In this document: positions 1 through 64,000 of the stretch, piece by piece
How the letters are laid out: every line of letters begins with the position of its first letter
How positions within the stretch are numbered: position 1 is the stretch's first letter
Assembly (NCBI GenBank): GCA_003242895.1
Contig: QKMY01000058.1
Span: forward strand, 12,739 to 76,738
From: Candidatus Margulisiibacteriota bacterium
GTDB lineage: Bacteria > Margulisbacteria > Riflemargulisbacteria > GWF2-39-127
Direction: 5' to 3'
Length of the DNA stretch: 64,000 nt
Notes under the pieces: generated by a model
Seen by the model: only the letters and a program-made list of their open reading frames with translations
Told to the model about the DNA's origin: nothing
Databases searched by the model: none
Made by a program: the position numbers and the translations under genes

Positions 1-3000
1 CCGGCCTTATATAACTATAGGTACTTCCAGTCTGATTAAATATTTTGATAGCGGTGACTTCAATATTGACACTTGTGCTGCGAAAATAGGATATACTTCT
101 GGTTACGGCCATATCATTAATGTTTCCAGCAGAATCCTTGACCCAGAGGTACACTGTTTTGATCCCAAAATCAGTATTCCTAAAAGTATATTCATAAGGT
201 TTTTCGTTACGCCAGTAATTGCTTGTAGGTGAAGGTCTTGTAGGTTGGACTTCACTTAGTATCCAGCTTACAACATCGGCATCACTATTTATGATAACGC
301 GAGGAAGCAGGTCATGGGTATAGTTAGTATCCCCCGTATCATAATCGAAGATAACAAAGGAAGGAGTACTTGCTACAGTATCGAGAACAAACTGCTTGTC
401 TCCTACCAGGGTATTCTGCACATTAGATGCATTATCTGTTACACAAAGATAAAAACTAGCCACCCCTTGAGGATCATTCTGGAAAACATTAAAGGTTGCA
501 GTATAAATATTGGGACTCACTCCGTTAAGTAAAAAGTTTAACGTGCTGCCATCAGCATAAACCAATTTAAGTTCAGGAGTTGCAGGCGTATCCTCTTGGA
601 TTGATAGCGTTAAGCTCACCGCTCCAATTGAAACAAAATCTCTTTTTGTCATATTTATCTGAGAAACAGGTTTAATGGTATCCAAAATTATGTTTTGAGA
701 TACTATGGTTTTATTAATATTCCTCGCGGAATCCTGTATCCATAAATATACTTTTCGATGCCCTTCCGGCCCAGCGTTTAATGTGTACAAGTTAGGCTTA
801 CTTGATTGCCAGCCTGCGGCGTTCCATTCAGGCTTAACTGATTGAGTCTCATTTACCATCCATTTAACCGCGGTATTGTCATTTCCAACATCGACGGCAA
901 TGGAGTACTCATTTGTATATATCTTATCTCCACTCGTTCTATCGGTTATATTCATTGTAGGATCTGCCAGAGTGATCAAAACATTAAAAGTAACGATACC
1001 GCCAAAAATCGACGTAACATTACCAGCATAATCCGTAACTCTGATATTTATTGTACATATTCCTTCCGGATAACCATCACTAATTATAATATCGCCAGCC
1101 CAATAGTTATTTATTGATCTTGACATTAGGATGGAATGAGTCGAACTGTCGCTCATTGAAAAATAAGCTTGTGGCGGGTTAATCGTATGTTCACTAACAT
1201 TTAAAGTAAGCGTATAGCTGCCAATTGCCAAATTAGGAGAATTTTTGATTGATTCCACGGTAAAATCAGCAGGAATTTTATCAATAGTATAAGGTTTGAC
1301 GAACGCAAGGCTTCTATTACCTGCGTTGTCAGTAACAGTAACATCCAGAGAAGCGCTGCTATCAAATCCCAGTGAATCGGAAATATACAAAGACCCAGTC
1401 CAGACATTAAGGCCAATGCAACTCATAATCACAGGAGCATCAATGTCAGAATGGAAAATAACTGACGGGGTAGCGCTCACAGCTTCCGAGACATTAAGGG
1501 TAATATTTAAAGTTGTATTGTTTAAATAACAATCCGGAATTGAATGAACACTAAATTCCGGAAGAAGCGTATCAACCTGAAATACAATGTCGCCACTAAG
1601 TTTATTAGATCTATTTCCAGAATAATCCACTAACTGAACATTAAATAAAGCTGCTCCATTAGCAAAATCCTCAGTAACATTAATCGTTCCGGTATAAGTC
1701 AGGGCACTTACTTGATTAAGAGTTACATTACGGGCTACCTCGCCATACCCATATAAAGTATAGTTCAAAGACACTCCAACTAAAGTTGCTTCACTGACAT
1801 TCAACGTAATATTAAGGATTCCAGCCTTAACATTAGGATATGTAGAGATTAGTATTGTTGCGGTCGGTTCATCATAATCGAGATAAATGCTCCGGCTGCC
1901 TGTTGAAGAAATATTACCGGCACGGTCCTGTATCCACAATTTGATATTTTTCGTGCTGATAACCATGTCGCTGAAAGTAAAGGTTGTCGGTTGTTGAGTA
2001 AGCCAGCCAACAGCGTCAAAGTCCGGGGTTACATTTGTTTGATCAGACAAATACCACATGTATACGCTACTATCAATGTTAACGCTAACGCCAATAGTAC
2101 GCTGATTGGTATAAGATTGAATAAGCGTAATCGGATCATAGGCGGTAAAACCCGGGGCCGAGGGCCTGGTCTTATCAATAACAAAAGTCTGCATTCCGCT
2201 AATTATCTTGTTTTGAACGTTGCTCGCATTGTCAGTGACGCTTAAACTAAAAGTTGCAACACCTTCGGGTGCCTCAGCATTAACGTTGATAGTGCCGACC
2301 CATAAATATCGAGAACTATCCATAGGAACAATATCGATTGCCAAGGCTTCTTGCCCTGCATATTGAACTTTGAAATCCGGCGTATTATTAAGTGCTAATA
2401 TTTCCTGGGTTATATTTAGAGTTATTTTGTAGTCGCCTTCTTTTATATATGGCCTGTACCCAAATTTTACTTCGGTCTGCGGAGGGGTATCATCATAAAA
2501 AATGTTAGCGCTCACTACATTTTTGTTTATATTTTTATAGGCATCCTGGACCCATAAATATAATTTTTTATTCTCATTCACTACATTCTTTAAAGTAAAA
2601 TTACTTGGTTTATCAGCGTTCCATCCCGGAGAGTTCAACGTCGGTTGAGTGCTTTGCGTATAACTGACCATATACTTGACCGCATCTTTATCGTTGCCAA
2701 TCTGCAAGCCGACAACCAAGTCGTTTACGTAGAGATTACTATCGGTATCAGTATCAATAATATTAAACGTCGGATCCGGGATCAGCGTATCAATACTAAA
2801 CGTAACGGTACCAAATAAAGAAGTTGACAGGTTACCTGCTCTATCAATAGTCTGCCCGCTTATTGTAGCCGTATCATTTACGTCAAAAGGCCTGATCTCT
2901 ACCTGGCCAATCCAGGTATGGTTTGATGATACACTATACAGTATATCGATTGAGCGTGTTAGCGCATTAGGGCTGCCGGAAGCTGGAGTCATAGTAATAA

Positions 3001-6000
3001 AATAACTCGGAGCAACCAGAATAGGTTCATTATAATTAAAGGTTACGGTAGAATACCCAATTCCTAAAGTCTTGCCTATCCTGATATTTACAGTTGGCTC
3101 CATGGTGTCCAGGGTAATCGTTCTGGTAATCAGCTTTGTATTGATATTAGCCTCAAAGGGATCGCTACTATCTTTTACCCAAAAGGCCAAGGTTTTTGGT
3201 CCGTCACCCGAGCTCAAGGTATAAGAATCAGTATACTCAGCCTTTGGCCTCCAAGCAGTAAAAGATCTCTCAGGACGAGTATAGTACGTCGCATTTTCTG
3301 TAATAATATAAAAATCAGCAAAATCATCACTGATAATATTCAAGCTGACTGTCAGTTCATTTGTAAACACCGGGGAACCGTTATTTGTATCAGTAATATT
3401 GAACGACGGATTCGGAACGACCGAAATATCGTAGGTAGTAGAAATATCGACCCTATTGCCAGCTTTATCGTATGTATTGAAAGATAACGTCATTTGTCCG
3501 CTTGGAGTATCACTATCGATATTGATGGTTGTCCTAAAAGTATTGTAAAAATTATTGCTATCAGGTGATCCGACAGGCGTAAAACTTAGTATCTTAGTTG
3601 CAGCATTAAAATAAGTAAATTTAGAATTCTTTATATTATTTGAAGGTATATACTCAGTAACAGATACGGTAAGAATATATTCTCCCGCATGAATTTTTTT
3701 AATGCCTTCGTTTAAGGATACTGTTACTTCAGGGGTTAGCAAGTCAACAAGGATAGACGCATTGATAGTACTTTCGTTATGGATATCGCTTGCGCCTTTT
3801 ACCCAAAGATTGTAAGTCACTACCGTCTCCTGATTGTCTGGCGCCAAGCTGGGGGAGATATAATAATTGTTTAAAGAAAACTCATTAGATTCACTGTTAT
3901 TCGGGCTAGTAATATCAACTAAAACGGGTTTAATCCCGATATTGCTCGTGATCATATAGTGAGTAACCAGTGCTACCTGATCGAATAGCATATTAATATA
4001 CCGTTCATTCGTATATTTCGAGCTGCTGAAATTATTAAGATTATCCCTGTCCAATATCTTTAAACTGACAAAACCTATTCCAGTAGCTACAACAAAAGTA
4101 TTAGGCCAATCGAGGTTCTCAAGATAATTACCCTGCGGCTTATCCGATACTCGCCTGTTGCCAACCAAATCCTCGGCGATGATCCTGAAAAACTGCCGTC
4201 CGTCCCCGAAACTACCATCAACAGAGAAACTGCCGGTTACAAGTTGAGAATTCACAACTGTATAGGTTAGTGTGTTTACCCGATTATCGGCCACACACAC
4301 AATATTAATAGATAGCGAGTCAGAAGCTATTGGTTCATTGAAATTAATGGTCACAGCAACGACCCCGATTCCATAAAATGTTGCGACACCAGGAGGCCGG
4401 GCCATTTCAACTGAAACAGTTGGAGCAATAGCGTCAAAATTAGTACTGACATACCGGGGCAAGCTAATGTTGCCGGCGTGATCTTTAACCCAAATATAAT
4501 AACCATACTGCCCTTGGGACTCACTATGAAAATACGTTTGAGGCCGTTCACTTAACCATGTGCCAGGAGGTATAGATGCAGGATCCGCAATTAGATTAGA
4601 GGAAATGTAATACCCTTTAATTGTAGATTCCGTAATAGCCATTGTTATATTAAAAGGGTTATCATTGGTTAGATTATAGCTGTTAGGTTTATCCATATCA
4701 TAAATAGCAGCGGTAGCTATTATGGGGATTACGGTATCAACATTTAATGTGGTTGTGCCATAAGAAAAGGTATCTGACGTAACGGTCCCGGCATTATCAG
4801 TAATCGTCATATGAAACGTTAAAAAACCATTCGGAAAGGCTTCAGTAACATTAAGTGTCGCAATGAATGCATTGCGGGTTATGTCAACAGGTGTTAGCTC
4901 GACTGAATAAGTCGTTCCACCCACTTCATAAGTCAAGTCCGGTGTTACTATAATGTTTTCTCCAATATCTAATGTTACCGAAACATCGCCTGTAGATATC
5001 CATCCGCTCTTTGTCAGCAGCAACCCGATATTAGGAACAGAAGGATCATAATAGATAGAAGTTGTAACGACGACATTATTAATATTTCCTGATTTATCCA
5101 TTAACCAACAATAGAGATACCTTGGACCTTCTTCAATGTTATCCGGGTCAAAATCGTAATTTGCGGGCTTAACTGCGGACCAAACTGCAGCTAATGGGTC
5201 TGGTTTCCCGAATTGTGCATTTTCAGTGATGATATAATAGTCGGTATCATTTGCTGCAAGTTCTACAATATTCGACAGCGAATTGGTGATCTGATTTGAC
5301 CGGTTAGCCTGACACTTGAGTTTTAAACTACCGGTAGGGATATCGATATCATATACTATAGAGTTAAAAGCGTACTGATTGGAAATATTCCCAGCCCTAT
5401 CTTTTACCCACAAATACAAATTTCTAGTTCCTTGCGTTTCATAAACAAATCTATATTGGACAGGTTCGGGCATCCAATCTTCAGCATTCTCTGATGGAAC
5501 TGCGGTCAACTCACGGATCACATACCGGAAATAATCAGGATCTTTGGATATCGTTACGTTTATTGTAGGCGTATTCGTATAACCACTACTATTATCAGGC
5601 CTGTTTAGACCACTGGTATTTACGCCCAAGGTAGGATCAGGTGGAAGTACTGTATCAAAATTAATAGTTGATATCAGTCCGGCAGGTATAACATTCGTAA
5701 TATTCAGCGCGTTGTCAGTAATAGTTAAATTAATCACAGCAGTGCCATTTTCATTTGGATCAACGGTAAAAAAACCCGCTAATGTCAGTCCGTCAAAATA
5801 ATCAAACGTAATAGTTCGCTTACTTCCCATAAAAGTTAAATAGAAATCGGGGGTCGCACTCACTGACTCAGAGATATTTACGGTTACACGGGAAGTCCCG
5901 GCTTTAATGTACCTGCCGCGCTCAAAATTGATGGAAGTAGCTTGAGGGAAAACATTATCATAATTAATGATAGCAATTGCCGGAACGGTATTAATATTGC

Positions 6001-9000
6001 CGGCAGCATCCTTGGTCCATAAGTAGGACGTCCGAGTTCCATTATTTGTATTTTTCAGTACAAAATAAACCGGAGGCGTACTCTGCCATAATGGGTCCGT
6101 CAAGCTTGGATTCGTTGACTGTGTCTCACTTATTAACCAGGCGGAAGACCTTTGATCGTAGTTATAACTTACGCCTACTACAAAATCATTGGTAAACTGA
6201 CTACTTTTCGAGTCAAGATCATACAGGATAAATGTAGGAGTAATTAAGGCAATATTAACGGTTAATTGATTACTAAAATAAATGCTCGAATATTTTAACC
6301 ATTGAACACTTGTACCGTAATTACGAGCATTATCTGTAACCTGAGCACTAAAATAAGCAGGCCCGTTGGCAGTTTGACTATTAATCGTGATTGAACCGTA
6401 AAACTGGGTTCCAGTTCGTCCTAAAATAGTTACCGGAACAGCAGCTTTCTGATATGGATTAAAATACAAATTAGGAGTGACTGATATTCCACTGGGGATA
6501 TTTAAAACATTAATAGTAACATTGAGGTTCTTTGTAGCAGTAATAGGATTTAACGGATTATGGTTAATATCGATTCCAATTTCCGGTATCAGGTTATCAT
6601 ACACAATGGTTGTAGTATTGGAGTTGATATTAAGCGCATAATCTTTGCCCCAGATATAGACATTATGAGTTCCCTGTACATTCGTCAGCTGATAGCTGGT
6701 TGGTTTGGCGCCCCAGTTACTATCTGCAGTATCAGGGACAAAAGCGCTATTTTCGGTTATTATCCACGAGTTGATATCACTGGAACCGCTTAAGGTCAGG
6801 TCAACTACCCGGGCATTTGTATAGAGTTCACTGCCAGTCAGCTTATCAAACAGTCTAAAGGTACTAATGTTCGGGGAAGTAGAATCAATAGAGATCTGCC
6901 CGCCAGCAAGAATCCCGGTCCCAACATTACTAGCATTGTCAGTTATCTTAATACCGAAGGTACCGAGGCCGTTCATTCCACTAGAATTGAACACCCAGGT
7001 ATATTTGGTACCGGATACCTTTGCCGCTGGGCCCAAAACAACACTTATTCCATTTACCGTTAAGCTCAGAAGTGGTGTTTCCTGTAGCGCTTCGCTTAGA
7101 TTAACGGTTATGGTTTTAACTCCGCCGTTTACATATGGACTGTTATCGATATCTACTGATACCGCGAAGGGAATGACATCATCATAATTAATCGTCGCAA
7201 CGGTTGAAACCGGACTTATTATTTCGTTCCGGTTCTTTACCCAGACGAAGAGGCTCTTCAACTCATTTACCCTATTTTTAAAAGTATAAGTTATTGGCCT
7301 ATCAATTCTCCAGTTTTGATCATTTGCTTCCGGAGCTACTCCAGTGCTGCTCTCACTTAATAACCAGCGTACCGCATCAGGATCGTTCCCGATATTCACA
7401 CCGATCATCTGATTATTAGTATACTGAGAGCTTGAGGTACCACGATCGAACATTGTAACGGTGGGTACTGCTACGTTTCTATTTATTCTTATTTCACCAC
7501 CGTTGATTGAGCTTATTCCGGTATTATAATAAATTTTATTTACCCGGGTTGTTGCATTACCTACAACATCGGTGACACTTACTTCAAAATTAGCAGTTCC
7601 AATAACGGTAAAAGGTACTATTCCCGAACAACTGTAACTGTTACCACCACTATTGATGATACTGCTTAAAGGCACCTCTACTTTATCCTGGCCATAGAGC
7701 TTAATCCATAAGCTAGCAGTACTTATTTGTGTTTCGTTATCCATACGTAAGGTAACGGTAACCGGGGTGCTGCTATAAACATTATGGATGTCTCCGATGC
7801 TTAATAACTGGATATCTACTGTGGGAGGAGTGTACATAGAATCATAAACAATACTGGTTGCCACATCAATCGGGCCACCCGCAAGATTATTGTTTGCGGT
7901 AGCTCGGGCAGATATATTTTGAGCAAGGTCTTTTACCCAGATGTACAATTTCTTTGCACCTTGGTCTCCGCTTAATGTGTATACCTCCGGCACTATGCCT
8001 GACCAATTACTATCATTAGCTTGAGGGGTAAAAGTATTATTCTCGGTTACCAGCCACCAGCCTATACCACTTCCACTATCACTGCTTTTTATCTCCAGAT
8101 CTACTCTATTTGAATTGGTATAGAGCGTGCTCCCAGTCAATCTATCCATAACCTTAAAACTTGTAACAACCGGGTTGGACTTATCAATAACGATACTTCC
8201 GCCACTCAGTATCTGCGAGCCAACATTATTCGCGTTATCAATTATCCTTACGCCAAATACTGCCGCACCTTCAGGTGTTGCGCCATCAATAGTCAGCGTA
8301 GCCGTATAGAGGCTGGGGCTTACTTTGGTCAGATTAAGGTTTGTTTTGACACCGCCATTAAAAGTGACCCACATTTCCGGGATCACCGCATATGGCAAAT
8401 AGGTTAGCTCTTCACTTAAATTAATGGTAACGGTTTTTGTTCCTGCACTAATATTAGGCATATTAGTAATATCTATAGAGACTACATATGGCAGCGTGGC
8501 GTCATAATTAATGGCAGCAGATGTACCGGCACTTATATTACCCATCGCATCCATGATCCAGGAATATATAGTCTTCAAGCCATTGGTATTATTTTTGAAA
8601 GTATACAAAGGCTGGTTCGAGTTTGACCACCGGCTATCCTGGGGAGAAACCGGAGGCGTATTTACTTCCGTCAGTAGCCAGTAGGAAGCTGCCCCTCCAC
8701 CCTGTAGAGTTACTGATACTACCAGATCATTAGTCCAAACCGTGCTGTAGGTGTCCTGATCGCTGAGGATCAACGTAGGTGTACCGATAATTCCCTGAGA
8801 AAAAATAAGTGACTGAATTAACTTCTCTTTTGTTGCAGTCCCGGCATTATTGGTTGCTGACAGATAGAATTCGATAGAATTAGGAGTTATGCCCGGATTA
8901 AATAAAAAATCGCCTTTATAAATATATTCCCCTGTATAATTTCCCAGACCATAATTTAAGCCTGATCCCGATAAAACAATTGGAGTCGAACTAGAATTAT

Positions 9001-12000
9001 CTTCATATCTATATACCATCTTTAATTCAGGTATAGACTGGAAATTGGGCAGTAACGAAATATCTTCTATCGACATATTTAAAGTAACATGTACCCAGGT
9101 CCCTCTGCTAATGATCTTCGGAGACAACTCAAGGGTACCATCCGGCGCACTCGCCATAATATATAGAGTTGTCGAACTTATGCTGACGTTACCTGCCCGA
9201 TCAGCTACTTCTAAATAAAGCGTCCGCATTCCTTCCGCTAATCCAGTAAACTGGAACTGCTGCCCGGTAAACCATTCAGACCAGGCGTTATTGTCAACCT
9301 TAGCCCGGAATGGACGATCTTTTAACTGACAATTATCTGCCGCCGGAGTCCAGCTTACAACAACATTATTCTTGTCATAGTAACCGGACTGCGGCCAATT
9401 AACGGCAAACCCGGTCGGACTGACAGTGTCCACATTTACTGTAACATCTTTTGTAGCCACATGGCCGGCAGCATCAGCCACTTTGATTTGGATAGATACG
9501 ATTCCCTGGACCGCCCCTACATTTATATCACCAATCGTATTCAGCGAAATACCCGATGACCAGGTTAGCCCATTATTCGTACTGAAAAAATAGGTTTTTG
9601 TATTAAGACTGACACTATCCCATGCCGGATCCCATTTTAAAGTAATCGAGCTATCATCATACCAGTTCGGTTCAGGATCAACTCCGTCTCCACCAGAATC
9701 AGAATCCTCACGAACTTCAACGAAATAAAAATTCGGAGTGGTAGTATCTACCCATTGCGAACCTACTGCTGAGGCTTTTATATTACCAGCCTTATCTGCT
9801 ACTGCCACATTAAAAGTAGCAGGTTTATAGATATTCGCCGAAGTATAGACATTCATCGTATTCGTATTATATGGAGTCCAGGATACTGTACCGATAGAAT
9901 TCTTTGCAAAATAAGGAGATGACGTGAACCCACCGACATCCTGCATTGCGGAAGTGGGAATTGTATATACGACAACAGTTTCTTTCCCATAATAGCCGAT
10001 GTCCGGCGTTACATCACCAATAAGGACCGGAGGACAAGGCAGAAAATTGACAGGAAGAAGCAGGTCCGGGCCTAGTATTACCGGGGCGACCATATCCACA
10101 TAAAACCCAGCCTGGGATTCAGTAACGTGTCCGGCCCTATCTCTTGCCTGAACATAGCCCAGGTTTTGATAACTGCCGTCATTGGAATAGGCGACAAAAT
10201 TAACGGCATTGCCATTATATGCAAATCCGCTCCAAGCATTCCATTCTGTATTAGCCGGAATATCGCTCGTTGCCACTCTGTAACGGTAAGCACCACCAGA
10301 TTGATATGGTCCGGAGGCATCTGACATTTCCCAGGAGAAATCTACAGTGTTGTCATCATAATAAGGAAATATGGGAGAGATTCCGTCACTATTGCTATCA
10401 CTATCAGGAGCAATCGCCATATTTAAGACAGGGGCCGTCAGATCGACAATTATGTTTTTTGAAAAAGTCGACGAATTGCCGACACTATCTCGAGCTATTA
10501 CGTATACGGTATGAACCCCTTCGCTTAAAGAACAGGTTAGACTTCCGTTCGCAGATTGTCCCCAAACAGGCGCAGCAGAATCAAGCTGATAAGCAACTGA
10601 GTTAATTCCTGAACCTGAATCACTAATACTCCAGCTAAAACCTACGGTTGTTTGATCAAAATACCCATTCTCCGGTTGATAAATGCTCGACCCGTCAGTA
10701 TCATCGGCAATAGTTATAGAACCGACAGGGCCAGTTGTGTCGATAAGGAATGGCCCTATATGGGTTGAATTTGTACTATAGTTAGCTACCTTGTCTTTTG
10801 ATCTGACATGAAACCATAGATTATTCCCATCAATCAATGAAGCCTGGTAATAAATATTAGCCGCAGCGACACCAGGCGCAGGCTCTGTATTGGAATTAGT
10901 ATCCCAAGAGTATACGTATCCATCTAATCCACTGTGTGCGTCACTTGCCTGGTTCCAATCGATTCTTACTACAGGGTTATTACTCCAGGTACCGGTAGTA
11001 TGTCCAGACGTACATCTAACGTTGGCTACATCAGTTGGGGGGGTTACATCCACCCAGAATGGACCACGATGAGCAGTAGAAGCAGAGATATTTATGGCTT
11101 GATCCTCCGGGCGAATATGCAGCCAATAATTCTGAGCAGATACTAGCGCAGAGGCAGGAAACGTATAATATGTCACGTTACCGAAACCATTATCGCTGCT
11201 CGTTACCAATGTACCGGAAACATTATCGAGCTTATATCTATAGGTATTAATGCCACTACCGCCTTGATCATACGATGTCGTCCAGTACGCACCGATATTT
11301 GGTAACCATGTACCAGTTGCAGGAGCGGTTATTGAAATGTCAGGAGGAATAGTCGTATCGATTTTTAGCAGAAAACTAGTAACATTCCCCCATGTTCCAG
11401 CATTGTTTTTTGCTCGTACATTGATTGAATAGGTACCTTCAGTTTTAGTTATTTGGAATGTTTGCAGAGGGTCACTGCCAGCAGGATCTACGATGATAAT
11501 CCCGTTTGTATCACCAGGGGTAGTGCCATCGGTTGTATAGCTATATCTATCAATTCCAGACACACTAAACGGGGCATTAATTGAAAAGGTAAAAACTCCG
11601 CTCTTATTCGTCCATCCGTTTACTCCATCCGGCATTGATGCGCCTCCGCTGTGGACACAGCTCAAAACCGGCCCTGCAGGAATAGCCGCATCAATCTTAA
11701 ATGGTCCTAAATTAGCTTCCACACCGACATTTCCGACATTATCCACAGCATGCACATGGAAATATGCGGTTGCTGAATTGGGCAGTACAATATTATTTAA
11801 TTGAGTTCCCACCGTATCATAGGTGCCATCAGCCAAAGTACCGGCAGATGCATTCGCGGCATACGAGTATCCGGCTACTCCTGATTGTGTGGCGTAGGTA
11901 ACATTATCATTTGAAGCATTCCACTGCATCGACAACATATTATTAGCTGTCCAGATCCCATTAGCCTGAACACCTGCTGTTCTTATTAATCCGGTAATAT

Positions 12001-13696
12001 TTGAAGGATTGGTCACATCTACCCAGAATGGCCCGCGATGAGCAGTATTGTAAGAAAGGTTGCTGGCGGAATCTTCAGGACGGATATGCAGGTAATAATC
12101 CTGTGCAGTAACGAGTGGAGAAGGAAGAAAAGTATAGCTAGTCACATTACCTACTCCGGAATCAGTGCTGTTTAACACTGTTGCTGAGGCCCTATCAAAT
12201 CTATATCGATAGGTGCTGATATTACTTCCGCCCATATCATTCGACATATTCCAGTATGCATTAACACTTTTCATCCAGGTGCTTGTATTCGGAGCTGTTA
12301 TCATGATATCCGGAGGGTTAGAAATATCTATATTTAATATAAAAGTCCTCGTTTGACTCCAGACGCCCGAAATACTTTTAACTTTTGCTTTAAAAGTATA
12401 AGTCCCTTGCGTTGAATAGGTACTTGGTAATGTGTATGAACTAGCAGCCTGGTCAATGATTGTGTCTGGTTCTGATCCATCCGTTGTATAGCTGATCCCT
12501 GCCATTCCGGAAATATTGCTCGGCGCTGTTATCGTAATCTGATGTCCAGTCAGGTTAGTCCAGACATTACTTACAGTACCCCTGCTGCTCACTATTGCCG
12601 GAGCGGCAGTGGAAGCATCTATCCAGACTTGGCTAAGGCTTGCCTCTGAACTCTCATTGCCTGCATTATCAACAGTCTTTACATATAACGTATATTTTCC
12701 ATCGATCGGACTGGCTTGAGAGGCACTTGTACCTGTAGTCGTACCTGAATAGGTCGTGTTAGTGCCAACCAACCTCCAACGATATTCTTTTAGTCCGCTC
12801 CCGCCAGAATCTGTAGCTGCAGTCCAGGAAAATGAAATCGGAGTTGCATTATTTGTATACCAGGTATTAAGTGTATGGGAAGTGCAGGAGAAACTTCCTG
12901 GTATCGAAGGGGCTATTGAGTCTATATAAAAAGGTCCCACATTAGTTGGAAGCGTTCCGGTATAGGTATGTCCCGCATCATCATTAACTACATTAAAATT
13001 AAGATATTGAGCGGTTGTGCTGGAAGTGTTGTAATCAAAAACATATGTTGGGCTATTTGAGGTATAATTTCCCCAATTCGTATATATATTTAATGGAGCG
13101 GCTCCACTGTCGTTTGTTTGCACTGTTACACGGACACTTTGATACCATGTTGGACCGCTGCCGGTTTTTACGGTTGATTGTGAAACAGAAGAAATAGGGT
13201 TCCAGTCAGCTTTGATTGTTATGGAATCAGAATATTGACTGCCATTAATGTAACAGGTTCCAGTATGAGTATTTGAACCCCCATTTGAGATTGCCCCATT
13301 CGGATTGTTAACATACAGAGAGTATGGGCTTGCATGACCACATCCTCCTGATGAGTAACTGATAGTGTAGCTTGAATATCCTGAGTTGGTAATATATCCG
13401 TTTGTCAAAGGAGCAGAACAGTAGAGACTGGCATAAGCTGAATAATAATCATGATAATCGTAATGTCCCGCAGAACAATATTGACAAGGATACGAGTAAT
13501 ATCCAGTACAATTCCCCATGCCGTCGTAGCCAGTGCAATAGCCGCAGGAGGTCCAAGCATACGAATCACACACCCACCAGTTATGGTATCCAGGCCAGGA
13601 AGCTGAAGATGCCCAGCTACCAGCGGCAGTGATTAGCAACATAATCACCCCGAAAAATAACGCATATAAAAATGTAATATTTTTAATCTTCCTCAA
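1..13696 (-). CDS. Giant secreted Ig-like repeat surface protein (partial, C-terminus lies beyond window start); >=4565 codons in window
   Basis: Manual minus-strand translation in the frame with codon first bases at coordinates = 1 mod 3 runs from TTG 13696 to position 2 without a stop. GAGGA 6 nt upstream; in-frame TGA at 13706-13708; alternative ATG at 13642. N-terminus MRKIKNITFLYALFFGVIMLLITAAGSWASSASW looks like a signal peptide. Recurrent motifs such as LYLWVKDRAGNIS and VTVTDNAGN. Not in the supplied ORF track, presumably because there is no stop inside the window. Confidence 0.85.
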   Translation of the reverse strand, partial: MRKIKNITFLYALFFGVIMLLITAAGSWASSASWPGYHNWWVCDSYAWTSCGYCTGYDGMGNCTGYYSYPCQYCSAGHYDYHDYYSAYASLYCSAPLTNGYITNSGYSSYTISYSSGGCGHASPYSLYVNNPNGAISNGGSNTHTGTCYINGSQYSDSITIKADWNPISSVSQSTVKTGSGPTWYQSVRVTVQTNDSGAAPLNIYTNWGNYTSNSPTYVFDYNTSSTTAQYLNFNVVNDDAGHTYTGTLPTNVGPFYIDSIAPSIPGSFSCTSHTLNTWYTNNATPISFSWTAATDSGGSGLKEYRWRLVGTNTTYSGTTTGTSASQASPIDGKYTLYVKTVDNAGNESSEASLSQVWIDASTAAPAIVSSRGTVSNVWTNLTGHQITITAPSNISGMAGISYTTDGSEPDTIIDQAASSYTLPSTYSTQGTYTFKAKVKSISGVWSQTRTFILNIDISNPPDIMITAPNTSTWMKSVNAYWNMSNDMGGSNISTYRYRFDRASATVLNSTDSGVGNVTSYTFLPSPLVTAQDYYLHIRPEDSASNLSYNTAHRGPFWVDVTNPSNITGLIRTAGVQANGIWTANNMLSMQWNASNDNVTYATQSGVAGYSYAANASAGTLADGTYDTVGTQLNNIVLPNSATAYFHVHAVDNVGNVGVEANLGPFKIDAAIPAGPVLSCVHSGGASMPDGVNGWTNKSGVFTFSINAPFSVSGIDRYSYTTDGTTPGDTNGIIIVDPAGSDPLQTFQITKTEGTYSINVRAKNNAGTWGNVTSFLLKIDTTIPPDISITAPATGTWLPNIGAYWTTSYDQGGSGINTYRYKLDNVSGTLVTSSDNGFGNVTYYTFPASALVSAQNYWLHIRPEDQAINISASTAHRGPFWVDVTPPTDVANVRCTSGHTTGTWSNNPVVRIDWNQASDAHSGLDGYVYSWDTNSNTEPAPGVAAANIYYQASLIDGNNLWFHVRSKDKVANYSTNSTHIGPFLIDTTGPVGSITIADDTDGSSIYQPENGYFDQTTVGFSWSISDSGSGINSVAYQLDSAAPVWGQSANGSLTCSLSEGVHTVYVIARDSVGNSSTFSKNIIVDLTAPVLNMAIAPDSDSNSDGISPIFPYYDDNTVDFSWEMSDASGPYQSGGAYRYRVATSDIPANTEWNAWSGFAYNGNAVNFVAYSNDGSYQNLGYVQARDRAGHVTESQAGFYVDMVAPVILGPDLLLPVNFLPCPPVLIGDVTPDIGYYGKETVVVYTIPTSAMQDVGGFTSSPYFAKNSIGTVSWTPYNTNTMNVYTSANIYKPATFNVAVADKAGNIKASAVGSQWVDTTTPNFYFVEVREDSDSGGDGVDPEPNWYDDSSITLKWDPAWDSVSLNTKTYFFSTNNGLTWSSGISLNTIGDINVGAVQGIVSIQIKVADAAGHVATKDVTVNVDTVSPTGFAVNWPQSGYYDKNNVVVSWTPAADNCQLKDRPFRAKVDNNAWSEWFTGQQFQFTGLAEGMRTLYLEVADRAGNVSISSTTLYIMASAPDGTLELSPKIISRGTWVHVTLNMSIEDISLLPNFQSIPELKMVYRYEDNSSSTPIVLSGSGLNYGLGNYTGEYIYKGDFLFNPGITPNSIEFYLSATNNAGTATKEKLIQSLIFSQGIIGTPTLILSDQDTYSTVWTNDLVVSVTLQGGGAASYWLLTEVNTPPVSPQDSRWSNSNQPLYTFKNNTNGLKTIYSWIMDAMGNISAGTSAAINYDATLPYVVSIDITNMPNISAGTKTVTINLSEELTYLPYAVIPEMWVTFNGGVKTNLNLTKVSPSLYTATLTIDGATPEGAAVFGVRIIDNANNVGSQILSGGSIVIDKSNPVVTSFKVMDRLTGSTLYTNSNRVDLEIKSSDSGSGIGWWLVTENNTFTPQANDSNWSGIVPEVYTLSGDQGAKKLYIWVKDLAQNISARATANNNLAGGPIDVATSIVYDSMYTPPTVDIQLLSIGDIHNVYSSTPVTVTLRMDNETQISTASLWIKLYGQDKVEVPLSSIINSGGNSYSCSGIVPFTVIGTANFEVSVTDVVGNATTRVNKIYYNTGISSINGGEIRINRNVAVPTVTMFDRGTSSSQYTNNQMIGVNIGNDPDAVRWLLSESSTGVAPEANDQNWRIDRPITYTFKNRVNELKSLFVWVKNRNEIISPVSTVATINYDDVIPFAVSVDIDNSPYVNGGVKTITVNLSEALQETPLLSLTVNGISVVLGPAAKVSGTKYTWVFNSSGMNGLGTFGIKITDNASNVGTGILAGGQISIDSTSPNISTFRLFDKLTGSELYTNARVVDLTLSGSSDINSWIITENSAFVPDTADSNWGAKPTSYQLTNVQGTHNVYIWGKDYALNINSNTTTIVYDNLIPEIGIDINHNPLNPITATKNLNVTINVLNIPSGISVTPNLYFNPYQKAAVPVTILGRTGTQFYGSITINSQTANGPAYFSAQVTDNARNYGTSVQWLKYSSIYFSNQLTVNIALITPTFILYDLDSKSSQFTNDFVVGVSYNYDQRSSAWLISETQSTNPSLTDPLWQSTPPVYFVLKNTNNGTRTSYLWTKDAAGNINTVPAIAIINYDNVFPQATSINFERGRYIKAGTSRVTVNISESVSATPDFYLTFMGSKRTITFDYFDGLTLAGFFTVDPNENGTAVINLTITDNALNITNVIPAGLISTINFDTVLPPDPTLGVNTSGLNRPDNSSGYTNTPTINVTISKDPDYFRYVIRELTAVPSENAEDWMPEPVQYRFVYETQGTRNLYLWVKDRAGNISNQYAFNSIVYDIDIPTGSLKLKCQANRSNQITNSLSNIVELAANDTDYYIITENAQFGKPDPLAAVWSAVKPANYDFDPDNIEEGPRYLYCWLMDKSGNINNVVVTTSIYYDPSVPNIGLLLTKSGWISTGDVSVTLDIGENIIVTPDLTYEVGGTTYSVELTPVDITRNAFIATLNVTEAFPNGFLTFHMTITDNAGTVTSDTFSYGTTTLNVDTVIPIIATAAIYDMDKPNSYNLTNDNPFNITMAITESTIKGYYISSNLIADPASIPPGTWLSERPQTYFHSESQGQYGYYIWVKDHAGNISLPRYVSTNFDAIAPTVSVEMARPPGVATFYGIGVVAVTINFNEPIASDSLSINIVCVADNRVNTLTYTVVNSQLVTGSFSVDGSFGDGRQFFRIIAEDLVGNRRVSDKPQGNYLENLDWPNTFVVATGIGFVSLKILDRDNLNNFSSSKYTNERYINMLFDQVALVTHYMITSNIGIKPVLVDITSPNNSESNEFSLNNYYISPSLAPDNQETVVTYNLWVKGASDIHNESTINASILVDLLTPEVTVSLNEGIKKIHAGEYILTVSVTEYIPSNNIKNSKFTYFNAATKILSFTPVGSPDSNNFYNTFRTTINIDSDTPSGQMTLSFNTYDKAGNRVDISTTYDISVVPNPSFNITDTNNGSPVFTNELTVSLNIISDDFADFYIITENATYYTRPERSFTAWRPKAEYTDSYTLSSGDGPKTLAFWVKDSSDPFEANINTKLITRTITLDTMEPTVNIRIGKTLGIGYSTVTFNYNEPILVAPSYFITMTPASGSPNALTRSIDILYSVSSNHTWIGQVEIRPFDVNDTATISGQTIDRAGNLSTSLFGTVTFSIDTLIPDPTFNIIDTDTDSNLYVNDLVVGLQIGNDKDAVKYMVSYTQSTQPTLNSPGWNADKPSNFTLKNVVNENKKLYLWVQDAYKNINKNVVSANIFYDDTPPQTEVKFGYRPYIKEGDYKITLNITQEILALNNTPDFKVQYAGQEALAIDIVPMDSSRYLWVGTINVNAEAPEGVATFSLSVTDNASNVQNKIISGMQTFVIDKTRPSAPGFTAYDPITLIQSYTNQRTIGVSVNIDSSVYMWYLSDQTNVTPDFDAVGWLTQQPTTFTFSDMVISTKNIKLWIQDRAGNISSTGSRSIYLDYDEPTATILISTYPNVKAGILNITLNVSEATLVGVSLNYTLYGYGEVARNVTLNQVSALTYTGTINVTEDFANGAALFNVQLVDYSGNRSNKLSGDIVFQVDTLLPEFSVHSIPDCYLNNTTLNITLNVSEAVSATPSVIFHSDIDAPVIMSCIGLNVWTGSLYISDSLGFDSSASLDVTVTDNAGNRSLAFVKPYTIDKIPADFTVESIKNSPNLAIGSYTLTLNVSEHTINPPQAYFSMSDSSTHSILMSRSINNYWAGDIIISDGYPEGICTINIRVTDYAGNVTSIFGGIVTFNVLITLADPTMNITDRTSGDKIYTNEYSIAVDVGNDNTAVKWMVNETQSVKPEWNAAGWQSSKPNLYTLNAGPEGHRKVYLWIQDSARNINKTIVSQNIILDTIKPVSQINMTKRDFVSIGAVSLTLSIQEDTPATPELKLVYADGSTLNFLLNGVSPNIYTATFNVFQNDPQGVASFYLCVTDNASNVQNTLVGDKQFVLDTVASTPSFVIFDYDTGDTNYTHDLLPRVIINSDADVVSWILSEVQPTRPSPTSNYWRNEKPYEYTFRNTDFGIKTVYLWVKDSAGNINDMAVTRSISYFRSTSVNIEVTAIKIFNQTGSTYSYIRP
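100..7960 (-). repeat. Tandem coding repeat array inside the giant gene: ~13 diverged copies of a ~200-220 aa two-domain module (period ~600-680 nt)
   Basis: Motif [LF]W[VI][KQ]D-x-AGNI recurs at approx. 135, 740, 1925, 2555, 3180, 3805, 4485, 5095, 5405, 6020, 6640, 7240, 7930, interleaved with a second motif (V-T/D-D-N-A-x-N). Copies are conserved at protein level but diverged at DNA level. Confidence 0.7.
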
Positions 13697-13727
13697 TAGA
13701 TATCCTCAATTATTCTATACGTAATAC

Positions 13728-15068
13728 CTATTTTGCACATCTGAACCCTGTACAGCCACAAGGACTCGAAGGAGCTATTCCGGCCATAATGGAAAAAACC
13801 CCTGATTGTTCATTCATTTTGTGTTCTCCGCCTCTCAGCAAAGCGGCAGGGAAGCATTGTCCTTCCGCTTGATTAGAAGCTGATTTAACTTCACTAACAC
13901 TATCGTTACCATAGGAAACTCCCGTATTAGGAAAAAATCCGGGATCATACTGACCTTTACCGATTCTTATCATTTTCAGGGTTTCTACTATCAATTTCTC
14001 TATATCCTTAAATTTTGGATCAATTTCTAATGTAAATGCTTTCATATCAGGCTGAAATCTACTCGATATCTTTCTGTTTTCATCGAGGTAATAATTCTTC
14101 TTTAATTCTTCCCAGATTTCTTCAGATTTAAACGAGGTTTTTTTTTCAATCTCATCAAAGGCATTTTTTTGTACTGGCCCCTGATAAAACATGCCATTAC
14201 CCTGCATCCAGTCGCTTACCCATTCATTTACATTCCCCGCCATGCCAACACAGCCAAAGGTAGAAATTTCCTGAGCGGCTATAGTGTCCCAGGAGGCCGG
14301 AAGTTCCCCTCCCCGCCCTTTGCTTAACGCCGTGCCTGCTGCGCCGTCCTGCCATTCGCCGTTTGTCACCAGCCGCTTCCCTGCGTTAACTGCTGCCCTG
14401 CGAGCGACAAACCAGGTCATTCCGGTCGAACACTCAGCCCTTTGAGAAAAAGCCATCCAATATGGTGGCACATTCTGGCCATTACCCGCCAAAATCCCAA
14501 AATCATTATGATTATGATCATGTTGGCTGTCTTTTTTATTTTCGTTCCGCTGAATAAAATATGTCCCTTTTACGTCAGCACCTTTATAATCTGCACCCAC
14601 ATCAATTATCCGGCAGGAATACTTATCTATCCAAACGGTACCTACCTTCACCTGTATATCATCTTGCCCGCATCGGTATGCCGGCATATCCGGATTGTAT
14701 TTGTTATTAATATGAGTTCCTGGCGGCAACTGATCCAGTTTGCCATGAAAAAAACCGACATTATTTCCTGTTACTATCCAGGAAACAGGATCTCCAGGAT
14801 CAATTGTGCCCCGGCTGGCATCTATGACTTTATTATATTTCCAGGCCCTTTCTTCATCATCCCACCCTACCCATAGAGCATTAAACATTAGATAACTCTG
14901 TCCATTATTGCTAAAATCCGGCCATTGATATACCGGAACAGAGTTAGCATAATAGTTGGGTAACCGGTTATCAACCTGCTGAACCGCGGCTTCGCCGACA
15001 ACTGAAAATACCATTAAAAAAAAGCATAGTGAAAGTATAATTCTGATCTTGTGATAAAATTGCATCAT
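13728..15068 (-). CDS. FGE-sulfatase/SUMF1-family domain protein (formylglycine-generating-enzyme-like; GldK/GldJ-like possibility), secreted
   Basis: 446 aa with N-terminal signal peptide. Motifs AGKRLVTNGEWQDGAAGT and MAGNVNEWVSDW resemble the FGE signatures RLPTEAEW..ARGG and GNVWEW. ~140-aa C-terminal extension ending PCGCTGFRCAK. 31 bp upstream of the giant gene, same strand. Confidence 0.65.
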   Translation of the reverse strand: MMQFYHKIRIILSLCFFLMVFSVVGEAAVQQVDNRLPNYYANSVPVYQWPDFSNNGQSYLMFNALWVGWDDEERAWKYNKVIDASRGTIDPGDPVSWIVTGNNVGFFHGKLDQLPPGTHINNKYNPDMPAYRCGQDDIQVKVGTVWIDKYSCRIIDVGADYKGADVKGTYFIQRNENKKDSQHDHNHNDFGILAGNGQNVPPYWMAFSQRAECSTGMTWFVARRAAVNAGKRLVTNGEWQDGAAGTALSKGRGGELPASWDTIAAQEISTFGCVGMAGNVNEWVSDWMQGNGMFYQGPVQKNAFDEIEKKTSFKSEEIWEELKKNYYLDENRKISSRFQPDMKAFTLEIDPKFKDIEKLIVETLKMIRIGKGQYDPGFFPNTGVSYGNDSVSEVKSASNQAEGQCFPAALLRGGEHKMNEQSGVFSIMAGIAPSSPCGCTGFRCAK

Positions 15069-15076
15069 CGTCTCCC

Positions 15077-15790
15077 TTATAATAAAAATAAAATACCTAG
15101 CGCTAAAAACGTAAAAGCCATAACCAACTTAAACCAACCTATTTTTTCTGTCAAAAATCCGGAAAGCTTCCGGGAAGAAAGCCCGCTGTAAGTTAATAAT
15201 CCGATTATGATTAAAGGAAAAACAAAAAATACGTTATAAACGAACAATAGCAATGTGCCCTTTATCGCAGAACCGGTTTTTATCATATACAGAATCGAAG
15301 GGAAATATATCTGTCCGGTACAGTTCAGCTCAAATATAGATACCAGGAAACCTAATACCAGTGAGGCAATCACGATATTTCCTGTCATGGTTTTCTCTCT
15401 GATTGCGTTTTTAATTCTTTTTTGTAAAAAGTCCGGTAACCGTAAGATGAACTTATTTTTTTTTGTAAATGCCAGATAAGCATCATAAAAAGAAAGGGCC
15501 GAACCAATGAATGCAAGACCTGCTATAACGCATTGAAAAAGCCTGGCAACAATAAAGTATGAACCGGTTTTATAAAGAAATTGAAATAAGCCAAACCCTA
15601 TCAAAAAATAGGTAACAAACACTGCTATCGTAAATAATGCAAAAGAAAGCATCATTTCCTGTTTTCTCTGTCGTACTGACAGGTACGAGAGCAAAAAAAT
15701 TACCGTACCAAATGCACACGGATTTATTCCGTCGATTAAACCTGCCATGCATATAGTAATAAAACTGAGATTAACCAAACTATTTAGCAT
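15077..15790 (-). CDS. CcdA/DsbD_2-family thiol:disulfide transmembrane electron-transfer protein
   Basis: 237 aa, polytopic and hydrophobic. N-terminal motif GLIDGINPCAF and a second membrane-embedded Cys (FELNCTGQIY), as in the cytochrome c biogenesis transmembrane (DsbD_2) family. Confidence 0.55.
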   Translation of the reverse strand: MLNSLVNLSFITICMAGLIDGINPCAFGTVIFLLSYLSVRQRKQEMMLSFALFTIAVFVTYFLIGFGLFQFLYKTGSYFIVARLFQCVIAGLAFIGSALSFYDAYLAFTKKNKFILRLPDFLQKRIKNAIREKTMTGNIVIASLVLGFLVSIFELNCTGQIYFPSILYMIKTGSAIKGTLLLFVYNVFFVFPLIIIGLLTYSGLSSRKLSGFLTEKIGWFKLVMAFTFLALGILFLL

Positions 15791-16880
15791 CCTCTCTCAT
15801 AATATGATCAAGCTGTCTCTCTATCTCAGTTTTACCTGCCAGTAACAGTCCATTAAAATATAGTGCCGGCAGATCAAGTTTATTTCCCATTATCTTCATA
15901 TAAGTCTTATAATTATCAGGCTCTTCCAGAGGATAAAAAACAACCTCATAATGTTTATTATGAGCAGCTAATACCTGCGGGATCTTCTTTGTTCTTAGTT
16001 TGTGACAATAGGCACAATTACTGTTAGAAAATACATAAATAATATCCCTGGATAACCTTGTATCTTTTTGCTTTTCCTGACCTCTTAACTCTTTATAATA
16101 TTCGAGCATCAGACCCTTAAGCTTTTTTGAGGCCATAAAACTGTCGGCAGGTATCATTTTCTGGGAGATGAGATTAACGGTCCCCTTCTCTATGCTAAAA
16201 ACCATCTTTCCAAGGAATTGAGCATCTTTTCCTGCTGATACAAAATGTGTCTGCCCTACTGTAAAAGAATTCTGATACTCACTTTCACTGGAGACAATAA
16301 TATCAATCCAAGGGAATTTCTTCGCGATTTCAATATTCTCTTTTTTAGAAAGCTGGGATAATAAAACTGTCAGGTCAGCTGATTTTTTTTGTACACTAAA
16401 GTGCCCTGACAAATACGTCTCGAATGCAGATTGCTTATCAGCAGCAACCCCGAGAATGATTATAGTGACTCCGGATTTCTTAACCGAAATGTATTTCTGG
16501 GTTTGTGCACCTGATTGAACAGAGGATACAAGAGGAAGTTCACGTACCTGGTTATCTGCCGGCACATCCAGGTTAATTGCATCATATTTAAATAAGTTCA
16601 TAGCGGCTGCAACATACTTGTTTTTTGCACTATTATCAGGTAAAAAAGTTCCTCCGTTATCAACTATTACTAAATTAGGATTGCGTTCCCTTTCTTTTTC
16701 AACAAGAGGCAATAGCAACTCTAGTCCGCCATTCGCTTCTGTTGAACAATTACACGATTCTAATTTCCCGTTGATATTAGAGGTAAACAGCAGGGTAATA
16801 GTTTCTGCATTCAAAAAATTACAACTGCACATCGATAATACAGTAATAAGAAAAAAATAATTAATAATAATTCTACCCAT
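15780..16880 (-). CDS. Exported thioredoxin/glutaredoxin-like CxxC protein with N-terminal degenerate metallophosphoesterase-like domain
   Basis: 366 aa with signal peptide. C-terminal thioredoxin-fold-like segment with CAYC (YVFSNSNCAYCHKLRTKKIP...). N-terminal part weakly resembles a calcineurin-like phosphoesterase (ITLLFTSNINGKL, LVIVDNGGTF) but lacks the usual His/Asp ligands. Overlaps the CcdA-like gene by 11 bp. Confidence 0.5.
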   Translation of the reverse strand: MGRIIINYFFLITVLSMCSCNFLNAETITLLFTSNINGKLESCNCSTEANGGLELLLPLVEKERERNPNLVIVDNGGTFLPDNSAKNKYVAAAMNLFKYDAINLDVPADNQVRELPLVSSVQSGAQTQKYISVKKSGVTIIILGVAADKQSAFETYLSGHFSVQKKSADLTVLLSQLSKKENIEIAKKFPWIDIIVSSESEYQNSFTVGQTHFVSAGKDAQFLGKMVFSIEKGTVNLISQKMIPADSFMASKKLKGLMLEYYKELRGQEKQKDTRLSRDIIYVFSNSNCAYCHKLRTKKIPQVLAAHNKHYEVVFYPLEEPDNYKTYMKIMGNKLDLPALYFNGLLLAGKTEIERQLDHIMREDAK

Positions 16881-16900
16881 CCGTACACCATGACCTCGAA

Positions 16901-19561
16901 TTATTTACTGTTCTCGATACTAGCTATAACTTTTTCAGCATCAACAGAATCGCTTATCAATAGAGAACCTGGGACCCCTCCGGGCAGAGCATTACGAATG
17001 AACGCATCAATATCCTCCTGGCTTGCTTTACCGATATGGCCAAAACTCTTTTTGATTAACGTAACTATACCTTGCTTGCTTAGGTGTTTAGCAACTCCGA
17101 CAACTTGTTCCTGTGCATCTATTACTTCAATATTAGTAATCGTTTTGCTCTTAAGCTCAATTACCTGATTGACCATATCACGCATACCTTCTGTCAGAAT
17201 GCTCCTAATGTGCTCACTGTCAGTGTTATCAATATGAACAATCGCTGCTGCTGCTATATAGGGATCAACAACGGAAAAGATCTGACGGAGTGCGGTGTCG
17301 TCCAGCAGCAACAGATCTTCGAATAACAGGATCATATCTCTGATCTCTTCAAGTACATCCGGGAACCTTTCAGCCATAACCTTAGTAAGCTCAGTCTTGT
17401 CGTTGTCCCTTATCTGATTAAGAAGCCCAAGGACAACTTCTCTTCCACCAACAAGGCTTGATAGTTTCTCCCTTATACGCGTGTCCAGAAACTCTATCTC
17501 TTCTTTACTATATTGGTTACTATAAACCAAATATGAAAGTACTTCTGCTTGCTCTAAATGGCATAACTGAGACAGAATAATATTAGCCATAGACGGCGAT
17601 AAATAAGATAAAATTATTGATATTTTTTCTAGATCGATTTGTCCCTGTTCATATTCTGACTTGAGCAAATTCCTTAGCTTAAAAATATTCCCTTCATTAA
17701 CAAATGCAAAAAATCCGACAAATGAATTCGATGTCAAATCAATGGACGCTGCCGCTCCAATCGGTCCCGAACCAGCATCTTTCGATCCCTCGCTTGCTCC
17801 ATATCCAGCCCCAAGAGTTAGCGCGCTTGACGAAGCTGCTCCAGATTTATCAGCCATTTTAGTCACACCATCGGAAACTACCGATAAAGATTTCCTGAAT
17901 AAAACGCCTATCAATAAAATAACTACAATGATTGCAGCAGTATTAGCTATAGAAACATAATGGTTGATTCCTAATGCCAGCGACTTTTTAGATTGTGAAT
18001 CCGAAAAATCCCCCGTTTGTGAGACACTCTTGTATTCTGCCCTAAACTTATCAACTATATTTTGTACGTCGAGAACAGTGTCCTTTCGAACTCTGTAAGC
18101 TATTTCTTCATTTTTCGATAGCCTGTCTTCCACCAACTTTAAATTTCGATTAAGTTCTTCCTGGATATTTTGATTATTATTAAAGAATTTATCTGCGACA
18201 GAAGACATAGATTCGTCACTAATTTTATCTTTAGTTATGAACAAATTTTTATTCATTTTTACCGGAAAATCAAAAAAACCATTCACAATACCAACGATTT
18301 TCTTCTCTTTATTACTATCGATATCAGTTGGCACAGTAATATATACATTTACATCTTTAATAAAATATTTGTCATATAAATTGGTCGATTGAATAGGAAC
18401 ACCAGGCAATAATGATTTTTCCTGAATTGGGGAAAACAGATCAATACCGATATCCAGCTTTAATAAAACAACGATATCTTTGATATTCAACTTTTTTCTG
18501 ATAACATTTTGTAACCTGGTTTCCAATGTCTGTTCCAGTTCTGTTTGTTTTCCAATAAAAGCACGGTCCTGTTGTCTGCCCTCATGCTGAAGAAATTCTC
18601 TCACCAGTTTGTTATCAGGATCGATTTTCAGGACGTTATTCCAGTCTTGTCTTGCCTTATCAAAATTATCCAGCAAAAAATTAGCGGACCCTCTTCTCAT
18701 TAACGCCGCTACATTTTTAGGGTCTACATCCAAAACTTCATTGCATTCTTTAACAGCATCATAAAACTTCCACTCGTTTATATATTTTAAGGCCCTTGCT
18801 AATTTCTCTTCAATTATTTCATCAAAATCATTCTGTTTGATAATATTGTGAACATCGTTTATTAAATCCTCAGATTTTTTTGTATTCAAGTATTTACTAA
18901 CGCTATCATCCAATAATTTATTCTTGATAAAAACATTAGCCTCTCTCTTCGGAAATTTAAATTCGTTCTTGAATTTAGCGATTTTGTCACTAAATCTATC
19001 TGTATTTGACAGCATTTCAACCATTTTTCCCCGAGACAAATAGATCCTATCTTCTAACGGAGAAGATCCAGAGGCCAGATTGGCGCTACCGTTATAATAA
19101 TTTTTTGGAAAAACCAACAATTTATTGATTATTTCAGCGGCTTCTTTTTCCTCGATGAATGACTTTGGATAAAATTTCTTATTGTCGGGAACACCAATTA
19201 ATTTCAGATTAACAGCTCTGCATATAGCCGGAGCTGCACTATAGTCTTCAGGCACATCAACAAAAAAGTTGGAATACTTATAGTTATCATCTTTATCTGT
19301 TAAAGAAACGATAAATGTAATGAATTGGCTTTTATTGATTAAACGGTCTGAATTAAATAAATTACCTTTATTAGGGATGAGGAGCTTGTTTGTAACAAAA
19401 TAATATATTTCTTTGGCATAAGGATCTTTTTCAGATATGTCTTTGAGAACAAACGTTTCCGATTTTTCGGCCTTCGTTACAACAACATCACCTATGGTAG
19501 CTTGAGCCATTATGAATATCAACGCTATTACAGCGATAATTGTCCGTTTTAATAACTTCAA
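16901..19561 (-). CDS. Bitopic membrane protein: periplasmic TPR-containing domain, one TM helix, Gly/Ala/Ser linker, cytoplasmic FliG-like (FliG_M + FliG_C / MgtE_N-like) domain
   Basis: 886 aa; TTG start with AAGGGGGA RBS. TPR-like segment YDAVKECNEVLDVDPKNVAALMRRGSANFLL..NNVLKIDPDN. TM helix SIANTAAIIVVILLIGVLF. C-terminal ILSYLSPSMANIILSQLCHLEQAEVL and MILLFEDLLLLDDTALRQIF resemble the FliG middle and C-terminal signatures. Confidence 0.6.
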   Translation of the reverse strand: MKLLKRTIIAVIALIFIMAQATIGDVVVTKAEKSETFVLKDISEKDPYAKEIYYFVTNKLLIPNKGNLFNSDRLINKSQFITFIVSLTDKDDNYKYSNFFVDVPEDYSAAPAICRAVNLKLIGVPDNKKFYPKSFIEEKEAAEIINKLLVFPKNYYNGSANLASGSSPLEDRIYLSRGKMVEMLSNTDRFSDKIAKFKNEFKFPKREANVFIKNKLLDDSVSKYLNTKKSEDLINDVHNIIKQNDFDEIIEEKLARALKYINEWKFYDAVKECNEVLDVDPKNVAALMRRGSANFLLDNFDKARQDWNNVLKIDPDNKLVREFLQHEGRQQDRAFIGKQTELEQTLETRLQNVIRKKLNIKDIVVLLKLDIGIDLFSPIQEKSLLPGVPIQSTNLYDKYFIKDVNVYITVPTDIDSNKEKKIVGIVNGFFDFPVKMNKNLFITKDKISDESMSSVADKFFNNNQNIQEELNRNLKLVEDRLSKNEEIAYRVRKDTVLDVQNIVDKFRAEYKSVSQTGDFSDSQSKKSLALGINHYVSIANTAAIIVVILLIGVLFRKSLSVVSDGVTKMADKSGAASSSALTLGAGYGASEGSKDAGSGPIGAAASIDLTSNSFVGFFAFVNEGNIFKLRNLLKSEYEQGQIDLEKISIILSYLSPSMANIILSQLCHLEQAEVLSYLVYSNQYSKEEIEFLDTRIREKLSSLVGGREVVLGLLNQIRDNDKTELTKVMAERFPDVLEEIRDMILLFEDLLLLDDTALRQIFSVVDPYIAAAAIVHIDNTDSEHIRSILTEGMRDMVNQVIELKSKTITNIEVIDAQEQVVGVAKHLSKQGIVTLIKKSFGHIGKASQEDIDAFIRNALPGGVPGSLLISDSVDAEKVIASIENSK

Positions 19562-19585
19562 ACAATAATCCCCCTTATTTATTCT

Positions 19586-20827
19586 CTAATACTGATTTTC
19601 CAAAGAATTCTCTATAAATTTAAGCAATTCCATTATCGAGCGGTTTGCCGGCATATACTTTTCTGCATTTTTCGCTTCATTATAAGCATCCATGACCCTG
19701 TCAGCCTTCAACAATTCCCTGGCTTTCTGAATGTGCTCCCACGCTTGCTTTTCATCCGCCAGCGAATATGTTTTCAGTTTTAAAATATTATCCAATTTCT
19801 CTATTTGCTCTTTAATCTCGGCAGTAAGCTCTGCAATAGTTCCCGCGGAGCTATAAGATTGCCTGGATAAATTGTAAAAACCTCTTTCCTGGTACATAGA
19901 ACCCTCAAGAATAAGTTTATCACACTCTTTCTTAATAACCTCTTTTTTATCGTCACCAAAGTTTAAAACCATAGAAAATTTCATCGTATCGCCTATGGTC
20001 TCTTGTTTACCTAACGCTAAATCGAACTTAAACATCAGATATTCTATACCTATGCCAAAAGTGAGTTCGTTATAATTAATCCCACTTCGAAGATAAAGCA
20101 TATCCAACAGCTTGTATTCCGCCCCTAAATACCACTGATCAAAGGAATCTGTGATATCATAGGCAATTATCCAGTCATTATCAGCGTAACTAATGCCACC
20201 ACGCCATACCATAGGGATAGTATCTGCAGTCATCGAAGGAGCATTATTCATCACATAAATATTATTAAGTACTGCGCCTATAGTCATTTTATCTAAAATC
20301 TTATAATTTAAGCCTAGATCAAAAACAAAAAAAGAATCAGAGCTAACATCCAACTCTCGATTAAACATTTTGAATCCAATACCGTAAGACAATTTATGAT
20401 CAAATTGTTTGGCATAGCCAAGGCACAATGCACTACTCTTATCATTAAATGAACCTATATTATTGTTGTCTTTATCTGTTTTTATAAATCCGACTGAATC
20501 AGATAAATTGATTAGCCCTCCTCCATACGTTTCGTATAACCCGGGATAAACAAATGAGAGAACAGAATAAGAGTAAGCTTGGAACATTGAGGCTGACATA
20601 AAAAGGAAAGACATTTTTGGTACATCTACTAAACAAGCAGGATTGCGATAAACAGATGAAGCATCCTTACTATTTGTTACATACGTTCTCCCCATTGCAA
20701 AAGACCTTGCATCTGCTCCGTATGAGAATAAAGCTCCAGGCTGACCCGCATCAAGCGCTTGAGAACCGCCGACGAAAAAGATCAGGTTTAAAACAAAAAA
20801 AATAATTAGAAAGACACTTTTTAACAT
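19586..20827 (-). CDS. Outer-membrane beta-barrel protein, PorV/PorQ-like N-terminal signature, plus C-terminal alpha-helical domain
   Basis: 413 aa with signal peptide. N-terminal motif GADARSFAMGRTYVTNSKDASSVYRNPACL matches the PorV/UPF0164-type signature. Alternating amphipathic beta pattern for ~290 aa, then a ~120-aa charged helical tail. First gene of the operon. Confidence 0.45.
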   Translation of the reverse strand: MLKSVFLIIFFVLNLIFFVGGSQALDAGQPGALFSYGADARSFAMGRTYVTNSKDASSVYRNPACLVDVPKMSFLFMSASMFQAYSYSVLSFVYPGLYETYGGGLINLSDSVGFIKTDKDNNNIGSFNDKSSALCLGYAKQFDHKLSYGIGFKMFNRELDVSSDSFFVFDLGLNYKILDKMTIGAVLNNIYVMNNAPSMTADTIPMVWRGGISYADNDWIIAYDITDSFDQWYLGAEYKLLDMLYLRSGINYNELTFGIGIEYLMFKFDLALGKQETIGDTMKFSMVLNFGDDKKEVIKKECDKLILEGSMYQERGFYNLSRQSYSSAGTIAELTAEIKEQIEKLDNILKLKTYSLADEKQAWEHIQKARELLKADRVMDAYNEAKNAEKYMPANRSIMELLKFIENSLENQY

Positions 20828-21430
20828 ATATGTCCACTATCAGCTGCTTATCTACTTAAACCAATATGAAATTGATAATAAAATTATCGTTAAACTCATC
20901 ACCTATCTTAATTTTATCAAAGATTTAACCAATCACACAAAAAAAGGCTTTATTATAACCCTTATTCTCGCCCCCAAATGAATCGATTTTTTCAAAATCC
21001 AGGGGTAAAGGCTTACATAAGCAGCTAATTATAACTGCTGTAAAAATCTATCGGGGAAATATGCCCAACGACTTGTATCGACTGATTATGGTTTATTGAG
21101 GACGGCACCTAGGAGATGTCTTTTTAAGTTTTAAGTGAGAATTAGTTTTATTGAATGTTAAAATTTTTAAAGCTAATAATTAGAAGAATAATTGAACTAT
21201 TCTATAAGCTTTTGCCGAAGTAAAAATATAGTAATCATCGTCAAAACATTTTAATTTGAAAAGAATTATGTGGATTTAAGAAATAGATAATTATCGTTTT
21301 GATCTATCGAGAATCAAATGGATTTGGAGATATTCCCTACAAGCTGCCAATCATATTATATGGAAATAATAGAATTATTAAAATCTAAAGAAATAAATTT
21401 TAAGGATTAAACTTGCTTATACATTTAAAA

Positions 21431-21507
21431 TGGTCGGGGCGACTGGATTTGAACCAGCGGCCCCCTGTTCCCAAAACAGGTGCGCTACCGAGCTGCGCCA
21501 CGCCCCG
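21431..21507 (-). tRNA. tRNA-Pro (anticodon UGG)
   Basis: Minus-strand sequence CGGGGCGTGGCGCAGCTCGGTAGCGCACCTGTTTTGGGAACAGGGGGCCGCTGGTTCAAATCCAGTCGCCCCGACCA folds as a cloverleaf: 7-bp acceptor stem, anticodon loop TTTGGGA, T-loop TTCAAAT, encoded CCA. Confidence 0.9.
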
Positions 21508-21539
21508 AAAAAACATATTAAATGATAAGCCTAAACATT

Positions 21540-22136
21540 CTAGCTTATTGTCTTATATTTTTCAAGCAACATTTTTGCTTTAGTTAACGCTTGTCCTCTA
21601 TGGCTTATTTTATTCTTTTCAGACAAATCTATTTGAGCTAACGTTTTGTCGAGAGGGGGATAATAAAAAATCGGATCATAGCCGAATCCGCCTTCACCAT
21701 TTAGTTCATTAAGAATATAGCCTTCAACAGTTCCCTGAGCCAAGTCTAATTTATCACCACAAACAATAGCTATAACACAACGAAATCTAGCCGTACGCTT
21801 CTCCCATGGAACACCGGACATTAGGTCGATGATCTTCTTACACATCTCTTCACCTGAAGCACCCGGACCTGCAAAGCGAGCACTGAGAACCCCCGGCTTT
21901 CCTCCTAAAATATCAACTTCTAATCCGGAATCATCTGCGAGAGTTAATATCCCGGTTTGCTGCATGCACTCTCTAGCTTTTTTTATCGCATTTTCTTCAA
22001 ATGTATTTCCATCTTCGATAGTTTCTGGAATTTCTGGGTAATCTAATAAAGATTCCAGCTCAAGACCGCTCCCTTCGAAAAAAGCACGGATTTCCATAGA
22101 TTTATGATTATTTTTAGTAGCAATTAATAGCTTCAC
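21540..22136 (-). CDS. rdgB: Non-canonical purine NTP pyrophosphatase (dITP/XTP pyrophosphatase, RdgB/Ham1 family)
   Basis: 198 aa; motifs LTLADDSGLEVD, FGYDPIF, SHRG. Confidence 0.85.
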   Translation of the reverse strand: MKLLIATKNNHKSMEIRAFFEGSGLELESLLDYPEIPETIEDGNTFEENAIKKARECMQQTGILTLADDSGLEVDILGGKPGVLSARFAGPGASGEEMCKKIIDLMSGVPWEKRTARFRCVIAIVCGDKLDLAQGTVEGYILNELNGEGGFGYDPIFYYPPLDKTLAQIDLSEKNKISHRGQALTKAKMLLEKYKTIS

Positions 22137-23401
22137 TTTAATCCTTTTGCACCAATATCTCGTCTATAATATGCACCAGCAAAAGAAATGTTCAAAATAT
22201 CTGAATATACTTTATCAATCGCTTTATCTAATGTAGAAGCAAGAGCCACAATATTAAATACCCTTCCTCCATTAGTAACGACGTTGCCATTCTTAATTTC
22301 TGTTCCGGCATGAAAGGCAAAAGTATCCTGGATATTTTTAAATGTGTCTAGGCCATATACCTTCATTCCTTTTGCATAGTTTTCCGGATAACCTTGAGCG
22401 GCCATTACAACACCAACACTAAACTTTGTATCCCAAGATAATTTGATATCGGCAAGTTTATTCTCAATAATCGCATTAAACACTTCAGCTAAGTCGTTTT
22501 TCATTCTTGGCAAGACTACTTGTGTTTCGGGATCTCCAAATCTTACATTATACTCGATCACTTTTGGTCCATCTTTAGTAAGCATCAATCCGGCAAATAA
22601 TATACCGCGAAATAAGATACCTTCTTTTCGTAACGCATCAATAGTAGGTTTAAGTATCGTTTCCTGTATTTCGGATTCAAGCTCGCTTGTCACGATAGGA
22701 ACAGGGGAATACGCGCCCATTCCACCGGTATTGGGTCCTTCGTCATTGTCAAATATCCTTTTATGATCTTGAGCACTTGCCATAGGAAGAATAGTAATAC
22801 CGTCACAAAAAGCCAGTATGGAGGTTTCCTCTCCCTGCAAAAATTCTTCAATAACAATATTGTTCCCAGCTTCCCCGAAAATCTTTTCTTCCATCATCTT
22901 ATTCACAGCATCCAGGGCTTCTTCAACTGTCATTGCAACGGTAACACCCTTACCTGCAGCAGCTCCATCAGCCTTGACAACAATAGGGGCGCCTACTTGC
23001 TTAATATAAGATTTAGCAGAAGCAGCATCAGAAAACGATTCGAACTGAGCTGTCGGAATATTGTACTTTTTCAATATATTTTTACAGAACACTTTGCTAC
23101 CTTCGAGCTGAGCTGCATCCTTATTTGGTCCAATTATATTCAAACCAGCAGCGTTAAAAGTGTCTACAATCCCGTTAATCAAAGGAATTTCAGGGCCTAC
23201 AACAGTCAGATCAATGGCTTTCTCTTTAACAAAAGAAAGAAGAGCCTCAATATCATCTGCATTAATCGCTACGGCGTTCGCAATCTCTGAAGTTCCTGCG
23301 TTGCCGGGAGCACAATAAATTTCTTTTACAATAGGACTTTGAGCGAGCTTCCATACTATAGCGTGTTCTCGCCCGCCACTTCCTACAACCAGAACTCTCA
23401 T
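22133..23401 (-). CDS. purD: Phosphoribosylamine--glycine ligase
   Basis: 422 aa; MRVLVVGSGGREHAI N-terminus and ATP-grasp motifs; 4-bp overlap with rdgB. Confidence 0.9.
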   Translation of the reverse strand: MRVLVVGSGGREHAIVWKLAQSPIVKEIYCAPGNAGTSEIANAVAINADDIEALLSFVKEKAIDLTVVGPEIPLINGIVDTFNAAGLNIIGPNKDAAQLEGSKVFCKNILKKYNIPTAQFESFSDAASAKSYIKQVGAPIVVKADGAAAGKGVTVAMTVEEALDAVNKMMEEKIFGEAGNNIVIEEFLQGEETSILAFCDGITILPMASAQDHKRIFDNDEGPNTGGMGAYSPVPIVTSELESEIQETILKPTIDALRKEGILFRGILFAGLMLTKDGPKVIEYNVRFGDPETQVVLPRMKNDLAEVFNAIIENKLADIKLSWDTKFSVGVVMAAQGYPENYAKGMKVYGLDTFKNIQDTFAFHAGTEIKNGNVVTNGGRVFNIVALASTLDKAIDKVYSDILNISFAGAYYRRDIGAKGLK

Positions 23402-23510
23402 CTAACATACCTCCTGCAATTTCAATTTGTATTAGATTTTCATAGAATCCAAAAATAGCTTGTTGGCTAGCTTAAAAAATCATTATTAAAGTCAACCGGC
23501 CCATAAATGA

Positions 23511-23546
23511 AAAAGATATAAAAAGGGGTTTGATTAATCAAACCCC
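23511..23546 (-). terminator. Rho-independent terminator candidate downstream of the 776-aa PorV-like/SLH gene
   Basis: Hairpin GGGGTTTGA-TTAA-TCAAACCCC (23525-23546) followed on the minus strand by TTTTTATATCTTTTT. Confidence 0.5.
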
Positions 23547-23579
23547 ATTAAAATGCTCTGATATATTGTAAATAGATTT

Positions 23580-25910
23580 TTATAATCCGGCAAGTGAAGA
23601 GTTTTTTGAGCTATCTTTAACTATCACTTTAAGTATCGTATTCGGATTCCCACTATTCTTAACTTTAGAGAAAAACTGCCCGGTTGGCTTTATATATAGA
23701 GACTTATTATTTACTGCCACTACAAGACCCTTATTTGCCATTCCTTGAACAATTATGTTCCCTTGAGAAAAGCTGACTATAATTTCTACTTCTTTATCAT
23801 TGTTATCAATTGCAGTTATAACTATTTCTTTATCTTTTGCGTAATCTACTTTTGCAAATAACTTATAGCGTAAAGAATTTATACTGGTCTTTTTCCCATC
23901 AATAATAAGTCCCTTAATACCCTGGGCACTACCTTTAATTATTACTTTATTAGCTTTTGTCTTATATACTTCCAAAGAGATATTCTGAGTAATTATTGAG
24001 CTCTCAATGTTGACGACTTCCCTATTATTTAAATCAGCATTTGCCTCAGTATCGAATACCTTGTTTGTGCTAAGATACCTCGCCAATATAGTCGCAGCCT
24101 CTACTCTGTTAATCCTCTTATTCGGATTTAATGCGCCTTTTTCATCTCCACCAGCACCTAATGCTGAAATATATATTTTTATAAATTCATCATATTTATG
24201 AGGGATCAATACAGCATCTTTATAGGATATCTCAACATTTTCTTCGGCTTGGTAACCCTCTTTTTTCAACGCTTTCGCTATCGCAACTACCAACTCTAAT
24301 TTTGTGAATGGTTTAGTCGGTTTAAATAACATAGCAGATTCACCATTAACTACACCTAAAGTTACAGCTTCCTGAATTATACCTGATGCCCAGTGACTAG
24401 AGCTTACATCGTTAAACCGGGTATTCGTCTTGTCGTTTGCTTTAATATTGATGTATTCAGTTGTTACATGAAGCTCTTTTGCTGTATTCATCTCTTCATA
24501 CGGATTCTCTACCACAACTTTAACTTTATAAACTCCATCTTCTACAACTTTGTTTGATTTATCAGTGCCATCCCAAACTAATTTTTTTTCTGAAGTATTT
24601 ACATCAAGTATAGTATTAATATTCTTTACTAAAACTCCATCTTTATTATAGATATCCACTCTTATTGGTATATGATTATTTTTTTCATCTTTATTCAATT
24701 TTATTGAGAACTCTGCATTTCCGGCTTTTTGTTTCAATTTTAGTGCTAGTAAAACTATTTTTGTAGCTTCAGATTTTTTAATGATTCCATTCGGATCATA
24801 GTTTCCATCAGGCCTGCCATTTACTACTCCTAAGCTAGCCATATCTTCTACAGCCTTCTTGCCCCAGTGATCTTCCATATCGGAAAACTTAACATCCAGC
24901 CCGGCAGGCTTAATTACTGTTGATGAGACGACATCCAATTTTACCATCTCGTCTTTTTGTGGAAGAGTTGCTCCAAGCCCAGTTGATTTATCAATGGATA
25001 CGCTATCAAAGCTTAATCCGAAAGAGAAAGAATTATTATTCTCAAGCACTCCATCAGGAGATCCCATATATGCGTAATTAAAATTAAACACGTCATATTT
25101 GATTCCAGCTCCAAATGTTAACGCAGAATTGTTTAAGCCCCCACGAAATGACAATAAATTCTGATAATTGTATTCGACACCTAGTCCATACCCCATTTTA
25201 CGATTATTGCGAAGCGTCGCATCATAAAGCAATGTAAAATCATTTATTTTCTGGGAAACTCCAATGGTAGCTTTAAAAGGGATAGTGTCAGTATTATTAC
25301 TTTCGGTATCCCATCTCAGAGCCGGCTTTACTACATTTTGAAGATTAACGCCAACTTTCAGATCTTCAAACGGATTGTAAAGGAAGCCTATATCCATGCC
25401 AAAACCGGTTGCCTGTTTATTGTACATACTTTCATTGATATATTTGGTTGTTACTCCTAAGGCTAATGAAGGAAGAACGTTAACTCCATATCCGATCATA
25501 ATCGCCTTAGCCCCATAATCAAAATTCTTGCCAGTTTCCGTAGCTCTAAACTGGCTGCCAATCTGGTCTAACGTTGTTTCTTTTATTCCTGCAACTCCAG
25601 CAGAAAAATACGTAATACCTAAACCTGCATTATCTCCAATTGGAATTACTCCGCCGAAATAAGTCTGGTCGACATCTCCATATAGTTTTGTGTACATTGA
25701 ATCAAATTGGATGTTTTTTATTTGGGCAAGCCCTGCACTATTGTACATTGTTGCATGGGCGTCATTGCTGAGGGCTGTAAAGGCTCCTCCTAATGACTGA
25801 GGCCTTGCACCGGCACCCTTTTCGAGAAATGCGCCGGCATTTGAATAATCCTTCGCATAACCTACGTTTGCAAATGTGAGTAGTGTTAATATTAAAAGTA
25901 GCTTTTTCAT
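23580..25910 (-). CDS. Mosaic outer-membrane protein: PorV-like beta-barrel N-domain + SLH domains + FlgD-Ig-like domain + C-terminal beta-rich domain
   Basis: 776 aa with signal peptide. N-terminal GAGARPQSLGGAFTALSNDAHATMYNSAGLA (PorV/UPF0164-like). SLH-like segments FSDMEDHWGKKAVEDMASLGVVNGRPDGNYDP and FNDVSSSHWASGIIQEAVTLGVVNG. FlgD-Ig-like KKLVWDGTDKSNKVVEDGVYKVKVV. Confidence 0.55.
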   Translation of the reverse strand: MKKLLLILTLLTFANVGYAKDYSNAGAFLEKGAGARPQSLGGAFTALSNDAHATMYNSAGLAQIKNIQFDSMYTKLYGDVDQTYFGGVIPIGDNAGLGITYFSAGVAGIKETTLDQIGSQFRATETGKNFDYGAKAIMIGYGVNVLPSLALGVTTKYINESMYNKQATGFGMDIGFLYNPFEDLKVGVNLQNVVKPALRWDTESNNTDTIPFKATIGVSQKINDFTLLYDATLRNNRKMGYGLGVEYNYQNLLSFRGGLNNSALTFGAGIKYDVFNFNYAYMGSPDGVLENNNSFSFGLSFDSVSIDKSTGLGATLPQKDEMVKLDVVSSTVIKPAGLDVKFSDMEDHWGKKAVEDMASLGVVNGRPDGNYDPNGIIKKSEATKIVLLALKLKQKAGNAEFSIKLNKDEKNNHIPIRVDIYNKDGVLVKNINTILDVNTSEKKLVWDGTDKSNKVVEDGVYKVKVVVENPYEEMNTAKELHVTTEYINIKANDKTNTRFNDVSSSHWASGIIQEAVTLGVVNGESAMLFKPTKPFTKLELVVAIAKALKKEGYQAEENVEISYKDAVLIPHKYDEFIKIYISALGAGGDEKGALNPNKRINRVEAATILARYLSTNKVFDTEANADLNNREVVNIESSIITQNISLEVYKTKANKVIIKGSAQGIKGLIIDGKKTSINSLRYKLFAKVDYAKDKEIVITAIDNNDKEVEIIVSFSQGNIIVQGMANKGLVVAVNNKSLYIKPTGQFFSKVKNSGNPNTILKVIVKDSSKNSSLAGL

Positions 25911-26145
25911 TTTTTCTCCCCTATTTACAAACCTTTTTAAACATCTCTCTTACATAAATTTATCGTAAATAAAAAATGATTATTTCATATTTTTTAAATC
26001 AAAGTAACTATCCCACTATATGCGAAGGTAAAATAATAGTACATATACCATGATATTTTTCTTTTGGCAACATACCATAAACAAAACGACATATAATACT
26101 TTATCAATATTATATAGGTGGGGATAAACCAGATTTTTCATAAAT

Positions 26146-26181
26146 AAAAACAAAAAGGCAGGTAAAACTACCTGCCTTTTT
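26146..26181. terminator. Bidirectional rho-independent terminator candidate
   Basis: Perfect hairpin GGCAGGTA-AAAC-TACCTGCC (26157-26176) flanked by A-run on one side and T-run on the other; immediately downstream of the minus-strand 1268-aa gene stop. Confidence 0.55.
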
Positions 26182-26205
26182 GTTTTTATTTTAAAATGTT
26201 AAATA

Positions 26206-29200
26206 TTATTTCAAAACTGCTATCTTAACTTTTTCTTTTGTTTTATGCTTGCCGTCATCTATTATGAGATATCCGAGATAGACACCATTCGAAACAACTT
26301 CACCGAATTTATTTCTACCATTCCAAATTATCTCATTATATCCAGCTTGAGCTCCCGGTTCGTCTTTCGATGCTTCCATATTAAATAATAACTCACCACT
26401 AATTGAGTAAACCCTTAGTTCCGTATCCGCCGGCTGACTTAGGTAATAACTAATATAAGCACTTCCCTTGTTAGGATTAAAAGGATTCGGCGCAGATAAA
26501 AGTTTAGTTACCGTTTCCCCTGACACCAGGAAACTAACCTGAACTACTATGCTCGACGTCGATAAATCATTCGCCTGGACAAGAATAGAATATCTTCCCG
26601 GAGCAAGAGTTATAGCAGGATTGAAGACATATGATGCAGTAGCCACAATTGATGCTGTTGGGAATGCTACTATTCCTGATACAGTTACAATATCGTTCTT
26701 CCAATCTTGGATTAGCACATTGTAAGTTGTCAGGAAAACATCATCAACAAAACCAACCTTCACTTCTCGAACTTCATTCGAGATATAATCCCCAGTAACT
26801 ACCACTTTATCGTTGACATAAAGATCTGAAGCTGATCGAGGACTGTCTACTATTGAGGTTATTACAAATGCCTGCGAATTATTAACAAGTTCATTACCGA
26901 AAATGTCTTTGATATTACGAATCTCTATCTTTGCAATACCAGTATTCATTAAATTGCCTATTTCTGTTTCTGCCACCCATACGGCATTCTTAACTCCGGA
27001 GGATTCCAATCTAACAGCAAACTGCTCGGTTACTCCTAAGATATCAACACACGTTATAATTGGAAGTGAAGTACTATCCACTCCTGTATCGTCAGAAACA
27101 TTTATAGTTAGAGTCATAGTATTGCCGAAGGGGACCCTTCGATCCAATTTATCAAAACTCGTAGCAAATGCATTAATAGTCGGGGCCCTTAGCTCCGCTG
27201 CATATACTATAGATGCGAAGCTAATTACCGTCCCATTGTCACTACTAACGTACTGAGCAGTATGCCCAGCTAAATCAACTATACACGAAGTATCAAAATA
27301 AAGGTTTCCTGTACCAACTGCTAAGCTATAATCAATCGGAATAACTCCTCTTATTATATTATTAACAATATTCACGCTAGCAGCGTTAGCATATATCTTC
27401 TGATGGTCTTTTGACATCTCTAGCCAAATCTTAGGTTCAGAGTCCGCAGATATCACAACTATGCCTTTTTCGATAATAGGGATTACAAAGTGAATGCCGT
27501 TAGGACCAAGCTTCACAATGGAACCCGTTACGATTTCTTCCTCGAAAGCAGTCTTGGAAATAGATACCTTTTCTTTAGTAGATTTTGCTTTCGCAACTTT
27601 ACTAAAGATGCTCCTAAATGTATCCTTCTTCGTAGCTACTGATAAGGCACTAATACCTGTGTTACTTGCAGCAATATCATCTGATGTGAAAATCAGGGTA
27701 TCGGCACTGAATTGAGGTAACATCGGCGAAGTTTGATCTGTTTCAAAAGAGATATTATCAACAGTAAACCTATCTTTGCCCGCATTATAAACTTTAAATT
27801 GAAAAGCAAGTATATTTTTAATTAAATCTTCAATCGGAACTATATTTCCAAAATCCCCATTCAATCTAAAATCACTATAGGAAAGAACAACTCGATTAAA
27901 CTGACCATTAATCCAAGTATCCGGGTCCATATGTTCTACAAAGAATGCTTCATAGTTGTTACCGAGCGTTAAATCATCATTTGCAAGAGCTACCGATACC
28001 TGACACATACTATCGTAATTTCCACTAACATATAAAGTTACAGTATCGTATTGGCTAAGATCAACTGCAACATTGCTGTTAGCAAATGGCCTGCTTACCA
28101 TCATCCAATTCGCGTCATCAGTACTATTGTATGCGATATTTAGCCCTTTCGACCCATCAACACCATTATTGGATATCCAAGCATTTATTGTAGCTTCAGA
28201 AGAAGGAGAATCCGCTCCGGACCACCAGTATTCACCGTAAGATTCCATGTCAAATGATTGCATAAAGTTAAAGGTTGTTGGGATCGGCGGAGTGTTAGCA
28301 TCATAATCAAATGACAGCTCATCGAAATATATGTTTCCAGCCCCACTACCATTAACTCGGAACTGAATTGTTTTTGCTTGAGCTAAGAGGTCTTTAACTG
28401 AAACAAGATTACCAAACAGCCCTTGAGGCATGAAGCTGCTTAGCGGGATCGATATTCTAGTAAAAGTAGAATTATTAACAGAATCCGTCACTACTTGACT
28501 TAAATCAACGAAATAGTTGTTATAACTAGTAACATCATCATTAGCGATGATCAATTTCAACCGACCGACTTCTTCTTTGTTGCCCTTTACATAGAGGTGC
28601 ATCACATTATACATCGAAAGGTCGACGGTTGGAGTTACCGCAGTTCCTAGAGCTCGACCAATAATTGACCATGAACTGTCAGACGTATTGGAATAATTAA
28701 TCTGGAATGACTTCATTGTCCCGTCGGCACCTTCATAGACAATATTATGATTGATAGTCGCGCCATAGGCTGCTGTATCCCACCACCAGTTGCTTCTGTC
28801 TTTCTCAAAATCGTATTTGCCAGCAAAATTCAAGTTCAGGGTCGGCACATACGGTGGATTCTGCGCAACATCGAACCCTAAGTTATCGACGATAAAGGAG
28901 CCTGAAACTTGCCCTTCTATCCTGAACTGTATTGCTTTTATATTACTTAATATTGTTCCAAAATCTATGGCGGTTTCCATACTATTCATCGGCCTAAAGT
29001 CACTGAACGGGATCACGACTTGATTATAACCATTGGCATTATAGCTGTCTTTATCGATACAATCATAAATATTTGCTCCATAGTTGTTGTATGAGGTAAT
29101 CGTATCGTTCGCCAGTACCATCAAGATATTCTTGAACTGCTCGACGTCACCCTTTAGCGACACCGTTATTGATTTGTAATTATTCATTGCGACAATGTCG

Positions 29201-30012
29201 ACATTTGGGTTACTACCATTTATGTCTGAGTTAGTAACTTGCCACCAATATTCGGTTTTATCCTCGATGTCGCTATACAAAGTAACATCTTTCAAATTAA
29301 TACCAACAATTTTCCAGGCATCTTTACTTGCGAGATTGTAATCTACAGGCATCACAAAAGCAGGAATATACGGAGGATTTAGAGTTAAATTAAAATTAAC
29401 TTCATCAACAGTAAAAGTACCTGAACCGGCACCTGTGTTTTTAAATTGTACTGCATTGGTATTTTTCAATAAATTAACAAAATCTGATATTCTACTTGCA
29501 CCTGACGATGCTCTAAATGCATCAAAAGGTATTATTATCCTATTGAATAAGTTCGGATTGTAATTGCTCGGATTTATAAATGGATTGATTTTCGCTTCAT
29601 AGTTACTACCTAGTGCATCATTTGCTAATACAAAAGATAGTTGCTGTAGACAATTAATGTCACCTTTAACATAAAAAGAAACCGACTCGTAAAGAGTCAT
29701 ATCGATCGTGCTACTCAGATTCTTGCCAACTATCGACCATGAATCATCAGAAGGATTCGTATACGTTATCTCCAGTGCTTTCTGAGTTGCTTCGGCACCA
29801 CCAGCTACTATCGAGTGATTGATTGTTGCACCGGAGGAGGATGCATCCCACCAACTATCACGAGACTCAAAATTCAGAATACCGTTAAATACTTCGACAA
29901 TACTAGCTTGAATTGCAATAAGCCCGTAATTCGCAGCAAAAACCTCGCTATTACAGGTAATAACGAGAAACAAGGCTAATAACAGTAATGACTTTATTTT
30001 TTTGCCAATCAC
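26206..30012 (-). CDS. Large secreted protein: signal peptide, N-terminal ANYGLIAIQA motif, four ~190-aa carbohydrate-binding-module-like repeats, Ig-like region, C-terminal FlgD-Ig / T9SS-CTD-like beta-sandwich
   Basis: 1268 aa; GTG start with GAGGTG RBS. Repeats each contain WW..(S/A)..ATIN and ANDxxxSYNNY-type motifs. C-terminus NPFNPNKGSAYISYYLSQPADTELRVYSISGELL...GYNEIIWNGRNKFGEVVSNGVYLGYLII. Overlaps the upstream gene by 4 bp (GTGA). Confidence 0.6.
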   Translation of the reverse strand: MIGKKIKSLLLLALFLVITCNSEVFAANYGLIAIQASIVEVFNGILNFESRDSWWDASSSGATINHSIVAGGAEATQKALEITYTNPSDDSWSIVGKNLSSTIDMTLYESVSFYVKGDINCLQQLSFVLANDALGSNYEAKINPFINPSNYNPNLFNRIIIPFDAFRASSGASRISDFVNLLKNTNAVQFKNTGAGSGTFTVDEVNFNLTLNPPYIPAFVMPVDYNLASKDAWKIVGINLKDVTLYSDIEDKTEYWWQVTNSDINGSNPNVDIVAMNNYKSITVSLKGDVEQFKNILMVLANDTITSYNNYGANIYDCIDKDSYNANGYNQVVIPFSDFRPMNSMETAIDFGTILSNIKAIQFRIEGQVSGSFIVDNLGFDVAQNPPYVPTLNLNFAGKYDFEKDRSNWWWDTAAYGATINHNIVYEGADGTMKSFQINYSNTSDSSWSIIGRALGTAVTPTVDLSMYNVMHLYVKGNKEEVGRLKLIIANDDVTSYNNYFVDLSQVVTDSVNNSTFTRISIPLSSFMPQGLFGNLVSVKDLLAQAKTIQFRVNGSGAGNIYFDELSFDYDANTPPIPTTFNFMQSFDMESYGEYWWSGADSPSSEATINAWISNNGVDGSKGLNIAYNSTDDANWMMVSRPFANSNVAVDLSQYDTVTLYVSGNYDSMCQVSVALANDDLTLGNNYEAFFVEHMDPDTWINGQFNRVVLSYSDFRLNGDFGNIVPIEDLIKNILAFQFKVYNAGKDRFTVDNISFETDQTSPMLPQFSADTLIFTSDDIAASNTGISALSVATKKDTFRSIFSKVAKAKSTKEKVSISKTAFEEEIVTGSIVKLGPNGIHFVIPIIEKGIVVISADSEPKIWLEMSKDHQKIYANAASVNIVNNIIRGVIPIDYSLAVGTGNLYFDTSCIVDLAGHTAQYVSSDNGTVISFASIVYAAELRAPTINAFATSFDKLDRRVPFGNTMTLTINVSDDTGVDSTSLPIITCVDILGVTEQFAVRLESSGVKNAVWVAETEIGNLMNTGIAKIEIRNIKDIFGNELVNNSQAFVITSIVDSPRSASDLYVNDKVVVTGDYISNEVREVKVGFVDDVFLTTYNVLIQDWKNDIVTVSGIVAFPTASIVATASYVFNPAITLAPGRYSILVQANDLSTSSIVVQVSFLVSGETVTKLLSAPNPFNPNKGSAYISYYLSQPADTELRVYSISGELLFNMEASKDEPGAQAGYNEIIWNGRNKFGEVVSNGVYLGYLIIDDGKHKTKEKVKIAVLK

Positions 30013-30827
30013 AAATTCACCTCAAAGACTTTAGTTTCTGACTTAATTTTACTAGAAAGATACTCATATTGAGCGTTAATCTCCGCCAAATATTTTCCGT
30101 GATTAAAATCCTCGATGTTCGGTAACGTCATCTGGATTATCCTGTCGGCCTCAGGGAAAACAGGCCAATCTTTCGCAATTAAAAAAGTATCTTTTCCCTG
30201 ATCATCAAGCAGGTACTTCCCGTCTGCCACACTCTTTAACCGTAAATATATTTCTGGTCTCATATGAACATTCCCATAATTTTTTAAAATAATTGTCGTA
30301 CTGAGAGAAACATTGGTTGATGCTAAACCAGCTGCTTGCGTTGCCGCTATATTAAAACTAGTAACTCGTACATCCGTTTTTTTATTTTCTTCACTCATCA
30401 TATATACTGGAACCCTTATCTCGCTAACATAAGGAGACCCTGGCGCCCGTTCGGTAAATGAAAGGTAGATCTTTTTCTCCCCAACAAAATCTGAAGGAGC
30501 ACTTATAACAATAGTTTTTTTGACTGTCTTATTCGGAGAAACCTCAAGATCTACAAAAGAGTCGATTTGAACCCAAGATACTTCTTCTTCGGTGAATACG
30601 ACCGATTGGTTTTGATCAAAGCGCCATGCAGTGATTCCATTATTCACGATAACATCGTCATCACAGTTATTTTTAATATAAAAACTAGTAGTCGTTGTCT
30701 CCCCAGGCAGGACTTCGACTTCTATCATCGAGGGATGGACACTTAATGCGTGAAGAGCAGAGGTGCTACACAAAAGAAAGATAGCACTAACTACTAAACA
30801 GGTACTTTTTGCACTAATGACTTTCAT
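30009..30827 (-). CDS. Secreted two-domain beta-sandwich protein, possible PapD-like periplasmic chaperone fold
   Basis: 272 aa with signal peptide; N-terminal LSVHPSMIEVEVLPGETTTTSFYIKNN resembles a chaperone N-domain strand pattern. Assignment is weak. Confidence 0.35.
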   Translation of the reverse strand: MKVISAKSTCLVVSAIFLLCSTSALHALSVHPSMIEVEVLPGETTTTSFYIKNNCDDDVIVNNGITAWRFDQNQSVVFTEEEVSWVQIDSFVDLEVSPNKTVKKTIVISAPSDFVGEKKIYLSFTERAPGSPYVSEIRVPVYMMSEENKKTDVRVTSFNIAATQAAGLASTNVSLSTTIILKNYGNVHMRPEIYLRLKSVADGKYLLDDQGKDTFLIAKDWPVFPEADRIIQMTLPNIEDFNHGKYLAEINAQYEYLSSKIKSETKVFEVNL

Positions 30828-30959
30828 TAACTACTCCCTATATTTGCTATCAGTTTTTATTCAAACTTATTAAGTCCCCCGACAACTTAATAAGTTTGAT
30901 TTTAAAGGTTTCAGGTATTCTCCGGCAAGAACCGGAGAATACCTGGCTAAAAATACCTA

Positions 30960-31634
30960 TTATTGTGTTTGTAAACTATATTGTAAAACAGCTGTCCAGG
31001 TAGCCGGAGCTGTTGTTGCTGTAAAACCGAGTCGATACCAAGCTTTTATTGTGGTTTCTGTTAGCTGTTGTTCACCAGATGCAATTTGACGTGCAGAATC
31101 AGCAAGTGTAGCTGAACCTTTAGTCCACGTTGTCCCATCTGCCTTCCAGCATGGATCTTGTTGTGCTGCAACGCCAACTTTGTACCATGGCCAGTATTGA
31201 CTATCCTTTACATTTAACCATGCAGCCGCAGCGGTGTTTGTTGGTAGAGTTGCGCTAACGGTTACACCAAGAGGTTGCTGTGATCCGGAATAATCAACTC
31301 CCATATTTCCAAGTGAGTAATCAACCAGACCATCGATTTTAACGTTTTCATCAGCATTTGTTGTAGCCGCAACGTGACTCGCATTCATAACGAATAGCTG
31401 CCATGATGATTTGTTTGTCGAATAAGCAATATTGGTTGCTGTTGTAACAATTATTGTAGTCGCATTGACTGTAAGGGCATTTAATGTAGGCGCCTGTCCC
31501 CCTGAAACAGTATTTACTTTCAATATTGTGGTATCGGCAACTGTTGCCTGAATACCAATCAAACCATAGTTTGCAGCGAAGGCTGCTGAACTCATAAGCA
31601 TTAAAGCTAAAACCATAAATAGTATTTTTTTCAT
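30960..31634 (-). CDS. Secreted Thr/Ala-rich protein (candidate fibre/pilin-like subunit) with mature N-terminus ANYGLIGIQATV
   Basis: 224 aa; ATG with AAAGGTGGG RBS; signal peptide MKKILFMVLALMLMSSAAFA, then the same motif as the mature N-terminus of the 1268-aa protein. Confidence 0.5.
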   Translation of the reverse strand: MKKILFMVLALMLMSSAAFAANYGLIGIQATVADTTILKVNTVSGGQAPTLNALTVNATTIIVTTATNIAYSTNKSSWQLFVMNASHVAATTNADENVKIDGLVDYSLGNMGVDYSGSQQPLGVTVSATLPTNTAAAAWLNVKDSQYWPWYKVGVAAQQDPCWKADGTTWTKGSATLADSARQIASGEQQLTETTIKAWYRLGFTATTAPATWTAVLQYSLQTQ

Positions 31635-32209
31635 GTACTATTCCCACCTTTCAATATAATTATTTTAATAATTAAAATATATTTTCATACATCACAGTCG
31701 CGATTATCTAAAAACGTCAAGAATCTATTTCTCCAGCTAGCCCCTCCTTTCACATACCTTATCAAAATCAAGTAACAAAATACCATTACTATTAATATAT
31801 CGTATCGTCATCAAAATGATTTCATTACATTTGCATTTTTTATTGCCAGTAATTATAGCAAAAACAAAACATTAAATCAAATACATATTTTATATTTATA
31901 ATATTGCCATTGTTTACTTATATTTTTTAGCTATACTTATGATTGTTTTCTTTAACAAAAACATTTTATTACTTGTTAATTCTCAAGGATTAATAAAAGC
32001 ATGAGGATACAACCATATTAATTTAGCGATACATATAATATATTTTTTTTTCAAAGGTAGCAATGACTAAATATTAATCTCTCCTTTCATTACTTACTAT
32101 ACCCGTGCATTATGTAGTTCAAACATAGATTTACATAACATTTTCATGTCGAATGTTGCGTTTCTGTGAAATATCCTTCATTTATAAATAATTTGACAGT
32201 TATTTCAAT

Positions 32210-33235
32210 TTGTTTCATACTTTCTGTAAAATAATCGTAAATAGAGGTTCCACTGTGATAACGACTGTTACACTAAACCCGGCTTTAGATAAGATATATA
32301 CGATATCTAATTTTACTATAAGTAAGCTCCACAGACTTGGTGATTTTTCCAGACTTTTTATGGATGGAGAAATCGACACAGTAATTTCTTCGCCGGGTGG
32401 AAAAGGTATAAATGTTGCTGTTTTCACCCAGCGAATGGGGATCAAAACCATGGCAATGGGCATTATCGGAGGACATGCCGGGAGATTACTGGAAGATCTG
32501 GTCATAAGAGAAGGCATTACGATTAATTGCATCTACGGGGCTGGAAATACAAGAACAAATCTTTCTATATTTGATACAAAAAGCAATACGCTAACCGTCA
32601 TTAACGAGCCAGGAAACCCGATACTTGAAGAAGATCTTGATACTTTTCTAAAAAGATTCAGCCTGGTCGTTAGTTCTTCGCAATACATAATAATCTCAGG
32701 GAGTATTCCACCGGGGACCGACCCTGATTTCTATGCCAAACTTATCAATATTTCCAACGCAAAAAAGGTACCGGTTATCCTTAACACACTAAAAACACCG
32801 TTACTCAAAGGAATAGAAGCCGGACCAACAATTGTTTACCCTGACCTTCGAAGTGACTATACTTTTCTTGACCATAAAACTGAAACAAGAGAAGATTATT
32901 TTGATCTTGGACAGATAGTTCTTACAAAGCACAAAAACATTAAAATCGTCATCTTTTCGAAAATGACCAATGGACAGGTTTTCTACATCACGAGACAGGG
33001 CCAGTACGAAGTCACGTTCAACAATCTTAAAATAGCGAACCTTTTTGGTTTCGGCGACCAGCTTATTGGTGGTCTTACTTATGCTCTCGTCAATAACATG
33101 GAGATTGAAGATGCACTTAAATATGCCTCGGCTGCTGGCCTTACCAATGCTGAATCTCTATCGAAATTTGTTACAAATCCCAAAATTATCAATAATAATA
33201 TTAACCGAGTTTCAATAATAAAAAGGGAGGGTTAA
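32210..33235 (+). CDS. PfkB-family carbohydrate kinase (1-phosphofructokinase / tagatose-6-phosphate kinase-like)
   Basis: Motif TVTLNPALDK near the N-terminus; GG and DxxGAGD-like regions. True start is probably GTG ~32256 (RBS AGAGG upstream) rather than 32210. Confidence 0.7.
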   Translation: MFHTFCKIIVNRGSTVITTVTLNPALDKIYTISNFTISKLHRLGDFSRLFMDGEIDTVISSPGGKGINVAVFTQRMGIKTMAMGIIGGHAGRLLEDLVIREGITINCIYGAGNTRTNLSIFDTKSNTLTVINEPGNPILEEDLDTFLKRFSLVVSSSQYIIISGSIPPGTDPDFYAKLINISNAKKVPVILNTLKTPLLKGIEAGPTIVYPDLRSDYTFLDHKTETREDYFDLGQIVLTKHKNIKIVIFSKMTNGQVFYITRQGQYEVTFNNLKIANLFGFGDQLIGGLTYALVNNMEIEDALKYASAAGLTNAESLSKFVTNPKIINNNINRVSIIKREG

Positions 33236-33649
33236 ATGAAAGTTAAAAATTATATGACCAGGGATATTACCTCTGTACTTGAAGATACCTCGATGGAATA
33301 CCTCATAAAAGTTCTCTTCCGACATAAGCGGTCCACAATTCCTGTAGTTAATAATGAAAATAAAGTAATTGGATCAGTCAGCACTACTAACATTTATGAA
33401 GCATTGCAACCAGGGCAAATCAATCATTCAGCTGATCTGGAAGACTTACTCCGTACTATGAAAGAAAAAAAAGTTTCTAATTATTTGCATACGGGACTTC
33501 CCATTGTTTATGAAAACGACGAAATAATCAAGGCAATCAATCTATTACTAAGAAATAATCTTGACGCAATATTTGTTGTGAATAATGAACATATTCTTAC
33601 TGGGTTCATTAGCAGCATCGACTTACTTGCATCGATAATAAAACACTAG
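33236..33649 (+). CDS. CBS-domain pair protein
   Basis: 137 aa; two CBS-like repeats (PVVNNENKVIGSVS...; DAIFVVNNEHILTGFIS). Confidence 0.6.
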   Translation: MKVKNYMTRDITSVLEDTSMEYLIKVLFRHKRSTIPVVNNENKVIGSVSTTNIYEALQPGQINHSADLEDLLRTMKEKKVSNYLHTGLPIVYENDEIIKAINLLLRNNLDAIFVVNNEHILTGFISSIDLLASIIKH

Positions 33650-33771
33650 AATAAGCAAATAAGCTAAAAACACTCTTCTGCTATACTTGGAGATAATTGC
33701 GTAAATAAGGTCCCTTTTTCTCAACGACCTATTAGAAATTATTATTTTCATTAAAGCTATAAGCGAAATTC

Positions 33772-34599
33772 CTAAAATATTAAACTTCTACTAACAATCC
33801 ATTCGGAAATATCTGAGTAGATGGTATCCCTATCAACTGGAACACTCAGGGCATGGAATTCCGGATACGAATTGATCTTTTTATCCAACACTTGCAATGA
33901 TTGAAAAAAATTATTCGCAGTCTTATTATCGACCAAAAGATCATCATCGGCGAGCAAGAAAAACACTGGCGTCTTAATTTTCTTCTTCTTGAAAAGAACC
34001 TGCTTAGACATGAGAGCAAATTCCCCCCAAAATTTCGCGCTATACCAATATTCTTTCTCCCCAGTTTCATTGAGTGCGTCCAGATACCACTGATCTTTGG
34101 TAACCATAGACGTTTTGATTGGAAAACAAAAACTTTTTTGAGGACGGAGAAAATAATCCCTTATTATTGAAAGCTTCTTTATTATATTAAACGAAATATC
34201 GAAAAAGGGGGACAAGACAATCACTCCGGACAATAATGAAGGGAAAGCCTGTGCGAAGTACAAAGCGACAACTGCACCATACCCTTCTCCGCATAAAAAA
34301 ATCGGGGTATCTTTGTATTTTTTTTTGTGTTCGTTAATTAAGAAATTAATTTTTTCAAAACTTGCTTCTATCTCATTGCTTCGGATAACTTCACGGTCAT
34401 GACGGATATCCGGGGATAATATATCCGGCGCTACTCCATAGATACCATTATTACACAAATATTCTGCTAAGGCAGAGAACCTCGACGGTTTAGCATTAAA
34501 GTCCTGCAAAAAAATACAGGTCCCCTGGCTTTTCGTCGTAGGCCATTTTAGATAATTGATCCTGGGCTCTGAATGATCCCTATTATTTTCATTGTGCAT
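33772..34599 (-). CDS. Alpha/beta-hydrolase-fold protein (lysophospholipase-like), nucleophile position apparently Gly
   Basis: 275 aa; nucleophile-elbow-like FLCGEGYGAVVALYF, where GxSxG would be expected. Confidence 0.45.
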   Translation of the reverse strand: MHNENNRDHSEPRINYLKWPTTKSQGTCIFLQDFNAKPSRFSALAEYLCNNGIYGVAPDILSPDIRHDREVIRSNEIEASFEKINFLINEHKKKYKDTPIFLCGEGYGAVVALYFAQAFPSLLSGVIVLSPFFDISFNIIKKLSIIRDYFLRPQKSFCFPIKTSMVTKDQWYLDALNETGEKEYWYSAKFWGEFALMSKQVLFKKKKIKTPVFFLLADDDLLVDNKTANNFFQSLQVLDKKINSYPEFHALSVPVDRDTIYSDISEWIVSRSLIF

Positions 34600-34816
34600 A
34601 TTATCATTTTATCAAAAAAAACACATAATTAGCACATTGATAGCCATACATTTCTCTGTTTAACTGATTATTCTACAAAATCACAAAACATGTTATTCTA
34701 TATTCTCCATTTCCACTTCGTTATAAGATGAAGTGGATTGACGGTTCATTTCGAAACGTATCAGTTGATTATAGGCATACCAACACATCAATAAGCGCAC
34801 CAAGGTTAAGGTAATT

Positions 34817-35680
34817 ATGGGTAAGCTCCCGGAATGGCTTAAAACAAAAACCAGCAAAGGTCTCCACCAAAAAACAATCCGTTCCATTATTGATGACCAA
34901 TCAATTCATACCGTTTGCGAAAGTGCAAAATGTCCGAACAGAGGCGAATGTTTCAGCAAGAAAACTGTTACTTTTATGATCTTGGGTGATGTTTGTACAA
35001 GAAATTGCGCCTTTTGTGCAGTAAGTAAAGGAATCCCGAAAACACCAGAAGAAGATGAGCCTCAACATCTTATTAACACGATAGTCAAACTCGGCCTTAA
35101 ATACATTGTTATCACCTCGGTTACCCGCGATGACCTCCCTGATGGCGGAGCATCCCATTTCGCAAAAATAATATCTGCAATTAAAAGCTACGATTCCACC
35201 ATAAAGATCGAAATACTCACTCCCGATTTTCAAGGAAATTACACACATCTTTCTATAGCCCTCGATGCCCAGCCTGATGTGTTCAATCACAATATCGAAA
35301 CAGTGCCGAGACTATATCCGCTCGTTCGGTCCAAAGCTGACTACAACAGGTCCCTTCGCTTACTGAAGTATTCAAAGGAAATGTTCCCCAATATCGTCAC
35401 GAAATCAGGTCTCATGGTTGGGCTTGGGGAAACTATCGAAGAGATCAAAGAAACCTTGAAGAACCTTTCAACTCATCTAGTAGATATCGTTACTATTGGT
35501 CAATATTTACAACCATCATCAAAAAATGTAATTGTTCACGAATATATCCATCCAGATATTTTTGAGGATTATAAGTCGATTGGAAAAACCCTGGGATTAA
35601 AAGTTGTCAGTGCTCCTTTTGTCAGAAGTTCCTACAACGCACTGGAAGTTTGTAATGAAGTATTGAATAGTGACTCGTAA
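34817..35680 (+). CDS. lipA: Lipoyl synthase
   Basis: 287 aa; N-terminal Cys cluster CESAKCPNRGEC and radical-SAM CTRNCAFC motif. Confidence 0.9.
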   Translation: MGKLPEWLKTKTSKGLHQKTIRSIIDDQSIHTVCESAKCPNRGECFSKKTVTFMILGDVCTRNCAFCAVSKGIPKTPEEDEPQHLINTIVKLGLKYIVITSVTRDDLPDGGASHFAKIISAIKSYDSTIKIEILTPDFQGNYTHLSIALDAQPDVFNHNIETVPRLYPLVRSKADYNRSLRLLKYSKEMFPNIVTKSGLMVGLGETIEEIKETLKNLSTHLVDIVTIGQYLQPSSKNVIVHEYIHPDIFEDYKSIGKTLGLKVVSAPFVRSSYNALEVCNEVLNSDS

Positions 35681-35825
35681 TATAACTCATGTTACAATAA
35701 AAATAAGCATAAATCTGCCACATATTTAAATGTTTGTTTTACTTCCATCAGCTTGTATTTTTAAGTTGAGACGGATATTTTTTTATTCTTTATTTTGGTC
35801 CTTTCATGGACAAGGAGGCATATAA

Positions 35826-36314
35826 TTGATCAAAAAACAGATTATCGATATTTTAGAGCAAGATTCGAGAACAACCTCAAAAGAAATTGCCACTATGCTT
35901 AATATAAGCGTAGAAGAGGTAGAAACAAATATTAAGCAGATGGAAGCAGATAAAGTAATTGTAAAATACACTGCTATAGTTAATAAAGAAAAGGTTTCGG
36001 GAAGTGTACAAGGAGTCGAAGCTTTTATTGAAGTGCAAGTAAAACCTGAAAGAGATAAAGGGTTTGATTCAATAGCAGAAAGGCTCTACAGCTTCCCTGA
36101 GGTTAAGTCCCTTTATTTGATGAGTGGAGGTTATGATCTGCTTGTTGTAATTCAAGGCGCCAACCTCAATGATATTGCGTCTTTCGTCTACCAAAAGTTG
36201 GCAACCCTGGAAAATGTAAAAAGCACAAGGACTCACTTTCTTCTAAAAAAATACAAAGAAAATGGGATTACCTTTGAAAAAACTGAGATCGAAAGGCTAG
36301 CAATAACCTTATGA
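35826..36314 (+). CDS. Lrp/AsnC-family transcriptional regulator
   Basis: 162 aa; N-terminal HTH (ILEQDSRTTSKEIATMLNIS) followed by a RAM-type ligand-binding domain. Confidence 0.7.
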   Translation: MIKKQIIDILEQDSRTTSKEIATMLNISVEEVETNIKQMEADKVIVKYTAIVNKEKVSGSVQGVEAFIEVQVKPERDKGFDSIAERLYSFPEVKSLYLMSGGYDLLVVIQGANLNDIASFVYQKLATLENVKSTRTHFLLKKYKENGITFEKTEIERLAITL

Positions 36315-37468
36315 AACATAAATATTCCAGGATCGCTGAGACAATCCCCCCTTCCGGCATCAGAAAATTCTTTGATCTCGTCATGAATGCCAAAGATATA
36401 ATTTCATTAGGTGTTGGAGAACCGGATTTCGTAACTCCGTGGAGAATACGGGAAGAGGTATACCACACGCTTGAACTTGGAAAAACATGCTATACCTCTA
36501 ACTGGGGACTGCTCAGTCTCAGAGAAAAAATAGCACAGTATTTAGGCAAAAAGTACAACTGCGATTATAATCCTGAAAATGAAATTATTATTACTGTAGG
36601 TGTAAGTGAAGCTATCGACATTACGCTTCGGGCCCTTCTTAATCCAGGTGATGAAGTGATAATTCCTGAGCCGTCTTTCGTCGCGTATAGCCCGCTCGTG
36701 TCGCTAGCAGGAGCACAGCCTGTCACCGTTGACACTTCGTCCGTTGAATTTAAAGTTACAGCTGAGCAGATTAAAGAAAAGATTACTGCTAACACTAAGA
36801 TTATCTTTCTTTCTTATCCGAACAACCCTACCGGAGCTACAATCGATCGAAACGAACTCGAAAAGATAGCACTTTTGGCAAAACAAAATGATCTATGGGT
36901 CATTTCTGATGAAGTCTATTCAGAGCTTACTTACATTGGAGACCATGTGTCGATTGCCTCACTGGAAGGCATGAAAGAACGGACAATTATGTTTAACGGT
37001 TTCTCAAAAGCATTTGCGATGACCGGTTGGAGAATGGGTTATATGTGCGGTCCTGAAGATGTTGTGGGAATAGCTTTAAAAATTCATCAGTATGCTATGA
37101 TGTGCGCACCGATTATGTCCCAATACGCTGCGCTGGAAGCAATTGTCAACTGTCAAAAAGAAGTCGACCTCATGAAACGATCGTATGAACAGAGAAGAAA
37201 CCTGTTTATTTCCGGAATGCGTGAAATAGGCTTTGAGATTAATACTCCAGACGGAGCATTTTATGCTTTCCCTTCGATCAAATCGACGGGATTATCCTCT
37301 GAAGAATTTGCAATGCAGCTTCTCAACCAGGAAAAAGTAGCGGTTGTCCCGGGAAACGCCTTTGGTACCTGTGGCGAAGGCTATATCAGATGCTGCTACG
37401 CTACCGATATTAACTTATTAAAAGAAGCCATAAAAAGAATTGGCAACTTTGTTAAATCATTAGGCTAA
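36311..37468 (+). CDS. Class I/II PLP-dependent aminotransferase (aspartate/aromatic aminotransferase-like)
   Basis: 385 aa; NGFSKAFAMTGWRMGY PLP-lysine region. Confidence 0.8.
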   Translation: MKHKYSRIAETIPPSGIRKFFDLVMNAKDIISLGVGEPDFVTPWRIREEVYHTLELGKTCYTSNWGLLSLREKIAQYLGKKYNCDYNPENEIIITVGVSEAIDITLRALLNPGDEVIIPEPSFVAYSPLVSLAGAQPVTVDTSSVEFKVTAEQIKEKITANTKIIFLSYPNNPTGATIDRNELEKIALLAKQNDLWVISDEVYSELTYIGDHVSIASLEGMKERTIMFNGFSKAFAMTGWRMGYMCGPEDVVGIALKIHQYAMMCAPIMSQYAALEAIVNCQKEVDLMKRSYEQRRNLFISGMREIGFEINTPDGAFYAFPSIKSTGLSSEEFAMQLLNQEKVAVVPGNAFGTCGEGYIRCCYATDINLLKEAIKRIGNFVKSLG

Positions 37469-37471
37469 ACA

Positions 37472-38410
37472 ATGATAAAAGCAACACTGGTAACATTAGC
37501 AATTGGATATTTAATCAACTATTTTGGCATTAAAGCGCTGAAGAAATTAAATTTTCGACAGAATATACGTGAAGATGGGCCCTCCAGCCATCTCAAAAAA
37601 TACGGCACCCCGACAATGGGTGGAATATTTATCATAGCGACAGTCCTGCTAAGCATGCTCATCACAATGCAGATAGTTGATACTAAAATAATTATCATCA
37701 TCATATCATTCATCGGATTCGGGAGTGTCGGTCTGCTGGATGACCTTCTAAAAAAATTACGGGGCAAGAACCTTGGATTAAGAAGCTGGCAGAAAATGCT
37801 TGGTATTTTAATTATTTCTCTCTTTATTATCAGCTATATGTTAAAAAGTGGTGAGTATAACAATCTTCACCCGTTTTTCTTAATGTTTAACCTGAACAAC
37901 CCGCTGTTATTCTTCTTATTTGGGTTTACTGTTTTGGCAGGAACTTCAAACGGAGTTAACCTTACAGACGGGCTTGACGGATTAGCTGCTGGAACGAGCG
38001 CAATTATATTCGTGGCCTTTGCTTTCTTAAATTTTAATATTGGCAATCACTCCATAAGTTATTTCTGTATCTTAATAGCAGCTGCACTTATGGCTTTTCT
38101 CTGGTTCAATCATCACCCTGCCCAAGTTTTTATGGGTGATGTCGGTTCTCTTGCTATTGGAGGAACTCTCGGGACCATTGCCTTATTAACACATACCGAA
38201 CTCAATTTATTTTTCTGCGGATTTATTTTTGTGATTGAAACAATGAGCGTTATCATGCAAGTTATCTCCTTTAAATTAACTAAAAAAAGAATTTTTAAAA
38301 TGAGCCCTATCCACCATCATTTTGAATTATCAGGCTGGGTGGAAACCAAAGTTGTAACCAGGTTCTGGCTCACTTCGATAGTGTTTTCACTTATTGGTTT
38401 GTTGGTTTAA
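37472..38410 (+). CDS. mraY: Phospho-N-acetylmuramoyl-pentapeptide transferase
   Basis: 312 aa polytopic membrane protein; GTPTMGG, NGVNLTDGLDGLA and HHHFE motifs. Confidence 0.9.
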   Translation: MIKATLVTLAIGYLINYFGIKALKKLNFRQNIREDGPSSHLKKYGTPTMGGIFIIATVLLSMLITMQIVDTKIIIIIISFIGFGSVGLLDDLLKKLRGKNLGLRSWQKMLGILIISLFIISYMLKSGEYNNLHPFFLMFNLNNPLLFFLFGFTVLAGTSNGVNLTDGLDGLAAGTSAIIFVAFAFLNFNIGNHSISYFCILIAAALMAFLWFNHHPAQVFMGDVGSLAIGGTLGTIALLTHTELNLFFCGFIFVIETMSVIMQVISFKLTKKRIFKMSPIHHHFELSGWVETKVVTRFWLTSIVFSLIGLLV

Positions 38411-38466
38411 TTCATAAATTCCCCTCTGCCTATGGGGGGGAAATATTACTTTATGGAGACAAAAGC

Positions 38467-39654
38467 ATGAATATTGCTGTTCTTGGAGAAGGTTTGACAG
38501 GTAACGCCATAAAACAAAAAATTTCCATACTCCCGGACCATATAATAACCTCAGTTGACGAAGCAGACGTAATTATTGCGAGTCCCGGAATCCCTCCCGA
38601 ACAGTTCCCGAAAACAGAGAAACCGATTATTAGTGAAATAGAGCTTGCTTATAGACTATTTCAAGATTATCAAAAAAAGCCTAGGTTCATTGGGATAACC
38701 GGCACCAATGGGAAAACTACGATTACCACATTAATCGGCGATATGCTTGATTGTCCGGTAGCCGGAAATATCGGGAAACCGCTGATTTCATTTATACCCG
38801 AGAATAAAGAGCAAGAAGCTGCCATTCCTGACTATATTGCTGTCGAACTGAGCAGTTACCAGTTAGAAACAACGATATCGTTCAGACCTGACGTTTCCAT
38901 AATCACCAATATTACCGAAGATCATTTGACCCGGCACAAGACTATGCAGAATTATGCTAAGGCTAAAGCCAAAATATTTGAGAGCCAGACACCAACAGAC
39001 CTCTTCATTTATAATGAACTGGATCCCTTGATACTTGAAATGCTACCGACGTGCCAGGCACAAAAAAAAGGTTTTGATGTTAACCATGATTATCTCAGGA
39101 TAAAAGAACACCTGAATATCCCCGGGGATCATAATCTGGAGAATGCAATGGCAGCGGTATATTGTTCTCAATTTTTTGGTTTAGCTGTTGAAACAATATT
39201 TTCAAAACTGGAAAAATTCACGGGAGTAGAACACCGGATAGAATACGTGGCTACGATAAATAATATTGACTGTTACAATGACTCGAAAGGTACTAACCCA
39301 GAATCGACGATCACAGCCTTAAAAGCACTTCATGGGCAAGGAATACTTATCTTGGGAGGAAAAGATAAATGCACATCTCTTGACCAACTTTGCAAGTGCG
39401 TCAAGGAGCATGCTTCGAAAACGATTCTTATAGGAGAAGCAAAGGAGCGTTTTTGTAATGCCTTAACCGCACACGGATATACTTCAATTTATATGGAGAC
39501 TGATTTATCGTCCGCAGTCAAAAAGGGATTAGAACTCGCGACCGATGAAAAGTATTTACTTTTATCCCCTGCCTGTGCTAGCTTTGATATGTATAATAAT
39601 TTCGAAGAGCGTGGAACTCATTTTAAGCTGTTAATTAAAAAATACTTCAAATAA
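38467..39654 (+). CDS. murD: UDP-N-acetylmuramoylalanine--D-glutamate ligase
   Basis: 395 aa; Mur ligase P-loop GITGTNGKTT; position between mraY and ftsW. Confidence 0.85.
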   Translation: MNIAVLGEGLTGNAIKQKISILPDHIITSVDEADVIIASPGIPPEQFPKTEKPIISEIELAYRLFQDYQKKPRFIGITGTNGKTTITTLIGDMLDCPVAGNIGKPLISFIPENKEQEAAIPDYIAVELSSYQLETTISFRPDVSIITNITEDHLTRHKTMQNYAKAKAKIFESQTPTDLFIYNELDPLILEMLPTCQAQKKGFDVNHDYLRIKEHLNIPGDHNLENAMAAVYCSQFFGLAVETIFSKLEKFTGVEHRIEYVATINNIDCYNDSKGTNPESTITALKALHGQGILILGGKDKCTSLDQLCKCVKEHASKTILIGEAKERFCNALTAHGYTSIYMETDLSSAVKKGLELATDEKYLLLSPACASFDMYNNFEERGTHFKLLIKKYFK

Positions 39655-39691
39655 TATTCATAAAATTCACTATATAGATAATGGAGACAAA

Positions 39692-40855
39692 ATGCCCTCC
39701 GAAGCTGCAACGATAATAAACAAAAAAAAGATCAACACCAATATTTCACAAAAATCAGCACCGGATTATATTTTTTTATTTTCTGTTTTTCTGCTATTGA
39801 TCATTGGTTTCATTATGATCCTCAGCTCATCTCAGGCAGTAGGCTTAGATTTTTTTAACGATAGTTATTATTTTATTAAACGTCACGCAATATATTTATT
39901 TCTCGGCATGGGTGCTTTTTCCTTAGGGGTTTTCATTGATTACAAAAATTACAGAAAATGGGCTGCTGGAGGACTCATTCTGACCGTATTTTTGTTATTC
40001 CTCACGTATGTACCGGGAATAGGCAGGAATGAGCTAGGTGCAACCCGATGGGTAAACTTAGGAATTTTTTCTTTTCAACCATCTGAGCTTGCAAAGTTGG
40101 CAATTATTATTTTTGTGGCTACTTACCTTGAAAATAAAAAAATAGTAATACGTTCGTTCCTTCAAGGCGTAATGCCGGTATTAATGGTAGTCGGATTCAT
40201 CGGTGCTATCGTCTTAATTCAACCAGATCTGGGTACAACTATTGTAATTCTCTCTATATCTTTCATTATGATATATGCCTCCGGAGCAAAAACTTGGCAT
40301 ATGTTTATTCTTGCACTTATTGGAGCTCGAACCGCTTTATGGGTAATCTGGAGGAGTCCTTATCAGAAAGAAAGAATTCTCGCCTTTCTGGATCCATGGA
40401 AAGATTCACTGGGCATTGGCTTTCACATTATTCAATCGTGGCTGGCAATCGGATCAGGAGGTTTTTTTGGGTTAGGCCTTGGTAACTCCAGGCAAAAGTT
40501 TTATTATCTCCCTCAACAATTTACTGACTTTATATTTGCTATCTTGTGCGAAGAAGGCGGATTTATCTTTGCAACTTTCGTGGTTGTTTTGTTCGGAATT
40601 TTCCTTTGGAAAGGTTTGCTGATATCAGTAAAAGCACCGGATTATTTTTCAAGATATCTCGTATTAGGACTAGTTTGCTGGATTTTTTTACAGGCATTTA
40701 TAAATATATCGGTCGTACTAGGATTATTACCAACAACAGGCATCCCGCTTACTTTTCTTAGTTTTGGAGGAACGGCCCTTGTAGTAAACCTCTATTCAGT
40801 CGGTATTATTACACAAATCTCTACATTAAAAAAACCAGATAAAGACAACAAATAA
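39692..40855 (+). CDS. ftsW: Peptidoglycan glycosyltransferase FtsW (SEDS family)
   Basis: 387 aa polytopic membrane protein; SEDS motifs; located between murD and murG. Confidence 0.8.
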   Translation: MPSEAATIINKKKINTNISQKSAPDYIFLFSVFLLLIIGFIMILSSSQAVGLDFFNDSYYFIKRHAIYLFLGMGAFSLGVFIDYKNYRKWAAGGLILTVFLLFLTYVPGIGRNELGATRWVNLGIFSFQPSELAKLAIIIFVATYLENKKIVIRSFLQGVMPVLMVVGFIGAIVLIQPDLGTTIVILSISFIMIYASGAKTWHMFILALIGARTALWVIWRSPYQKERILAFLDPWKDSLGIGFHIIQSWLAIGSGGFFGLGLGNSRQKFYYLPQQFTDFIFAILCEEGGFIFATFVVVLFGIFLWKGLLISVKAPDYFSRYLVLGLVCWIFLQAFINISVVLGLLPTTGIPLTFLSFGGTALVVNLYSVGIITQISTLKKPDKDNK

Positions 40856-40866
40856 AGGATTGATTT

Positions 40867-41970
40867 ATGAATATTATTATCACCTGTGGCGGTACTGGAG
40901 GTCATATTTATCCAGCTTTAGCAATAGCGGACGAATTGCCGAAACAGTCTGTAACCTTCATCGGGACGAACGACAGACTAGAGAGTTCGCTTATACCGCA
41001 AGAAGGATATAAGTTCAAACATATTACTGCAAGCAGAAAAAATCCGGCAAAAATCTTTTTCAGCTTAGTAAAATCCTTATGGATAGTAATACGCCTTAAT
41101 CCAATCTGTGTTATCAGTACTGGTGGTTACGTAACCTTACCGGTATGTCTAGCAGCATTATTGCTGAAAAAACCAATCATACTCCAGGAACAGAATGCAA
41201 TCCCTGGGAAAGTAAACAGACTGATTGGAAAATTCGCGTATAAAGTTGCGATAGGACTACCGACCCCAAAAGAGTATTTCCTTCCGGAAAAAGTACTATT
41301 AACCGGAAACCCTATTAGAAAAATATTTCTACAAAACACCGAAAGTCCGATTAACTATAATATTAACGAAAACAACAAAAAGGTACTTGTTATCGGAGGA
41401 AGCCAAGGCGCCATGATTTTTAATCAGACCATAATTGATCTGATAAAAGATAAAAAATTATCTTCCACTACTTTTTTTCTTATTACAGGAAAAAAACACT
41501 ATATCCCTACAAGGAACACATTATCCGCACTTTCGGAATCATCACTAAAAAAGGATTCCGAAGGTTACTGTCACATAGGATTCAAAAACAAAACAGAAAT
41601 TGTAATTTTATCGTATACATCGAATATACATTATTTAATGAAAATTGCAGATGCGGTAATTGCCAGAGCCGGGGCATCAACCCTAACCGAAATTGCCGCA
41701 TTAGGCAAACCTTCCATCTTGGTACCTTATCCCTACGCAGCAAACGATCACCAACATTGGAATGCACAGTATTATGCAGATAACGGAGCGGCTAAAGTCA
41801 TTACGAATAGAGAGTTGTCACCCCAAAAGTTAGAAGCTATAATAAAGTCAATTCTTACAAATAAAACTCTTTTAGAGGATATGAGTAAAAAAGCGTATTC
41901 ACTTTATCAGGATAATTCTGCGGCAAAAATAGCAAAACTGGTAACTTCTCTCAAAAGTTATGGTCACTGA
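40867..41970 (+). CDS. murG: UDP-N-acetylglucosamine--N-acetylmuramyl-(pentapeptide) pyrophosphoryl-undecaprenol GlcNAc transferase
   Basis: 367 aa; N-terminal ITCGGTGGHIYPALA motif. Confidence 0.85.
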   Translation: MNIIITCGGTGGHIYPALAIADELPKQSVTFIGTNDRLESSLIPQEGYKFKHITASRKNPAKIFFSLVKSLWIVIRLNPICVISTGGYVTLPVCLAALLLKKPIILQEQNAIPGKVNRLIGKFAYKVAIGLPTPKEYFLPEKVLLTGNPIRKIFLQNTESPINYNINENNKKVLVIGGSQGAMIFNQTIIDLIKDKKLSSTTFFLITGKKHYIPTRNTLSALSESSLKKDSEGYCHIGFKNKTEIVILSYTSNIHYLMKIADAVIARAGASTLTEIAALGKPSILVPYPYAANDHQHWNAQYYADNGAAKVITNRELSPQKLEAIIKSILTNKTLLEDMSKKAYSLYQDNSAAKIAKLVTSLKSYGH

Positions 41971-42041
41971 AATTACTCCATTACGAAAAAAGTAAATTAT
42001 AATAATTTAATAATCCAGGATTACATAGGTGGTAAAAAAAC

Positions 42042-43469
42042 ATGCAAAAAAGACATAAAGACATAAATGAAGTAAAAAATATCCACTTTATCGGTATTGG
42101 CGGCGAAGGGATGAGCCCTATTGCTAAAATTCTGCTTGAAAAGAAATTTAATGTTTCCGGCTCAGATATGAGAGAAAATCTTCATACTTTCAGATTAAAA
42201 GATAAAGGCGCGCAAATCTACTTCAAGCATGATGAAACCAATATTAGATCAGCAGATGTTGTTGTTATTTCTACCGCGATTCCAGAGGACAACCCTGAAC
42301 TCCAAGCAGCCAGAGCCCATAAGATACCGGTACTAAAACGGGCTCAAATGTTATCCTGGCTGATGGAGCAGGAAGAAAAAAAAATAGCGGTAGCCGGAAC
42401 ACATGGAAAAACGACCACCACTTCAATGATTTCTCAGATTTTTTCGAACTGTAACCTATCTCCTACATTCATAATCGGCGGAGAAATTAATGGTATTAAT
42501 GCTAATTGTGCACTAGGAGAAGGCAAATATTTTATAGCCGAGGCTGATGAGAGCGATGGTTCGTTTCTAGAGCTTAACCCTAATATTATGGTTATTACCA
42601 ATATTGAACCGGAACATCTCGATTACTACCGGGACCTCGATCACATATTTGAGACTTTCAAACAATTTGTTAGTAAGCTTCCTCCTGATGGTTATCTGGT
42701 CATTAATTACGATCATCCTAATAATAAACAGTTCATCGAAAGCATTGATTGTAATATACTCACCTATGGTTTCGACAATTTTTCTGATATTCGGGCAGAA
42801 AATATTGAGTTTTTCGAAAACAATACTTCTTTTGATGTTATCTATAAGCATAAGTACCTGACACGGATTGAACTACAAATCCCAGGAAAACATAATGTAC
42901 AAAATGCGTTAGCCGCGCTATTGATAGGATTAGAGCATGGACTACCTATTGAACCGATGAGGCAAGCATTGTATTCTTTCTTAGGCACAAAAAAACGATT
43001 CCAGAAAATCGGCGAGTTTAACGATATAACTTTCATTGATGATTACGCACATCATCCTACTGAAATAGCCGCAACACTGTCTGCAGCACGAGCCGGATGG
43101 CCTGATCGACGTATTATCGTAATTTTTCAACCTCACAGATACACCAGGACGAAACTTCTCGCTCATGAATTCAGTGAGTGCTTTAACAACGCGGATACAG
43201 TCATAATTACCAACATTTATGCCGCTTCTGAGAAGCCAATTCACGGTATTTCGGGAAAAATAATTTACGATCTTCTAGAAAAAAATCAACACAATGATAT
43301 ACACTATATCAGCAAAAAAAATGAGATACCTGAATTCTTGCTTAGTTTTGTTAAGCCGAATGATATGATAATTACTATGGGCGCCGGAGATATACATAAT
43401 GTCTCAAAAGAAACACTCACACGGCTTAAACAACTTGAATTAATTGAAGAAGAAGAGACCGATAATTAA
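42042..43469 (+). CDS. murC: UDP-N-acetylmuramate--L-alanine ligase
   Basis: 475 aa; HFIGIGGEGMS and AVAGTHGKTTTTSM motifs. Confidence 0.9.
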   Translation: MQKRHKDINEVKNIHFIGIGGEGMSPIAKILLEKKFNVSGSDMRENLHTFRLKDKGAQIYFKHDETNIRSADVVVISTAIPEDNPELQAARAHKIPVLKRAQMLSWLMEQEEKKIAVAGTHGKTTTTSMISQIFSNCNLSPTFIIGGEINGINANCALGEGKYFIAEADESDGSFLELNPNIMVITNIEPEHLDYYRDLDHIFETFKQFVSKLPPDGYLVINYDHPNNKQFIESIDCNILTYGFDNFSDIRAENIEFFENNTSFDVIYKHKYLTRIELQIPGKHNVQNALAALLIGLEHGLPIEPMRQALYSFLGTKKRFQKIGEFNDITFIDDYAHHPTEIAATLSAARAGWPDRRIIVIFQPHRYTRTKLLAHEFSECFNNADTVIITNIYAASEKPIHGISGKIIYDLLEKNQHNDIHYISKKNEIPEFLLSFVKPNDMIITMGAGDIHNVSKETLTRLKQLELIEEEETDN

Positions 43470-44313
43470 TATACTGAATGACTTATCATTAAAACCATAC
43501 TCTAATTTGGGAATTGGAGGAAGTGCCAGAACCATTCTAATTCCTGAATCAGAGGAAGATTTCGTACAAACAGCAATCGAGAATCCGTTGATCCCCTTAA
43601 TAGCCGGTGGTTCAAACACACTCATAGCTGACAAGCTTTTCGATCAAATATTTTTGCTCAAAAATCCGTTTTATGAACCTCGTTTTTTATCTGGAAATAT
43701 ACTGGAAGTATCCGCTCCGCAAAAAATTCCGGCATTAACTACTTTCTTCAAACAAAATAATCTATCTGGAATTGAATTCATGGCTGGAGTCCCTCGGGTA
43801 AGTTTTGGAGGAGCTATATACCAAAACTTTGGTGCTTTTGACAAGAAAATCGAGAATATAATAATCTCTGTAAAAGCTCTTGCAAACAATAAAATTATCA
43901 CACTATCAAAAGATGAATGCGGCTTTGCATATAGAAGTAGTATTTTTAAAAAAAATAATTATAAAATTATCTCCGCACAAATGCATTATACCAAGGGTGA
44001 CAGTTCGAGATTCACCGAAGATATAGAAAAAATCATTAATTTCAGAAAAAAACACCAGCCGTTAAAATTTCCGAATATAGGGTCTATTTTCAAAAACCCT
44101 CAAGGGTGCTACGCCGGTAAATTAATTGAGGATTTAGGACTGCGAGGATTCTCTATTGGCGGAGCGCAAATCTGGGAACACCATGCTAACTTTATAATTA
44201 ATAAAAACAATGCTACCTACAATGATGTCATAGAATTAATTGAAACTATTCAAAAAAAATCAAAAAAAAGGTATAACATACTATTAGAACCGGAAATTTC
44301 GATTTTACGTTAG
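43444..44313 (+). CDS. murB: UDP-N-acetylenolpyruvoylglucosamine reductase
   Basis: 289 aa; FAD-binding-like N-terminus; position after murC with 26-bp overlap. Confidence 0.75.
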   Translation: MKKKRPIINILNDLSLKPYSNLGIGGSARTILIPESEEDFVQTAIENPLIPLIAGGSNTLIADKLFDQIFLLKNPFYEPRFLSGNILEVSAPQKIPALTTFFKQNNLSGIEFMAGVPRVSFGGAIYQNFGAFDKKIENIIISVKALANNKIITLSKDECGFAYRSSIFKKNNYKIISAQMHYTKGDSSRFTEDIEKIINFRKKHQPLKFPNIGSIFKNPQGCYAGKLIEDLGLRGFSIGGAQIWEHHANFIINKNNATYNDVIELIETIQKKSKKRYNILLEPEISILR

Positions 44314-44378
44314 CAATTATTTAAAAATAGATTCTATTTGAAGTGAATCCAACCGGATTCGGCAATAAAAAATAAAGG

Positions 44379-45281
44379 GTGCAGATTATGACAAGAAAAT
44401 TCAATAAAGTCGCCGTACTTATGGGAGGTAATTCTCCGGAGAGAGAAATATCGCTTCGATCAGGAAAAAATGTTCTAAATTCACTTTTACGGCAAGGTTA
44501 TGATGCTATCGGCATTGACCCAAGCGTTCAGTCGATTCCGACAGATATTGATGCAGCATATATAACGTTACATGGCGAAGGTGGCGAAGATGGCGTTATC
44601 CAAGGAGTTCTAACTCATATGGGAATCCCTTATACAGGCCCTAAAATACTCGCGAGCGCCATTGCTATGGACAAAATATTTACGAAAAGAATACTCTTAT
44701 CTTCTGGGATTCCAACCCCTTTATTTGAGATTATTACCGGATCTAAAACAACACTTCAATTCCCTTTTGTACTAAAACCTTCCAATGCAGGTTCCAGTAT
44801 CGGTGTTTTTATAATAAAAAACCAAAAAGATTTTGATGAAAAATATGCTTCAATCAGCCAGCAGTTCGACTCCATTTTTGTAGAAGAATACGTCCACGGT
44901 AAGGAAGTAACTATCGGTATTGTAGACCTAGATAACCAGTTAAAGGTATTGCCAATTCTCCAGCTTATCCCTCATAATGAATTTTATGATTTTGACGCTA
45001 AATATACAAAAGGGAAAACCGATTTCATCCTTCCTGCGCCTTTGTCAAAAAATACAGAGGCAAAGGTTCAGGATATAGCGATGGCAACCTACAGAGCAAT
45101 AGGATGTCGAAGTGTTAGCCGTATTGACATGCTGATCGACAAAAATGACGAGATCACTGTATTAGAAGTTAATACGAGCCCGGGGATGACAGACACCAGT
45201 GACCTTCCCGCTCAAGCGGAATGTGCCGGAATAAGTTATGACGAATTAGTCAGTACTATAATGAATTCGGCAAGTTTATAG
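44379..45281 (+). CDS. ddl: D-alanine--D-alanine ligase
   Basis: 300 aa; VAVLMGGNSPEREISLRSG N-terminus and ATP-grasp C-terminus. Confidence 0.9.
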   Translation: MQIMTRKFNKVAVLMGGNSPEREISLRSGKNVLNSLLRQGYDAIGIDPSVQSIPTDIDAAYITLHGEGGEDGVIQGVLTHMGIPYTGPKILASAIAMDKIFTKRILLSSGIPTPLFEIITGSKTTLQFPFVLKPSNAGSSIGVFIIKNQKDFDEKYASISQQFDSIFVEEYVHGKEVTIGIVDLDNQLKVLPILQLIPHNEFYDFDAKYTKGKTDFILPAPLSKNTEAKVQDIAMATYRAIGCRSVSRIDMLIDKNDEITVLEVNTSPGMTDTSDLPAQAECAGISYDELVSTIMNSASL

Positions 45282-45385
45282 ATTTCCCCCGCGTGTTCTT
45301 ATATATTATTACTGGCAGGTGAAAGATCATTACTAGAAAAGCTAAACTTTTTATCAGTATATTCCTAATTATTATTGTAGCGGCA

Positions 45386-46075
45386 TTGCTTCAAATACCT
45401 CTAAATATTGAATATTTTTCTATAAAAAATATCATCATAAAAAACAATCAAATAATTCCTACGGCGATTGTAACAGAAAAAAGTAATTATATTCTTAAGA
45501 AAAATATTTTCTCTTTTGGAAAGCAAAGGATTTTGAAGACATTAATGACAATCCCTCAGTTTGAGAGTATCAACGTTATTAGGGCTTACCCTGACAAAAT
45601 AGTTATAGATATTAAAGAAAAAAAGCCATGGGTTAATTTACTCCTCAATAATAAAGACATTATCATCGATAAAACCGGTATTATTTTAAATATGCCCGGG
45701 ACTAATGAGATAGATTCAACCATACTTCCTGTAATCAAAGGATTGCCTCCCGGGGTAACCAGTGACCACAAAATAGATATATCTACATTAAATATGTTAA
45801 AAAATGTATTAACGCCGTTAGAAACCTTATTTAAACCAGAACAGTTACAGTTTAATTTGGTTGACGAGACAAACATTGAAATACTTGCTGACGATATCTT
45901 GCTTATTAAAGTAGGAGATTCTTCTTTTATTGAACAAAAACGGACTACACTAAAAACCTTCCTGAATTATATTCAAAACAGATGGAATGAGGTCGAATAT
46001 ATAGACATCAAATGCATAAAAAATCCTGTAATCAAGTTTAAACAGGAACTAAATTTAACGAACCAAACGGAATAA
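45386..46075 (+). CDS. ftsQ: Cell division protein FtsQ/DivIB (POTRA domain); annotated start probably truncates the TM anchor
   Basis: Position between ddl and ftsA; POTRA-like region. The in-frame upstream extension back to 45323 encodes a hydrophobic helix (LFISIFLIIIVAALL) but has no ATG/GTG/TTG. Confidence 0.65.
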   Translation: MLQIPLNIEYFSIKNIIIKNNQIIPTAIVTEKSNYILKKNIFSFGKQRILKTLMTIPQFESINVIRAYPDKIVIDIKEKKPWVNLLLNNKDIIIDKTGIILNMPGTNEIDSTILPVIKGLPPGVTSDHKIDISTLNMLKNVLTPLETLFKPEQLQFNLVDETNIEILADDILLIKVGDSSFIEQKRTTLKTFLNYIQNRWNEVEYIDIKCIKNPVIKFKQELNLTNQTE

Positions 46076-46080
46076 CAACC

Positions 46081-46713
46081 ATGAAAATCAGAATAATAAA
46101 ATATGCTACTTTAGCAACGGTTCTTTTTATTCTTGGCTTTTTTAGCGGGAATATTTATCAATTATACAAAAACTACAATTACAATCTGAAAATCATTAAT
46201 TATCTCCAAAAAGAACACAAACTATTACAACACAAAAATGTTTCGCTGAAAAAGCTCGTTTCTTCATTTAAAAAAATATCCGGATTAGCCGACATACAAG
46301 GAGCAGGAATTATTATAAAAGTTGATGAGCCTATATCATCAAATCACGCAGAAAAACCTAAACAGCCTGACAATATTGTAACAGATAAAGATCTTCAAAA
46401 CATTGTAACTGAACTTTGGTCATTTGGTGCGCAAGCGATTTCAATTAATGGTAACAGGTTGGTAATCAACTCCGTTATAAACAATAATAACTCCATTATA
46501 TCAATCAACCAAAATACAGTTACCCCACCCTATACTATTAATGCGGTAGGAGAAAGACAGCAATTATACAACTCGGCCGGTAGCGACAATGGATATCTAA
46601 GCTTTTTAAAAACAAAAAACGTGACTGTTGTGATTACAGTTCAAGACAACGTAATAATTCCTGCCTATAAAGGCACGCTGTTACTGAAAAGCATGAAAGT
46701 TCAAAGCAACTAA
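46081..46713 (+). CDS. DUF881-family division-cluster protein (YlxW/YlxX-like)
   Basis: 210 aa; N-terminal TM helix; located between ftsQ and ftsA as in Firmicutes-type division clusters. Confidence 0.55.
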   Translation: MKIRIIKYATLATVLFILGFFSGNIYQLYKNYNYNLKIINYLQKEHKLLQHKNVSLKKLVSSFKKISGLADIQGAGIIIKVDEPISSNHAEKPKQPDNIVTDKDLQNIVTELWSFGAQAISINGNRLVINSVINNNNSIISINQNTVTPPYTINAVGERQQLYNSAGSDNGYLSFLKTKNVTVVITVQDNVIIPAYKGTLLLKSMKVQSN

Positions 46714-46830
46714 AAAATATTCTCAGTTCTGAAATCTTGGTATTTGAACTTGTCAGTATGCTTGGTTATAAAGTAAGATAAGCTATAAAAAAATGAAAAA
46801 ACAAATAAACAGATACATCGACAACCAATC

Positions 46831-48063
46831 ATGCAAGAATTAATCAACGATAATTCAATAATAGGATTAGACTTGGGCACATCTAAAATATGTGCCTCTC
46901 TCTGCACTTTTGATGAAAATGGACAAATCCATATAGCGGGAGTTGGAACTAGCATCACAGAAGGAATAAACAAAGGTTCCATTACAAATACCGACCTGTT
47001 GATTAAAGCGATTAAACGAGCTATCACTCGTGCCGAAAGAATAGCAAAAATATCGAGTAAAAGCGTAATCATAGGCTTAGCTTCTCCGACGTATAAGACA
47101 AAACAAGCATCCGGAGTTATCTCTTTACCGGACTCACGAGATCATATAACAACCGAAGATAAAATAAGCGTTATCAAAAAAGCTCGGCAATTAACCGATA
47201 TCAAAGATTATTCTGTTATCCACACAGTACCACAGAAATTCTTTATTGATGACAAGCTCTGCAATTCTGACCCTATCGGGACGTTCGGTTCGTCACTAAA
47301 AGCAGATATTTTGACAATACAATACCGAAATAATGATATAGAACTCATAAAAGCGATCTTTGACAAACTCAACCTTTCGATCCTTGCAATAGTCGCAAGT
47401 CCTCTTGCTACAAGCAAAATTGCCCTAACAACTTCTGAGTTGAACACCAGCGTCGCTTTAATTGATATCGGCGGCGGAACAACGCAGCTTGCTTATTACC
47501 AAAATAACATAATAAGGCACCTAACGATCCTTCCTATCGGCGGCGACCATATATCTTCAGATATAAAGATTATACTCAAAACATCAACTGGTGAGGCTGA
47601 CCGGTTAAAAATACTTTATTGCCATTTGAATAAAGAACACTATGATGAAAACAACACTATTGAGTACATAATGAAGGATAATGATAAAGAGCTAAAAACT
47701 AATACTAGCGAAGATTATCTCTCTCAAATAATTAAAGCAAGACTTGAAGAGATTTTCAAATTGATCTCACAGGAACTGAAGAAAGCTATTGGAAACAAAG
47801 CTCCTGAGATTATTGTCATTACGGGAGGAACATCAAATCTCCCTGGGATAGATGATTATGCAACAAATTTTTTCAAAATTCCAGTAAGAATCGGGATTCC
47901 AAAAGACAAAAAAGAAGTTATTGAGTCTCAGAATTATGCAACCAGCATCGGACTTGTAGTCTACGCTATCAAAAGTAAACTCATTGATATTAACAAGTAC
48001 AAAATTCCTTCAAGAAAAAAAGTTAGCAATTTTGTTAAAAAATGGTTTAAAGATTTTTTTTAG
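46831..48063 (+). CDS. ftsA: Cell division protein FtsA
   Basis: 410 aa; actin-like ATPase motifs (IGLDLGTSKI, DIGGGTT); immediately upstream of ftsZ. Confidence 0.9.
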   Translation: MQELINDNSIIGLDLGTSKICASLCTFDENGQIHIAGVGTSITEGINKGSITNTDLLIKAIKRAITRAERIAKISSKSVIIGLASPTYKTKQASGVISLPDSRDHITTEDKISVIKKARQLTDIKDYSVIHTVPQKFFIDDKLCNSDPIGTFGSSLKADILTIQYRNNDIELIKAIFDKLNLSILAIVASPLATSKIALTTSELNTSVALIDIGGGTTQLAYYQNNIIRHLTILPIGGDHISSDIKIILKTSTGEADRLKILYCHLNKEHYDENNTIEYIMKDNDKELKTNTSEDYLSQIIKARLEEIFKLISQELKKAIGNKAPEIIVITGGTSNLPGIDDYATNFFKIPVRIGIPKDKKEVIESQNYATSIGLVVYAIKSKLIDINKYKIPSRKKVSNFVKKWFKDFF

Positions 48064-48185
48064 CATGCTATAATTACATTCAATTTCAGTTTTAATTTTT
48101 GAAGATGTTTGAGAAATTATGTCTGATAATTTTTCTTTTCCTTATCAATATTTTTTTATAATAATTATAATTTAGGAGTTAATTT

Positions 48186-49361
48186 ATGGAAAATGGATTG
48201 AGACAGTTTGCAAATATCAAAGTAATCGGTGTTGGAGGCGGAGGAAGTAATGCGGTTAACAGAATGGTCGGATCCGGGCTATCGGGTGTTGAATTCTGGG
48301 CAGTTAATACTGACCTTCAAGCTCTCAACGTTTCACTCGCAGACCATAAACTCCAAATAGGAAGTAAATTAACCAAAGGACTCGGGGCCGGTTCGACCCC
48401 TGAAGCCGGATTAAAAGCAGCAGAAGAAAGTCTCGAAGATATTATGCTCGCCCTTGAAGGAGCTGATATGGTTTTTATAACAGCTGGCATGGGTGGCGGA
48501 ACCGGAACAGGTGCTGCGCCTATAATTGCAGATGCTGCAAAAGAAATTGGTGCACTAACAATCGCGATTGTTACTAAACCATTTCGATTCGAAGGTCCGG
48601 TGAGAATGAGACAGGCTGAAGAAGGTGCAAACATACTGAAAAATAAAGTTGATGCGCTTATCGTAATTCCTAACGACAAGCTCCTTCAGGTTGTCGAAAG
48701 AAACACAACGATTATTGATGCTTTCAAAGTAGCAGACGATGTACTTAGGCAAGGAGTTCAAGGCATTTCCGACTTAATTACCATTCCTGGTTTAATTAAT
48801 CTTGATTTTGCTGACGTAAAAACTATTATGCAAAATGCCGGATCAGCAATGATGGGAATCGGCAGAGGGGCTGGCGAACAAAGGGCAATTGAAGCCGCCG
48901 AAGCAGCGATATCTTCACCGCTCCTTGAAGAAACAATTATGGGTGCTAGCGGAGTTATTTTAAGTATATCCGGTGGAACTGATTTATCTCTCCATGAAGT
49001 CCATGATGCGGCAGACGTAATTTATAATGCGGTTGATCCAGATGCTAACATTATTTTTGGAGCTGTTATTAATGAAGACCTAGGGGACGAAATAATAATT
49101 ACAGTTATTGCAACTGGTTTCAAAGGAAGCAACAGACCTCAAAGAAATACAACATCATCTTTTTCTCAAAGGAGCGATTCAATAACTACCTCACCTGCTG
49201 CACGAAATGAACAGCCAGTCAGGCAAACCATTGCAGTTCCGAATATAGAACAGGCAATTAAAGATCATGACGTATCTCAGACGAGTAATGACAATGAGGA
49301 AGTAGATGAGCAGGATGACGATTTTAATATACCTGCATTTATCAGAAAACGCTCTATCTAA
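48186..49361 (+). CDS. ftsZ: Cell division GTPase FtsZ
   Basis: 391 aa; tubulin signature GGGTGTG and N-terminal [15 protein letters not shown]. Confidence 0.95.
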
Positions 49362-49400
49362 CTTAATCCTCTGCGTTGACACTGCAAATACAGCAAAAAG

Positions 49401-49430
49401 TTGACTTATGTCCTTTGCGTTTCATATTAC
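49401..49430 (+). promoter_or_regulatory. Candidate sigma70-like promoter for the OmpM-like gene
   Basis: TTGACT (49401-49406), 18-nt spacer, TATTAC (49425-49430), about 20 nt upstream of the ATG at 49452. Weak -10; speculative. Confidence 0.2.
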
Positions 49431-49451
49431 AATTAATGAATAGATTTAGTA

Positions 49452-50798
49452 ATGAACAGATTATTATTTATCATACTAGCCCTTATTTGTTTAACCACCC
49501 CAGTCGGCGCTTTAACCTTTACTGATATCCCGGAAGGACATTGGGCGCGAAATGCTGTGTATGGCATCGTACGATACGGCATCACCCAAGGATACCCAGA
49601 CCTTACCTTCCAAGGCACAGCCACTATAAACAGATATGAATTGGCATCCTATTTCTGGAATTACATTCAGGCAAATGAAGCTAAGAAAAAAAATACCGAG
49701 ATAGAAAAATCTACACTGGTTGCCGACAAACTGGCAGAAGAGCTTAAAGATGAAATGTATCGAATTAGAACAGAACTTGCAGCTATCAAAAAGTTAAAAG
49801 AACCTGCCCCACCAGCTTCAACGATCAAGACAGAGTTCTCTTTCGGAACTCGTGGAAGATTCTCCAACATCTTCGAAGACAAACTCGAATCAAAGCTGTA
49901 TGAAAACAGATTTACAGCGCAAATATCAAATCAGATTAACAGCAATACCAGCTTCTTTGCTCTTTACGATTCACATTGGCTCGATATCACTTCAAAAAAC
50001 GTATTTAATACACTGGAAAATGTTGATGCCAAGATGTCCACGAGTTTTGATATCGGCATGCCAAGTCCACTTACAGTAACAATTACTTCCGGCCCAGGAT
50101 ATAATATCAATAAATATAATCACTTTGCCAACCAGCTGTCACTATCAACCTCGATAACAGGTTTCGTCATAGAAACCAATCATCAACAAAACTACAACGC
50201 ACTAAAACTTTCTTTTAAAGTTCAAGATACCATAGTTGGTACCATTGATGCCAAGCTTACCGGAGAACTCTACAACAAATCAATAAATACGTTCAAAGCG
50301 AGCGATAGCCAATCAATGAAAACAGCTCTCAACTTAAATTTTGCACCGACCAAACAACTTAAAATAGAAACTTTAGTCGGCGCTAAGCTGAAAAAAAAGT
50401 TTGGAGCTTTTACTCAGATTATTGCATCGATTGGTGATATTCTTAGAAGTGGAACCACCTATAAAATAGGAATCCTAAGAATAGCCAATAATTATTATCA
50501 CCAACAAGACACATCAACTGAAGAAATACTCTTACGCCAGCTATTTGATAATGAAGTTGTTTTCCAAAATGATAGATATGTCTACGAACTTATAGTAGAT
50601 CAGAAAATATCGAAGGATTCCCATGTTATTATAGAGTTTAATCAAAATGGCAAAGGATTCTGGCAAAAAAACGGAAAAGCGATTTTCAGATTAACACTGA
50701 TTAAAGAGCTAAACAAATCATCTTCCTGGTTTACCAATTTTTACAAGGATAATAAACACGTTAATTATCTAAGGTCAGGACTGGCTTTTTCTTTCTAA
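49452..50798 (+). CDS. SLH-domain outer-membrane porin (OmpM/Slp-like: SLH + coiled coil + beta-barrel)
   Basis: 448 aa with signal peptide. N-terminal SLH (FTDIPEGHWARNAVYGIVRYGITQGYPDLTFQG...TINRYELASYF), coiled-coil segment, beta-barrel-like remainder ending in aromatic ...GLAFSF. Confidence 0.7.
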   Translation: MNRLLFIILALICLTTPVGALTFTDIPEGHWARNAVYGIVRYGITQGYPDLTFQGTATINRYELASYFWNYIQANEAKKKNTEIEKSTLVADKLAEELKDEMYRIRTELAAIKKLKEPAPPASTIKTEFSFGTRGRFSNIFEDKLESKLYENRFTAQISNQINSNTSFFALYDSHWLDITSKNVFNTLENVDAKMSTSFDIGMPSPLTVTITSGPGYNINKYNHFANQLSLSTSITGFVIETNHQQNYNALKLSFKVQDTIVGTIDAKLTGELYNKSINTFKASDSQSMKTALNLNFAPTKQLKIETLVGAKLKKKFGAFTQIIASIGDILRSGTTYKIGILRIANNYYHQQDTSTEEILLRQLFDNEVVFQNDRYVYELIVDQKISKDSHVIIEFNQNGKGFWQKNGKAIFRLTLIKELNKSSSWFTNFYKDNKHVNYLRSGLAFSF

Positions 50799-50894
50799 AA
50801 CTTCGCACCCCCCTTTTATTTTTTATCTTACCGGTGTATACTTTTTTAGCGTATATTTATTATCTGCAAATAGCAGTACAAAGGAGTATTATTA

Positions 50895-52418
50895 ATGATT
50901 TTATTAACAATTCTTGATGGTTGGGGTATCAACAAAAACGAAGAAGGAAATGCCTGCAAACTAGCAAACACTCCCAATATTGATTCCCTCTTTGAAACCT
51001 ATCCGAATACAGTACTAACTCCATCAGGAGTTCATGCCGGATTGCCAGAAGGGCAAATGGGCAATTCTGAGGTCGGACATCTTAATCTTGGGGCCGGAAG
51101 AATCGTGAACCAGTCATTGCAGCAAATCAACTTATCCATTCAAGATGGCTCTTTTTTTAACAATACAGAGTTCATCGAAGCTATTAATAATGCCAAAACC
51201 AATAATAGTTCCTTACATCTTATGGGCTTACTCTCCGACGGAGGTGTACATACAAACAACAAACATCTCTACGCGTTGCTTGAGCTAGCAAAACAAGAGG
51301 ATTTCACAAGAGTCTATATTCACTGTTTTATGGATGGTAGAGACACGTCACCAACAAGCGGGATTGGATTCGTTACAGAATTATTGGAAGAAATCAAAAG
51401 AATCGGCGTAGGTGAGATAGCAACAATCACAGGTAGATACTATGCGATGGACAGAGACAATCGATGGGATAGAGCGGAAAAAGCCTATAACGCTTTAGTA
51501 AATGGAAAAGGAGTCTTAGCTCAAGATCCGATAGCAGTTATGCAAGTATTATACGATCAAAACATAACCGATGAGTTCATAGACCCTATTGTCCTTACTA
51601 AAGACAATAGTCCTGTCGCAACGATCAACAATCACGATTCAGTTATTTTCTTTAATTTCAGGCCGGACAGAGCAAGACAACTATCATATATTTTTCTTGA
51701 TCAATCATTCGATGGATTTAAAAGAACTCCGATTCATCAGCTTCATTATGTTTGCATGACAGAATACGACAAAAAAATTATAGCCCCTGTAGCTTTCAAA
51801 CCAATCAGATTAAATAATGTTCTGGCTGAAGTACTTGCTAACAATAACAAAAAACAACTTCACATAGCTGAAACCGAAAAATATGCTCACGTCACTTTTT
51901 TCTTTAACGGAGGTGTCGAAAAACAATATCAGGGAGAAGAGCGAATACTAATTCCATCTCCCAAAGTAGCGACATATGATCTTCAACCGGAAATGAGTGC
52001 TTATGAAGTTACCGAAAAAGTTATTGAATCGATAGACAGCCGCCAATTCGACGTAATTATTCTTAATCTGGCAAATCCTGACATGGTAGGACACACAGGA
52101 ATCATTGAAGCGGGTATAAAAGCGATGGAGACAATTGATATCTGTATCGGAAAGATTGTAGAGAAAATATTATATTATAATGAGAAAATGATCCTTACAT
52201 CCGATCACGGCAACCTCGAATACATGACCGATGAGCAAACCGGAAAGCCATTTACAGCACACACCACGAATGATGTGCCAGTCATTTTCATATCTAACGA
52301 CAAAACTGATATACGCTTACGGGATAACGTTATTCTTGCAGATATTGCACCGACTATACTTGATTTATTAAATATAGAAAAACCAATAGAAATGACCGGG
52401 ACTTCGATCATATGTTGA
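50895..52418 (+). CDS. gpmI: 2,3-bisphosphoglycerate-independent phosphoglycerate mutase
   Basis: 507 aa; ILDGWGI, GNSEVGHLNLGAGR and DGRD motifs. Confidence 0.9.
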   Translation: MILLTILDGWGINKNEEGNACKLANTPNIDSLFETYPNTVLTPSGVHAGLPEGQMGNSEVGHLNLGAGRIVNQSLQQINLSIQDGSFFNNTEFIEAINNAKTNNSSLHLMGLLSDGGVHTNNKHLYALLELAKQEDFTRVYIHCFMDGRDTSPTSGIGFVTELLEEIKRIGVGEIATITGRYYAMDRDNRWDRAEKAYNALVNGKGVLAQDPIAVMQVLYDQNITDEFIDPIVLTKDNSPVATINNHDSVIFFNFRPDRARQLSYIFLDQSFDGFKRTPIHQLHYVCMTEYDKKIIAPVAFKPIRLNNVLAEVLANNNKKQLHIAETEKYAHVTFFFNGGVEKQYQGEERILIPSPKVATYDLQPEMSAYEVTEKVIESIDSRQFDVIILNLANPDMVGHTGIIEAGIKAMETIDICIGKIVEKILYYNEKMILTSDHGNLEYMTDEQTGKPFTAHTTNDVPVIFISNDKTDIRLRDNVILADIAPTILDLLNIEKPIEMTGTSIIC

Positions 52419-52481
52419 CGCAACTGCTATTTTGCTTTAGAATTTATAATATTTTCTAATTCATAAAAGAAAGAGTTTACT

Positions 52482-52700
52482 ATGATATATTTATTATTAA
52501 CTATTGAATTCGTTTCGGCAGTGTTATTAACTTTTGCTGTTTTGCTTCATTCAGCAAAAGGAGAAGGTTTAGGAAGTATCGGGGGTACGGCACGAATTTT
52601 CGGCACACAAAAAAGTCTTGAAACTGGACTTAATAAAGTCACATTAGTTCTCGCAACACTATTCTTGACCAGTTCAGCATTAATATATTTTTTAAGCTGA
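52482..52700 (+). CDS. secG: Preprotein translocase subunit SecG
   Basis: 72 aa, two TM segments, GGxARxFG-like motif (SIGGTARIFG). Confidence 0.75.
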   Translation: MIYLLLTIEFVSAVLLTFAVLLHSAKGEGLGSIGGTARIFGTQKSLETGLNKVTLVLATLFLTSSALIYFLS

Positions 52701-52728
52701 TTCATATACAAGGCTATCCTTTATAATA

Positions 52729-53400
52729 ATGAAAACTTATCTAAAAATAGTTATTCTATTTATCGTACTTTTAGTGAACCCTGTTTATGCTTATCAATCT
52801 GACAAAGTAACGAAAGTAGTAATTTCAACAAATATCGTTGATGGCAGCGAGAATAAACCTAATCAGCAGGAACGATTGCCATCAAACAGTGAATCCGGCA
52901 CAAAAAACACTGTTTCAAAGAAAATTACGACAATTCCTATTAAAAACAGTAATAAAGCTGCTAAAATTAATGATAATAAATCAGGGCCATTGATTAAGAT
53001 GTTGGCAATAGATTTTTTTTATCATAATCAACAAAGCATTAAGCCAAGCATTCCTGGACTTAGATTCTTTCTAAGTGACTTTTCTTCTGTAGGACTATCC
53101 GTTTCATTCAAAAACATTACCAATAAAGATAACTTTTTCCTCTTTGATAGTTATTATCTTCTATCGATTATCCACAATCCAGACATCCAGATGTCTTTAG
53201 GGTTAGATTTTTCCTATTTCACAGACCCTAAAGATAACTATTCACTTTCCTTGCTTTTTGGTATCCAAAAAGAAGTTTCATCAAAAATAAAATTCGGAGT
53301 ATTGTACGAACCCTTAGCAATAAAATTTCTTAATCAGAATTACGATCCTTACGTATACGTGAACAACGATTTTACAACATACTTATCCTGGGAATTGTAA
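52729..53400 (+). CDS. Hypothetical secreted protein (possible small outer-membrane beta-barrel)
   Basis: 223 aa with signal peptide; Ser/Asn/Lys-rich linker, then alternating hydrophobic pattern. Confidence 0.4.
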   Translation: MKTYLKIVILFIVLLVNPVYAYQSDKVTKVVISTNIVDGSENKPNQQERLPSNSESGTKNTVSKKITTIPIKNSNKAAKINDNKSGPLIKMLAIDFFYHNQQSIKPSIPGLRFFLSDFSSVGLSVSFKNITNKDNFFLFDSYYLLSIIHNPDIQMSLGLDFSYFTDPKDNYSLSLLFGIQKEVSSKIKFGVLYEPLAIKFLNQNYDPYVYVNNDFTTYLSWEL

Positions 53401-53458
53401 ATTATTGCTTGCCAAAAAAGCCAATTTATTGTATCCTTTAGCTCAGTTGCAAAACTTT

Positions 53459-53545
53459 GGAGGGGTGGCCGAGTGGCTAATGGCAGCAGACTGTAAATCT
53501 GCCGCGCTTTGCGCTACGTAGGTTCGAACCCTACCCCCTCCACCA
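53459..53545 (+). tRNA. tRNA-Tyr (anticodon GUA), type II with long variable arm
   Basis: GGAGGGGTGGCCGAGTGG...GACTGTAAATC (anticodon loop)...long variable arm...GGTTCGAACCCTACCCCCTCCACCA; encoded CCA. Confidence 0.9.
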
Positions 53546-53705
53546 TATTTCCCTTAAATAACAATCATAAATATCTATTTGCAAATCGAAGTAAAAAATA
53601 CTATTATATAGTAGAAAAAGTAATGGGCACTGTTTCAATATGACATTGATTGATAAAATCAATGATTGCAACAATACCTAATCAATTAATAAGAGGTGTT
53701 ATTCT

Positions 53706-53903
53706 ATGATTACGAAAGATATGTCAATTATTGATATAGTACAAAAATATCCGGAAACCAGATTGGTTTTCGAAGATTACAACTTAGGATGTATAGGTTG
53801 TCTCGCAGCAGCGGGAGAAACAATATCTGACGGACTTATTGCACATGGTCTTGATCCTGATACAGTTATTGCCGACCTTAACAAGGCCATTCAACCTAAA
53901 TAA
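53706..53903 (+). CDS. DUF1858-like small redox (disulfide) domain protein
   Basis: 65 aa; paired Cys in NLGCIGCLAAAGETI context typical of the hybrid-cluster-protein-associated small domain. Confidence 0.45.
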   Translation: MITKDMSIIDIVQKYPETRLVFEDYNLGCIGCLAAAGETISDGLIAHGLDPDTVIADLNKAIQPK

Positions 53904-54517
53904 TGCGTGTTCGGTCTCATCAAAATCCATTTTCATTATTTAAGGAACATTCTTTATTAGAGTTAAGTAAATTATTCCCCCAGCCTGACAACACACTTGT
54001 TGTTGAAATTGGATCGGCTGGGGGATTTTTTTTGCTAAATTTTTGCAAAAAACATGCTAATTACAATATTATAGGGATTGAGATCAGAAAATTATTAGTC
54101 GAAAGTGTCCTCAATGCGATTCAAAAAGATAAACTTACGAACGCACACATACTTCATGCAAATGCCAACACATCAATACCGCAGCTGTTTAAACCAGGAC
54201 AAGTTGATAATTTCTTTATTTTTTTCCCTGATCCCTGGATTAAAAAAAGGCATCTTAAAAGAAGAGTTGTTAATGCTGCCCTCGTCCAAGATCTCTATGA
54301 TATCATCAAAATAGGCGGAGAAGTTTTCATTCAATCAGATGTACTAGAATTAGCACAAGATATACAAATGTATTTCGAAAATAGCAAATTTACCAACTTA
54401 TTCGGACCAAAAGGATGGGCACCAGAAAATCATACTGGAATAATAACCGAGAGAGAATCTTTCTGCCTTGAAGACAATAAACCGGTCCATCGTCTACGAT
54501 ACAAAAAATTACATTAG
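53903..54517 (+). CDS. trmB: tRNA (guanine-N7)-methyltransferase
   Basis: 204 aa; SAM-binding VVEIGSAGG and FPDPWIKKRHLKRR motif. Confidence 0.8.
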   Translation: MRVRSHQNPFSLFKEHSLLELSKLFPQPDNTLVVEIGSAGGFFLLNFCKKHANYNIIGIEIRKLLVESVLNAIQKDKLTNAHILHANANTSIPQLFKPGQVDNFFIFFPDPWIKKRHLKRRVVNAALVQDLYDIIKIGGEVFIQSDVLELAQDIQMYFENSKFTNLFGPKGWAPENHTGIITERESFCLEDNKPVHRLRYKKLH

Positions 54518-55330
54518 ATACTTGGCACATTCATCAGGGATTAACGAATCATTATGCGCATGTCCAAGCGTCTTCCCTGGAATATTTGCCCCATGGAAAT
54601 CGCTACCGCCTGTAACAAACAAGCCCAAATCCTTTGCGATTGAAATATAATACTCAGTTTGAGAAGGACTATGCTCAGGATAGTAGACTTCGATTCCATT
54701 TAATCCGGCATCTTTAAGAGATTTACAAAAATCCCATAATTCAGATTTATTAAAACCGTATAAATGAGGATGAGCCAACACGCTTAAGGCTCTAAATGAT
54801 TTAAGAAAAATAACTGCCTCGTGAGGATTCATTGTGACTCTGGGGAAATAGACAGCTCCTTTTGGCGATAAATATTTCTGGAATGCCTCTGCGATATTTT
54901 TGACATACCCTTTTTCGATCAGAATATTGGCAAAATGTAGTCTTCCGATCTGAGCTGGAAGATATTTTTCCATATCTAACATGGAGACCTCAATCCCGAG
55001 ACTATGAAATTTCTCTATCATTTTCTGATTGCGGTCACGACGTTTCTGCTTAAGTACTACTAGTTGTTCCTGGAATGCCGGAGATTTGTAATCCAACTTA
55101 TAACCTAAAATGTGTATTTCGTTTTCCTTGAAAAGAGAACTAAGTTCAATACCAGGGATAAAATGCAGGTTATACTCTGAGGCACAGGTAATGGCTTCAT
55201 CTAATCCATCAACAGTGTCGTGATCAGTGAGTGACATAACATCGACACCAAGTTCCTTGGCTTTATGCAGCAGCTCTTTAGGAGAATCAGTTCCATCTGA
55301 ATGATAACTATGAACATGCAAATCGATCAC
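54509..55330 (-). CDS. PHP-domain phosphoesterase (TrpH/YciV-like)
   Basis: 273 aa; MIDLHVHSYHSDGT...LTDHDT metal-binding motifs. Confidence 0.75.
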   Translation of the reverse strand: MIDLHVHSYHSDGTDSPKELLHKAKELGVDVMSLTDHDTVDGLDEAITCASEYNLHFIPGIELSSLFKENEIHILGYKLDYKSPAFQEQLVVLKQKRRDRNQKMIEKFHSLGIEVSMLDMEKYLPAQIGRLHFANILIEKGYVKNIAEAFQKYLSPKGAVYFPRVTMNPHEAVIFLKSFRALSVLAHPHLYGFNKSELWDFCKSLKDAGLNGIEVYYPEHSPSQTEYYISIAKDLGLFVTGGSDFHGANIPGKTLGHAHNDSLIPDECAKYLM

Positions 55331-55446
55331 AATTGGACTCCAATCTCACGCGGAATAACCTATATTTAATTGAAATAATTAATCTAATTAAGCTCACTCA
55401 TTATTATACCGATAATTAATAACACATACCAAAGGTGGCAATAATT

Positions 55447-55602
55447 ATGGATGGTCAATATTTAGAATATTTAATTATAGCATGCCTAGATAAATTACGA
55501 AAGAATTCCAATAAAGACGAGAAGAAAAAACTACAAATAAATCCGCATACCCGTAAATTTATAGATAAAAGAAAATCCGTAAAAACTGTTATATATGAAT
55601 AA
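55447..55602 (+). CDS. Small basic hypothetical protein (51 aa), not in ORF track
   Basis: ATG 55447 preceded by strong SD AAAGGTGG (55431-55438); stop TAA at 55600-55602; Lys-rich product MDGQYLEYLIIACLDKLRKNSNKDEKKKLQINPHTRKFIDKRKSVKTVIYE. Confidence 0.3.
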   Translation: MDGQYLEYLIIACLDKLRKNSNKDEKKKLQINPHTRKFIDKRKSVKTVIYE

Positions 55603-56182
55603 TTTTTAGAGTACAGCCAAATGTCTGAGTAAAAAGATCTGACTTTTTAAATCCGGCTACGATATCATGATCATCATAATATCCATAGATATTAAAAATT
55701 ATCTCAGGAAATATCTGCTTAACCTTGATTTTTTTAACATTCTGATTATGAGAGCGATCCAAACCATCTGCAACTCTGATAAAAGCAGCTAACTTAACAA
55801 CCAAAGATTTATCGAACTTACTTAAATACTTGATAGCTTCATGATGATCGCTAGGTAATGCCCGCCTATGGTACCTTGCTACTGCAGCAATTATAGCCTG
55901 CTCTCTCCTCGAAAAATAATTCATATTTTGATTGATAATAAGAGAATAGGAGTGTTTATGGTGCTTCTTTACATCCACTGACAAGCCGATATCATGCAAC
56001 AACGACGCCATCTCCAGATAGAAAGCATAACGTAACGGCAACCGATGGAGATTTTTTAACTGAAGAAAGATATCAACTGCTATTTTTGACACTTGAACCG
56101 CGTGCTGAGGAGAACTATTATATTTGTATAAAATCGAAAGAACTTCTCTCCTCTTTTTATTCTTTCTAAATACAAATAACAT
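55589..56182 (-). CDS. HD-domain protein
   Basis: 197 aa; LLHDIGL..H..HHKHS motif arrangement. Confidence 0.55.
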   Translation of the reverse strand: MLFVFRKNKKRREVLSILYKYNSSPQHAVQVSKIAVDIFLQLKNLHRLPLRYAFYLEMASLLHDIGLSVDVKKHHKHSYSLIINQNMNYFSRREQAIIAAVARYHRRALPSDHHEAIKYLSKFDKSLVVKLAAFIRVADGLDRSHNQNVKKIKVKQIFPEIIFNIYGYYDDHDIVAGFKKSDLFTQTFGCTLKIIHI

Positions 56183-56304
56183 TTTTTCTCCCCGTAAATT
56201 TTTTTAAAATCATCCTCCAAAGGTAACTTTACGTATTATAGTTGATTCCTTTCGGGATCTAATTCGGGGTAAAATGGACAATTCGAGGCATTATATCCCA
56301 TTAG

Positions 56305-57534
56305 CTATTTCTCGCGTGCTTTGCGCCTGACAATGCTTCCGACTGGAACTTCATGCGTTACTGAGACGAAAACCTCATTAGTATTATGTGCAACACCAAT
56401 ATTATTCCCATTGAAGTCCTTTATACTATTCGGCTTAATAATGTATTGATCATCAGCCTTCGGTAAAAGGATTTCGAGTTCGTCTTGAGCTAATATATGG
56501 TTACGAACTGCAATTTTTATCATATTTTTGTGAGGATAATACTCTTCTACCATTCCAACAAAATCGTAATTCTTTATATATCCGGAGGTTAAATAATTGT
56601 GATCCTGCGGTCCGGGAGCTCCAAAATAGAAACCGGTACTATACCCTCGATAACTCACATTTTGAAGCTCAGCAATCCACTCAGGCTTGCATACATAATT
56701 GTCAGGATCTTTCATGTATTCATCAATCGCTTTGCGATAAATCTTTGTAACAAGCGCTACATAATAAGCCGACTTCATTCTTCCCTCTATTTTGATTGAG
56801 CCGATATTTGATTCGATTATCAGAGGAAGATGCTCAATAAGACACAAATCTTTAGAGTTCATAATATACGTGCCATGCTCATCTTCTTCAATAACAAGAG
56901 GTTCTTTTCTCGTTGCTTCTTTAAGGTAATATTCCCATCTGCATGGATGTGAACACTCACCTTTGTTAGAAGGTCGGCTGGCCATATAAGAAGACAAAAT
57001 GCATCGTCCGGAGTACGCGATACACATTGCTCCGTGAGCGAATACTTCGATTTCCACATTCTTAACATTTTGAGCAATTTGAGCTATCTCGTTAATGCTC
57101 AGCTCTCTGGCAAGAACAATTCGCTTAATACCATTTTTTGCCCAAAATCTAACAGCTTCAATATTTGTTGTGTTAGCCTGTGTACTTAAATGTATATCCA
57201 TCGTTGGAGCGACCTTTTTAACAAGTGCAATAACGCCTGGATCACTGACCACTATGGCATCAATTTTTTTGTTTACAAGCCTTGGAATGGTTTCTTCTAT
57301 TAATGCGAGATCACTATTCTGCGGGAAAATATTAAGTGCTGCGTATACTTTAACTCCATGCTGATGGGCAAATGCCACACCTTCTTTAATCTGTTCAAAA
57401 TCCATTTCTGAGGCCCGAGTCCTTAAGCTAAGTCCTGGAGCTCCTACATAGACGGCATCTGCGCCGTATTGTACTGCTGTTTTTAATTTTTCTAAATTAC
57501 CAGCTGGTGCAAGTAGTTCTAACCTCGCGGACAT
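56305..57534 (-). CDS. Peptidase U32 family protein (collagenase-like)
   Basis: 409 aa; LELLAPAGNLEKLKTAVQYGADAVY N-terminus and conserved Cys/Glu region typical of U32. Confidence 0.8.
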   Translation of the reverse strand: MSARLELLAPAGNLEKLKTAVQYGADAVYVGAPGLSLRTRASEMDFEQIKEGVAFAHQHGVKVYAALNIFPQNSDLALIEETIPRLVNKKIDAIVVSDPGVIALVKKVAPTMDIHLSTQANTTNIEAVRFWAKNGIKRIVLARELSINEIAQIAQNVKNVEIEVFAHGAMCIAYSGRCILSSYMASRPSNKGECSHPCRWEYYLKEATRKEPLVIEEDEHGTYIMNSKDLCLIEHLPLIIESNIGSIKIEGRMKSAYYVALVTKIYRKAIDEYMKDPDNYVCKPEWIAELQNVSYRGYSTGFYFGAPGPQDHNYLTSGYIKNYDFVGMVEEYYPHKNMIKIAVRNHILAQDELEILLPKADDQYIIKPNSIKDFNGNNIGVAHNTNEVFVSVTHEVPVGSIVRRKAREK

Positions 57535-57720
57535 GGCTAATCTCCTATCGGTTTATGATTATTTTTTTACTTTTGTATTATACACGTTTTTTTACAAATT
57601 ACATACAGCTTCTCGGCCTAAATCGACTGCAGCTTTTAGTTTTCGCAATTCTTTTTCATAAACCAACCAAATTTTTCTGTATTTTATTCTCAGGACAGCC
57701 AGCAGTCAAAAATTGACATA

Positions 57721-58431
57721 CTATAATGACTTTAACGATTGTATTTCTTCTTTAGTTAAATCTCTCCATTCCCCAAGCTTAATGTCATCCAGATTTATGG
57801 TATGAATTCTTATCCTTTTTAGCTGTACAACGGGATATCCAACTTTCTGGCACATCCTGCGTATTTGCCGATTCTTTCCTTCTACGAGCGTAATAAGGAA
57901 AGAATTTGGGCCTCTCCTTTTAACCGCTGCTGATTTCGTCTTAACTCCCCATAAACTAATTCCGGTGCGCAATTTTTCCAGAGCTCCGTCAGGAATCTGT
58001 CCAACAACTTTGACATAATACTCTTTTTCGCAATGGCTTTCTTCTCCGATAATCTTCTTTGGAAGCGAAGAATCATTGGTAAACAGCAAAAGACCACTAC
58101 TGTCTTTATCCAATCTCCCTATCGGCGCCAAACCCTTCTCATGTTTAACGAGATCGTACACGGGCTTCCCCTCTTCCTCATTCGTAGAAACTACGTATCC
58201 GGTAGGTTTATTGAGGGCAATATAGGTCCTTTGGCTTTCCAATTCCGAAACATCGAAGGCATATGAGACTTTTTCGTTTTCAGGATCGATTTTACGTCCT
58301 GGATTTCTCTCAATCTCGCCATTAACTAAAACAGCTCCATCTTTAATGAGATTATCAGCTTCCCTGCGAGAAGAAATATTGTTTATTGCCATATATTTAT
58401 TTAAACGTATCAATCTTTCATCTGAATTCAT
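57721..58431 (-). CDS. rRNA pseudouridine synthase (RsuA/RluB family, S4 domain)
   Basis: 236 aa; S4-like N-terminus (RLNKYMA...ISSRREADNLIKDGAVLVNG) and catalytic GRLDKDSSGLLLFTND motif. Confidence 0.8.
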   Translation of the reverse strand: MNSDERLIRLNKYMAINNISSRREADNLIKDGAVLVNGEIERNPGRKIDPENEKVSYAFDVSELESQRTYIALNKPTGYVVSTNEEEGKPVYDLVKHEKGLAPIGRLDKDSSGLLLFTNDSSLPKKIIGEESHCEKEYYVKVVGQIPDGALEKLRTGISLWGVKTKSAAVKRRGPNSFLITLVEGKNRQIRRMCQKVGYPVVQLKRIRIHTINLDDIKLGEWRDLTKEEIQSLKSL

Positions 58432-58599
58432 ATTAACAAAAGCCCCTTATCTCTAAATAGTATAATGTTTAATTCTTCTTTTTTGTATTATTATATAATT
58501 ATAGGCGTGCTGCAAATAATTATTGCTAATTATACTACCTATTAAATAATAATTGAAATTATTTTCATTTTTTATCGAAAATATAGTAAAGGGAAAAAA

Positions 58600-59097
58600 A
58601 TGAAATTCGTTAACAAACTATTATTTGTTTTATTAATCTCAGTAATTGCTTCTGCCGTAACCGGATGCGGAAACGTTATTACCCAGACGACGGAGCAAAA
58701 TCATATAAATGTCACAGCAAATCAGGAACAACCCGATTTTTCTTACCAATTCGACATACAGAAAATTGAAGGTAAAACATACAAAATCGGATTCAAAATC
58801 ACCAACAATGGTTCTCGTGCAGTAAATATTACATTCCCTAACACTCCGGTATCCTATCTTTACAGAATCAATGACACCAAAGAAAATCTATTAAGCAACT
58901 TCGGAGATGATTCAGGTATATATCAAGACGGCATACTCACTGCCCTATCGACAATAACCATTGAACCGGGAACATCATTCTATAGAGAAAGCTTCCCATA
59001 TACCAAGGACAACGAATCAGTGCTCACTATCTCAAATCAGGTATTCTTTTCTTGTGACGGCAAAGGATATAGCGAAATAATCAACGGTACTTTTTAA
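58600..59097 (+). CDS. Hypothetical lipoprotein
   Basis: 165 aa; lipobox-like signal (LISVIASAVTGCGN). Confidence 0.5.
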   Translation: MKFVNKLLFVLLISVIASAVTGCGNVITQTTEQNHINVTANQEQPDFSYQFDIQKIEGKTYKIGFKITNNGSRAVNITFPNTPVSYLYRINDTKENLLSNFGDDSGIYQDGILTALSTITIEPGTSFYRESFPYTKDNESVLTISNQVFFSCDGKGYSEIINGTF

Positions 59098-59120
59098 TTA
59101 ATTAAGTTTTTTTATTAAAA

Positions 59121-59150
59121 AAGACATCCTTCCTCGGTATGTCTTTTTTT
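59121..59150 (+). terminator. Rho-independent terminator candidate after the lipoprotein gene
   Basis: Hairpin AAGACATCC...GGTATGTCTT followed by TTTTTTTGTTTTTT. Confidence 0.45.
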
Positions 59151-59329
59151 GTTTTTTAAAATAACGATTTAATGAAGCATTTCATCTCCCACAGGCAAAG
59201 ACTTCCTCCGCCTAAATATTTAAGATTCTATTGATATCTATCTATTTTATTAATATTTGCTAATAGAGTCTTTTTTACTTATAATAAGATATTCATGACA
59301 CTTAAAAAACTAAACAAAAAGGATAGTAT

Positions 59330-62083
59330 ATGAAAAAGCTTTTTATCATTGATGGGCATTCGATTGCCTATAGAGCCTATTTCGCGCTACCAAACACGAT
59401 GAAAACCCAGACAGGATTATCATCTAACGCGATCTACGGGTTTACCTCCATGTTGCTTAATATTATCCTTAATGAAAAACCGGATTATATTGCGGTAACC
59501 TTTGATCGAAAAGAACCTACTTTCCGGCATACCATGTACACTGAATACAAAGCCCATAGACCGATACCTGATAAAGAGTTCATCGAACAGCTTCCTGTTA
59601 TAAAAAAAATGGTTGATACGCTCGCAATAAAGCATTTTGAAATTGCCGGCTATGAAGCTGACGACATTATTGGGACCATTGCGCTTAAAGCTGAAAAGCA
59701 CGGAATCGCTACCGTAATAGTCACGGGAGATCTTGATGCTCTCCAGCTTGTAACTGATGACATCTCTGTATTAACCACCAAAAGGGGAATATCGGATACT
59801 ATCCTTTATAATCCTGAAGAAGTGAAAAACAGATTCAGGCTGGCACCTTCCCAAATTGTCGATCTCAAGGGGTTAAAAGGCGACCCGTCAGATAATATAC
59901 CCGGGGTTCCGGGCATCGGAGAAAAAACAGCAACAAAATTATTACTAGAATTCGGATCAATAGAAAACATTATTAATCATCTTAATGAAGTTACCCCACC
60001 TACCCTGCAAGATAAAATAAAAAACAATATTGATTTAGCCCGATTAAGCTATCAGCTCGCTAAAATCAACACAGAGGTCCCACTTGATCTCGATATCAAC
60101 TCGTTAAGTACCAAAATAAACTGGAAGGAAACAAAACTATTTTTTCAAGAACTACAATTCGCAACCTTAATTAGCAAAATACCAAGAGAGTCTCATCAAA
60201 CAAACTCGGCACCACAGTCAAACCATATTAAAGGAAACTACAGAGTTCTACTTCTAAATGAAGAACTTAATGAATTAAGAGACACACTTGTTAATATTAA
60301 TGAGTTTTCCTTTGATTTTGAAACCACTTCTACCAATACAATGGAAGCAGATATAGTTGGAGTATCATTTTGCTGGAAGGAAGGAGAGGCGAGTTATATC
60401 CCTTTCCCACAAAAACATGTCGGAACAATACAGCAAGACCTCTTTAGCAGTCCGGAAAAAAATTATTCCCCGTTGAGTAGCGGCCTTGAAAAGACAAAAA
60501 TACTCGAATTCCTCAATGCTATATTCGATAACCCTAATTCAATAAAAATCGGGCAGAACATTAAATTTGATATTAACATCCTAAAAAATGCCGGAGTATC
60601 AGTCAAAGGGTTTCTCTTTGATACAATGCTGGCAGACTACCTGCTAGAACCTACTCGTACATTTCATAATCTGAAGTTTTTATCGCAGCATTATTTTAAT
60701 ATTACAATGACCCCGATCACTGAGCTTATCGGTACAGGGAAAAAGCAGATTACCCTTGCTCAAGTCCCTATCGAGAAGGTTGCTCAATACTGCTGTGCTG
60801 ATGCTGATATGACTCTTAGGTTAAAAACCCTGCTTGCATCCAAATTGCAGGAATCCGACTTATTTTCTTATTACAAAGACTTTGAAGAACCATTGATCCA
60901 TATTCTCTCTGATATGGAAGTTACCGGAATCAAACTTAATCTCGATTATTTAAGCACCCTAGCAAAAGAACTGAGCGGAAAAATAAAAAAGGAAGAAGAA
61001 AATATATACATACTTGCAGGTGAACATTTTAATATAAACTCTCCTCAACAATTAGGAGATATTCTTTTCAGAAAGCTTGGACTTCCCCCCGTAAAAAAAA
61101 CACGAACCGGGATATCAACAGATATTGAAGTACTCGAAATACTGGCACAGAATTATGAAATTGCACAAAATCTCATCGTATACAGACAATTATCAAAACT
61201 CAAAAACACCTATGTTGATACGCTACCGCAACTAATTAACAGAAAAACAAAAAATATTCATACAACATTTAATCAAGCAATCACTGCTACAGGACGTCTC
61301 AGCAGCTCGAATCCAAACTTACAGAACATCCCTATCAAAACTGAAATCGGCAGCAAAATAAGAACGGCATTCATACCTTCAAACCCGAATAACTATCTCG
61401 TTTCGGTTGATTATTCGCAAATGGAATTACGTATCCTTGCAGAATTATCAAAAGACCCGCTATTAACCGAGTCGTTCATGCAGGGAGAAGATGTCCATAC
61501 TGCAACGGCTGCAATACTTAATGAGATACAAGCAGAACTGGTAACCGATGAAATGCGACGTAAAGCCAAAGTCATTAATTTTGGGATTATTTATGGTATG
61601 AGTTCGAAAGGTCTTGCGGACTCGCTGCATATTTCTTATTCAGAAGCTAATCAGTTCATATCCCATTATTTTGCAAAATACATTGGAATCAAAAACTATA
61701 TAGACCGGACTATTGAAGAGGCAACAAAATCCGGAGTAGTAAAAACTTACTTTGGTCATATTAGACATATACCTGAACTAAACCTACCAAATCAACAAAG
61801 AAAAAAAGCTGCCAACCGCATTGCGGTTAATACTGGTATCCAGGGAACTGCCGCAGACATTATGAAGCTCAAAATGTCCAGTATTAGTAAAATTATTAAT
61901 TCGTTACCCTTCTATGCAAGAATGCTCTTACAAGTTCATGACGAACTTGTTTTTGAAGTTGATAAAAACCATATAAATGAATTTAATGAGCTTATAAATA
62001 AAGAAATGCAGGTAATCCCCGGGTTTACAATTCCTTTTCCTGTCTCGATCGCATATGGAACGAACTGGAAAGAAGCCAAATAA
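59330..62083 (+). CDS. polA: DNA polymerase I
   Basis: 917 aa; 5'-3' exonuclease N-terminus, 3'-5' exonuclease-like middle, polymerase motifs (RRKAKVINFGIIYGMS, QVHDELVFEV). Confidence 0.95.
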   Translation: MKKLFIIDGHSIAYRAYFALPNTMKTQTGLSSNAIYGFTSMLLNIILNEKPDYIAVTFDRKEPTFRHTMYTEYKAHRPIPDKEFIEQLPVIKKMVDTLAIKHFEIAGYEADDIIGTIALKAEKHGIATVIVTGDLDALQLVTDDISVLTTKRGISDTILYNPEEVKNRFRLAPSQIVDLKGLKGDPSDNIPGVPGIGEKTATKLLLEFGSIENIINHLNEVTPPTLQDKIKNNIDLARLSYQLAKINTEVPLDLDINSLSTKINWKETKLFFQELQFATLISKIPRESHQTNSAPQSNHIKGNYRVLLLNEELNELRDTLVNINEFSFDFETTSTNTMEADIVGVSFCWKEGEASYIPFPQKHVGTIQQDLFSSPEKNYSPLSSGLEKTKILEFLNAIFDNPNSIKIGQNIKFDINILKNAGVSVKGFLFDTMLADYLLEPTRTFHNLKFLSQHYFNITMTPITELIGTGKKQITLAQVPIEKVAQYCCADADMTLRLKTLLASKLQESDLFSYYKDFEEPLIHILSDMEVTGIKLNLDYLSTLAKELSGKIKKEEENIYILAGEHFNINSPQQLGDILFRKLGLPPVKKTRTGISTDIEVLEILAQNYEIAQNLIVYRQLSKLKNTYVDTLPQLINRKTKNIHTTFNQAITATGRLSSSNPNLQNIPIKTEIGSKIRTAFIPSNPNNYLVSVDYSQMELRILAELSKDPLLTESFMQGEDVHTATAAILNEIQAELVTDEMRRKAKVINFGIIYGMSSKGLADSLHISYSEANQFISHYFAKYIGIKNYIDRTIEEATKSGVVKTYFGHIRHIPELNLPNQQRKKAANRIAVNTGIQGTAADIMKLKMSSISKIINSLPFYARMLLQVHDELVFEVDKNHINEFNELINKEMQVIPGFTIPFPVSIAYGTNWKEAK

Positions 62084-62155
62084 AGTCTGCATAGCAAAAT
62101 TTACTATTGAGCATACTCAAATACCTCCGAACCCTGAATTCTTCCGGCAAAAGGG

Positions 62156-62184
62156 TTATCAAATGCCTGGTTTAGGTCTATAAT
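62156..62184 (+). promoter_or_regulatory. Candidate sigma70-type promoter for the small membrane-protein gene
   Basis: TTATCA (62156-62161), 17-nt spacer, TATAAT (62179-62184), about 55 nt upstream of the ATG at 62241. Confidence 0.3.
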
Positions 62185-62240
62185 ATACTCGTGAGTTTTG
62201 ATCCTCTAACATCAAGCAAATTTCCCAAAGGATTAATATT

Positions 62241-62504
62241 ATGAAAAAAGAAACCTTCTCGTTTATAGCTATGGTTATACTTATGGCTATCGGCGGCTTA
62301 TATCAATATTCGTTTTTGTGCGGCACAGGGCTTATTATATATGGTCTACATGGCGCAGTAGCAAAGGAATACAATAACGGCAGCAAAAAAGTGGAAGGCA
62401 TGAGTGCTGCAATTTTAGGTCTATTATTTATAATGACAGGGGTAATTATTATCATTCATAGCTATAAATATGGTGTCAACTATATGTGGCATAGATGGAG
62501 CTAA
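62241..62504 (+). CDS. Small hypothetical membrane protein
   Basis: 87 aa with two hydrophobic helices; RBS-like AAAGGATTAATATT before ATG. Confidence 0.4.
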   Translation: MKKETFSFIAMVILMAIGGLYQYSFLCGTGLIIYGLHGAVAKEYNNGSKKVEGMSAAILGLLFIMTGVIIIIHSYKYGVNYMWHRWS

Positions 62505-62563
62505 TGTCCAGATGAAAATAAGCACCTAGCATGGAATGAAAATACCAAACTAGGTGCATTGAG

Positions 62564-62791
62564 TTATTCTACTTCTCCTATACCTTTTGCAACATCAATT
62601 GGGCTAGTATAGGTTTTATCAGGAATCCTTCTAAGAATGTCAAGAATATCACTTGTTGCTCCGTGATTTTGTGCAAATTGAACCATGGAATCCCTTGAAG
62701 CAGGAAAATCGATCCCTTTTAAATACTTTTCTATAGCAGCTGGACTTGGATTTGGCATATAATATTCCCCCCCTTTGTTTTTAAATAACAC
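62564..62791 (-). CDS. DUF2795-like small protein
   Basis: 75 aa; internal sequence NPSPAAIEKYLKGIDFPASRDSMVQFAQNHGATSDILDILRRIPDKTYTSPIDVAKGIGEV is typical of this conserved family. True start is probably the internal Met (MPNPSP...). Confidence 0.5.
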   Translation of the reverse strand: MLFKNKGGEYYMPNPSPAAIEKYLKGIDFPASRDSMVQFAQNHGATSDILDILRRIPDKTYTSPIDVAKGIGEVE

Positions 62792-63431
62792 ATAAGTGCT
62801 GAGCGAAGTATATGCATTTGCGGCTATTGGTCAAGCTCAAATATATTATAGACTGAAGGAAGAAATTACTGCTTTTCATTATAATTTGATAAATAAAATA
62901 ATTAAAGGTTTGGTTGGAATAGATAAAAAATTTGCCGCAAAGATCAAAAAACTTCGAAAATCCAAAGGGATTACGAAAGAAAAGTTTGCACATGGACTCA
63001 ACATATCTTTGAAGGATTTGTTTGATTATTAAATTAATCTTGTAAAATTTAGTTTTCTCTGAAATTTTCACAGTCTTAAAAGCAATTTATTCCATTTTAA
63101 ATTTTTTACTTTCTTGTAATGGAATTATTCCTTAACTTAGCTGACATGTTAAAATTTTGTTTCGATAAACTCCGCCAGTTTCTGCACTGCCGGATCAGCT
63201 ATATGATAAATTCTCTCGCTCTATAAAGTTCCAGTAGAACAGTAAGCCTGTGTATATGGCTCAATCCCTCAAGACGAGATGCGATATTCTGAACGTTGTT
63301 TTTTATCAACATACTGTGTTTCCTCTTTTTAAACCAAAGGTTCATAAAAAAACGACCAGTTAGAGTACATCTATATTAGAATATATTTGATATAATAATA
63401 TCAATAATATCTTAACACAGAAAGAAAAAAC

Positions 63432-64000
63432 ATGACTAATAAAGGGATTGTTTATAAAACTGCTGAGACGGAAGAAGATTATAAGGGGATTTATCTTGTA
63501 AGAAAAAGTATTTTTGTTGATCAATTCCACTATCGAGAAGATACGATTGTGGTAGAATCTTCACCTAAAGATAGACACTTTATCGCAATAAAAAATGAAG
63601 AAATAATAGGTTCTATCACTGTTTCAACACCAAAAGATGAGAAATTATCTATAGAGAACTATTTCGATATATCTTCATTTAAATCGAATAAGGATATCGA
63701 AATAAAAAAATTAGCAGTAAAAAATCCTACAAAAAATCTACTTGTAGGTCCTACATTAATAGCACTTGCCTATGAGTATATAAAAAGTTTATCTAAACAT
63801 AGAATATTTATTTTTGCCCCTATAGTAGGCAACTTATATCATGTGAAATTATGGGAAAAGTTTGGATACAAAATCGTAGGCAGTTTTAATTATGAACAAA
63901 TTTGTGATGCATATGCGATGTACTTGGATATTAATAGTTTTGAGTCAAGTACAGATTTTATTAAGAGTCGTGAATTCGCTAAAAGAAAATATTCTAAAAT
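63432..64000 (+). CDS. GNAT-like N-acyltransferase (partial, runs off window end)
   Basis: ATG 63432; open frame to the window end (189 codons, no stop); GNAT/N-acyl amino acid synthase-like composition. Not in the ORF track because no stop lies in the window. Confidence 0.45.
   Translation, partial: MTNKGIVYKTAETEEDYKGIYLVRKSIFVDQFHYREDTIVVESSPKDRHFIAIKNEEIIGSITVSTPKDEKLSIENYFDISSFKSNKDIEIKKLAVKNPTKNLLVGPTLIALAYEYIKSLSKHRIFIFAPIVGNLYHVKLWEKFGYKIVGSFNYEQICDAYAMYLDINSFESSTDFIKSREFAKRKYSK

Follow-up and report, generated by a model that had tools for sequence, protein, structure and literature searches.

In the attachment complex of Porphyromonas gingivalis, the C-terminal domains (CTDs) of PorU and PorZ are retained and keep the two proteins attached to PorV and PorQ on the cell surface. 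[quoted passage not shown] (2022). Type-A CTDs are bound by PorV, which serves as the carrier for substrates of this kind (PMC10994853), and the T9SS is confined by reviews to the Bacteroidota/FCB group (PMC10202324, PMC5445135, PMC12398890). Among giant adhesins exported by type 1 secretion systems (T1SS), such as MpIBP/MpAFP, LapA and Bap, a tandem Ig-like stalk projects a ligand-binding region from the cell (PMC4083281). The Margulisbacteria belong to the bacterial phyla enriched in proteins of >5,000 aa, which are uncharacterised and without COG assignment (PMC11573180; bioRxiv 10.1101/2023.11.21.568195). In the literature searched, no paper linking Margulisbacteria with type IX secretion was found, and the main Riflemargulisbacteria paper lacks the words looked for on secretion, the outer membrane, S-layers, flagella and pili. 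A literature match to "PorV2" proved to be a superscript artefact.

The 64-kb stretch of DNA analysed here (the window) derives from an uncultured Candidatus Margulisbacteria population of Rifle groundwater and sediment, and ten of its proteins have exact matches in Candidatus Margulisbacteria MAGs. A sequence-only reading had proposed that the minus strand is open in a single frame from a TTG at 13696 to the window edge. This was borne out by translation of positions 2-13696, which gave 4,565 codons with 0 stops; the other two minus frames contain 304 and 497 stops, and with a random-codon stop probability of 0.062 from base composition, the chance of such a stop-free frame corresponds to log10 P = -127. 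Both start-proximal signals are present in the sequence as described: the RBS GAGGA (13703-13707, minus strand) lies 6 bases upstream of the TTG start codon and is overlapped by the in-frame upstream stop TGA (13706-13708, minus strand). The frame (1..13696, minus strand) represents the 5' 80% of an Ig-like repeat gene, or 4,565 of its 5,692 codons, and the complete gene in public assemblies of the same population spans 17,079 nt. The C terminus had been expected outside the window, and leftward extension via the full-length product P0023 and locus L012 recovered it 1,127 residues further on, with a T9SS-like CTD followed by a TAG stop.

The gene is missing from the ORF list available to that reading because the list omits ORFs running off the sequence ends, and no listed ORF of at least 120 aa lies anywhere within 1-13696. 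Public gene callers nevertheless called the gene at eight of the ten listed loci, taking either the TTG (5,692 aa) or Met19 (5,674 aa) as its start, and the protein has been deposited as hypothetical. Homology searches with 1,000-aa pieces returned 2 and 3 weak matches and missed the giant itself, which was recovered at full length by an exhaustive profile search. No match was obtained in a peptide scan of GTDB representatives or when JGI contigs were scanned for an exact 39-mer; the collection scanned contains no species-level genomes.

The giant is a genuine single gene whose frame is intact in independent assemblies. Eight of these, from different samples and different assemblers, were colinear without indels or stops, so that the in-frame stop or frameshift sought as a refutation was found in none of them. 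Across nine colinear sequences, the variable codons among the first 2,873 were synonymous in 45 cases and non-synonymous in 24, and the codon changes between the window and L012 numbered 17 and 7, respectively; purifying selection acts on the giant frame across strains. SNP density was higher in the giant gene than in neighbouring genes. The one observation that would favour misassembly or pseudogene decay, namely that the gene is split in two public assemblies (2/10 listed loci), was traced to NN scaffold gaps in both. At the DNA level, the giant gene contains neither tandem nor long direct repeats that could collapse, and its modules share only 21-38% pairwise identity, which removes the concern over a collapsed array. 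Since there are no DNA-level repeats, the assemblies are colinear and the variation is mostly synonymous, an artefact was dismissed, and this explanation retains practically no probability.

The gene had also been said to define an accessory locus, and this is not supported. It is present in 23/23 contigs examined (with its length recorded for ten listed places), its GC3 of 0.36 matches that of the genome, and it lies between housekeeping genes (purD, rdgB, tRNA-Pro and the dcw cluster) and a defence island situated on the other side, outside the window.

The 4,565-residue translation is rich in Thr (10.6%), Ser (10.3%), Asn (8.9%), Asp (6.2%) and Tyr (5.4%), as had been noted from the sequence. 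Residues 1 to about 30 (13607..13696, minus strand) form a plausible Sec-type signal peptide on inspection of the translation, with an RKIK n-region, a hydrophobic core of ~20 residues and a cleavage site between SWA and SS; starting at the alternative Met19 would make the hydrophobic region too short. The N-terminal head that follows (residues 31-264; 12905..13606, minus strand) has a Cys/Tyr-rich section with 9 Cys at residues 43-148, gave no Pfam match at E<=0.5 and lies outside the module HMM coverage; judged by these searches, it is an orphan domain with no detectable relatives. Next come about 13 heterogeneous Ig/FN3-like modules (residues 265-1636; 8789..12904, minus strand), delimited by Pfam and module HMMs and having 29% identity to the repeats of another protein, P0001. 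One of these modules matched Y_Y_Y above the gathering score (residues 298-354, 51.3 bits), and Big_13 was matched weakly in this region.

The remainder of the window product is an array of alternating Ig-like modules (residues 1637-4565; 2..8788, minus strand), which was resolved by iterated HMMs, alignment A1, AF2 and Foldseek. Within the window it comprises 14 type A modules, with the pattern YTN...W..(S/T)E...P...W...YLWVKDxAGNI, and 14 type B modules, with the pattern VTLN(I/L)SE...TP...F.V.VTDNA.N. The D-x-AGN signature ascribed earlier to the modules was recovered as an h-x-h-x-D-x-AGN-type strand with 37 regex matches, mostly about 100-120 residues apart, and AF2 predicted one module pair as two beta-sandwiches with a pLDDT of 91.5. 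A Foldseek search with this pair returned tandem-Ig structures, including PorU and the large adhesion protein stalk 6xi3. In all, HMMs defined 40 modules and left four intervals of 113-142 aa between them, and the giant carries about 45 strongly diverged Ig-like beta-sandwich modules. At E<=1e-3, a profile search with the module family matched 10,447 proteins, many being 3,000-6,900 aa long; types A and B have no Pfam model and yet occur in >10,000 proteins.

The families suggested earlier for the modules fared unevenly. Big_5/SbsA_Ig and cadherin gave no Pfam match even at E<=1 with 520-aa pieces, the Ig-like family Big_13 passed marginally (29.5 vs 27) and covered only the last strand of a module, and fn3 passed its gathering score solely in the part outside the window (27.2 vs 25). 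No SLH domain was found across the 5,692 aa in Pfam scans and precomputed Pfam matches, and no LPXTG motif or transmembrane segment is on record for the giant, which limits the candidate anchor to the T9SS-like CTD.

Beyond the window, the module array gives way to a Gly/Glu linker, which leads into three cohesin/CBM-like domains, FN3 domains and the type-A-like CTD. Homology of the giant tail to T9SS type-A CTDs, closest to those of PorU and PorZ, is supported at profile level by the following matches. In NCBIfam, the CTD matched the C-terminal region of PorU (E=6.6e-9) as well as Por_Secre_tail (E=9e-4), and the latter family was matched by 10/10 of the aligned CTDs (alignment A2), with a best value of 3.4e-10. 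Searched against the PDB, the CTD profile matched the PorU CTD (6za2, 1e-7), PorZ (5m11, 1e-3) and a T9SS CTD (8glj_D, 0.02), the PorU and PorZ matches aligning end to end at the very C terminus of the giant. The same CTD fell below the curated cut-offs of TIGR04183 (19.1 vs 23 bits), PF18962 (15.4 against 27) and FlgD_ig (24 against 27), and its CHU_C match in Pfam was sub-threshold.

The giant is the last gene of a minus-strand operon, which was called from spacing (-11 to +31 nt) and orientation; promoter and terminator scans gave counts at chance level. The first gene (19586..20827, minus strand) encodes a 413-aa outer-membrane beta-barrel of the PorV/PorQ family. It is followed on the same strand by genes for an 886-aa protein in which Pfam recognised SLH and TPR along with a FliG_M/FliG_C-like helical domain (16901..19561; 48.9 bits to NCBIfam fliG, below cut-off), and for a 366-aa protein with a UshA-like N-terminal and a thioredoxin-like C-terminal domain (15780..16880; weak NCBIfam/Pfam matches), which bears the CxxC motif C289-A-Y-C292. 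Next is a 237-aa CcdA/DsbD-type thiol-disulfide electron transporter (15077..15790, minus strand; Pfam DsbD_TM, 29.1 bits) with six hydrophobic segments and Cys25/Cys157. The gene preceding the giant (13728..15068, minus strand) encodes a 446-aa protein of the FGE-sulfatase/C-type-lectin fold (Pfam FGE-sulfatase, 27.7 bits), for which public callers start one codon later (445 aa). Signal peptides were recognised on all operon products except the six-helix membrane protein.

The FGE-like protein has 70 homologs, and one of them adjoins bAvd and RVT_1. Its nearest relatives are generic FGE-fold proteins, among them a DGR target and the product of a phage gene. The assignment of the FGE-like protein as an active DGR target was rejected, as no template repeat or reverse transcriptase occurs in the window or L012; the strain variation in this gene is spread along its length. 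Its assignment as GldK/PorK/GldJ was also rejected, as it matched no NCBIfam family at E<=0.1 and no PDB sequence.

The relationship of the 413-aa barrel to PorV was assessed by profile methods. Its score against NCBIfam PorV_fam (NF033709) was 80.7 bits, short of the cut-off of 90, and a weak FadL/Toluene_X match was also obtained. Single-sequence PDB searches of the PorV-like proteins gave no barrel match; a profile of three such sequences (A3) matched F. johnsoniae PorV (6h3i_F) over the whole barrel at E=3.7e-18, with nothing else significant in the PDB. The window contains two PorV-family genes. In the second (23580..25910, minus strand), the barrel (residues 25-301; NCBIfam, Pfam) is fused to SLH and FlgD_ig in a 776-aa protein, which scored 121.1 bits against PorV_fam, above the cut-off; both added domains were found by Pfam (SLH at 82 bits), and the SLH part also matched in the PDB. 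Located 296 nt upstream of this gene is that of a second cargo, a secreted 1,268-aa protein (26206..30012, minus strand) with weak Por_Secre_tail and FlgD_ig matches at its C terminus and a CTD like that of the giant, which fits alignment A2. An SLH porin is encoded elsewhere in the window, at 49452-50798.

The same association was observed outside the window. At 47/63 PorV-like loci, drawn from FCB phyla and from Elusimicrobia, the flank contains a tail-bearing ORF, and at 30/63 such an ORF lies directly upstream on the same strand, some of these ORFs exceeding 3,000 aa. The Elusimicrobia locus L013, for instance, has the order FGE-like gene, FN3 protein with tail, PorV-like gene. A tail-bearing cargo followed by a PorV-like barrel is thus a recurrent gene pair in other phyla. 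The giant's own operon, with the PorV-like gene first and the cargo last, is unlike this canonical adjacent order. For the closest giant relatives, P0024 and P0030, the upstream context is cut off by the contig starts, and P0024 has a 411-aa gene downstream whose product does not resemble PorV. No genes for SprA/Sov, PorK/L/M/N, GldK/L/M/N, PorU or PorZ were found in the 64-kb window or in 35 kb of L012.

From these data we infer that the giant is a surface protein, and it is probably a fibrillar, adhesin-like one that is sorted or anchored via its tail and a PorV-like barrel; the adhesin role is suggested by analogy only. The protein would be exported by Sec, and its Cys-rich head may be oxidatively folded or proof-read with the aid of two co-encoded proteins, CcdA and the thioredoxin-like protein with the CxxC motif. 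The CTD would then be recognised by the co-encoded PorV-like barrel, which may carry the giant to the cell surface, hold it there, or both. In the proposed orientation, the C terminus would be proximal and the head distal, and assuming about 4 nm per Ig domain, the fibre would be roughly 150-200 nm long. It could work as an adhesin or a spacer, with the lectin-fold FGE-like protein as a putative binding partner, and the SLH-bearing partners may tie outer-membrane components to the wall. A more general proposal, which we regard as possible and put forward tentatively, is that Margulisbacteria and Elusimicrobia, both outside the FCB group, use type-IX-like sorting in which each large cargo with a PorU/PorZ-like CTD is paired with its own co-encoded PorV-like barrel, some barrels being SLH-tethered to the wall. 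Such a system may work without the canonical SprA/PorKLMN machinery, as a minimal surface-display module made up of a CTD and a dedicated PorV, which could represent an ancestral or simplified T9SS.

The tail could theoretically be a terminal FlgD-type Ig domain that takes no part in sorting, with the PorV-like neighbours being unrelated FadL-like channels and outer-membrane export or anchoring proceeding by another route. This is consistent with the sub-threshold scores of both the CTD and the 413-aa barrel, with the FadL/Toluene_X match of the latter, with the match of the CTD profile to genuine FlgD Ig domains at 4e-6, with the core T9SS genes not being found in the window and L012, and with the placement of the T9SS in Bacteroidota/FCB alone by the reviews cited above. 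It was nevertheless deemed unlikely, as the best PDB and NCBIfam matches of the CTD are to the PorU and PorZ CTDs, the barrel profile has no significant PDB match other than PorV, and the directly upstream tail-bearing ORFs at 30 of the 63 loci, together with the two pairs in the window, are hard to explain without a functional link. If the route via tail and barrel is accepted, the giant might still be a structural component of the envelope, such as a sheath, an S-layer-like coat or a spacer, rather than an adhesin. The envelope is indeed SLH based (the porin noted above and the 776-aa and 886-aa proteins), the gene is present in every contig examined and under purifying selection, and PMC8869499 counts S-layer subunits among T9SS cargos. 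Against this, the giant itself lacks SLH, its SNP density exceeds that of its neighbours, and ~45 linear Ig domains combined with a head, three cohesin/CBM-like domains and a co-encoded lectin-fold protein point more to fibrillar adhesins than to S-layer proteins that form a lattice; a structural role was therefore considered distinctly improbable.

Secretion as a type 1 RTX/Bap/LapA-like adhesin would account for the size, the Ig-like stalk and the Foldseek match to 6xi3. This reading is effectively refuted by the N-terminal Sec signal peptide, the absence of RTX, Calx-beta and VCBS repeats in Pfam scans of the giant, a C terminus that is a T9SS-type beta-sandwich and not a T1SS signal, and the lack of ABC, MFP or TolC genes nearby.

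The giant gene alone is ordinary for its phylum, in which frequent proteins of >5,000 aa had been reported before, and it is the sorting context that is of interest. The present data provide the first architecture for one uncharacterised Margulisbacteria giant and two widespread Ig-like module types lacking a Pfam model. They further provide genomic evidence suggesting that the tail-plus-PorV logic of the T9SS exists as a recurrent two-gene cassette in phyla next to Cyanobacteria and in Elusimicrobia. If true, this cassette bears on how very large proteins are displayed by diderms with SLH-tethered outer membranes, and on the origin and minimal requirements of the T9SS.

Compared with the huge-protein surveys, to whose >5,000-aa class the giant belongs, the present analysis adds the architecture, sorting signal and operon context that those surveys do not give for such proteins. 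With the T1SS adhesins MpIBP/MpAFP, LapA and Bap it shares a long tandem Ig-like stalk, but in those proteins the repeats are near-identical, folding depends on Ca2+, the C terminus bears RTX/T1SS signals and retention is N-terminal, whereas the giant has repeats of 21-38% identity, predicted Sec-dependent export and a T9SS-like tail. Fibrillar stalk-and-tip adhesins in general share with it a secretion signal and a tandem Ig-like/FN3-like stalk. In comparison with SprB/SprF, where a type-B CTD is served by a PorP/SprF-type partner, the giant has a type-A-like CTD and a PorV-type partner, and no gliding machinery is evident alongside it.

The T9SS type-A cargo and PorV of F. johnsoniae and P. 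gingivalis resemble the present system in the Sec signal peptide, in a beta-sandwich that takes up about 90-100 aa at the C terminus and shows the (Y)PNPF...G.Y... pattern, and in the PorV-family 14-strand-type barrel, here encoded in the giant's operon. They differ in that the host of the giant is a member of the Margulisbacteria, outside the FCB group, that its CTD is a longer FlgD_ig-like variant below the curated cut-off, and that SprA, PorKLMN and PorU were not found in the window or L012. In addition, SLH domains are here fused to one of the PorV-like barrels, and the PorV-like genes look like cargo-linked paralogs instead of one general carrier. The best structural-sequence matches of the giant tail are PorU and PorZ, which belong to the secretion machinery and measure about 760-1,160 aa as opposed to a fibre of 5,692 aa, and anchoring by a retained CTD, as in these two proteins, is by analogy the mode proposed for the giant.

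The minus-strand frame that starts at TTG 13696 was found to be open to the window edge, with zero stops in the 4,565 codons translated from the reverse complement of positions 2-13696, as the sequence-only reading had proposed. The remaining two minus-strand frames of this interval contain 304 and 497 stops, and with a stop probability of 0.062 per random codon (that strand's base composition) a run this long would stay open by chance with a probability of about 1e-127. The proposed GAGGA ribosome-binding site (13703-13707, minus strand, six bases upstream of the TTG) and in-frame upstream stop (TGA, 13706-13708) were both read where they had been reported. The claim that the gene is invisible in the ORF track holds insofar as no ORF of at least 120 aa is listed within 1-13696, but the sole reason is mechanical, since the listing rule omits ORFs running off the source, and the gene is called in public records.

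Ten window proteins are identical to entries in public Candidatus Margulisbacteria (Margulisiibacteriota) MAG records from the Rifle aquifer (GWD2_39_127, GWE2_39_32, GWF2_38_17, DKM50_ and UBA re-assemblies), and the 237-aa neighbour gene is present on 23 contigs (NCBI, ENA and JGI). Of the 10 listed loci, 8 have the giant gene annotated at 5,692 aa (from the TTG) or 5,674 aa (from Met19), and the split calls in the other two coincide with 'NN' scaffold gaps. The TTG start was preferred because Met19 leaves the hydrophobic core too short; by inspection, residues 1-30 resemble a Sec signal peptide, in agreement with the earlier assignment. The complete gene in the JGI locus L012 comprises 17,079 nt (5,692 codons plus TAG), of which the window holds 80%, so that the C terminus indeed lies outside it. 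Eight loci match the window colinearly over 20.7 kb, free of indels and with 14-73 substitutions, and no in-frame stop or frameshift was found. Within the first 2,873 codons, the variable ones are synonymous in 45 cases and non-synonymous in 24, and no stop arises; in the whole 4,565-codon stretch the JGI contig differs at 17 synonymous and 7 non-synonymous codons. These counts indicate that the frame is under purifying selection. The possibility of a repeat artefact was not borne out: no tandem repeats were detected by TRF and the longest direct DNA repeats are 35-44 nt at 66-76% identity, and repeat collapse is therefore no issue. The GC content of the gene (window 1-14000) is 0.39-0.45 versus a window average of about 0.36, and its GC3 is 0.36, from which the excess was deduced to reflect amino-acid composition rather than foreign origin.

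The giant protein is rich in Thr, Ser and Asn and contains 37 matches to an h-x-h-x-D-x-AGN-type strand motif, mostly spaced about 100-120 residues apart. The head (residues 31-264) had no Pfam match even at E 0.5, and it holds 9 of the protein's 31 cysteines, all within residues 43-148. Iterated HMMs seeded on two C-terminal modules detected 40 modules in the full protein (P0023), 38 of them inside the window; with four module-sized gaps of 113-142 aa each, the predicted total is about 45. From residue 1637 on, two module types, A and B, alternate. Twelve aligned A-B pairs are only 21-38% identical, and AlphaFold2 modelled this alignment as two beta-sandwiches (mean pLDDT 91.5), for which Foldseek returned tandem-Ig structures (LILR, KIR and titin) as well as PorU and the stalk of a 'large adhesion protein'. 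These data support the core interpretation of a giant protein of Ig-like modules. The specific families suggested earlier, Big_5/SbsA_Ig and cadherin, had no match in the Pfam search, which gave one Y_Y_Y module and marginal Big_13 matches to the last strand only. Types A and B, otherwise unmodelled by Pfam, are candidates for a new domain family.

Among 1.84 billion representatives, the A-B pair profile matched 10,447 proteins at a threshold of E<=1e-3 (682 at E<=1e-30), many of them 3,000-6,900 aa long, the best match being the giant protein itself. Carriers of A/B modules (P0024-P0172) include a Bacteroidota-like chitinase giant (P0036) and high-GC giants (P0031, P0058 and P0060). The four closest relatives (P0024, P0026, P0028 and P0030) share the C-terminal architecture of the giant; since the genes of P0024 (6,876 aa) and P0030 are interrupted by contig starts, their true lengths are greater still.

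Past the window edge, P0023 has one further A-B pair, then a linker of Gly, Glu and Ser and a trio of domains of ~155 aa each, followed by an FN3 domain (Pfam, 27.2 bits) and a terminal domain of ~100 aa that opens with NYPNPF. This tail resembles type IX secretion system (T9SS) C-terminal domains (CTDs). The last ~100 residues matched the C-terminal region of the NCBIfam PorU model (E=6.6e-9) and Por_Secre_tail at E=9e-4 (19.1 bits, under the cut-off of 23), with further matches to PorZ and FlgD Ig domains. A profile of ten tails (the giant, its four relatives, three other giants, P0001 and the window's 1,268-aa protein) matched the Porphyromonas gingivalis PorU CTD in the PDB (6za2, residues 1058-1154 of 1156, E=1e-7), and also FlgD Ig domains, the PorZ CTD (5m11) and a T9SS CTD captured within the translocon (8glj_D).

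The giant gene is the last of six minus-strand genes, co-oriented from 20827 to the window edge at spacings of -11 to +31 nt, and all the products carry signal peptides except a six-helix CcdA/DsbD membrane protein. The first encodes a 413-aa PorV/PorQ-family barrel (80.7 bits versus a cut-off of 90). It is followed by an 886-aa protein (16901-19561) with a signal peptide, a weak SLH match, TPR repeats and a FliG_M/FliG_C-like domain, whose predicted location outside the cytoplasm is unexpected. The third and fourth genes overlap by 11 nt (15077-16880); they encode a secreted 366-aa protein, in which a UshA-like N-domain is joined to a C-terminal thioredoxin-like domain with CAYC, an unusual fusion for a periplasmic reductant pathway, and the 237-aa CcdA/DsbD-type transporter (Cys25 and Cys157). 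The fifth product is a 446-aa protein of FGE-sulfatase fold (13728-15068). Its closest homologs (loci L014 and L013) include a diversity-generating retroelement target, a gene located beside bAvd and a reverse transcriptase; another close homolog sits on a phage-like contig. Such relatives speak for a lectin-like binding fold instead of an enzyme. This gene has the densest strain variation among those compared across strains (20/446 codons). Downstream of the giant gene, to the left of the window and outside it, L012 27181-34867 contains a Methyltransf_21 gene and, on the opposite strand, a helicase, SLATT_6, SMODS (CBASS-like) and a Roc-COR GTPase, and looks like a defence island abutting the gene.

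Upstream of the operon lies the minus-strand gene of the 1,268-aa protein (26206-30012), whose tail is like that of the giant, followed after 296 nt by that of a 776-aa protein (23580-25910, minus strand). The N-terminal 300 residues of the latter scored 121 bits to PorV_fam, above the cut-off, and precede SLH and FlgD_ig domains. It is predicted to be a PorV-family barrel with its own wall tether, in a domain order opposite to that of the usual SLH-then-barrel porins (e.g., 49452-50798). A profile of the two window barrels and an Elusimicrobia homolog had Flavobacterium johnsoniae PorV as its sole PDB match (6h3i_F, E=3.7e-18), over both barrel halves. The 1,268-aa protein and a 224-aa protein (30960-31634, minus strand) have a common mature N terminus, AANYGLI[A/G]IQA..., right after their signal peptides, and between their genes sits that of a 272-aa secreted protein with no family assigned; the three may form a small surface-structure cluster.

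The pairing of tail and barrel was also observed in other genomes. The best full-length homolog of the 446-aa protein (38% identity over 96%) is from an Elusimicrobia MAG; after this FGE-like gene comes one for an 862-aa FN3 protein that carries the same tail, and a PorV-like gene follows. In species-representative genomes the PorV-like profile gave 63 loci, the closest from Endomicrobia and Elusimicrobia and the remainder mostly from the FCB group (KSB1, Calditrichia, Gemmatimonadota, Bacteroidota, Ignavibacteria, Marinimicrobia, Zixibacteria and others). By the HMMs built here, 47/63 have a tail-bearing ORF in the flank, and in 30/63 it ends -150 to +400 nt from the PorV-like start on the same strand; these ORFs measure 155 aa to >3,300 aa, several being interrupted by the locus edge. 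Tail-bearing cargo followed by a PorV-like barrel was therefore deduced to be a recurrent cassette, of which the window has one canonical copy (1,268-aa gene, then 776-aa gene) and one operon-level copy (413-aa gene through the giant). Among loci L017-L079, four (L030, L032, L033 and L039) have two PorV-like ORFs each, in tandem in three.

PorU and PorZ retain the CTD and are anchored on PorV and PorQ. PorV acts as the carrier of type-A CTDs: it binds them in the SprA translocon and departs together with them (PMC10994853). Based on this carrier role and that retention, we propose that the giant protein would be exported by Sec, its Cys-rich head being subject to disulfide handling by the pair of CcdA and the CxxC protein. 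The tail would be recognised by the co-encoded PorV-like barrel, and the protein would be displayed tail proximal and head distal as a fibre of about 150-200 nm, assuming ~4 nm per Ig domain. The domains, homologies and gene pairing are demonstrated; that the tail contacts the barrel, how the protein crosses the outer membrane and that it is adhesive are inferred. The main weaknesses of this mechanism are the sub-threshold scores of both the giant's tail and the 413-aa barrel and the fact that the ~95 kb examined yielded no core T9SS genes.

Margulisbacteria are enriched in proteins of >5,000 aa, uncharacterised and without COGs (PMC11573180; bioRxiv 10.1101/2023.11.21.568195), so that a giant gene such as this one is to be expected in the phylum; it is already deposited in public records, and the suggestion that it defines an accessory locus was not supported. 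The T9SS has been described in reviews as confined to Bacteroidota/FCB (PMC10202324, PMC5445135 and PMC12398890). No paper linking it to Margulisbacteria was found in the literature collection searched, and the terms looked for on secretion, outer membrane, S-layer, flagella and pili are absent from the main paper on this lineage. What is new is the architecture of the giant together with a T9SS-like sorting context in a non-FCB, SLH-tethered diderm. The gene product is putatively a giant surface protein built of Ig repeats, whose tail is type-IX-like and whose dedicated partner is PorV-like. In the strict sense it falls outside T9SS type-A cargo, both by curated score and by phylum, although it plausibly works like such cargo. 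More interesting than the giant gene as such is the possibility that CTD/PorV sorting reaches outside the FCB group.

What the first reader, a model, noticed from the sequence alone, without database searches (positions are those of the whole stretch)
100..7960. Regular ~200-aa two-domain super-repeat, conserved in protein but diverged in DNA
The motif [LF]W[VI][KQ]D-x-AGNI recurs 13 times (approx. 135, 740, 1925, 2555, 3180, 3805, 4485, 5095, 5405, 6020, 6640, 7240, 7930), alternating with a DNA-x-N motif. Spacing is mostly 600-680 nt. Nucleotide sequences of the copies differ substantially, which indicates an old, selectively maintained array, less prone to recombinational collapse than recent tandem repeats. 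Irregular intervals (310 nt at 5095/5405, 1185 nt at 740/1925) mark module loss or insertion.
Basis: seen in the sequence. Interest (0 to 1): 0.5.

Follow-up and report, generated by a model that had tools for sequence, protein, structure and literature searches.

The report
Giant surface protein with alternating Ig-like domains
The repeats are real: they are the stalk of a 5,692-residue secreted surface protein of an uncultured Margulisbacteria bacterium, built from two alternating Ig-like domain types in an old, conserved array, a known kind of giant surface fibre with some unusual neighbouring genes.

Summary
Window 2-13696 is the first 4,565 codons of one gene. It runs off the window start. 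Its public near-identical copy is a 5,692-aa 'hypothetical protein' of Candidatus Margulisbacteria.

Window 32-8770 encodes 14 A-type (~108 aa) and 14 B-type (~90 aa) domains. AlphaFold2 models one A-B unit as two beta-sandwiches (pLDDT 91.9). The order is (AB)x5, A, (AB)x6, B, B, A, B, A. The 303-nt interval is an A-A junction. The 1,194-nt interval is A-B-B-B-A.

Copies share 24-27% protein identity and 40-42% DNA identity, so only the fold and short motifs are conserved. The array is old:
- Homologues keep the same domain order and the same irregularities.
- Twelve assemblies show no length variation.
- Strain-level pN/pS is 0.12.

Neither domain reaches a Pfam threshold. The A-B alternation was found only in Margulisbacteria proteins. 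A-only arrays occur in other phyla.

Best reading (inferred): an extended cell-surface fibre or adhesin stalk. It has a Sec-type signal peptide and a C-terminal domain resembling a T9SS sorting domain. A PorV-like outer-membrane barrel gene and a TPR/FliG-like membrane protein gene lie in the same gene cluster, and that pair recurs next to a paralogous giant gene.

This is a new variant of a known kind, of moderate interest.

The parts
2..13696 (-). 5' 13.7 kb (4,565 codons) of a giant gene that runs off the window start; the full-length public copy is 5,692 aa
   Evidence: Open frame with no stop codon. It is 99.85% identical in protein to P0001, OGH99173.1 and OGI02940.1. The DNA of L001 is 99.8% identical.
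13694..13707 (-). GAGGA ribosome-binding site (13707-13703), a 6-nt spacer, and the TTG start codon (13696-13694)
   Evidence: Read directly from the sequence. Public annotations call the same start.
13610..13696 (-). Signal-peptide-like N-terminus: RKIK, then a hydrophobic stretch, then SWA|SS
   Evidence: Sequence and hydropathy. No dedicated signal-peptide predictor was run.
13256..13576 (-). Cys/Tyr/Gly/Ser-rich N-terminal region (10 Cys); a possible distal head
   Evidence: Sequence. No homologues or family matches were found.
8771..13255 (-). N-terminal region of about 12-14 more divergent Ig-like domains (hits to Y_Y_Y, Big_13 and the OmpL47-type domain)
10715..12535 (-). Younger three-domain duplication inside the N-terminal region: 12535-11666 versus 11584-10715, 48% protein and 59% DNA identity
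32..8770 (-). A-B super-repeat array of 14 A and 14 B domains, in the order (AB)x5, A, (AB)x6, B, B, A, B, A
8444..8770 (-).
8159..8443 (-). B1
7781..8155 (-).
7499..7768 (-). B2
7124..7456 (-).
6860..7123 (-). B3
6542..6856 (-).
6266..6532 (-). B4
5900..6229 (-).
5630..5899 (-). B5
5294..5614 (-).
4991..5311 (-).
4712..4990 (-). B6
4379..4708 (-).
4109..4366 (-). B7
3695..4060 (-).
3401..3685 (-). B8
3056..3400 (-).
2765..3058 (-). B9
2438..2764 (-).
2150..2437 (-). B10
1823..2146 (-).
953..1822 (-). B11-B12-B13 (1547-1822, 1256-1516, 953-1222); three B domains in a row explain the ~1,194-nt interval
626..952 (-).
356..625 (-). B14
32..355 (-).
13728..15068 (-). Upstream gene, 31 nt from the giant gene: secreted 446-aa protein with a partial FGE-sulfatase-like domain and 9 Cys (context)
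   Evidence: No NCBIfam or PDB sequence match.
15077..16880 (-). DsbD-type membrane protein (15077-15790) and a secreted UshA-like/thioredoxin-like protein (15780-16880) (context)
16901..19561 (-). 886-aa protein with an N-terminal hydrophobic segment, TPR repeats, a second membrane helix (~530-548) and a FliG middle/C-terminal-like module (618-836) (context; conserved partner)
19586..20827 (-). 413-aa PorV/PorQ-family-like outer-membrane barrel with a C-terminal helical repeat; first gene of the tightly packed cluster (context; conserved partner)

Best explanation
Window 32-8770 (minus strand) encodes the central stalk of a giant secreted cell-surface protein of Candidatus Margulisbacteria (5,692 aa in full).

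Shown:
- The stalk is a chain of small beta-sandwich (Ig-like) domains of two distinct types, A (~108 aa) and B (~90 aa), which alternate.
- The array arose by duplication of A-B units and A-B-A-B blocks well before the present species and gene paralogues diverged.
- Each position has since evolved on its own under purifying selection, so only the fold, the core residues and the junction motif (D-x-AGN ... D-x-x-x-P) survive.
- The DNA copies are no longer similar enough to recombine or to collapse in assembly.

Inferred mechanism:
- The protein is exported by Sec, using its N-terminal signal peptide.
- It is taken to or held at the outer-membrane surface through its C-terminal domain, which resembles FlgD-Ig and T9SS type A sorting domains. 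A dedicated PorV-like outer-membrane barrel encoded in the same gene cluster would take part.
- About 50 domains in series then form a rod roughly 150-200 nm long. This length is my estimate by analogy with SiiE, whose 53 BIg domains form a linear rod-like molecule (PMC5466336); I did not check SiiE's measured length in a paper.
- The rod would hold the Cys/Tyr-rich N-terminal end away from the cell, as an adhesin or spacer fibre.
- Alternating two dissimilar domain types, together with low identity between like neighbours, would also limit misfolding between adjacent domains. This last point rests on general knowledge of tandem-domain proteins.
For: Gene and organism
- One open frame.
- It is 99.85% identical to a 5,692-aa protein present in at least 12 public assemblies and named Candidatus Margulisbacteria.

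Domains
- 14 A and 14 B copies.
- AlphaFold2 model of one unit: pLDDT 91.9, pTM 0.76, all-beta.
- The B profile's best PDB sequence match is SiiE, E 8e-4.

Age and selection
- Collinear domain correspondence with P0002, P0003 and P0004 at 35-68% identity, against 30-49% for the best within-protein paralogue.
- The A-A and B-B-B irregularities are conserved in homologues.
- A-A and B-B similarity matrices are correlated: r 0.49, reached by 24 of 10,000 permutations.
- pN/pS is 0.12.
- No indels among assemblies.

Export and anchoring
- Signal-like N-terminus preceded by a ribosome-binding site.
- The C-terminal domain hits FlgD_ig, Por_Secre_tail, CHU_C and the C-terminal domains of PorU and PorZ. 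These pass curated cut-offs in some paralogues.
- The pair of PorV-like and TPR/FliG-like genes recurs next to a paralogous giant gene.
Against: - No experimental data exist for this protein or organism.
- For this protein the C-terminal domain is below both curated thresholds (TIGR04183 19.3 against 23; FlgD_ig 24.0 against 27).
- The C-terminal domain lies outside the window and is known only from the public copy.
- No core T9SS component (SprA, PorK/L/M/N, PorU) is seen in the 64-kb window or in L001.
- In the papers I read, T9SS is described as a feature of Bacteroidota or the FCB superphylum (PMC12635249, PMC12398890).
- No ligand-binding or catalytic domain was identified, so 'adhesin' rests on analogy.
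- Ca2+ binding and rod rigidity were not tested.
Confidence: 0.62

Rival explanations
1. Motor-coupled mobile adhesin. The giant protein would be carried by its PorV-like outer-membrane partner. It would be moved or exported by a proton-driven envelope machine made of a MotA/MotB-like stator and the TPR/membrane-helix/FliG-like protein. This would work like SprB-SprF on the Bacteroidota gliding track.
For: - The PorV-like and TPR/FliG-like gene pair is conserved in four other loci.
- In three of those loci a MotA_ExbB plus MotB_plug/OmpA pair lies directly upstream, transcribed divergently.
- Residues 618-836 of the 886-aa protein match FliG middle/C-terminal crystal structures at E ~1e-13.
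- Predicted topology puts that module in the cytoplasm, where MotA meets FliG in flagella (general knowledge).
- In Bacteroidota, a giant adhesin (SprB) is held by a dedicated outer-membrane carrier and moved by an energised track of FGE-fold proteins joined by disulfide bonds (PMC12635249).
- This gene cluster also holds an FGE-like protein with 9 Cys, a DsbD-type protein and a thioredoxin-like protein.
Against: - No MotA/MotB gene is in this window.
- The FGE-like protein matches no GldK, GldJ or PorK model and no PDB sequence.
- The PorV-like family has no conserved cysteine, unlike SprF.
- FliG-like folds also occur in non-motor proteins such as MgtE (my own knowledge).
- Gene adjacency is not proof of a shared machine.
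Confidence: 0.15
2. Structural coat. The protein would be a component of an S-layer, sheath or matrix covering the cell, not a projecting adhesin.
For: - Neighbouring genes encode SLH-domain envelope proteins.
- There are several giant paralogues per genome.
Against: - The giant protein has no SLH domain or other known S-layer anchor.
- 5,692 aa in about 50 serial domains is far larger than typical S-layer subunits.
- The best multi-domain structural match is a rod-like adhesin.
Confidence: 0.12
3. Substrate-capturing scaffold. The Ig-like arrays would act as carbohydrate-binding or spacer modules for nutrient acquisition, as in large glycoside hydrolases.
For: - A-type arrays occur in a 6,288-aa GH18 chitinase-like protein of Marinifilaceae (P0013).
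- Some fold matches are CBM-like or glycosidase accessory domains.
Against: No catalytic or recognised CBM domain was found in this protein or its Margulisbacteria paralogues.
Confidence: 0.08
4. Type 1-secreted RTX-class adhesin, a true member of the SiiE/LapA/MpIBP group.
For: - Similar size and rod of Ig-like domains.
- SiiE is the best two-domain structural match and the best PDB sequence match.
Against: - An N-terminal signal peptide is present.
- There are no RTX repeats and no T1SS-type C-terminus; the C-terminus is like FlgD-Ig and T9SS sorting domains.
- No ABC transporter, membrane-fusion or TolC-type genes lie in the gene cluster.
Confidence: 0.02
5. Artefact: a non-coding or mis-assembled repeat region, or a decaying pseudogene.
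For: Paralogous giant genes sit at contig edges in other assemblies.
Against: - 13.7 kb of open frame.
- A high-confidence fold.
- pN/pS 0.12.
- Identical length in at least 12 independent assemblies.
- No similar DNA repeats that could mislead an assembler.
Confidence: 0.01

Closest known systems
SiiE of Salmonella enterica (595 kDa, 53 BIg domains; PDB 2YN3; PMC5466336)
   Same: - A giant protein of more than 5,500 aa made almost wholly of serial Ig-like beta-sandwich domains.
- Best PDB sequence match of the B profile, through the shared ...D-x-AGN motif.
- Likely a rod that projects a binding end beyond the cell surface.
   Different: - SiiE is a type 1 secretion substrate with no N-terminal signal peptide, and has one BIg family throughout.
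- This protein has a signal peptide and a FlgD-Ig/T9SS-like C-terminal domain.
- It has two alternating domain families.
- Sequence similarity is marginal (E 8e-4 for B, none for A).
- Ca2+ sites were not tested.
SprB adhesin with its carrier SprF in Flavobacterium gliding / T9SS (PMC12635249)
   Same: - A giant repetitive surface protein with a Sec signal and a C-terminal sorting domain.
- A dedicated outer-membrane barrel gene nearby.
- An FGE-fold protein and disulfide-handling genes in the same cluster.
- Stator-like genes next to the homologous clusters in other genomes.
   Different: - The phylum is different: Margulisbacteria, not Bacteroidota.
- The C-terminal domain is nearer type A than type B, and is sub-threshold.
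- No SprA, GldK/L/M/N or GldJ homologue was detected in the sequence available.
- The partner barrel lacks conserved cysteines.
- A FliG-like protein takes part here, which is not a T9SS component.
Higher-order repeats of two module types: titin Ig/Fn3 super-repeats, and the alternating modules of Staphylococcus aureus Ebh (own knowledge)
   Same: - A regular alternation of two different small domains.
- The alternating unit was duplicated as a whole (Mantel r 0.49).
- Identity between neighbouring domains is low.
   Different: - No homology beyond the general Ig-like fold.
- The organisms, cellular locations and domain families are different.
RTX adhesins with near-identical tandem BIg repeats (MpIBP, LapA; own knowledge)
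   Same: A long extender region of Ig-like domains in a bacterial surface protein.
   Different: - Those extender repeats are nearly identical in DNA and vary in copy number.
- Here the copies share about 41% DNA identity, and copy number is fixed across assemblies.

Membership tests
Giant tandem Ig-like (BIg-type) bacterial surface proteins (structural class) | Most of the protein is a serial array of ~90-110-aa beta-sandwich domains | tested here: met
   28 A/B domains plus about 12-14 divergent ones in the window. AlphaFold2 pLDDT 91.9, all-beta. Ig, Fn3, macroglobulin-type and SiiE structural matches.
Giant tandem Ig-like (BIg-type) bacterial surface proteins (structural class) | Exported from the cytoplasm | tested here: met
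   The N-terminus has a basic stretch, a hydrophobic stretch and SWA|S. This is a heuristic reading; no dedicated predictor was run.
Giant tandem Ig-like (BIg-type) bacterial surface proteins (structural class) | Ca2+ sites at domain junctions that stiffen the rod (as in SiiE) | not testable with these tools
   Conserved Asp residues sit at both junctions (D4, D91 and D173 of the unit). Metal binding cannot be computed here.
Type 1-secreted RTX adhesins (SiiE/LapA/MpIBP) | No N-terminal signal peptide; C-terminal RTX repeats or T1SS signal; adjacent ABC, membrane-fusion and outer-membrane genes | tested here: not met
   A signal peptide is present. The C-terminus is FlgD-Ig/T9SS-like with no RTX hit. 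The neighbours are not T1SS genes.
T9SS cargo proteins | C-terminal sorting domain reaching the curated score of TIGR04183 or PF18962 | tested here: inconclusive
   This protein scores 19.3 against 23, and 15.5 against 27. Paralogues P0005 (26.6) and P0008 (23.2) pass TIGR04183. FlgD_ig passes in 4 of 5 paralogues and scores 24.0 against 27 here.
T9SS cargo proteins | PorV/PorQ/PorP-type outer-membrane carrier | tested here: inconclusive
T9SS cargo proteins | Core machinery in the genome (SprA/Sov, PorK/L/M/N, PorU) | not testable with these tools
   None is seen in the 64-kb window or in L001. The rest of the genome was not available.
T9SS cargo proteins | Organism belongs to Bacteroidota or the FCB group | tested here: not met
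   Public copies are named Candidatus Margulisbacteria / Riflemargulisbacteria.
Pfam Ig-like families (Big_13, Big_3_3, Big_5, Y_Y_Y, DUF7743) | Gathering-threshold match on the super-repeat domains | tested here: not met
   No hit at E <= 0.1 on the whole protein in the repeat region. Single units give only 12-15 bits against 27 for Big_3_3 and Big_13. DUF7743 in P0057 covers the partner domain, not A.
SLH-anchored S-layer proteins | SLH domains in the protein | tested here: not met
   No SLH hit in the window part or in the C-terminal part.
Recent or hypervariable tandem repeats (prone to collapse or copy-number change) | Near-identical DNA copies and copy-number variation between strains | tested here: not met
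   DNA identity is 0.31-0.52 between copies. TRF finds nothing relevant. Twelve assemblies have no indels.

The most novel reading that the evidence does not exclude
Margulisbacteria, a lineage next to Cyanobacteria and outside the phyla known to have type 9 secretion, may possess a previously undescribed envelope-spanning machine. Its parts would be a PorV-like outer-membrane barrel, a TPR/membrane-helix/FliG-like inner-membrane protein and a MotA/MotB-like stator. It would export, anchor or move a family of giant Ig-rod proteins that carry T9SS-like C-terminal domains. The A-B stalk in this window would be its cargo.
Probability: 0.2. Interest if true: 0.7.

Novelty: new variant of a known kind. 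Interest (0 to 1): 0.4.

Why it matters
The repeat array itself is a clean example of an old tandem-domain array. It has kept its order and copy number while losing almost all sequence similarity. That makes it useful for studying how long multidomain proteins avoid recombination and misfolding between neighbours.

Two broader points follow.
- The A-type domain reaches no Pfam threshold. The A-B unit profile (A and B together) finds about 12,000 cluster representatives at E <= 0.001, and A-type tandem arrays turn up in proteins of several phyla. It deserves a family definition.
- The gene neighbourhood links giant surface proteins in an uncultured phylum to a PorV-like barrel and a FliG-like membrane protein. 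If these act together, this would extend T9SS-like or motor-coupled surface biology beyond Bacteroidota.

A survey has already noted that Margulisbacteria are rich in proteins of 5,000 aa or more, without describing them (bioRxiv 10.1101/2023.11.21.568195).

Tried and rejected
Searches that led nowhere
- Word-indexed homologue search with the whole protein timed out.
- The same search with the last 407 aa and with the first 297 aa found nothing. This happened even though a 99.85% identical protein is in the collection, so those negatives say nothing about rarity.
- The genome-collection scan with 921 aa found no relative.
- The AFDB50 fold library was unavailable.
- The upstream context of paralogues P0002, P0004 and P0165 could not be read, because each gene starts at a contig edge.
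- Literature searches found no paper linking Margulisbacteria to type 9 secretion or describing these proteins.

Ideas tested and dropped
- A-type domain equals Pfam DUF7743: rejected. In P0057 that model covers the domain between the A copies.
- The FGE-like neighbour is a GldK/PorK/GldJ equivalent: no model match and no PDB sequence match.
- SprF-like conserved cysteines in the PorV-like family: none found.
- MotA/MotB genes in this window: none found.
- An excess of N-x-S/T sequons: weak, 67 observed against 52 +/- 6.

Full report
**1. What is there**

The window's first 13.7 kb is one open frame on the minus strand. It runs from a TTG at 13696, preceded by GAGGA at 13707-13703, to the window edge, with no stop codon.

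All 13 listed positions hold the C-terminal motif of one domain type. Only three match the motif as written; the rest are variants. A 14th copy lies at ~8566. A relaxed pattern occurs 13 times against 0.04 expected in residue shuffles.

A self-comparison shows a ~200-210-aa period from residue ~1640 to the window edge. The N-terminal third has separate ~100-aa and ~310-aa periods.

**2. Anatomy of the array**

Iterated profile searches within the protein resolve 14 A-type (~108 aa) and 14 B-type (~90 aa) domains between window 8770 and 32. The order is (AB)x5, A, (AB)x6, B, B, A, B, A.
- The 303-nt interval is an A-A junction.
- The 1,194-nt interval is A-B-B-B-A.
- The other A-to-A spacings are 597-699 nt.

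Conserved consensus of each type:
- A: ...D..T.S..YTN....V....D.....W.I.E.....P......W....P..YTL.....G.K..YLWVKD.AGNI.......I.YD...P
- B: G...VTLN..E....TP.......G.............S.....G...I......G.A.F....TDNAGN......G......D...P

Profile-profile comparison aligns A with B only over the last ~39 columns (probability 47%, E 2e-4). They are therefore two families that share a C-terminal strand motif, not variants of one repeat.

AlphaFold2 models one A-B unit, using the 12 in-window units as its alignment, as two beta-sandwiches with pLDDT 91.9 and pTM 0.76.

**3. Divergence and age**

| Measure | A | B |
|---|---|---|
| Mean pairwise protein identity | 27% | 24% |
| Codon-aligned DNA identity | 42% | 40% |
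| DNA identity expected from composition | 26% | 26% |
| Same codon used at identical residues | 47% | 42% |

No tandem DNA repeat is detectable. 'Conserved in protein' is therefore true only for the fold and the motifs.

The array is nevertheless stable and old:

(a) The profile search of 1.84 billion cluster representatives finds a full-length public copy, P0001 (5,692 aa), that differs in 7 of 4,565 residues. Twelve independent assemblies of it are collinear with no indels. The 5,674-aa versions only use the ATG 18 codons downstream as their start.

(b) The DNA of one such copy (L001) differs at 24 of 13,695 positions, 17 synonymous and 7 non-synonymous, giving pN/pS 0.12.

(c) Domains 7-26 of the array correspond one-to-one, in order, to domains of P0002 and P0004 (another Margulisbacteria genome) and of P0003 (a paralogue in the same genome).
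- Identity is 35-68%, mostly 40-68%.
- In nearly all cases this exceeds the best match to any other domain in the same protein (30-49%).
- The A-A and B-B-B irregularities are present in those proteins too.

(d) A-A and B-B similarity matrices are correlated (r 0.49, reached by 24 of 10,000 permutations). Units two apart are the most alike in the first four units. This indicates duplication of A-B units and of an A-B-A-B block.

**4. Identity of the protein and its family**

Sources name the protein and its relatives 'hypothetical protein' of Candidatus Margulisbacteria or Riflemargulisbacteria. At least four giant paralogue families occur in one metagenome-assembled genome.

The rest of the window fits a diderm bacterium with SLH-anchored envelope proteins. 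It holds a cell-division and wall-synthesis cluster, polA and SLH proteins.

No Pfam or NCBIfam model reaches threshold on the super-repeat. The A profile has no PDB sequence relative, and B weakly matches SiiE.

The A-B unit profile finds 12,013 proteins at E <= 0.001. Among the proteins inspected:
- The A-B alternation occurs only in Margulisbacteria proteins.
- A forms A-only arrays in Nitrospirota, Desulfuromonadales and a Marinifilaceae GH18 protein.
- A alternates with other ~100-aa partners elsewhere, for example with DUF7743 in P0057.

Structural neighbours are generic Ig, Fn3 and macroglobulin-type domains. The best two-domain superposition is with the giant adhesin SiiE.

**5. The ends of the protein and the neighbourhood**

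N-terminus: a signal-peptide-like segment, then a Cys/Tyr-rich ~110-aa region with no detectable relatives.

C-terminal 1,130 aa (outside the window, read from P0001/L001):
- one odd ~100-aa domain;
- a 15th A-B unit;
- a Gly-rich linker;
- four ~125-aa repeats;
- Fn3 domains;
- a final ~100-aa domain with the NYPNPF motif and a conserved ...IIGVIH end.

That final domain matches FlgD_ig, Por_Secre_tail, CHU_C and the C-terminal domains of PorU and PorZ. For this protein the matches are below the curated cut-offs; for some paralogues they are above.

The giant gene is the last of six tightly packed minus-strand genes, with gaps of 31 nt or less or short overlaps:
- a PorV/PorQ-family-like barrel (413 aa);
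- a TPR/membrane-helix/FliG-like protein (886 aa);
- a UshA-like/thioredoxin-like protein (366 aa);
- a DsbD-type membrane protein (237 aa);
- an FGE-like protein with 9 Cys (446 aa);
- the giant gene itself.

The pair of PorV-like and FliG-like genes is conserved in four other loci.
- In the paralogous locus (L005/L006) it is followed by another giant gene.
- In three loci from other organisms it is preceded by a divergent MotA/MotB-like pair.

**6. Interpretation**

Shown:
- a real, expressed-looking, conserved gene for a giant exported protein;
- a stalk made of an ancient alternating array of two Ig-like domain types;
- fixed copy number and purifying selection.

Inferred:
- It forms a long surface fibre or adhesin.
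- Its C-terminal domain and the dedicated PorV-like barrel take part in outer-membrane passage or anchoring, as for T9SS cargo and their carriers (PMC12635249).
- In that case the N-terminal Cys/Tyr-rich end would be distal.

The protein is not a member of the T1SS RTX adhesin group. Membership of T9SS cargo is not established: the scores are sub-threshold, the phylum is outside the known range and no core machinery has been seen.

The motor-coupled reading is the most novel one not excluded.

**7. Verdict**

The finding is correct and its interpretation holds. The object is a new variant of a well-known kind of protein. Interest is moderate. It is raised somewhat by the A and B domains reaching no Pfam threshold and by the conserved, unusual gene partners.

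Noticed in passing
window 16901-20827 (minus); L005-L009: A PorV/PorQ-like barrel gene followed by a gene for a TPR/membrane-helix/FliG middle-and-C-terminal-like protein. The pair is conserved in four other loci (40-57% identity). In L007, L008 and L009 a divergent MotA_ExbB plus MotB_plug/OmpA pair sits directly upstream. In L005/L006 a paralogous giant gene follows the pair.
   Followed up: partly
window 13728-16880 (minus): Three envelope proteins lie immediately upstream of the giant gene: an FGE-sulfatase-like protein with 9 Cys, a DsbD-type membrane protein, and a UshA-like protein with a thioredoxin/DsbG-like C-terminal part. This looks like a disulfide-handling set placed next to a giant protein with a Cys-rich head.
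   Followed up: partly
window 23580-31634 (minus): A second envelope cluster. It holds a 776-aa protein with a PorV-family barrel (121 bits, above the cut-off), SLH domains and a FlgD-Ig domain. It also holds a 1,268-aa protein with a CIA30-like domain and a T9SS-like C-terminal tail. Two small secreted proteins follow, one of which shares the N-terminal AANYGLI(A/G)IQA motif with the 1,268-aa protein.
   Followed up: partly
window 10715-12535 (minus): Within the N-terminal part of the giant gene there is a younger three-domain duplication (12535-11666 versus 11584-10715). It has 48% protein and 59% DNA identity, much closer than any pair in the A-B array.
   Followed up: yes
window 2-2296 (minus) versus L001: 19 of the 24 nucleotide differences from the near-identical strain fall in the last ~765 codons of the window part. 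That is about 0.8% divergence against about 0.04% elsewhere, which may mark a recombination tract or a local hotspot.
   Followed up: no
L001 27181-34867: Downstream of the giant gene in the public contig lie an FkbM-type methyltransferase, a helicase, a SLATT_6 plus SMODS pair (defence-like) and a Roc-COR GTPase.
   Followed up: no
L002 75, L003 143, L004 19: Three other giant genes of this family each begin within 150 nt of a contig end. Assemblies therefore tend to break in their 5' parts, and the public versions are truncated at the N-terminus.
   Followed up: no
P0057, P0115, P0150, P0017, P0020 (related proteins): In other phyla the A-type domain alternates regularly with different ~100-aa partner domains, such as DUF7743 in P0057. 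B-like domains likewise alternate with other partners. Two-type alternation seems to be a recurring design for these domains.
   Followed up: partly
window 36311-50798 (plus): A cell-division and wall-synthesis cluster (murD, ftsW/spoVE-like, murG, murC, ftsA, ftsZ), followed by a protein with weak similarity to SLH-type porins. This fits a diderm envelope tethered by SLH domains.
   Followed up: no

Follow-up and report, generated by a model that had tools for sequence, protein, structure and literature searches.

Giant T9SS-dependent adhesins of Bacteroidota (SprB-type) are huge proteins with Ig-like repeats, a Sec signal at the N-terminus and a sorting domain (CTD) at the C-terminus, and we know of none with a Cys-rich N-terminal cap. 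Zinc-ribbon and rubredoxin-type Cys4 knuckles place two CxxC motifs 10–20 residues apart. In the DsbD–DsbC/DsbG, CcdA–ResA/StoA and ScsB–ScsC pathways, a membrane protein with two membrane Cys is paired with an exported CxxC thioredoxin-like partner; CcdA/DsbD-family proteins pass electrons outward, i.e. reductively. Here we compare these systems with a gene cluster in a 64,000-nucleotide stretch of DNA (the window) from a Margulisbacteria metagenome-assembled genome (MAG).

A giant Ig-like-repeat protein and its gene cluster

Positions 1–13696 on the minus strand cover the first 13.7 kb (5' end) of the giant gene. Its stop-free open reading frame runs for 4,565 codons in the window from a TTG start (13696–13694), with a Shine-Dalgarno sequence (GAGGA) 6 nt upstream, and continues past the window start; the full product on the source contig (P0073, L001) has 5,692 residues. 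Residues 1–29, (M)RKIKNITFLYALFFGVIMLLITAAGSWA (13610–13696, minus strand), read as a predicted Sec signal peptide, with a basic n-region, a hydrophobic core and a cleavage-like site between SWA and SS; cleavage before SSAS (residues 29/30) was assigned by eye. The ENA gene calls begin 18 codons later, which would shorten the signal peptide. The only Pfam matches in the giant protein are Y_Y_Y and Big_13 Ig-like domains. A diverged first Ig-like repeat (residues 98–270; 12887–13405, minus strand), which carries C119 and C148, resembles internal repeats weakly but significantly, e.g. residues 1234–1390 (E = 1.6e-5), and external proteins align only from about residue 190 onward. The C-terminal ~110 residues (about 5565–5671) align with the CTD segment of PorU at E = 3.9e-9; against TIGR04183 the C-terminal tail scores 18.3 bits.

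Five further genes upstream form a tightly spaced, operon-like string on the same strand, with gaps of 24, 20, –11, 8 and 31 nt between positions 20827 and 13696. The first encodes a PorV/PorQ-family outer-membrane beta-barrel of 413 residues (19586–20827, minus strand; NCBIfam PorV_fam E = 1.4e-22, 80.7 bits, below the cutoff of 90), followed by an exported 886-residue protein with SLH, TPR and FliG_M/FliG_C-like regions (16901–19561, minus strand). A second PorV-family gene lies at 23580–25910. The giant protein thus resembles SprB-type adhesins in size, Ig-like repeats, Sec signal, CTD-like C-terminus and nearby PorV-family genes. In contrast to those adhesins, it comes from Margulisbacteria, its CTD scores are sub-threshold, and the window shows no SprA/Sov, PorK-N or PorU.

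The Cys/Tyr-rich N-terminal module

The signal peptide is followed by an orphan module rich in Cys, Tyr and His (residues 30–97; 13406–13609, minus strand), recognized by its composition and statistics, which precedes the first repeat. The original prediction described eight Cys in about 55 residues here; the peptide that it quoted (WWVC...CSAP) corresponds exactly to residues 40–96 (13409–13579, minus strand, within 13380–13600), and the dense patch stands, but with seven Cys in 57 residues (C43, C51, C54, C63, C71, C74 and C93). The patch begins ~10 residues past the predicted cleavage site and is highly non-random. The probability of at least seven Cys in 57 residues is 3.5e-9 at a background of 0.40% Cys, or ~2e-5 once all positions for such a stretch in the giant protein are allowed for. 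The enrichment is ~30-fold, making this the densest 57-residue Cys stretch among the window's long open reading frames. The claims that the patch is rich in Tyr (13 of 57 residues, P = 2.5e-6) and that the remainder of the protein is nearly free of Cys are likewise borne out: the first 150 residues hold nine Cys, including C119 and C148 in the next domain, compared to 14 in the remaining ~4,400 window residues and 22 in the remaining 5,542 of the full protein.

Six of the seven Cys make up a duplicated Cx7CxxC core (13475–13570, minus strand), C43-x7-C51-x2-C54 and, after eight residues, C63-x7-C71-x2-C74. Both copies read CxxYxxxxCxYC, and the CxxC knuckles are 16 residues apart. When these 57 residues are shuffled, two successive Cys triplets that share one spacing (Cx7CxxC twice) appear in ~1% of cases, and jointly with at least two CxxC in 0.3%; no DNA tandem repeat underlying the duplicated core was found. 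The tail of the module, SAGHYDYHDYYSAYASLYC (13418–13474, minus strand), reads as alternating His, Asp and Tyr and ends at the seventh, unpaired Cys93. CX7CX2C-type spacings have been reported for Fe–S and Zn sites. The paired CxxC motifs in an aromatic-rich context are also reminiscent of zinc-ribbon and rubredoxin knuckles. In contrast to those, the module is Sec-exported rather than cytoplasmic, lacks sequence homology to them and adds three Cys in a symmetric Cx7 layout, and its metal site is putative.

Searches of sets of 5.8e9 and 1.84e9 proteins, GTDB genomes and JGI metagenomes returned only the protein of the module's own population (Margulisbacteria MAG GCA_001783265.1). There is no similarity to Pfam or PDB entries, an E = 0.4 alignment with an alcohol dehydrogenase (structural-zinc lobe) being at chance level, and no internal homologue was found elsewhere in the giant protein. 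Judged by these searches the module is lineage-specific, and by its sequence it is distinct from the Ig-like repeats, which start at about residue 98. In near-identical strains (99.5–99.95%) the first 430 nt are unchanged, with too few differing sites to be informative. A single-sequence AlphaFold model places a beta-hairpin between the two CxxC motifs at a confidence too low to be informative (pLDDT 35.7), as expected for any orphan sequence.

Redox and lectin-fold neighbors

Two genes of the string encode what, from their sequences, is a genuine and functionally coupled extracytoplasmic thiol-redox pair. The first product, a CcdA/DsbD-type membrane thiol-disulfide electron conduit of 237 residues (15077–15790, minus strand; Pfam DsbD_TM 29.1 bits, cutoff 27.1), has Cys25 in GINPCAFG and Cys157 in ELNCTGQ, the NPC and LNC membrane motifs. 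The second, an exported thioredoxin-like protein of 366 residues (15780–16880, minus strand), gives sub-threshold matches to Thioredoxin_2, DsbG, GRX and UshA-like families. Its C-terminal part is thioredoxin/glutaredoxin-like with C289-A-Y-C292, in a conserved NC(A/S)YC motif. Its N-terminal part is UshA/SoxB-like with a conserved ESCNC motif, a domain with a CNC motif that is unusual for a partner in the DsbD/CcdA reductive pathways. The CAYC motif resembles the CGYC of DsbC and the CPYC of DsbG. Only one or two homologues of this protein occur among 5.8e9 proteins. One of them, P0072, fuses it to a CcdA domain (a Rosetta stone) that forms its C-terminal half and is 47% identical to the 237-residue protein, and all four Cys motifs, two from each partner, are conserved. 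P0072, the only homologue of the pair as such, is encoded beside genes for a PEGA protein and an ABC transporter rather than beside a giant gene.

The remaining gene encodes an exported FGE-type C-type-lectin-fold protein of 446 residues (13728–15068, minus strand) with eight Cys in its mature part. Its Pfam FGE-sulfatase match is confined to residues 260–302 (27.7 bits), and at the positions of the human FGE catalytic Ser333/Cys336/Cys341 it has E415/M418/G423. The family profile matches FGE, TvpA and Mtd in the PDB, and the family alignment (A1) ends ...RGGxWxxGxxAGVFAxxAxxAPSxxxxxxGFRCAR. The protein thus shares the fold signature and C-terminal ...RGG...GVFA...APS......GFRCA scaffold of the DGR variable proteins Mtd, TvpA and TaqVP. 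Among its closest relatives (46–53% identity) are P0005, a bona fide DGR variable protein with adjacent Avd and RT and an adenine-specific TR/VR pair, and a protein from a phage contig. PHROGs yields a weak match to a tail protein. In contrast to DGR variable proteins, the 446-residue protein is not accompanied by a TR, RT or Avd anywhere in the window, carries a ~100-residue helical insert (about residues 300–400) and has unusual Cys437 and Cys439 where DGR-targeted relatives are hypervariable. From its sequence we regard it as a ligand-binding protein of a lectin-fold clade to which the DGR variable protein and the phage-contig homologue also belong, and reject the formylglycine-generating enzyme assignment, as the Ser-Cys-Cys triad is absent. 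Homologues of the gene occur in unrelated contexts; one in Elusimicrobia adjoins a gene for a CTD-bearing fn3 protein that has no Cys-rich N-terminus.

Candidate roles of the module

We favor, at a probability of about 40%, a lineage-specific cap braced by metal-thiolate or disulfide bonds, distal on a fibre anchored by a T9SS-CTD-like tail and probably serviced by the reductive CcdA/thioredoxin-like pair. What is inferred in this reading is the fold, the choice between metal and disulfide, the role as client and the placement at the distal tip. A metal-thiolate site is slightly favored over a disulfide-bonded knot, and the odd Cys count of the module (7) counts for a cap with reduced thiols. 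So do the mature Cys counts of the cluster's exported proteins (3, 3, 0, 5, 1, 1, 8 and 31), which are mostly odd or low and show no even-Cys bias. To our knowledge, no bacterial surface fibre has been documented to carry a Sec-exported knuckle domain that binds zinc or iron.

The host also bears on this choice. Sediment and aquifer Margulisbacteria are predicted to be obligate anaerobes without an electron-transport chain, and, in contrast to hosts of the known reductive pathways, this lineage is also predicted to have no c-type cytochromes (PMC6349859). An anoxic lifestyle of the source organism is therefore likely, which makes it less likely that the CcdA-type protein serves cytochrome c maturation or that disulfides are routinely formed by oxidation.

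Against that background we consider an oxidized knot possible and less probable than a reduced cap. Six of the seven Cys would pair up as three intramolecular disulfides and stiffen the tip, and the redox pair would act as a DsbD-to-DsbC-type isomerase fixing mis-paired disulfides. The extracytoplasmic location, the arrangement of six Cys as two symmetric triplets, the isomerase-like CAYC motif and weak DsbG match of the partner, and the multi-Cys clients that DsbD–DsbC systems usually serve all fit this arrangement. The odd Cys count, the predicted strict anaerobiosis, the missing even-Cys bias and the lack of any DsbA, DsbB or VKOR oxidase in the window do not.

The entropy of the module (3.45 bits, compared to a protein mean of 3.77 ± 0.16) is about two standard deviations low, so it could be non-globular. 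The module would then be a low-complexity, charge-poor sticky segment, serving as an adhesive tip for mineral or cell surfaces or forming intermolecular thiol or metal bridges between fibres or to the lectin-fold protein. Its composition (23% Tyr, 12% Cys, 12% Ser, 10.5% Gly; no Lys, Arg, Glu or Phe in residues 30–161), the low-confidence model, the unpaired seventh Cys and Cys437/Cys439 of the neighbor would suit such a role. The mussel foot protein Mfp-6, a eukaryotic interfacial redox protein that needs DOPA chemistry and oxygen, is similar in bulk (Gly-rich, roughly 20% Tyr, 11% Cys), an analogy only, with no homology. We nevertheless find a sticky segment unlikely, given that the exact duplicated spacing and paired CxxC look like a structured site and that no cross-linking enzyme, such as a tyrosinase or peroxidase, is encoded in the cluster.

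Slightly more doubtful still is that the module is evolutionary debris, a recent lineage-specific linker between signal peptide and first repeat with no specific function, the redox genes serving other clients. Its fully orphan status and the lack of co-conserved accessory genes would be accounted for. However, drift would hardly produce the ~30-fold Cys enrichment and symmetric spacing in an otherwise Cys-avoiding protein, and exported reactive thiols are usually selected against. It is highly improbable that the neighboring lectin-fold protein turns a patch Cys into formylglycine or modifies it in some other way: adjacency and the partial Pfam match are outweighed by the replaced triad, the DGR and phage relatives, the absence of any CxPxR motif from the 5,692-residue protein, and the need of FGE for O2 and Cu in a lineage predicted to be anaerobic.

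The original prediction saw the patch as the obvious candidate substrate of both neighbors; the link to the lectin-fold protein falls, and that to the redox pair stays plausible since the redox genes share a strand with the giant gene and are 8–28 nt apart or overlap. It rests on adjacency in one genome, as redox and lectin-fold homologues sit in other contexts; cap, redox pair and lectin-fold gene are not co-conserved, their homologue neighborhoods being different. In the cap reading, a ~65-residue mini-domain would sit on the N-terminal, cell-distal end of the 5,692-residue Ig-like-repeat fibre, whose other end bears the T9SS-type sorting-domain-like tail, with PorV-like outer-membrane proteins encoded nearby. 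The knuckles C51/C54 and C71/C74, aided by C43/C63 and the HYDYHDYY stretch, would most likely cross-brace a compact fold as a zinc-ribbon or rubredoxin-type metal-thiolate site that is kept reduced. The cap would emerge first from the Sec channel, and the CcdA-type protein and its CxxC partner may supply the reductant by which its thiols, and those of the 8-Cys lectin-fold protein encoded in between, are maintained or re-shuffled before surface export.

The cysteine-rich cap and the search for its relatives

The giant open reading frame runs on the minus strand from a TTG start at 13696-13694, which is preceded by the sequence GAGGA with a 6-nt spacer, to the left edge of the window without a stop codon. 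By exact matching, the window falls within contig MFRF01000005.1 (GCA_001783265.1, a Candidatus Margulisbacteria MAG); several JGI, ENA and Logan assemblies hold near-identical contigs, and the full product encoded there is 5,692 aa long. Directly after the predicted signal peptide, aa 30-97 form a Cys/Tyr-rich segment that we call the cap. The core of this segment, aa 40-96 (nt 13409-13579, minus strand), is encoded at the 5' end of the reading frame within the region 13380-13600. The original prediction counted 8 Cys in about 55 residues at the mature N-terminus. The patch contains seven (C43, C51, C54, C63, C71, C74 and C93), together with 13 Tyr, 3 Trp and 2 His, and is clearly non-random: at least seven Cys in 57 aa has a chance probability of 3.5e-9 (~2e-5 when corrected for every window position), and the Tyr excess one of 2.5e-6. 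These strong statistics confirm the observation with a correction of one Cys. A further two residues, C119 and C148, sit in the domain after the cap and bring the total to nine within the first 150 aa. The remainder of the protein is Cys-poor as predicted, with a Cys frequency of 0.40% beyond residue 150.

The first six Cys of the cap form a duplicated unit, C-x7-C-x2-C, x8, C-x7-C-x2-C, in which both copies read CxxYxxxxCxYC. Shuffling these residues reproduces the duplicated spacing in ~1% of cases, and in 0.3% when two CxxC motifs are also demanded. The CxxC knuckles, C51-G-Y-C54 and C71-Q-Y-C74, have 16 residues between them, which fits the ~10-20 residue spacing of zinc-ribbon or rubredoxin-like sites, and downstream of them follows HYDYHDYY, a stretch of alternating His, Asp and Tyr. 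Lys, Arg, Glu and Phe are all absent from aa 30-161.

Gene calls differ on where the protein begins (13640-13696, minus strand). In the NCBI and JGI calls it starts with the TTG at 13696, which has a good Shine-Dalgarno sequence and gives a product of 5,692 aa; those of ENA and Logan begin 18 codons further on, at an ATG (5,674 aa), and the signal peptide would then lose its charged n-region. Since Lys and Arg are absent from the whole of aa 6-161 (13211-13681, minus strand), the mature N-terminal tryptic peptide would be ~133 residues long and the cap would escape routine (meta)proteomics with trypsin.

The novelty lies in a Cys-rich orphan cap carried by a giant surface fibre. Self-comparison of the giant protein reveals that aa 98-270 are a diverged copy of its Ig-like repeats (E = 1.6e-5 to aa 1234-1390), and finds no internal relative of aa 30-100. 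The only Pfam domains in the protein are Y_Y_Y and Big_13, starting at aa 299. No homologue of the cap came up in a word-indexed search of 5.8e9 proteins, but this negative is weak, as the giant protein was not retrieved with its own N-terminal 300 residues; the database is apparently unable to return it, and its negatives for giant proteins are not trustworthy. An exhaustive scan with HMMER, over 1.84e9 cluster representatives, did retrieve it, and there aa 30-190 match only themselves. The other 32 matches are confined to the Ig-like region past ~aa 190, and none of these 32 proteins has a Cys-rich N-terminus. No relatives were found in GTDB species genomes, and in JGI metagenomes the cap occurs only in the source population. 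Searches of Pfam (E <= 10), NCBIfam and PDB sequences gave no real match; a PDB hit to the structural-zinc lobe of alcohol dehydrogenase (E = 0.4) is at chance level. From these protein, genome and metagenome searches we regard the cap as an orphan. It would work like the Cys-knuckle mini-domains, but belongs to no known family, since it has no homology and features that would define membership are lacking or not evident.

Other sources of information on the cap are sparse. The six near-identical strain loci are 99.5-99.95% identical, with the first 430 nt of the gene unchanged, but the differences are too few to be informative. Single-sequence AlphaFold2 prediction of aa 34-270 is unusable (pLDDT 35.7), Tandem Repeats Finder detects no repeats in the DNA, and the literature on CX7CX2C spacing offers only generic Fe-S and Zn precedents.

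Three kinds of Cys chemistry were considered for the cap and rejected. A lipobox before C43, as in lipoprotein attachment, is absent. For c-type haem attachment there is no CxxCH: the cap has CGYCT and CQYCS, with the closest His four residues past C74. As for radical-SAM/RiPP maturation, the sole radical-SAM gene of the window is a lipoyl synthase (34817-35680), which lies on the other strand at a distance of ~21 kb.

Proposed sorting of the fibre and the thiol-redox pair

The C-terminus of the giant protein lies beyond the window, and was read from a full-length copy (P0073) as ...NYPNPFDSRQGITTITYF...IKIYDPFG...WDGRNDNGRKVGKGGYIGVF... This tail (aa ~5600-5692, left of the window edge) resembles a T9SS type-A sorting domain: it matches the C-terminal, sorting-domain portion of the PorU model with E = 3.9e-9, and TIGR04183 with 18.3 bits, under the cutoff of 23. 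A Gly/Glu/Ser-rich linker, SGGSGSGSGDGGGGGAGEGEGDGGGGGTGEGEGEGGGGT, precedes it at aa ~4880-4925, likewise left of the window edge. The window encodes two PorV-family barrels on the minus strand, one at 19586-20827 (PorV_fam 80.7 bits, below the cutoff of 90) and one at 23580-25910 that is fused to two SLH domains and FlgD_ig (121 bits, above 90), as well as a second protein with a tail like the T9SS C-terminal sorting domain (CTD) at 26206-30012 (minus strand). Other T9SS core genes (SprA/Sov, PorK-N, PorU) are absent among the window ORFs scanned. The two PorV/PorQ barrels and the CTD-like tails suggest T9SS-like sorting or anchoring outside Bacteroidota. The giant protein resembles T9SS-dependent giant adhesins, although its host phylum is one where a T9SS is not established. 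If the CTD-like tail sorts and anchors the giant protein on the cell-proximal side, as the CTD does in T9SS cargo, the cap would sit at the distal tip of a very long fibre of Ig repeats. The product of 26206-30012 and that of 30960-31634 (minus strand) are both secreted and carry a near-identical motif after the signal peptide, ANYGLIAIQASIV and ANYGLIGIQATVA; the two may be paralogues or have an N-terminal module in common.

Five same-strand genes lie upstream of the giant gene, encoding in order the PorV-like barrel, an SLH-TPR-FliG-like protein, a 366-aa exported protein, a 237-aa membrane protein and a 446-aa "FGE-like" protein; the successive gaps, the last of them to the giant gene, are 24, 20, -11, 8 and 31 nt. 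A scan for promoters and terminators gave results at chance level. The second gene (16901-19561, minus strand) encodes an 886-aa protein with a signal peptide, an SLH domain, TPR repeats, and both the middle and the C-terminal domain of FliG (FliG_C E = 1.5e-12). FliG is usually a cytoplasmic component of the flagellar rotor, which makes this architecture odd for an apparently exported, wall-binding protein.

The 237-aa membrane protein (15077-15790) belongs to the DsbD_TM/CcdA family (PF02683, 29.1 bits against a cutoff of 27.1) and carries single Cys in two transmembrane segments, C25 in GINPCAFG and C157 in ELNCTGQ. The 366-aa protein (15780-16880) ends in a thioredoxin/glutaredoxin-like segment with the motif C289-A-Y-C292, with family matches that are all sub-threshold (Thioredoxin_2, 18.6 bits against 27; DsbG; GRX). 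Its aa 27-260 give sub-threshold matches to the NCBIfam "UshA-like (seleno)protein" families and to SoxB, and contain an ESCNC motif whose conserved C-N-C presumably occupies the metal-ligand position of metallophosphatases. These UshA/SoxB-like N-terminal two-thirds appear to be an almost orphan domain: in 5.8e9 proteins the 366-aa protein has two homologues, itself and P0072. The latter is a natural fusion of 633 aa, in which the part corresponding to the 366-aa protein is 33% identical and the CcdA-like part 47%. In the window the two genes overlap by 11 nt (15077-16880, minus strand). P0072 keeps all four Cys motifs (ESCNC, NCxYC with CSYC in the place of CAYC, NPCAFG with the equivalent of C25, and ELNCTGQIY with that of C157). 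This fusion with conserved motifs argues that the redox pair, judged from its sequence, is a genuine, coupled and outward-directed thiol-reducing module, resembling the DsbD/CcdA-DsbC/G pathway.

The lectin-fold neighbour and co-occurrence of the genes

The gene between the redox pair and the giant gene (13728-15068, minus strand) owes its FGE-like label to a Pfam match (PF03781, FGE-sulfatase) of 27.7 bits against a cutoff of 23.3 that covers aa 260-302 only. The catalytic residues of human FGE are Ser333, Cys336 and Cys341, of which the Cys pair binds Cu (PMC6328139). Anchored on the RGG motif, the equivalent positions here are E415, M418 and G423; anchored on GFRC, they include E415 and E420, and the stretch from C405 to C437 is free of Cys in between. 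The family alignment closes with ...PAALLRGGxWxxGxxAGVFAxxAxxAPSxxxxxxGFRCAR, the FGE-type C-type-lectin variable-region scaffold, and profile comparison gives matches to FGE (2e-11), TvpA (4e-5) and the variable region of Mtd (4.6e-5). An AlphaFold2 model from 28 sequences reaches a pLDDT of 66, and its best Foldseek match in the PDB is Mtd (probability 0.84-0.90, E ~0.03), with FGEs next; this model-based result is weak and agrees with the sequence evidence without being decisive. PHROGs returns a weak match to tail proteins, one homologue is encoded on a phage contig, and a GTDB scan with the family alignment found distant relatives in other phyla only.

A 46%-identical homologue, P0005, is informative. 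Downstream of its gene are genes for bAvd and a reverse transcriptase (RVT_1), and within 10001-13221 of this locus the last 125 nt of the gene, the variable repeat (VR 11101-11225), pair with a template repeat (TR 13097-13221) located just past bAvd/RVT_1. As 18 of the 19 TR/VR mismatches fall at TR adenines, P0005 is a textbook target of a diversity-generating retroelement (DGR). The window contains no repeat of the 3' end of its own gene and, by tblastn, no reverse transcriptase or Avd. An active DGR in the window is thus ruled out, and the copy encoded here is not locally diversified. The gene belongs to the FGE-type lectin-fold clade of DGR targets, and its product resembles a DGR-type lectin-fold binding protein. 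A role as formylglycine-generating enzyme is rejected, given the replaced catalytic triad, the partial Pfam match and the DGR and phage relatives.

The lectin-fold gene also recurs in an Elusimicrobia MAG (GCA_026388155.1, locus L007, 10001-15311). The homologue there is full-length (38% identical, 96% query coverage), and after it come genes for an 862-aa protein of fn3 repeats that ends in a CTD-like tail and then for a PorV-like protein. This locus shares the trio of lectin-fold protein, CTD cargo and PorV with the window; it lacks the redox genes, and the N-terminus of its fn3 protein is not Cys-rich. The remaining lectin-fold homologues are found in unrelated gene contexts. The gene for P0072, on a 147-kb JGI metagenome contig, adjoins genes for a PEGA-domain protein and a MacB-type ABC transporter, with no giant or FGE-like gene. 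Cap, redox pair and lectin-fold protein are thus not co-conserved in any locus examined. Of the proposal that the cap is the substrate of the adjacent thiol-redox genes, the part that stands is that these genes are genuine, as the DsbD_TM match and the P0072 fusion indicate; against the link to the cap is the occurrence of the pair's homologue without a giant gene. The operon-like adjacency is suggestive of the cap being a client of the CcdA/thioredoxin pair, and the lectin-fold protein, with its 8 Cys and its gene lying between theirs, would serve just as well as a client.

Possible states of the cap and their meaning

Our tentative reading, to which we assign a probability of about 40%, is that the cap is a small structured domain in which the paired Cx7CxxC units cross-brace the chain, and that its Cys would be kept reduced as a metal-thiolate, zinc-ribbon-like site, a state that we slightly favour over a disulfide knot. 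The tilt towards metal-thiolate comes from the two CxxC knuckles 16 residues apart and the HYDYHDYY stretch that follows them. Four further points favour it and at the same time weigh against a disulfide knot. The Cys count is odd both in the cap (seven) and in the first 150 aa (nine), where a disulfide knot calls for an even number; the neighbouring pathway, of the CcdA family, is reductive; the exported proteins of the gene cluster show no even-Cys bias; and aquifer Margulisbacteria are predicted to be strict anaerobes with no electron-transport chain (PMC6349859). A disulfide knot, for which the DsbC/DsbG-like CxYC motif of the thioredoxin-like partner speaks through a possible isomerase role, is somewhat unlikely.

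The cap is striking in composition and its neighbourhood is suggestive, yet it is restricted to one population. That it is a non-globular adhesive or cross-linking stretch seems improbable to us, and that it is functionless, lineage-specific sequence a shade more so. Very doubtful is a docking role at the far fibre end in which thiol or metal chemistry joins the lectin-fold protein to the cap in a two-piece adhesin, a fibre plus an exchangeable binding head. Here the odd, exposed thiol or the metal site of the cap would make a covalent or metal bridge to the lectin-fold partner, a relative of DGR-diversified receptor-binding proteins with an unusual C437-G-C439 on its ligand-binding face, and the coupling would be set or reset by the dedicated CcdA-thioredoxin pathway in an anaerobe. 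The original prediction that the FGE-like gene modifies the cap Cys is hardly credible, as the neighbour has E415/M418/G423 in place of the FGE triad and the (C/S)xPxR substrate motif is absent from the giant protein, with neither C.P.R nor S.P.R across its 5,692 aa and the nine N-terminal Cys in the contexts CDSYA, CGYCT, CTGYD, CTGYY, CQYCS, CSAGH, CSAPL, CGHAS and CYING.

As a single-lineage orphan sequence that lacks comparative support, the cap is of limited general significance. The annotation-driven link to the neighbouring gene is corrected: the "FGE-like" protein here is not a Cys-modifying enzyme and instead has the lectin-fold scaffold of DGRs and phage tail proteins. The host phylum is poorly known, uncultured and sister to Cyanobacteria. 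If the cap is indeed a folded tip braced by metal or disulfides, one of the largest proteins of this phylum would have its functional end there, and a specific client would be at hand for the adjacent orphan CcdA/thioredoxin-like pair, whose host is predicted to be without cytochromes c.
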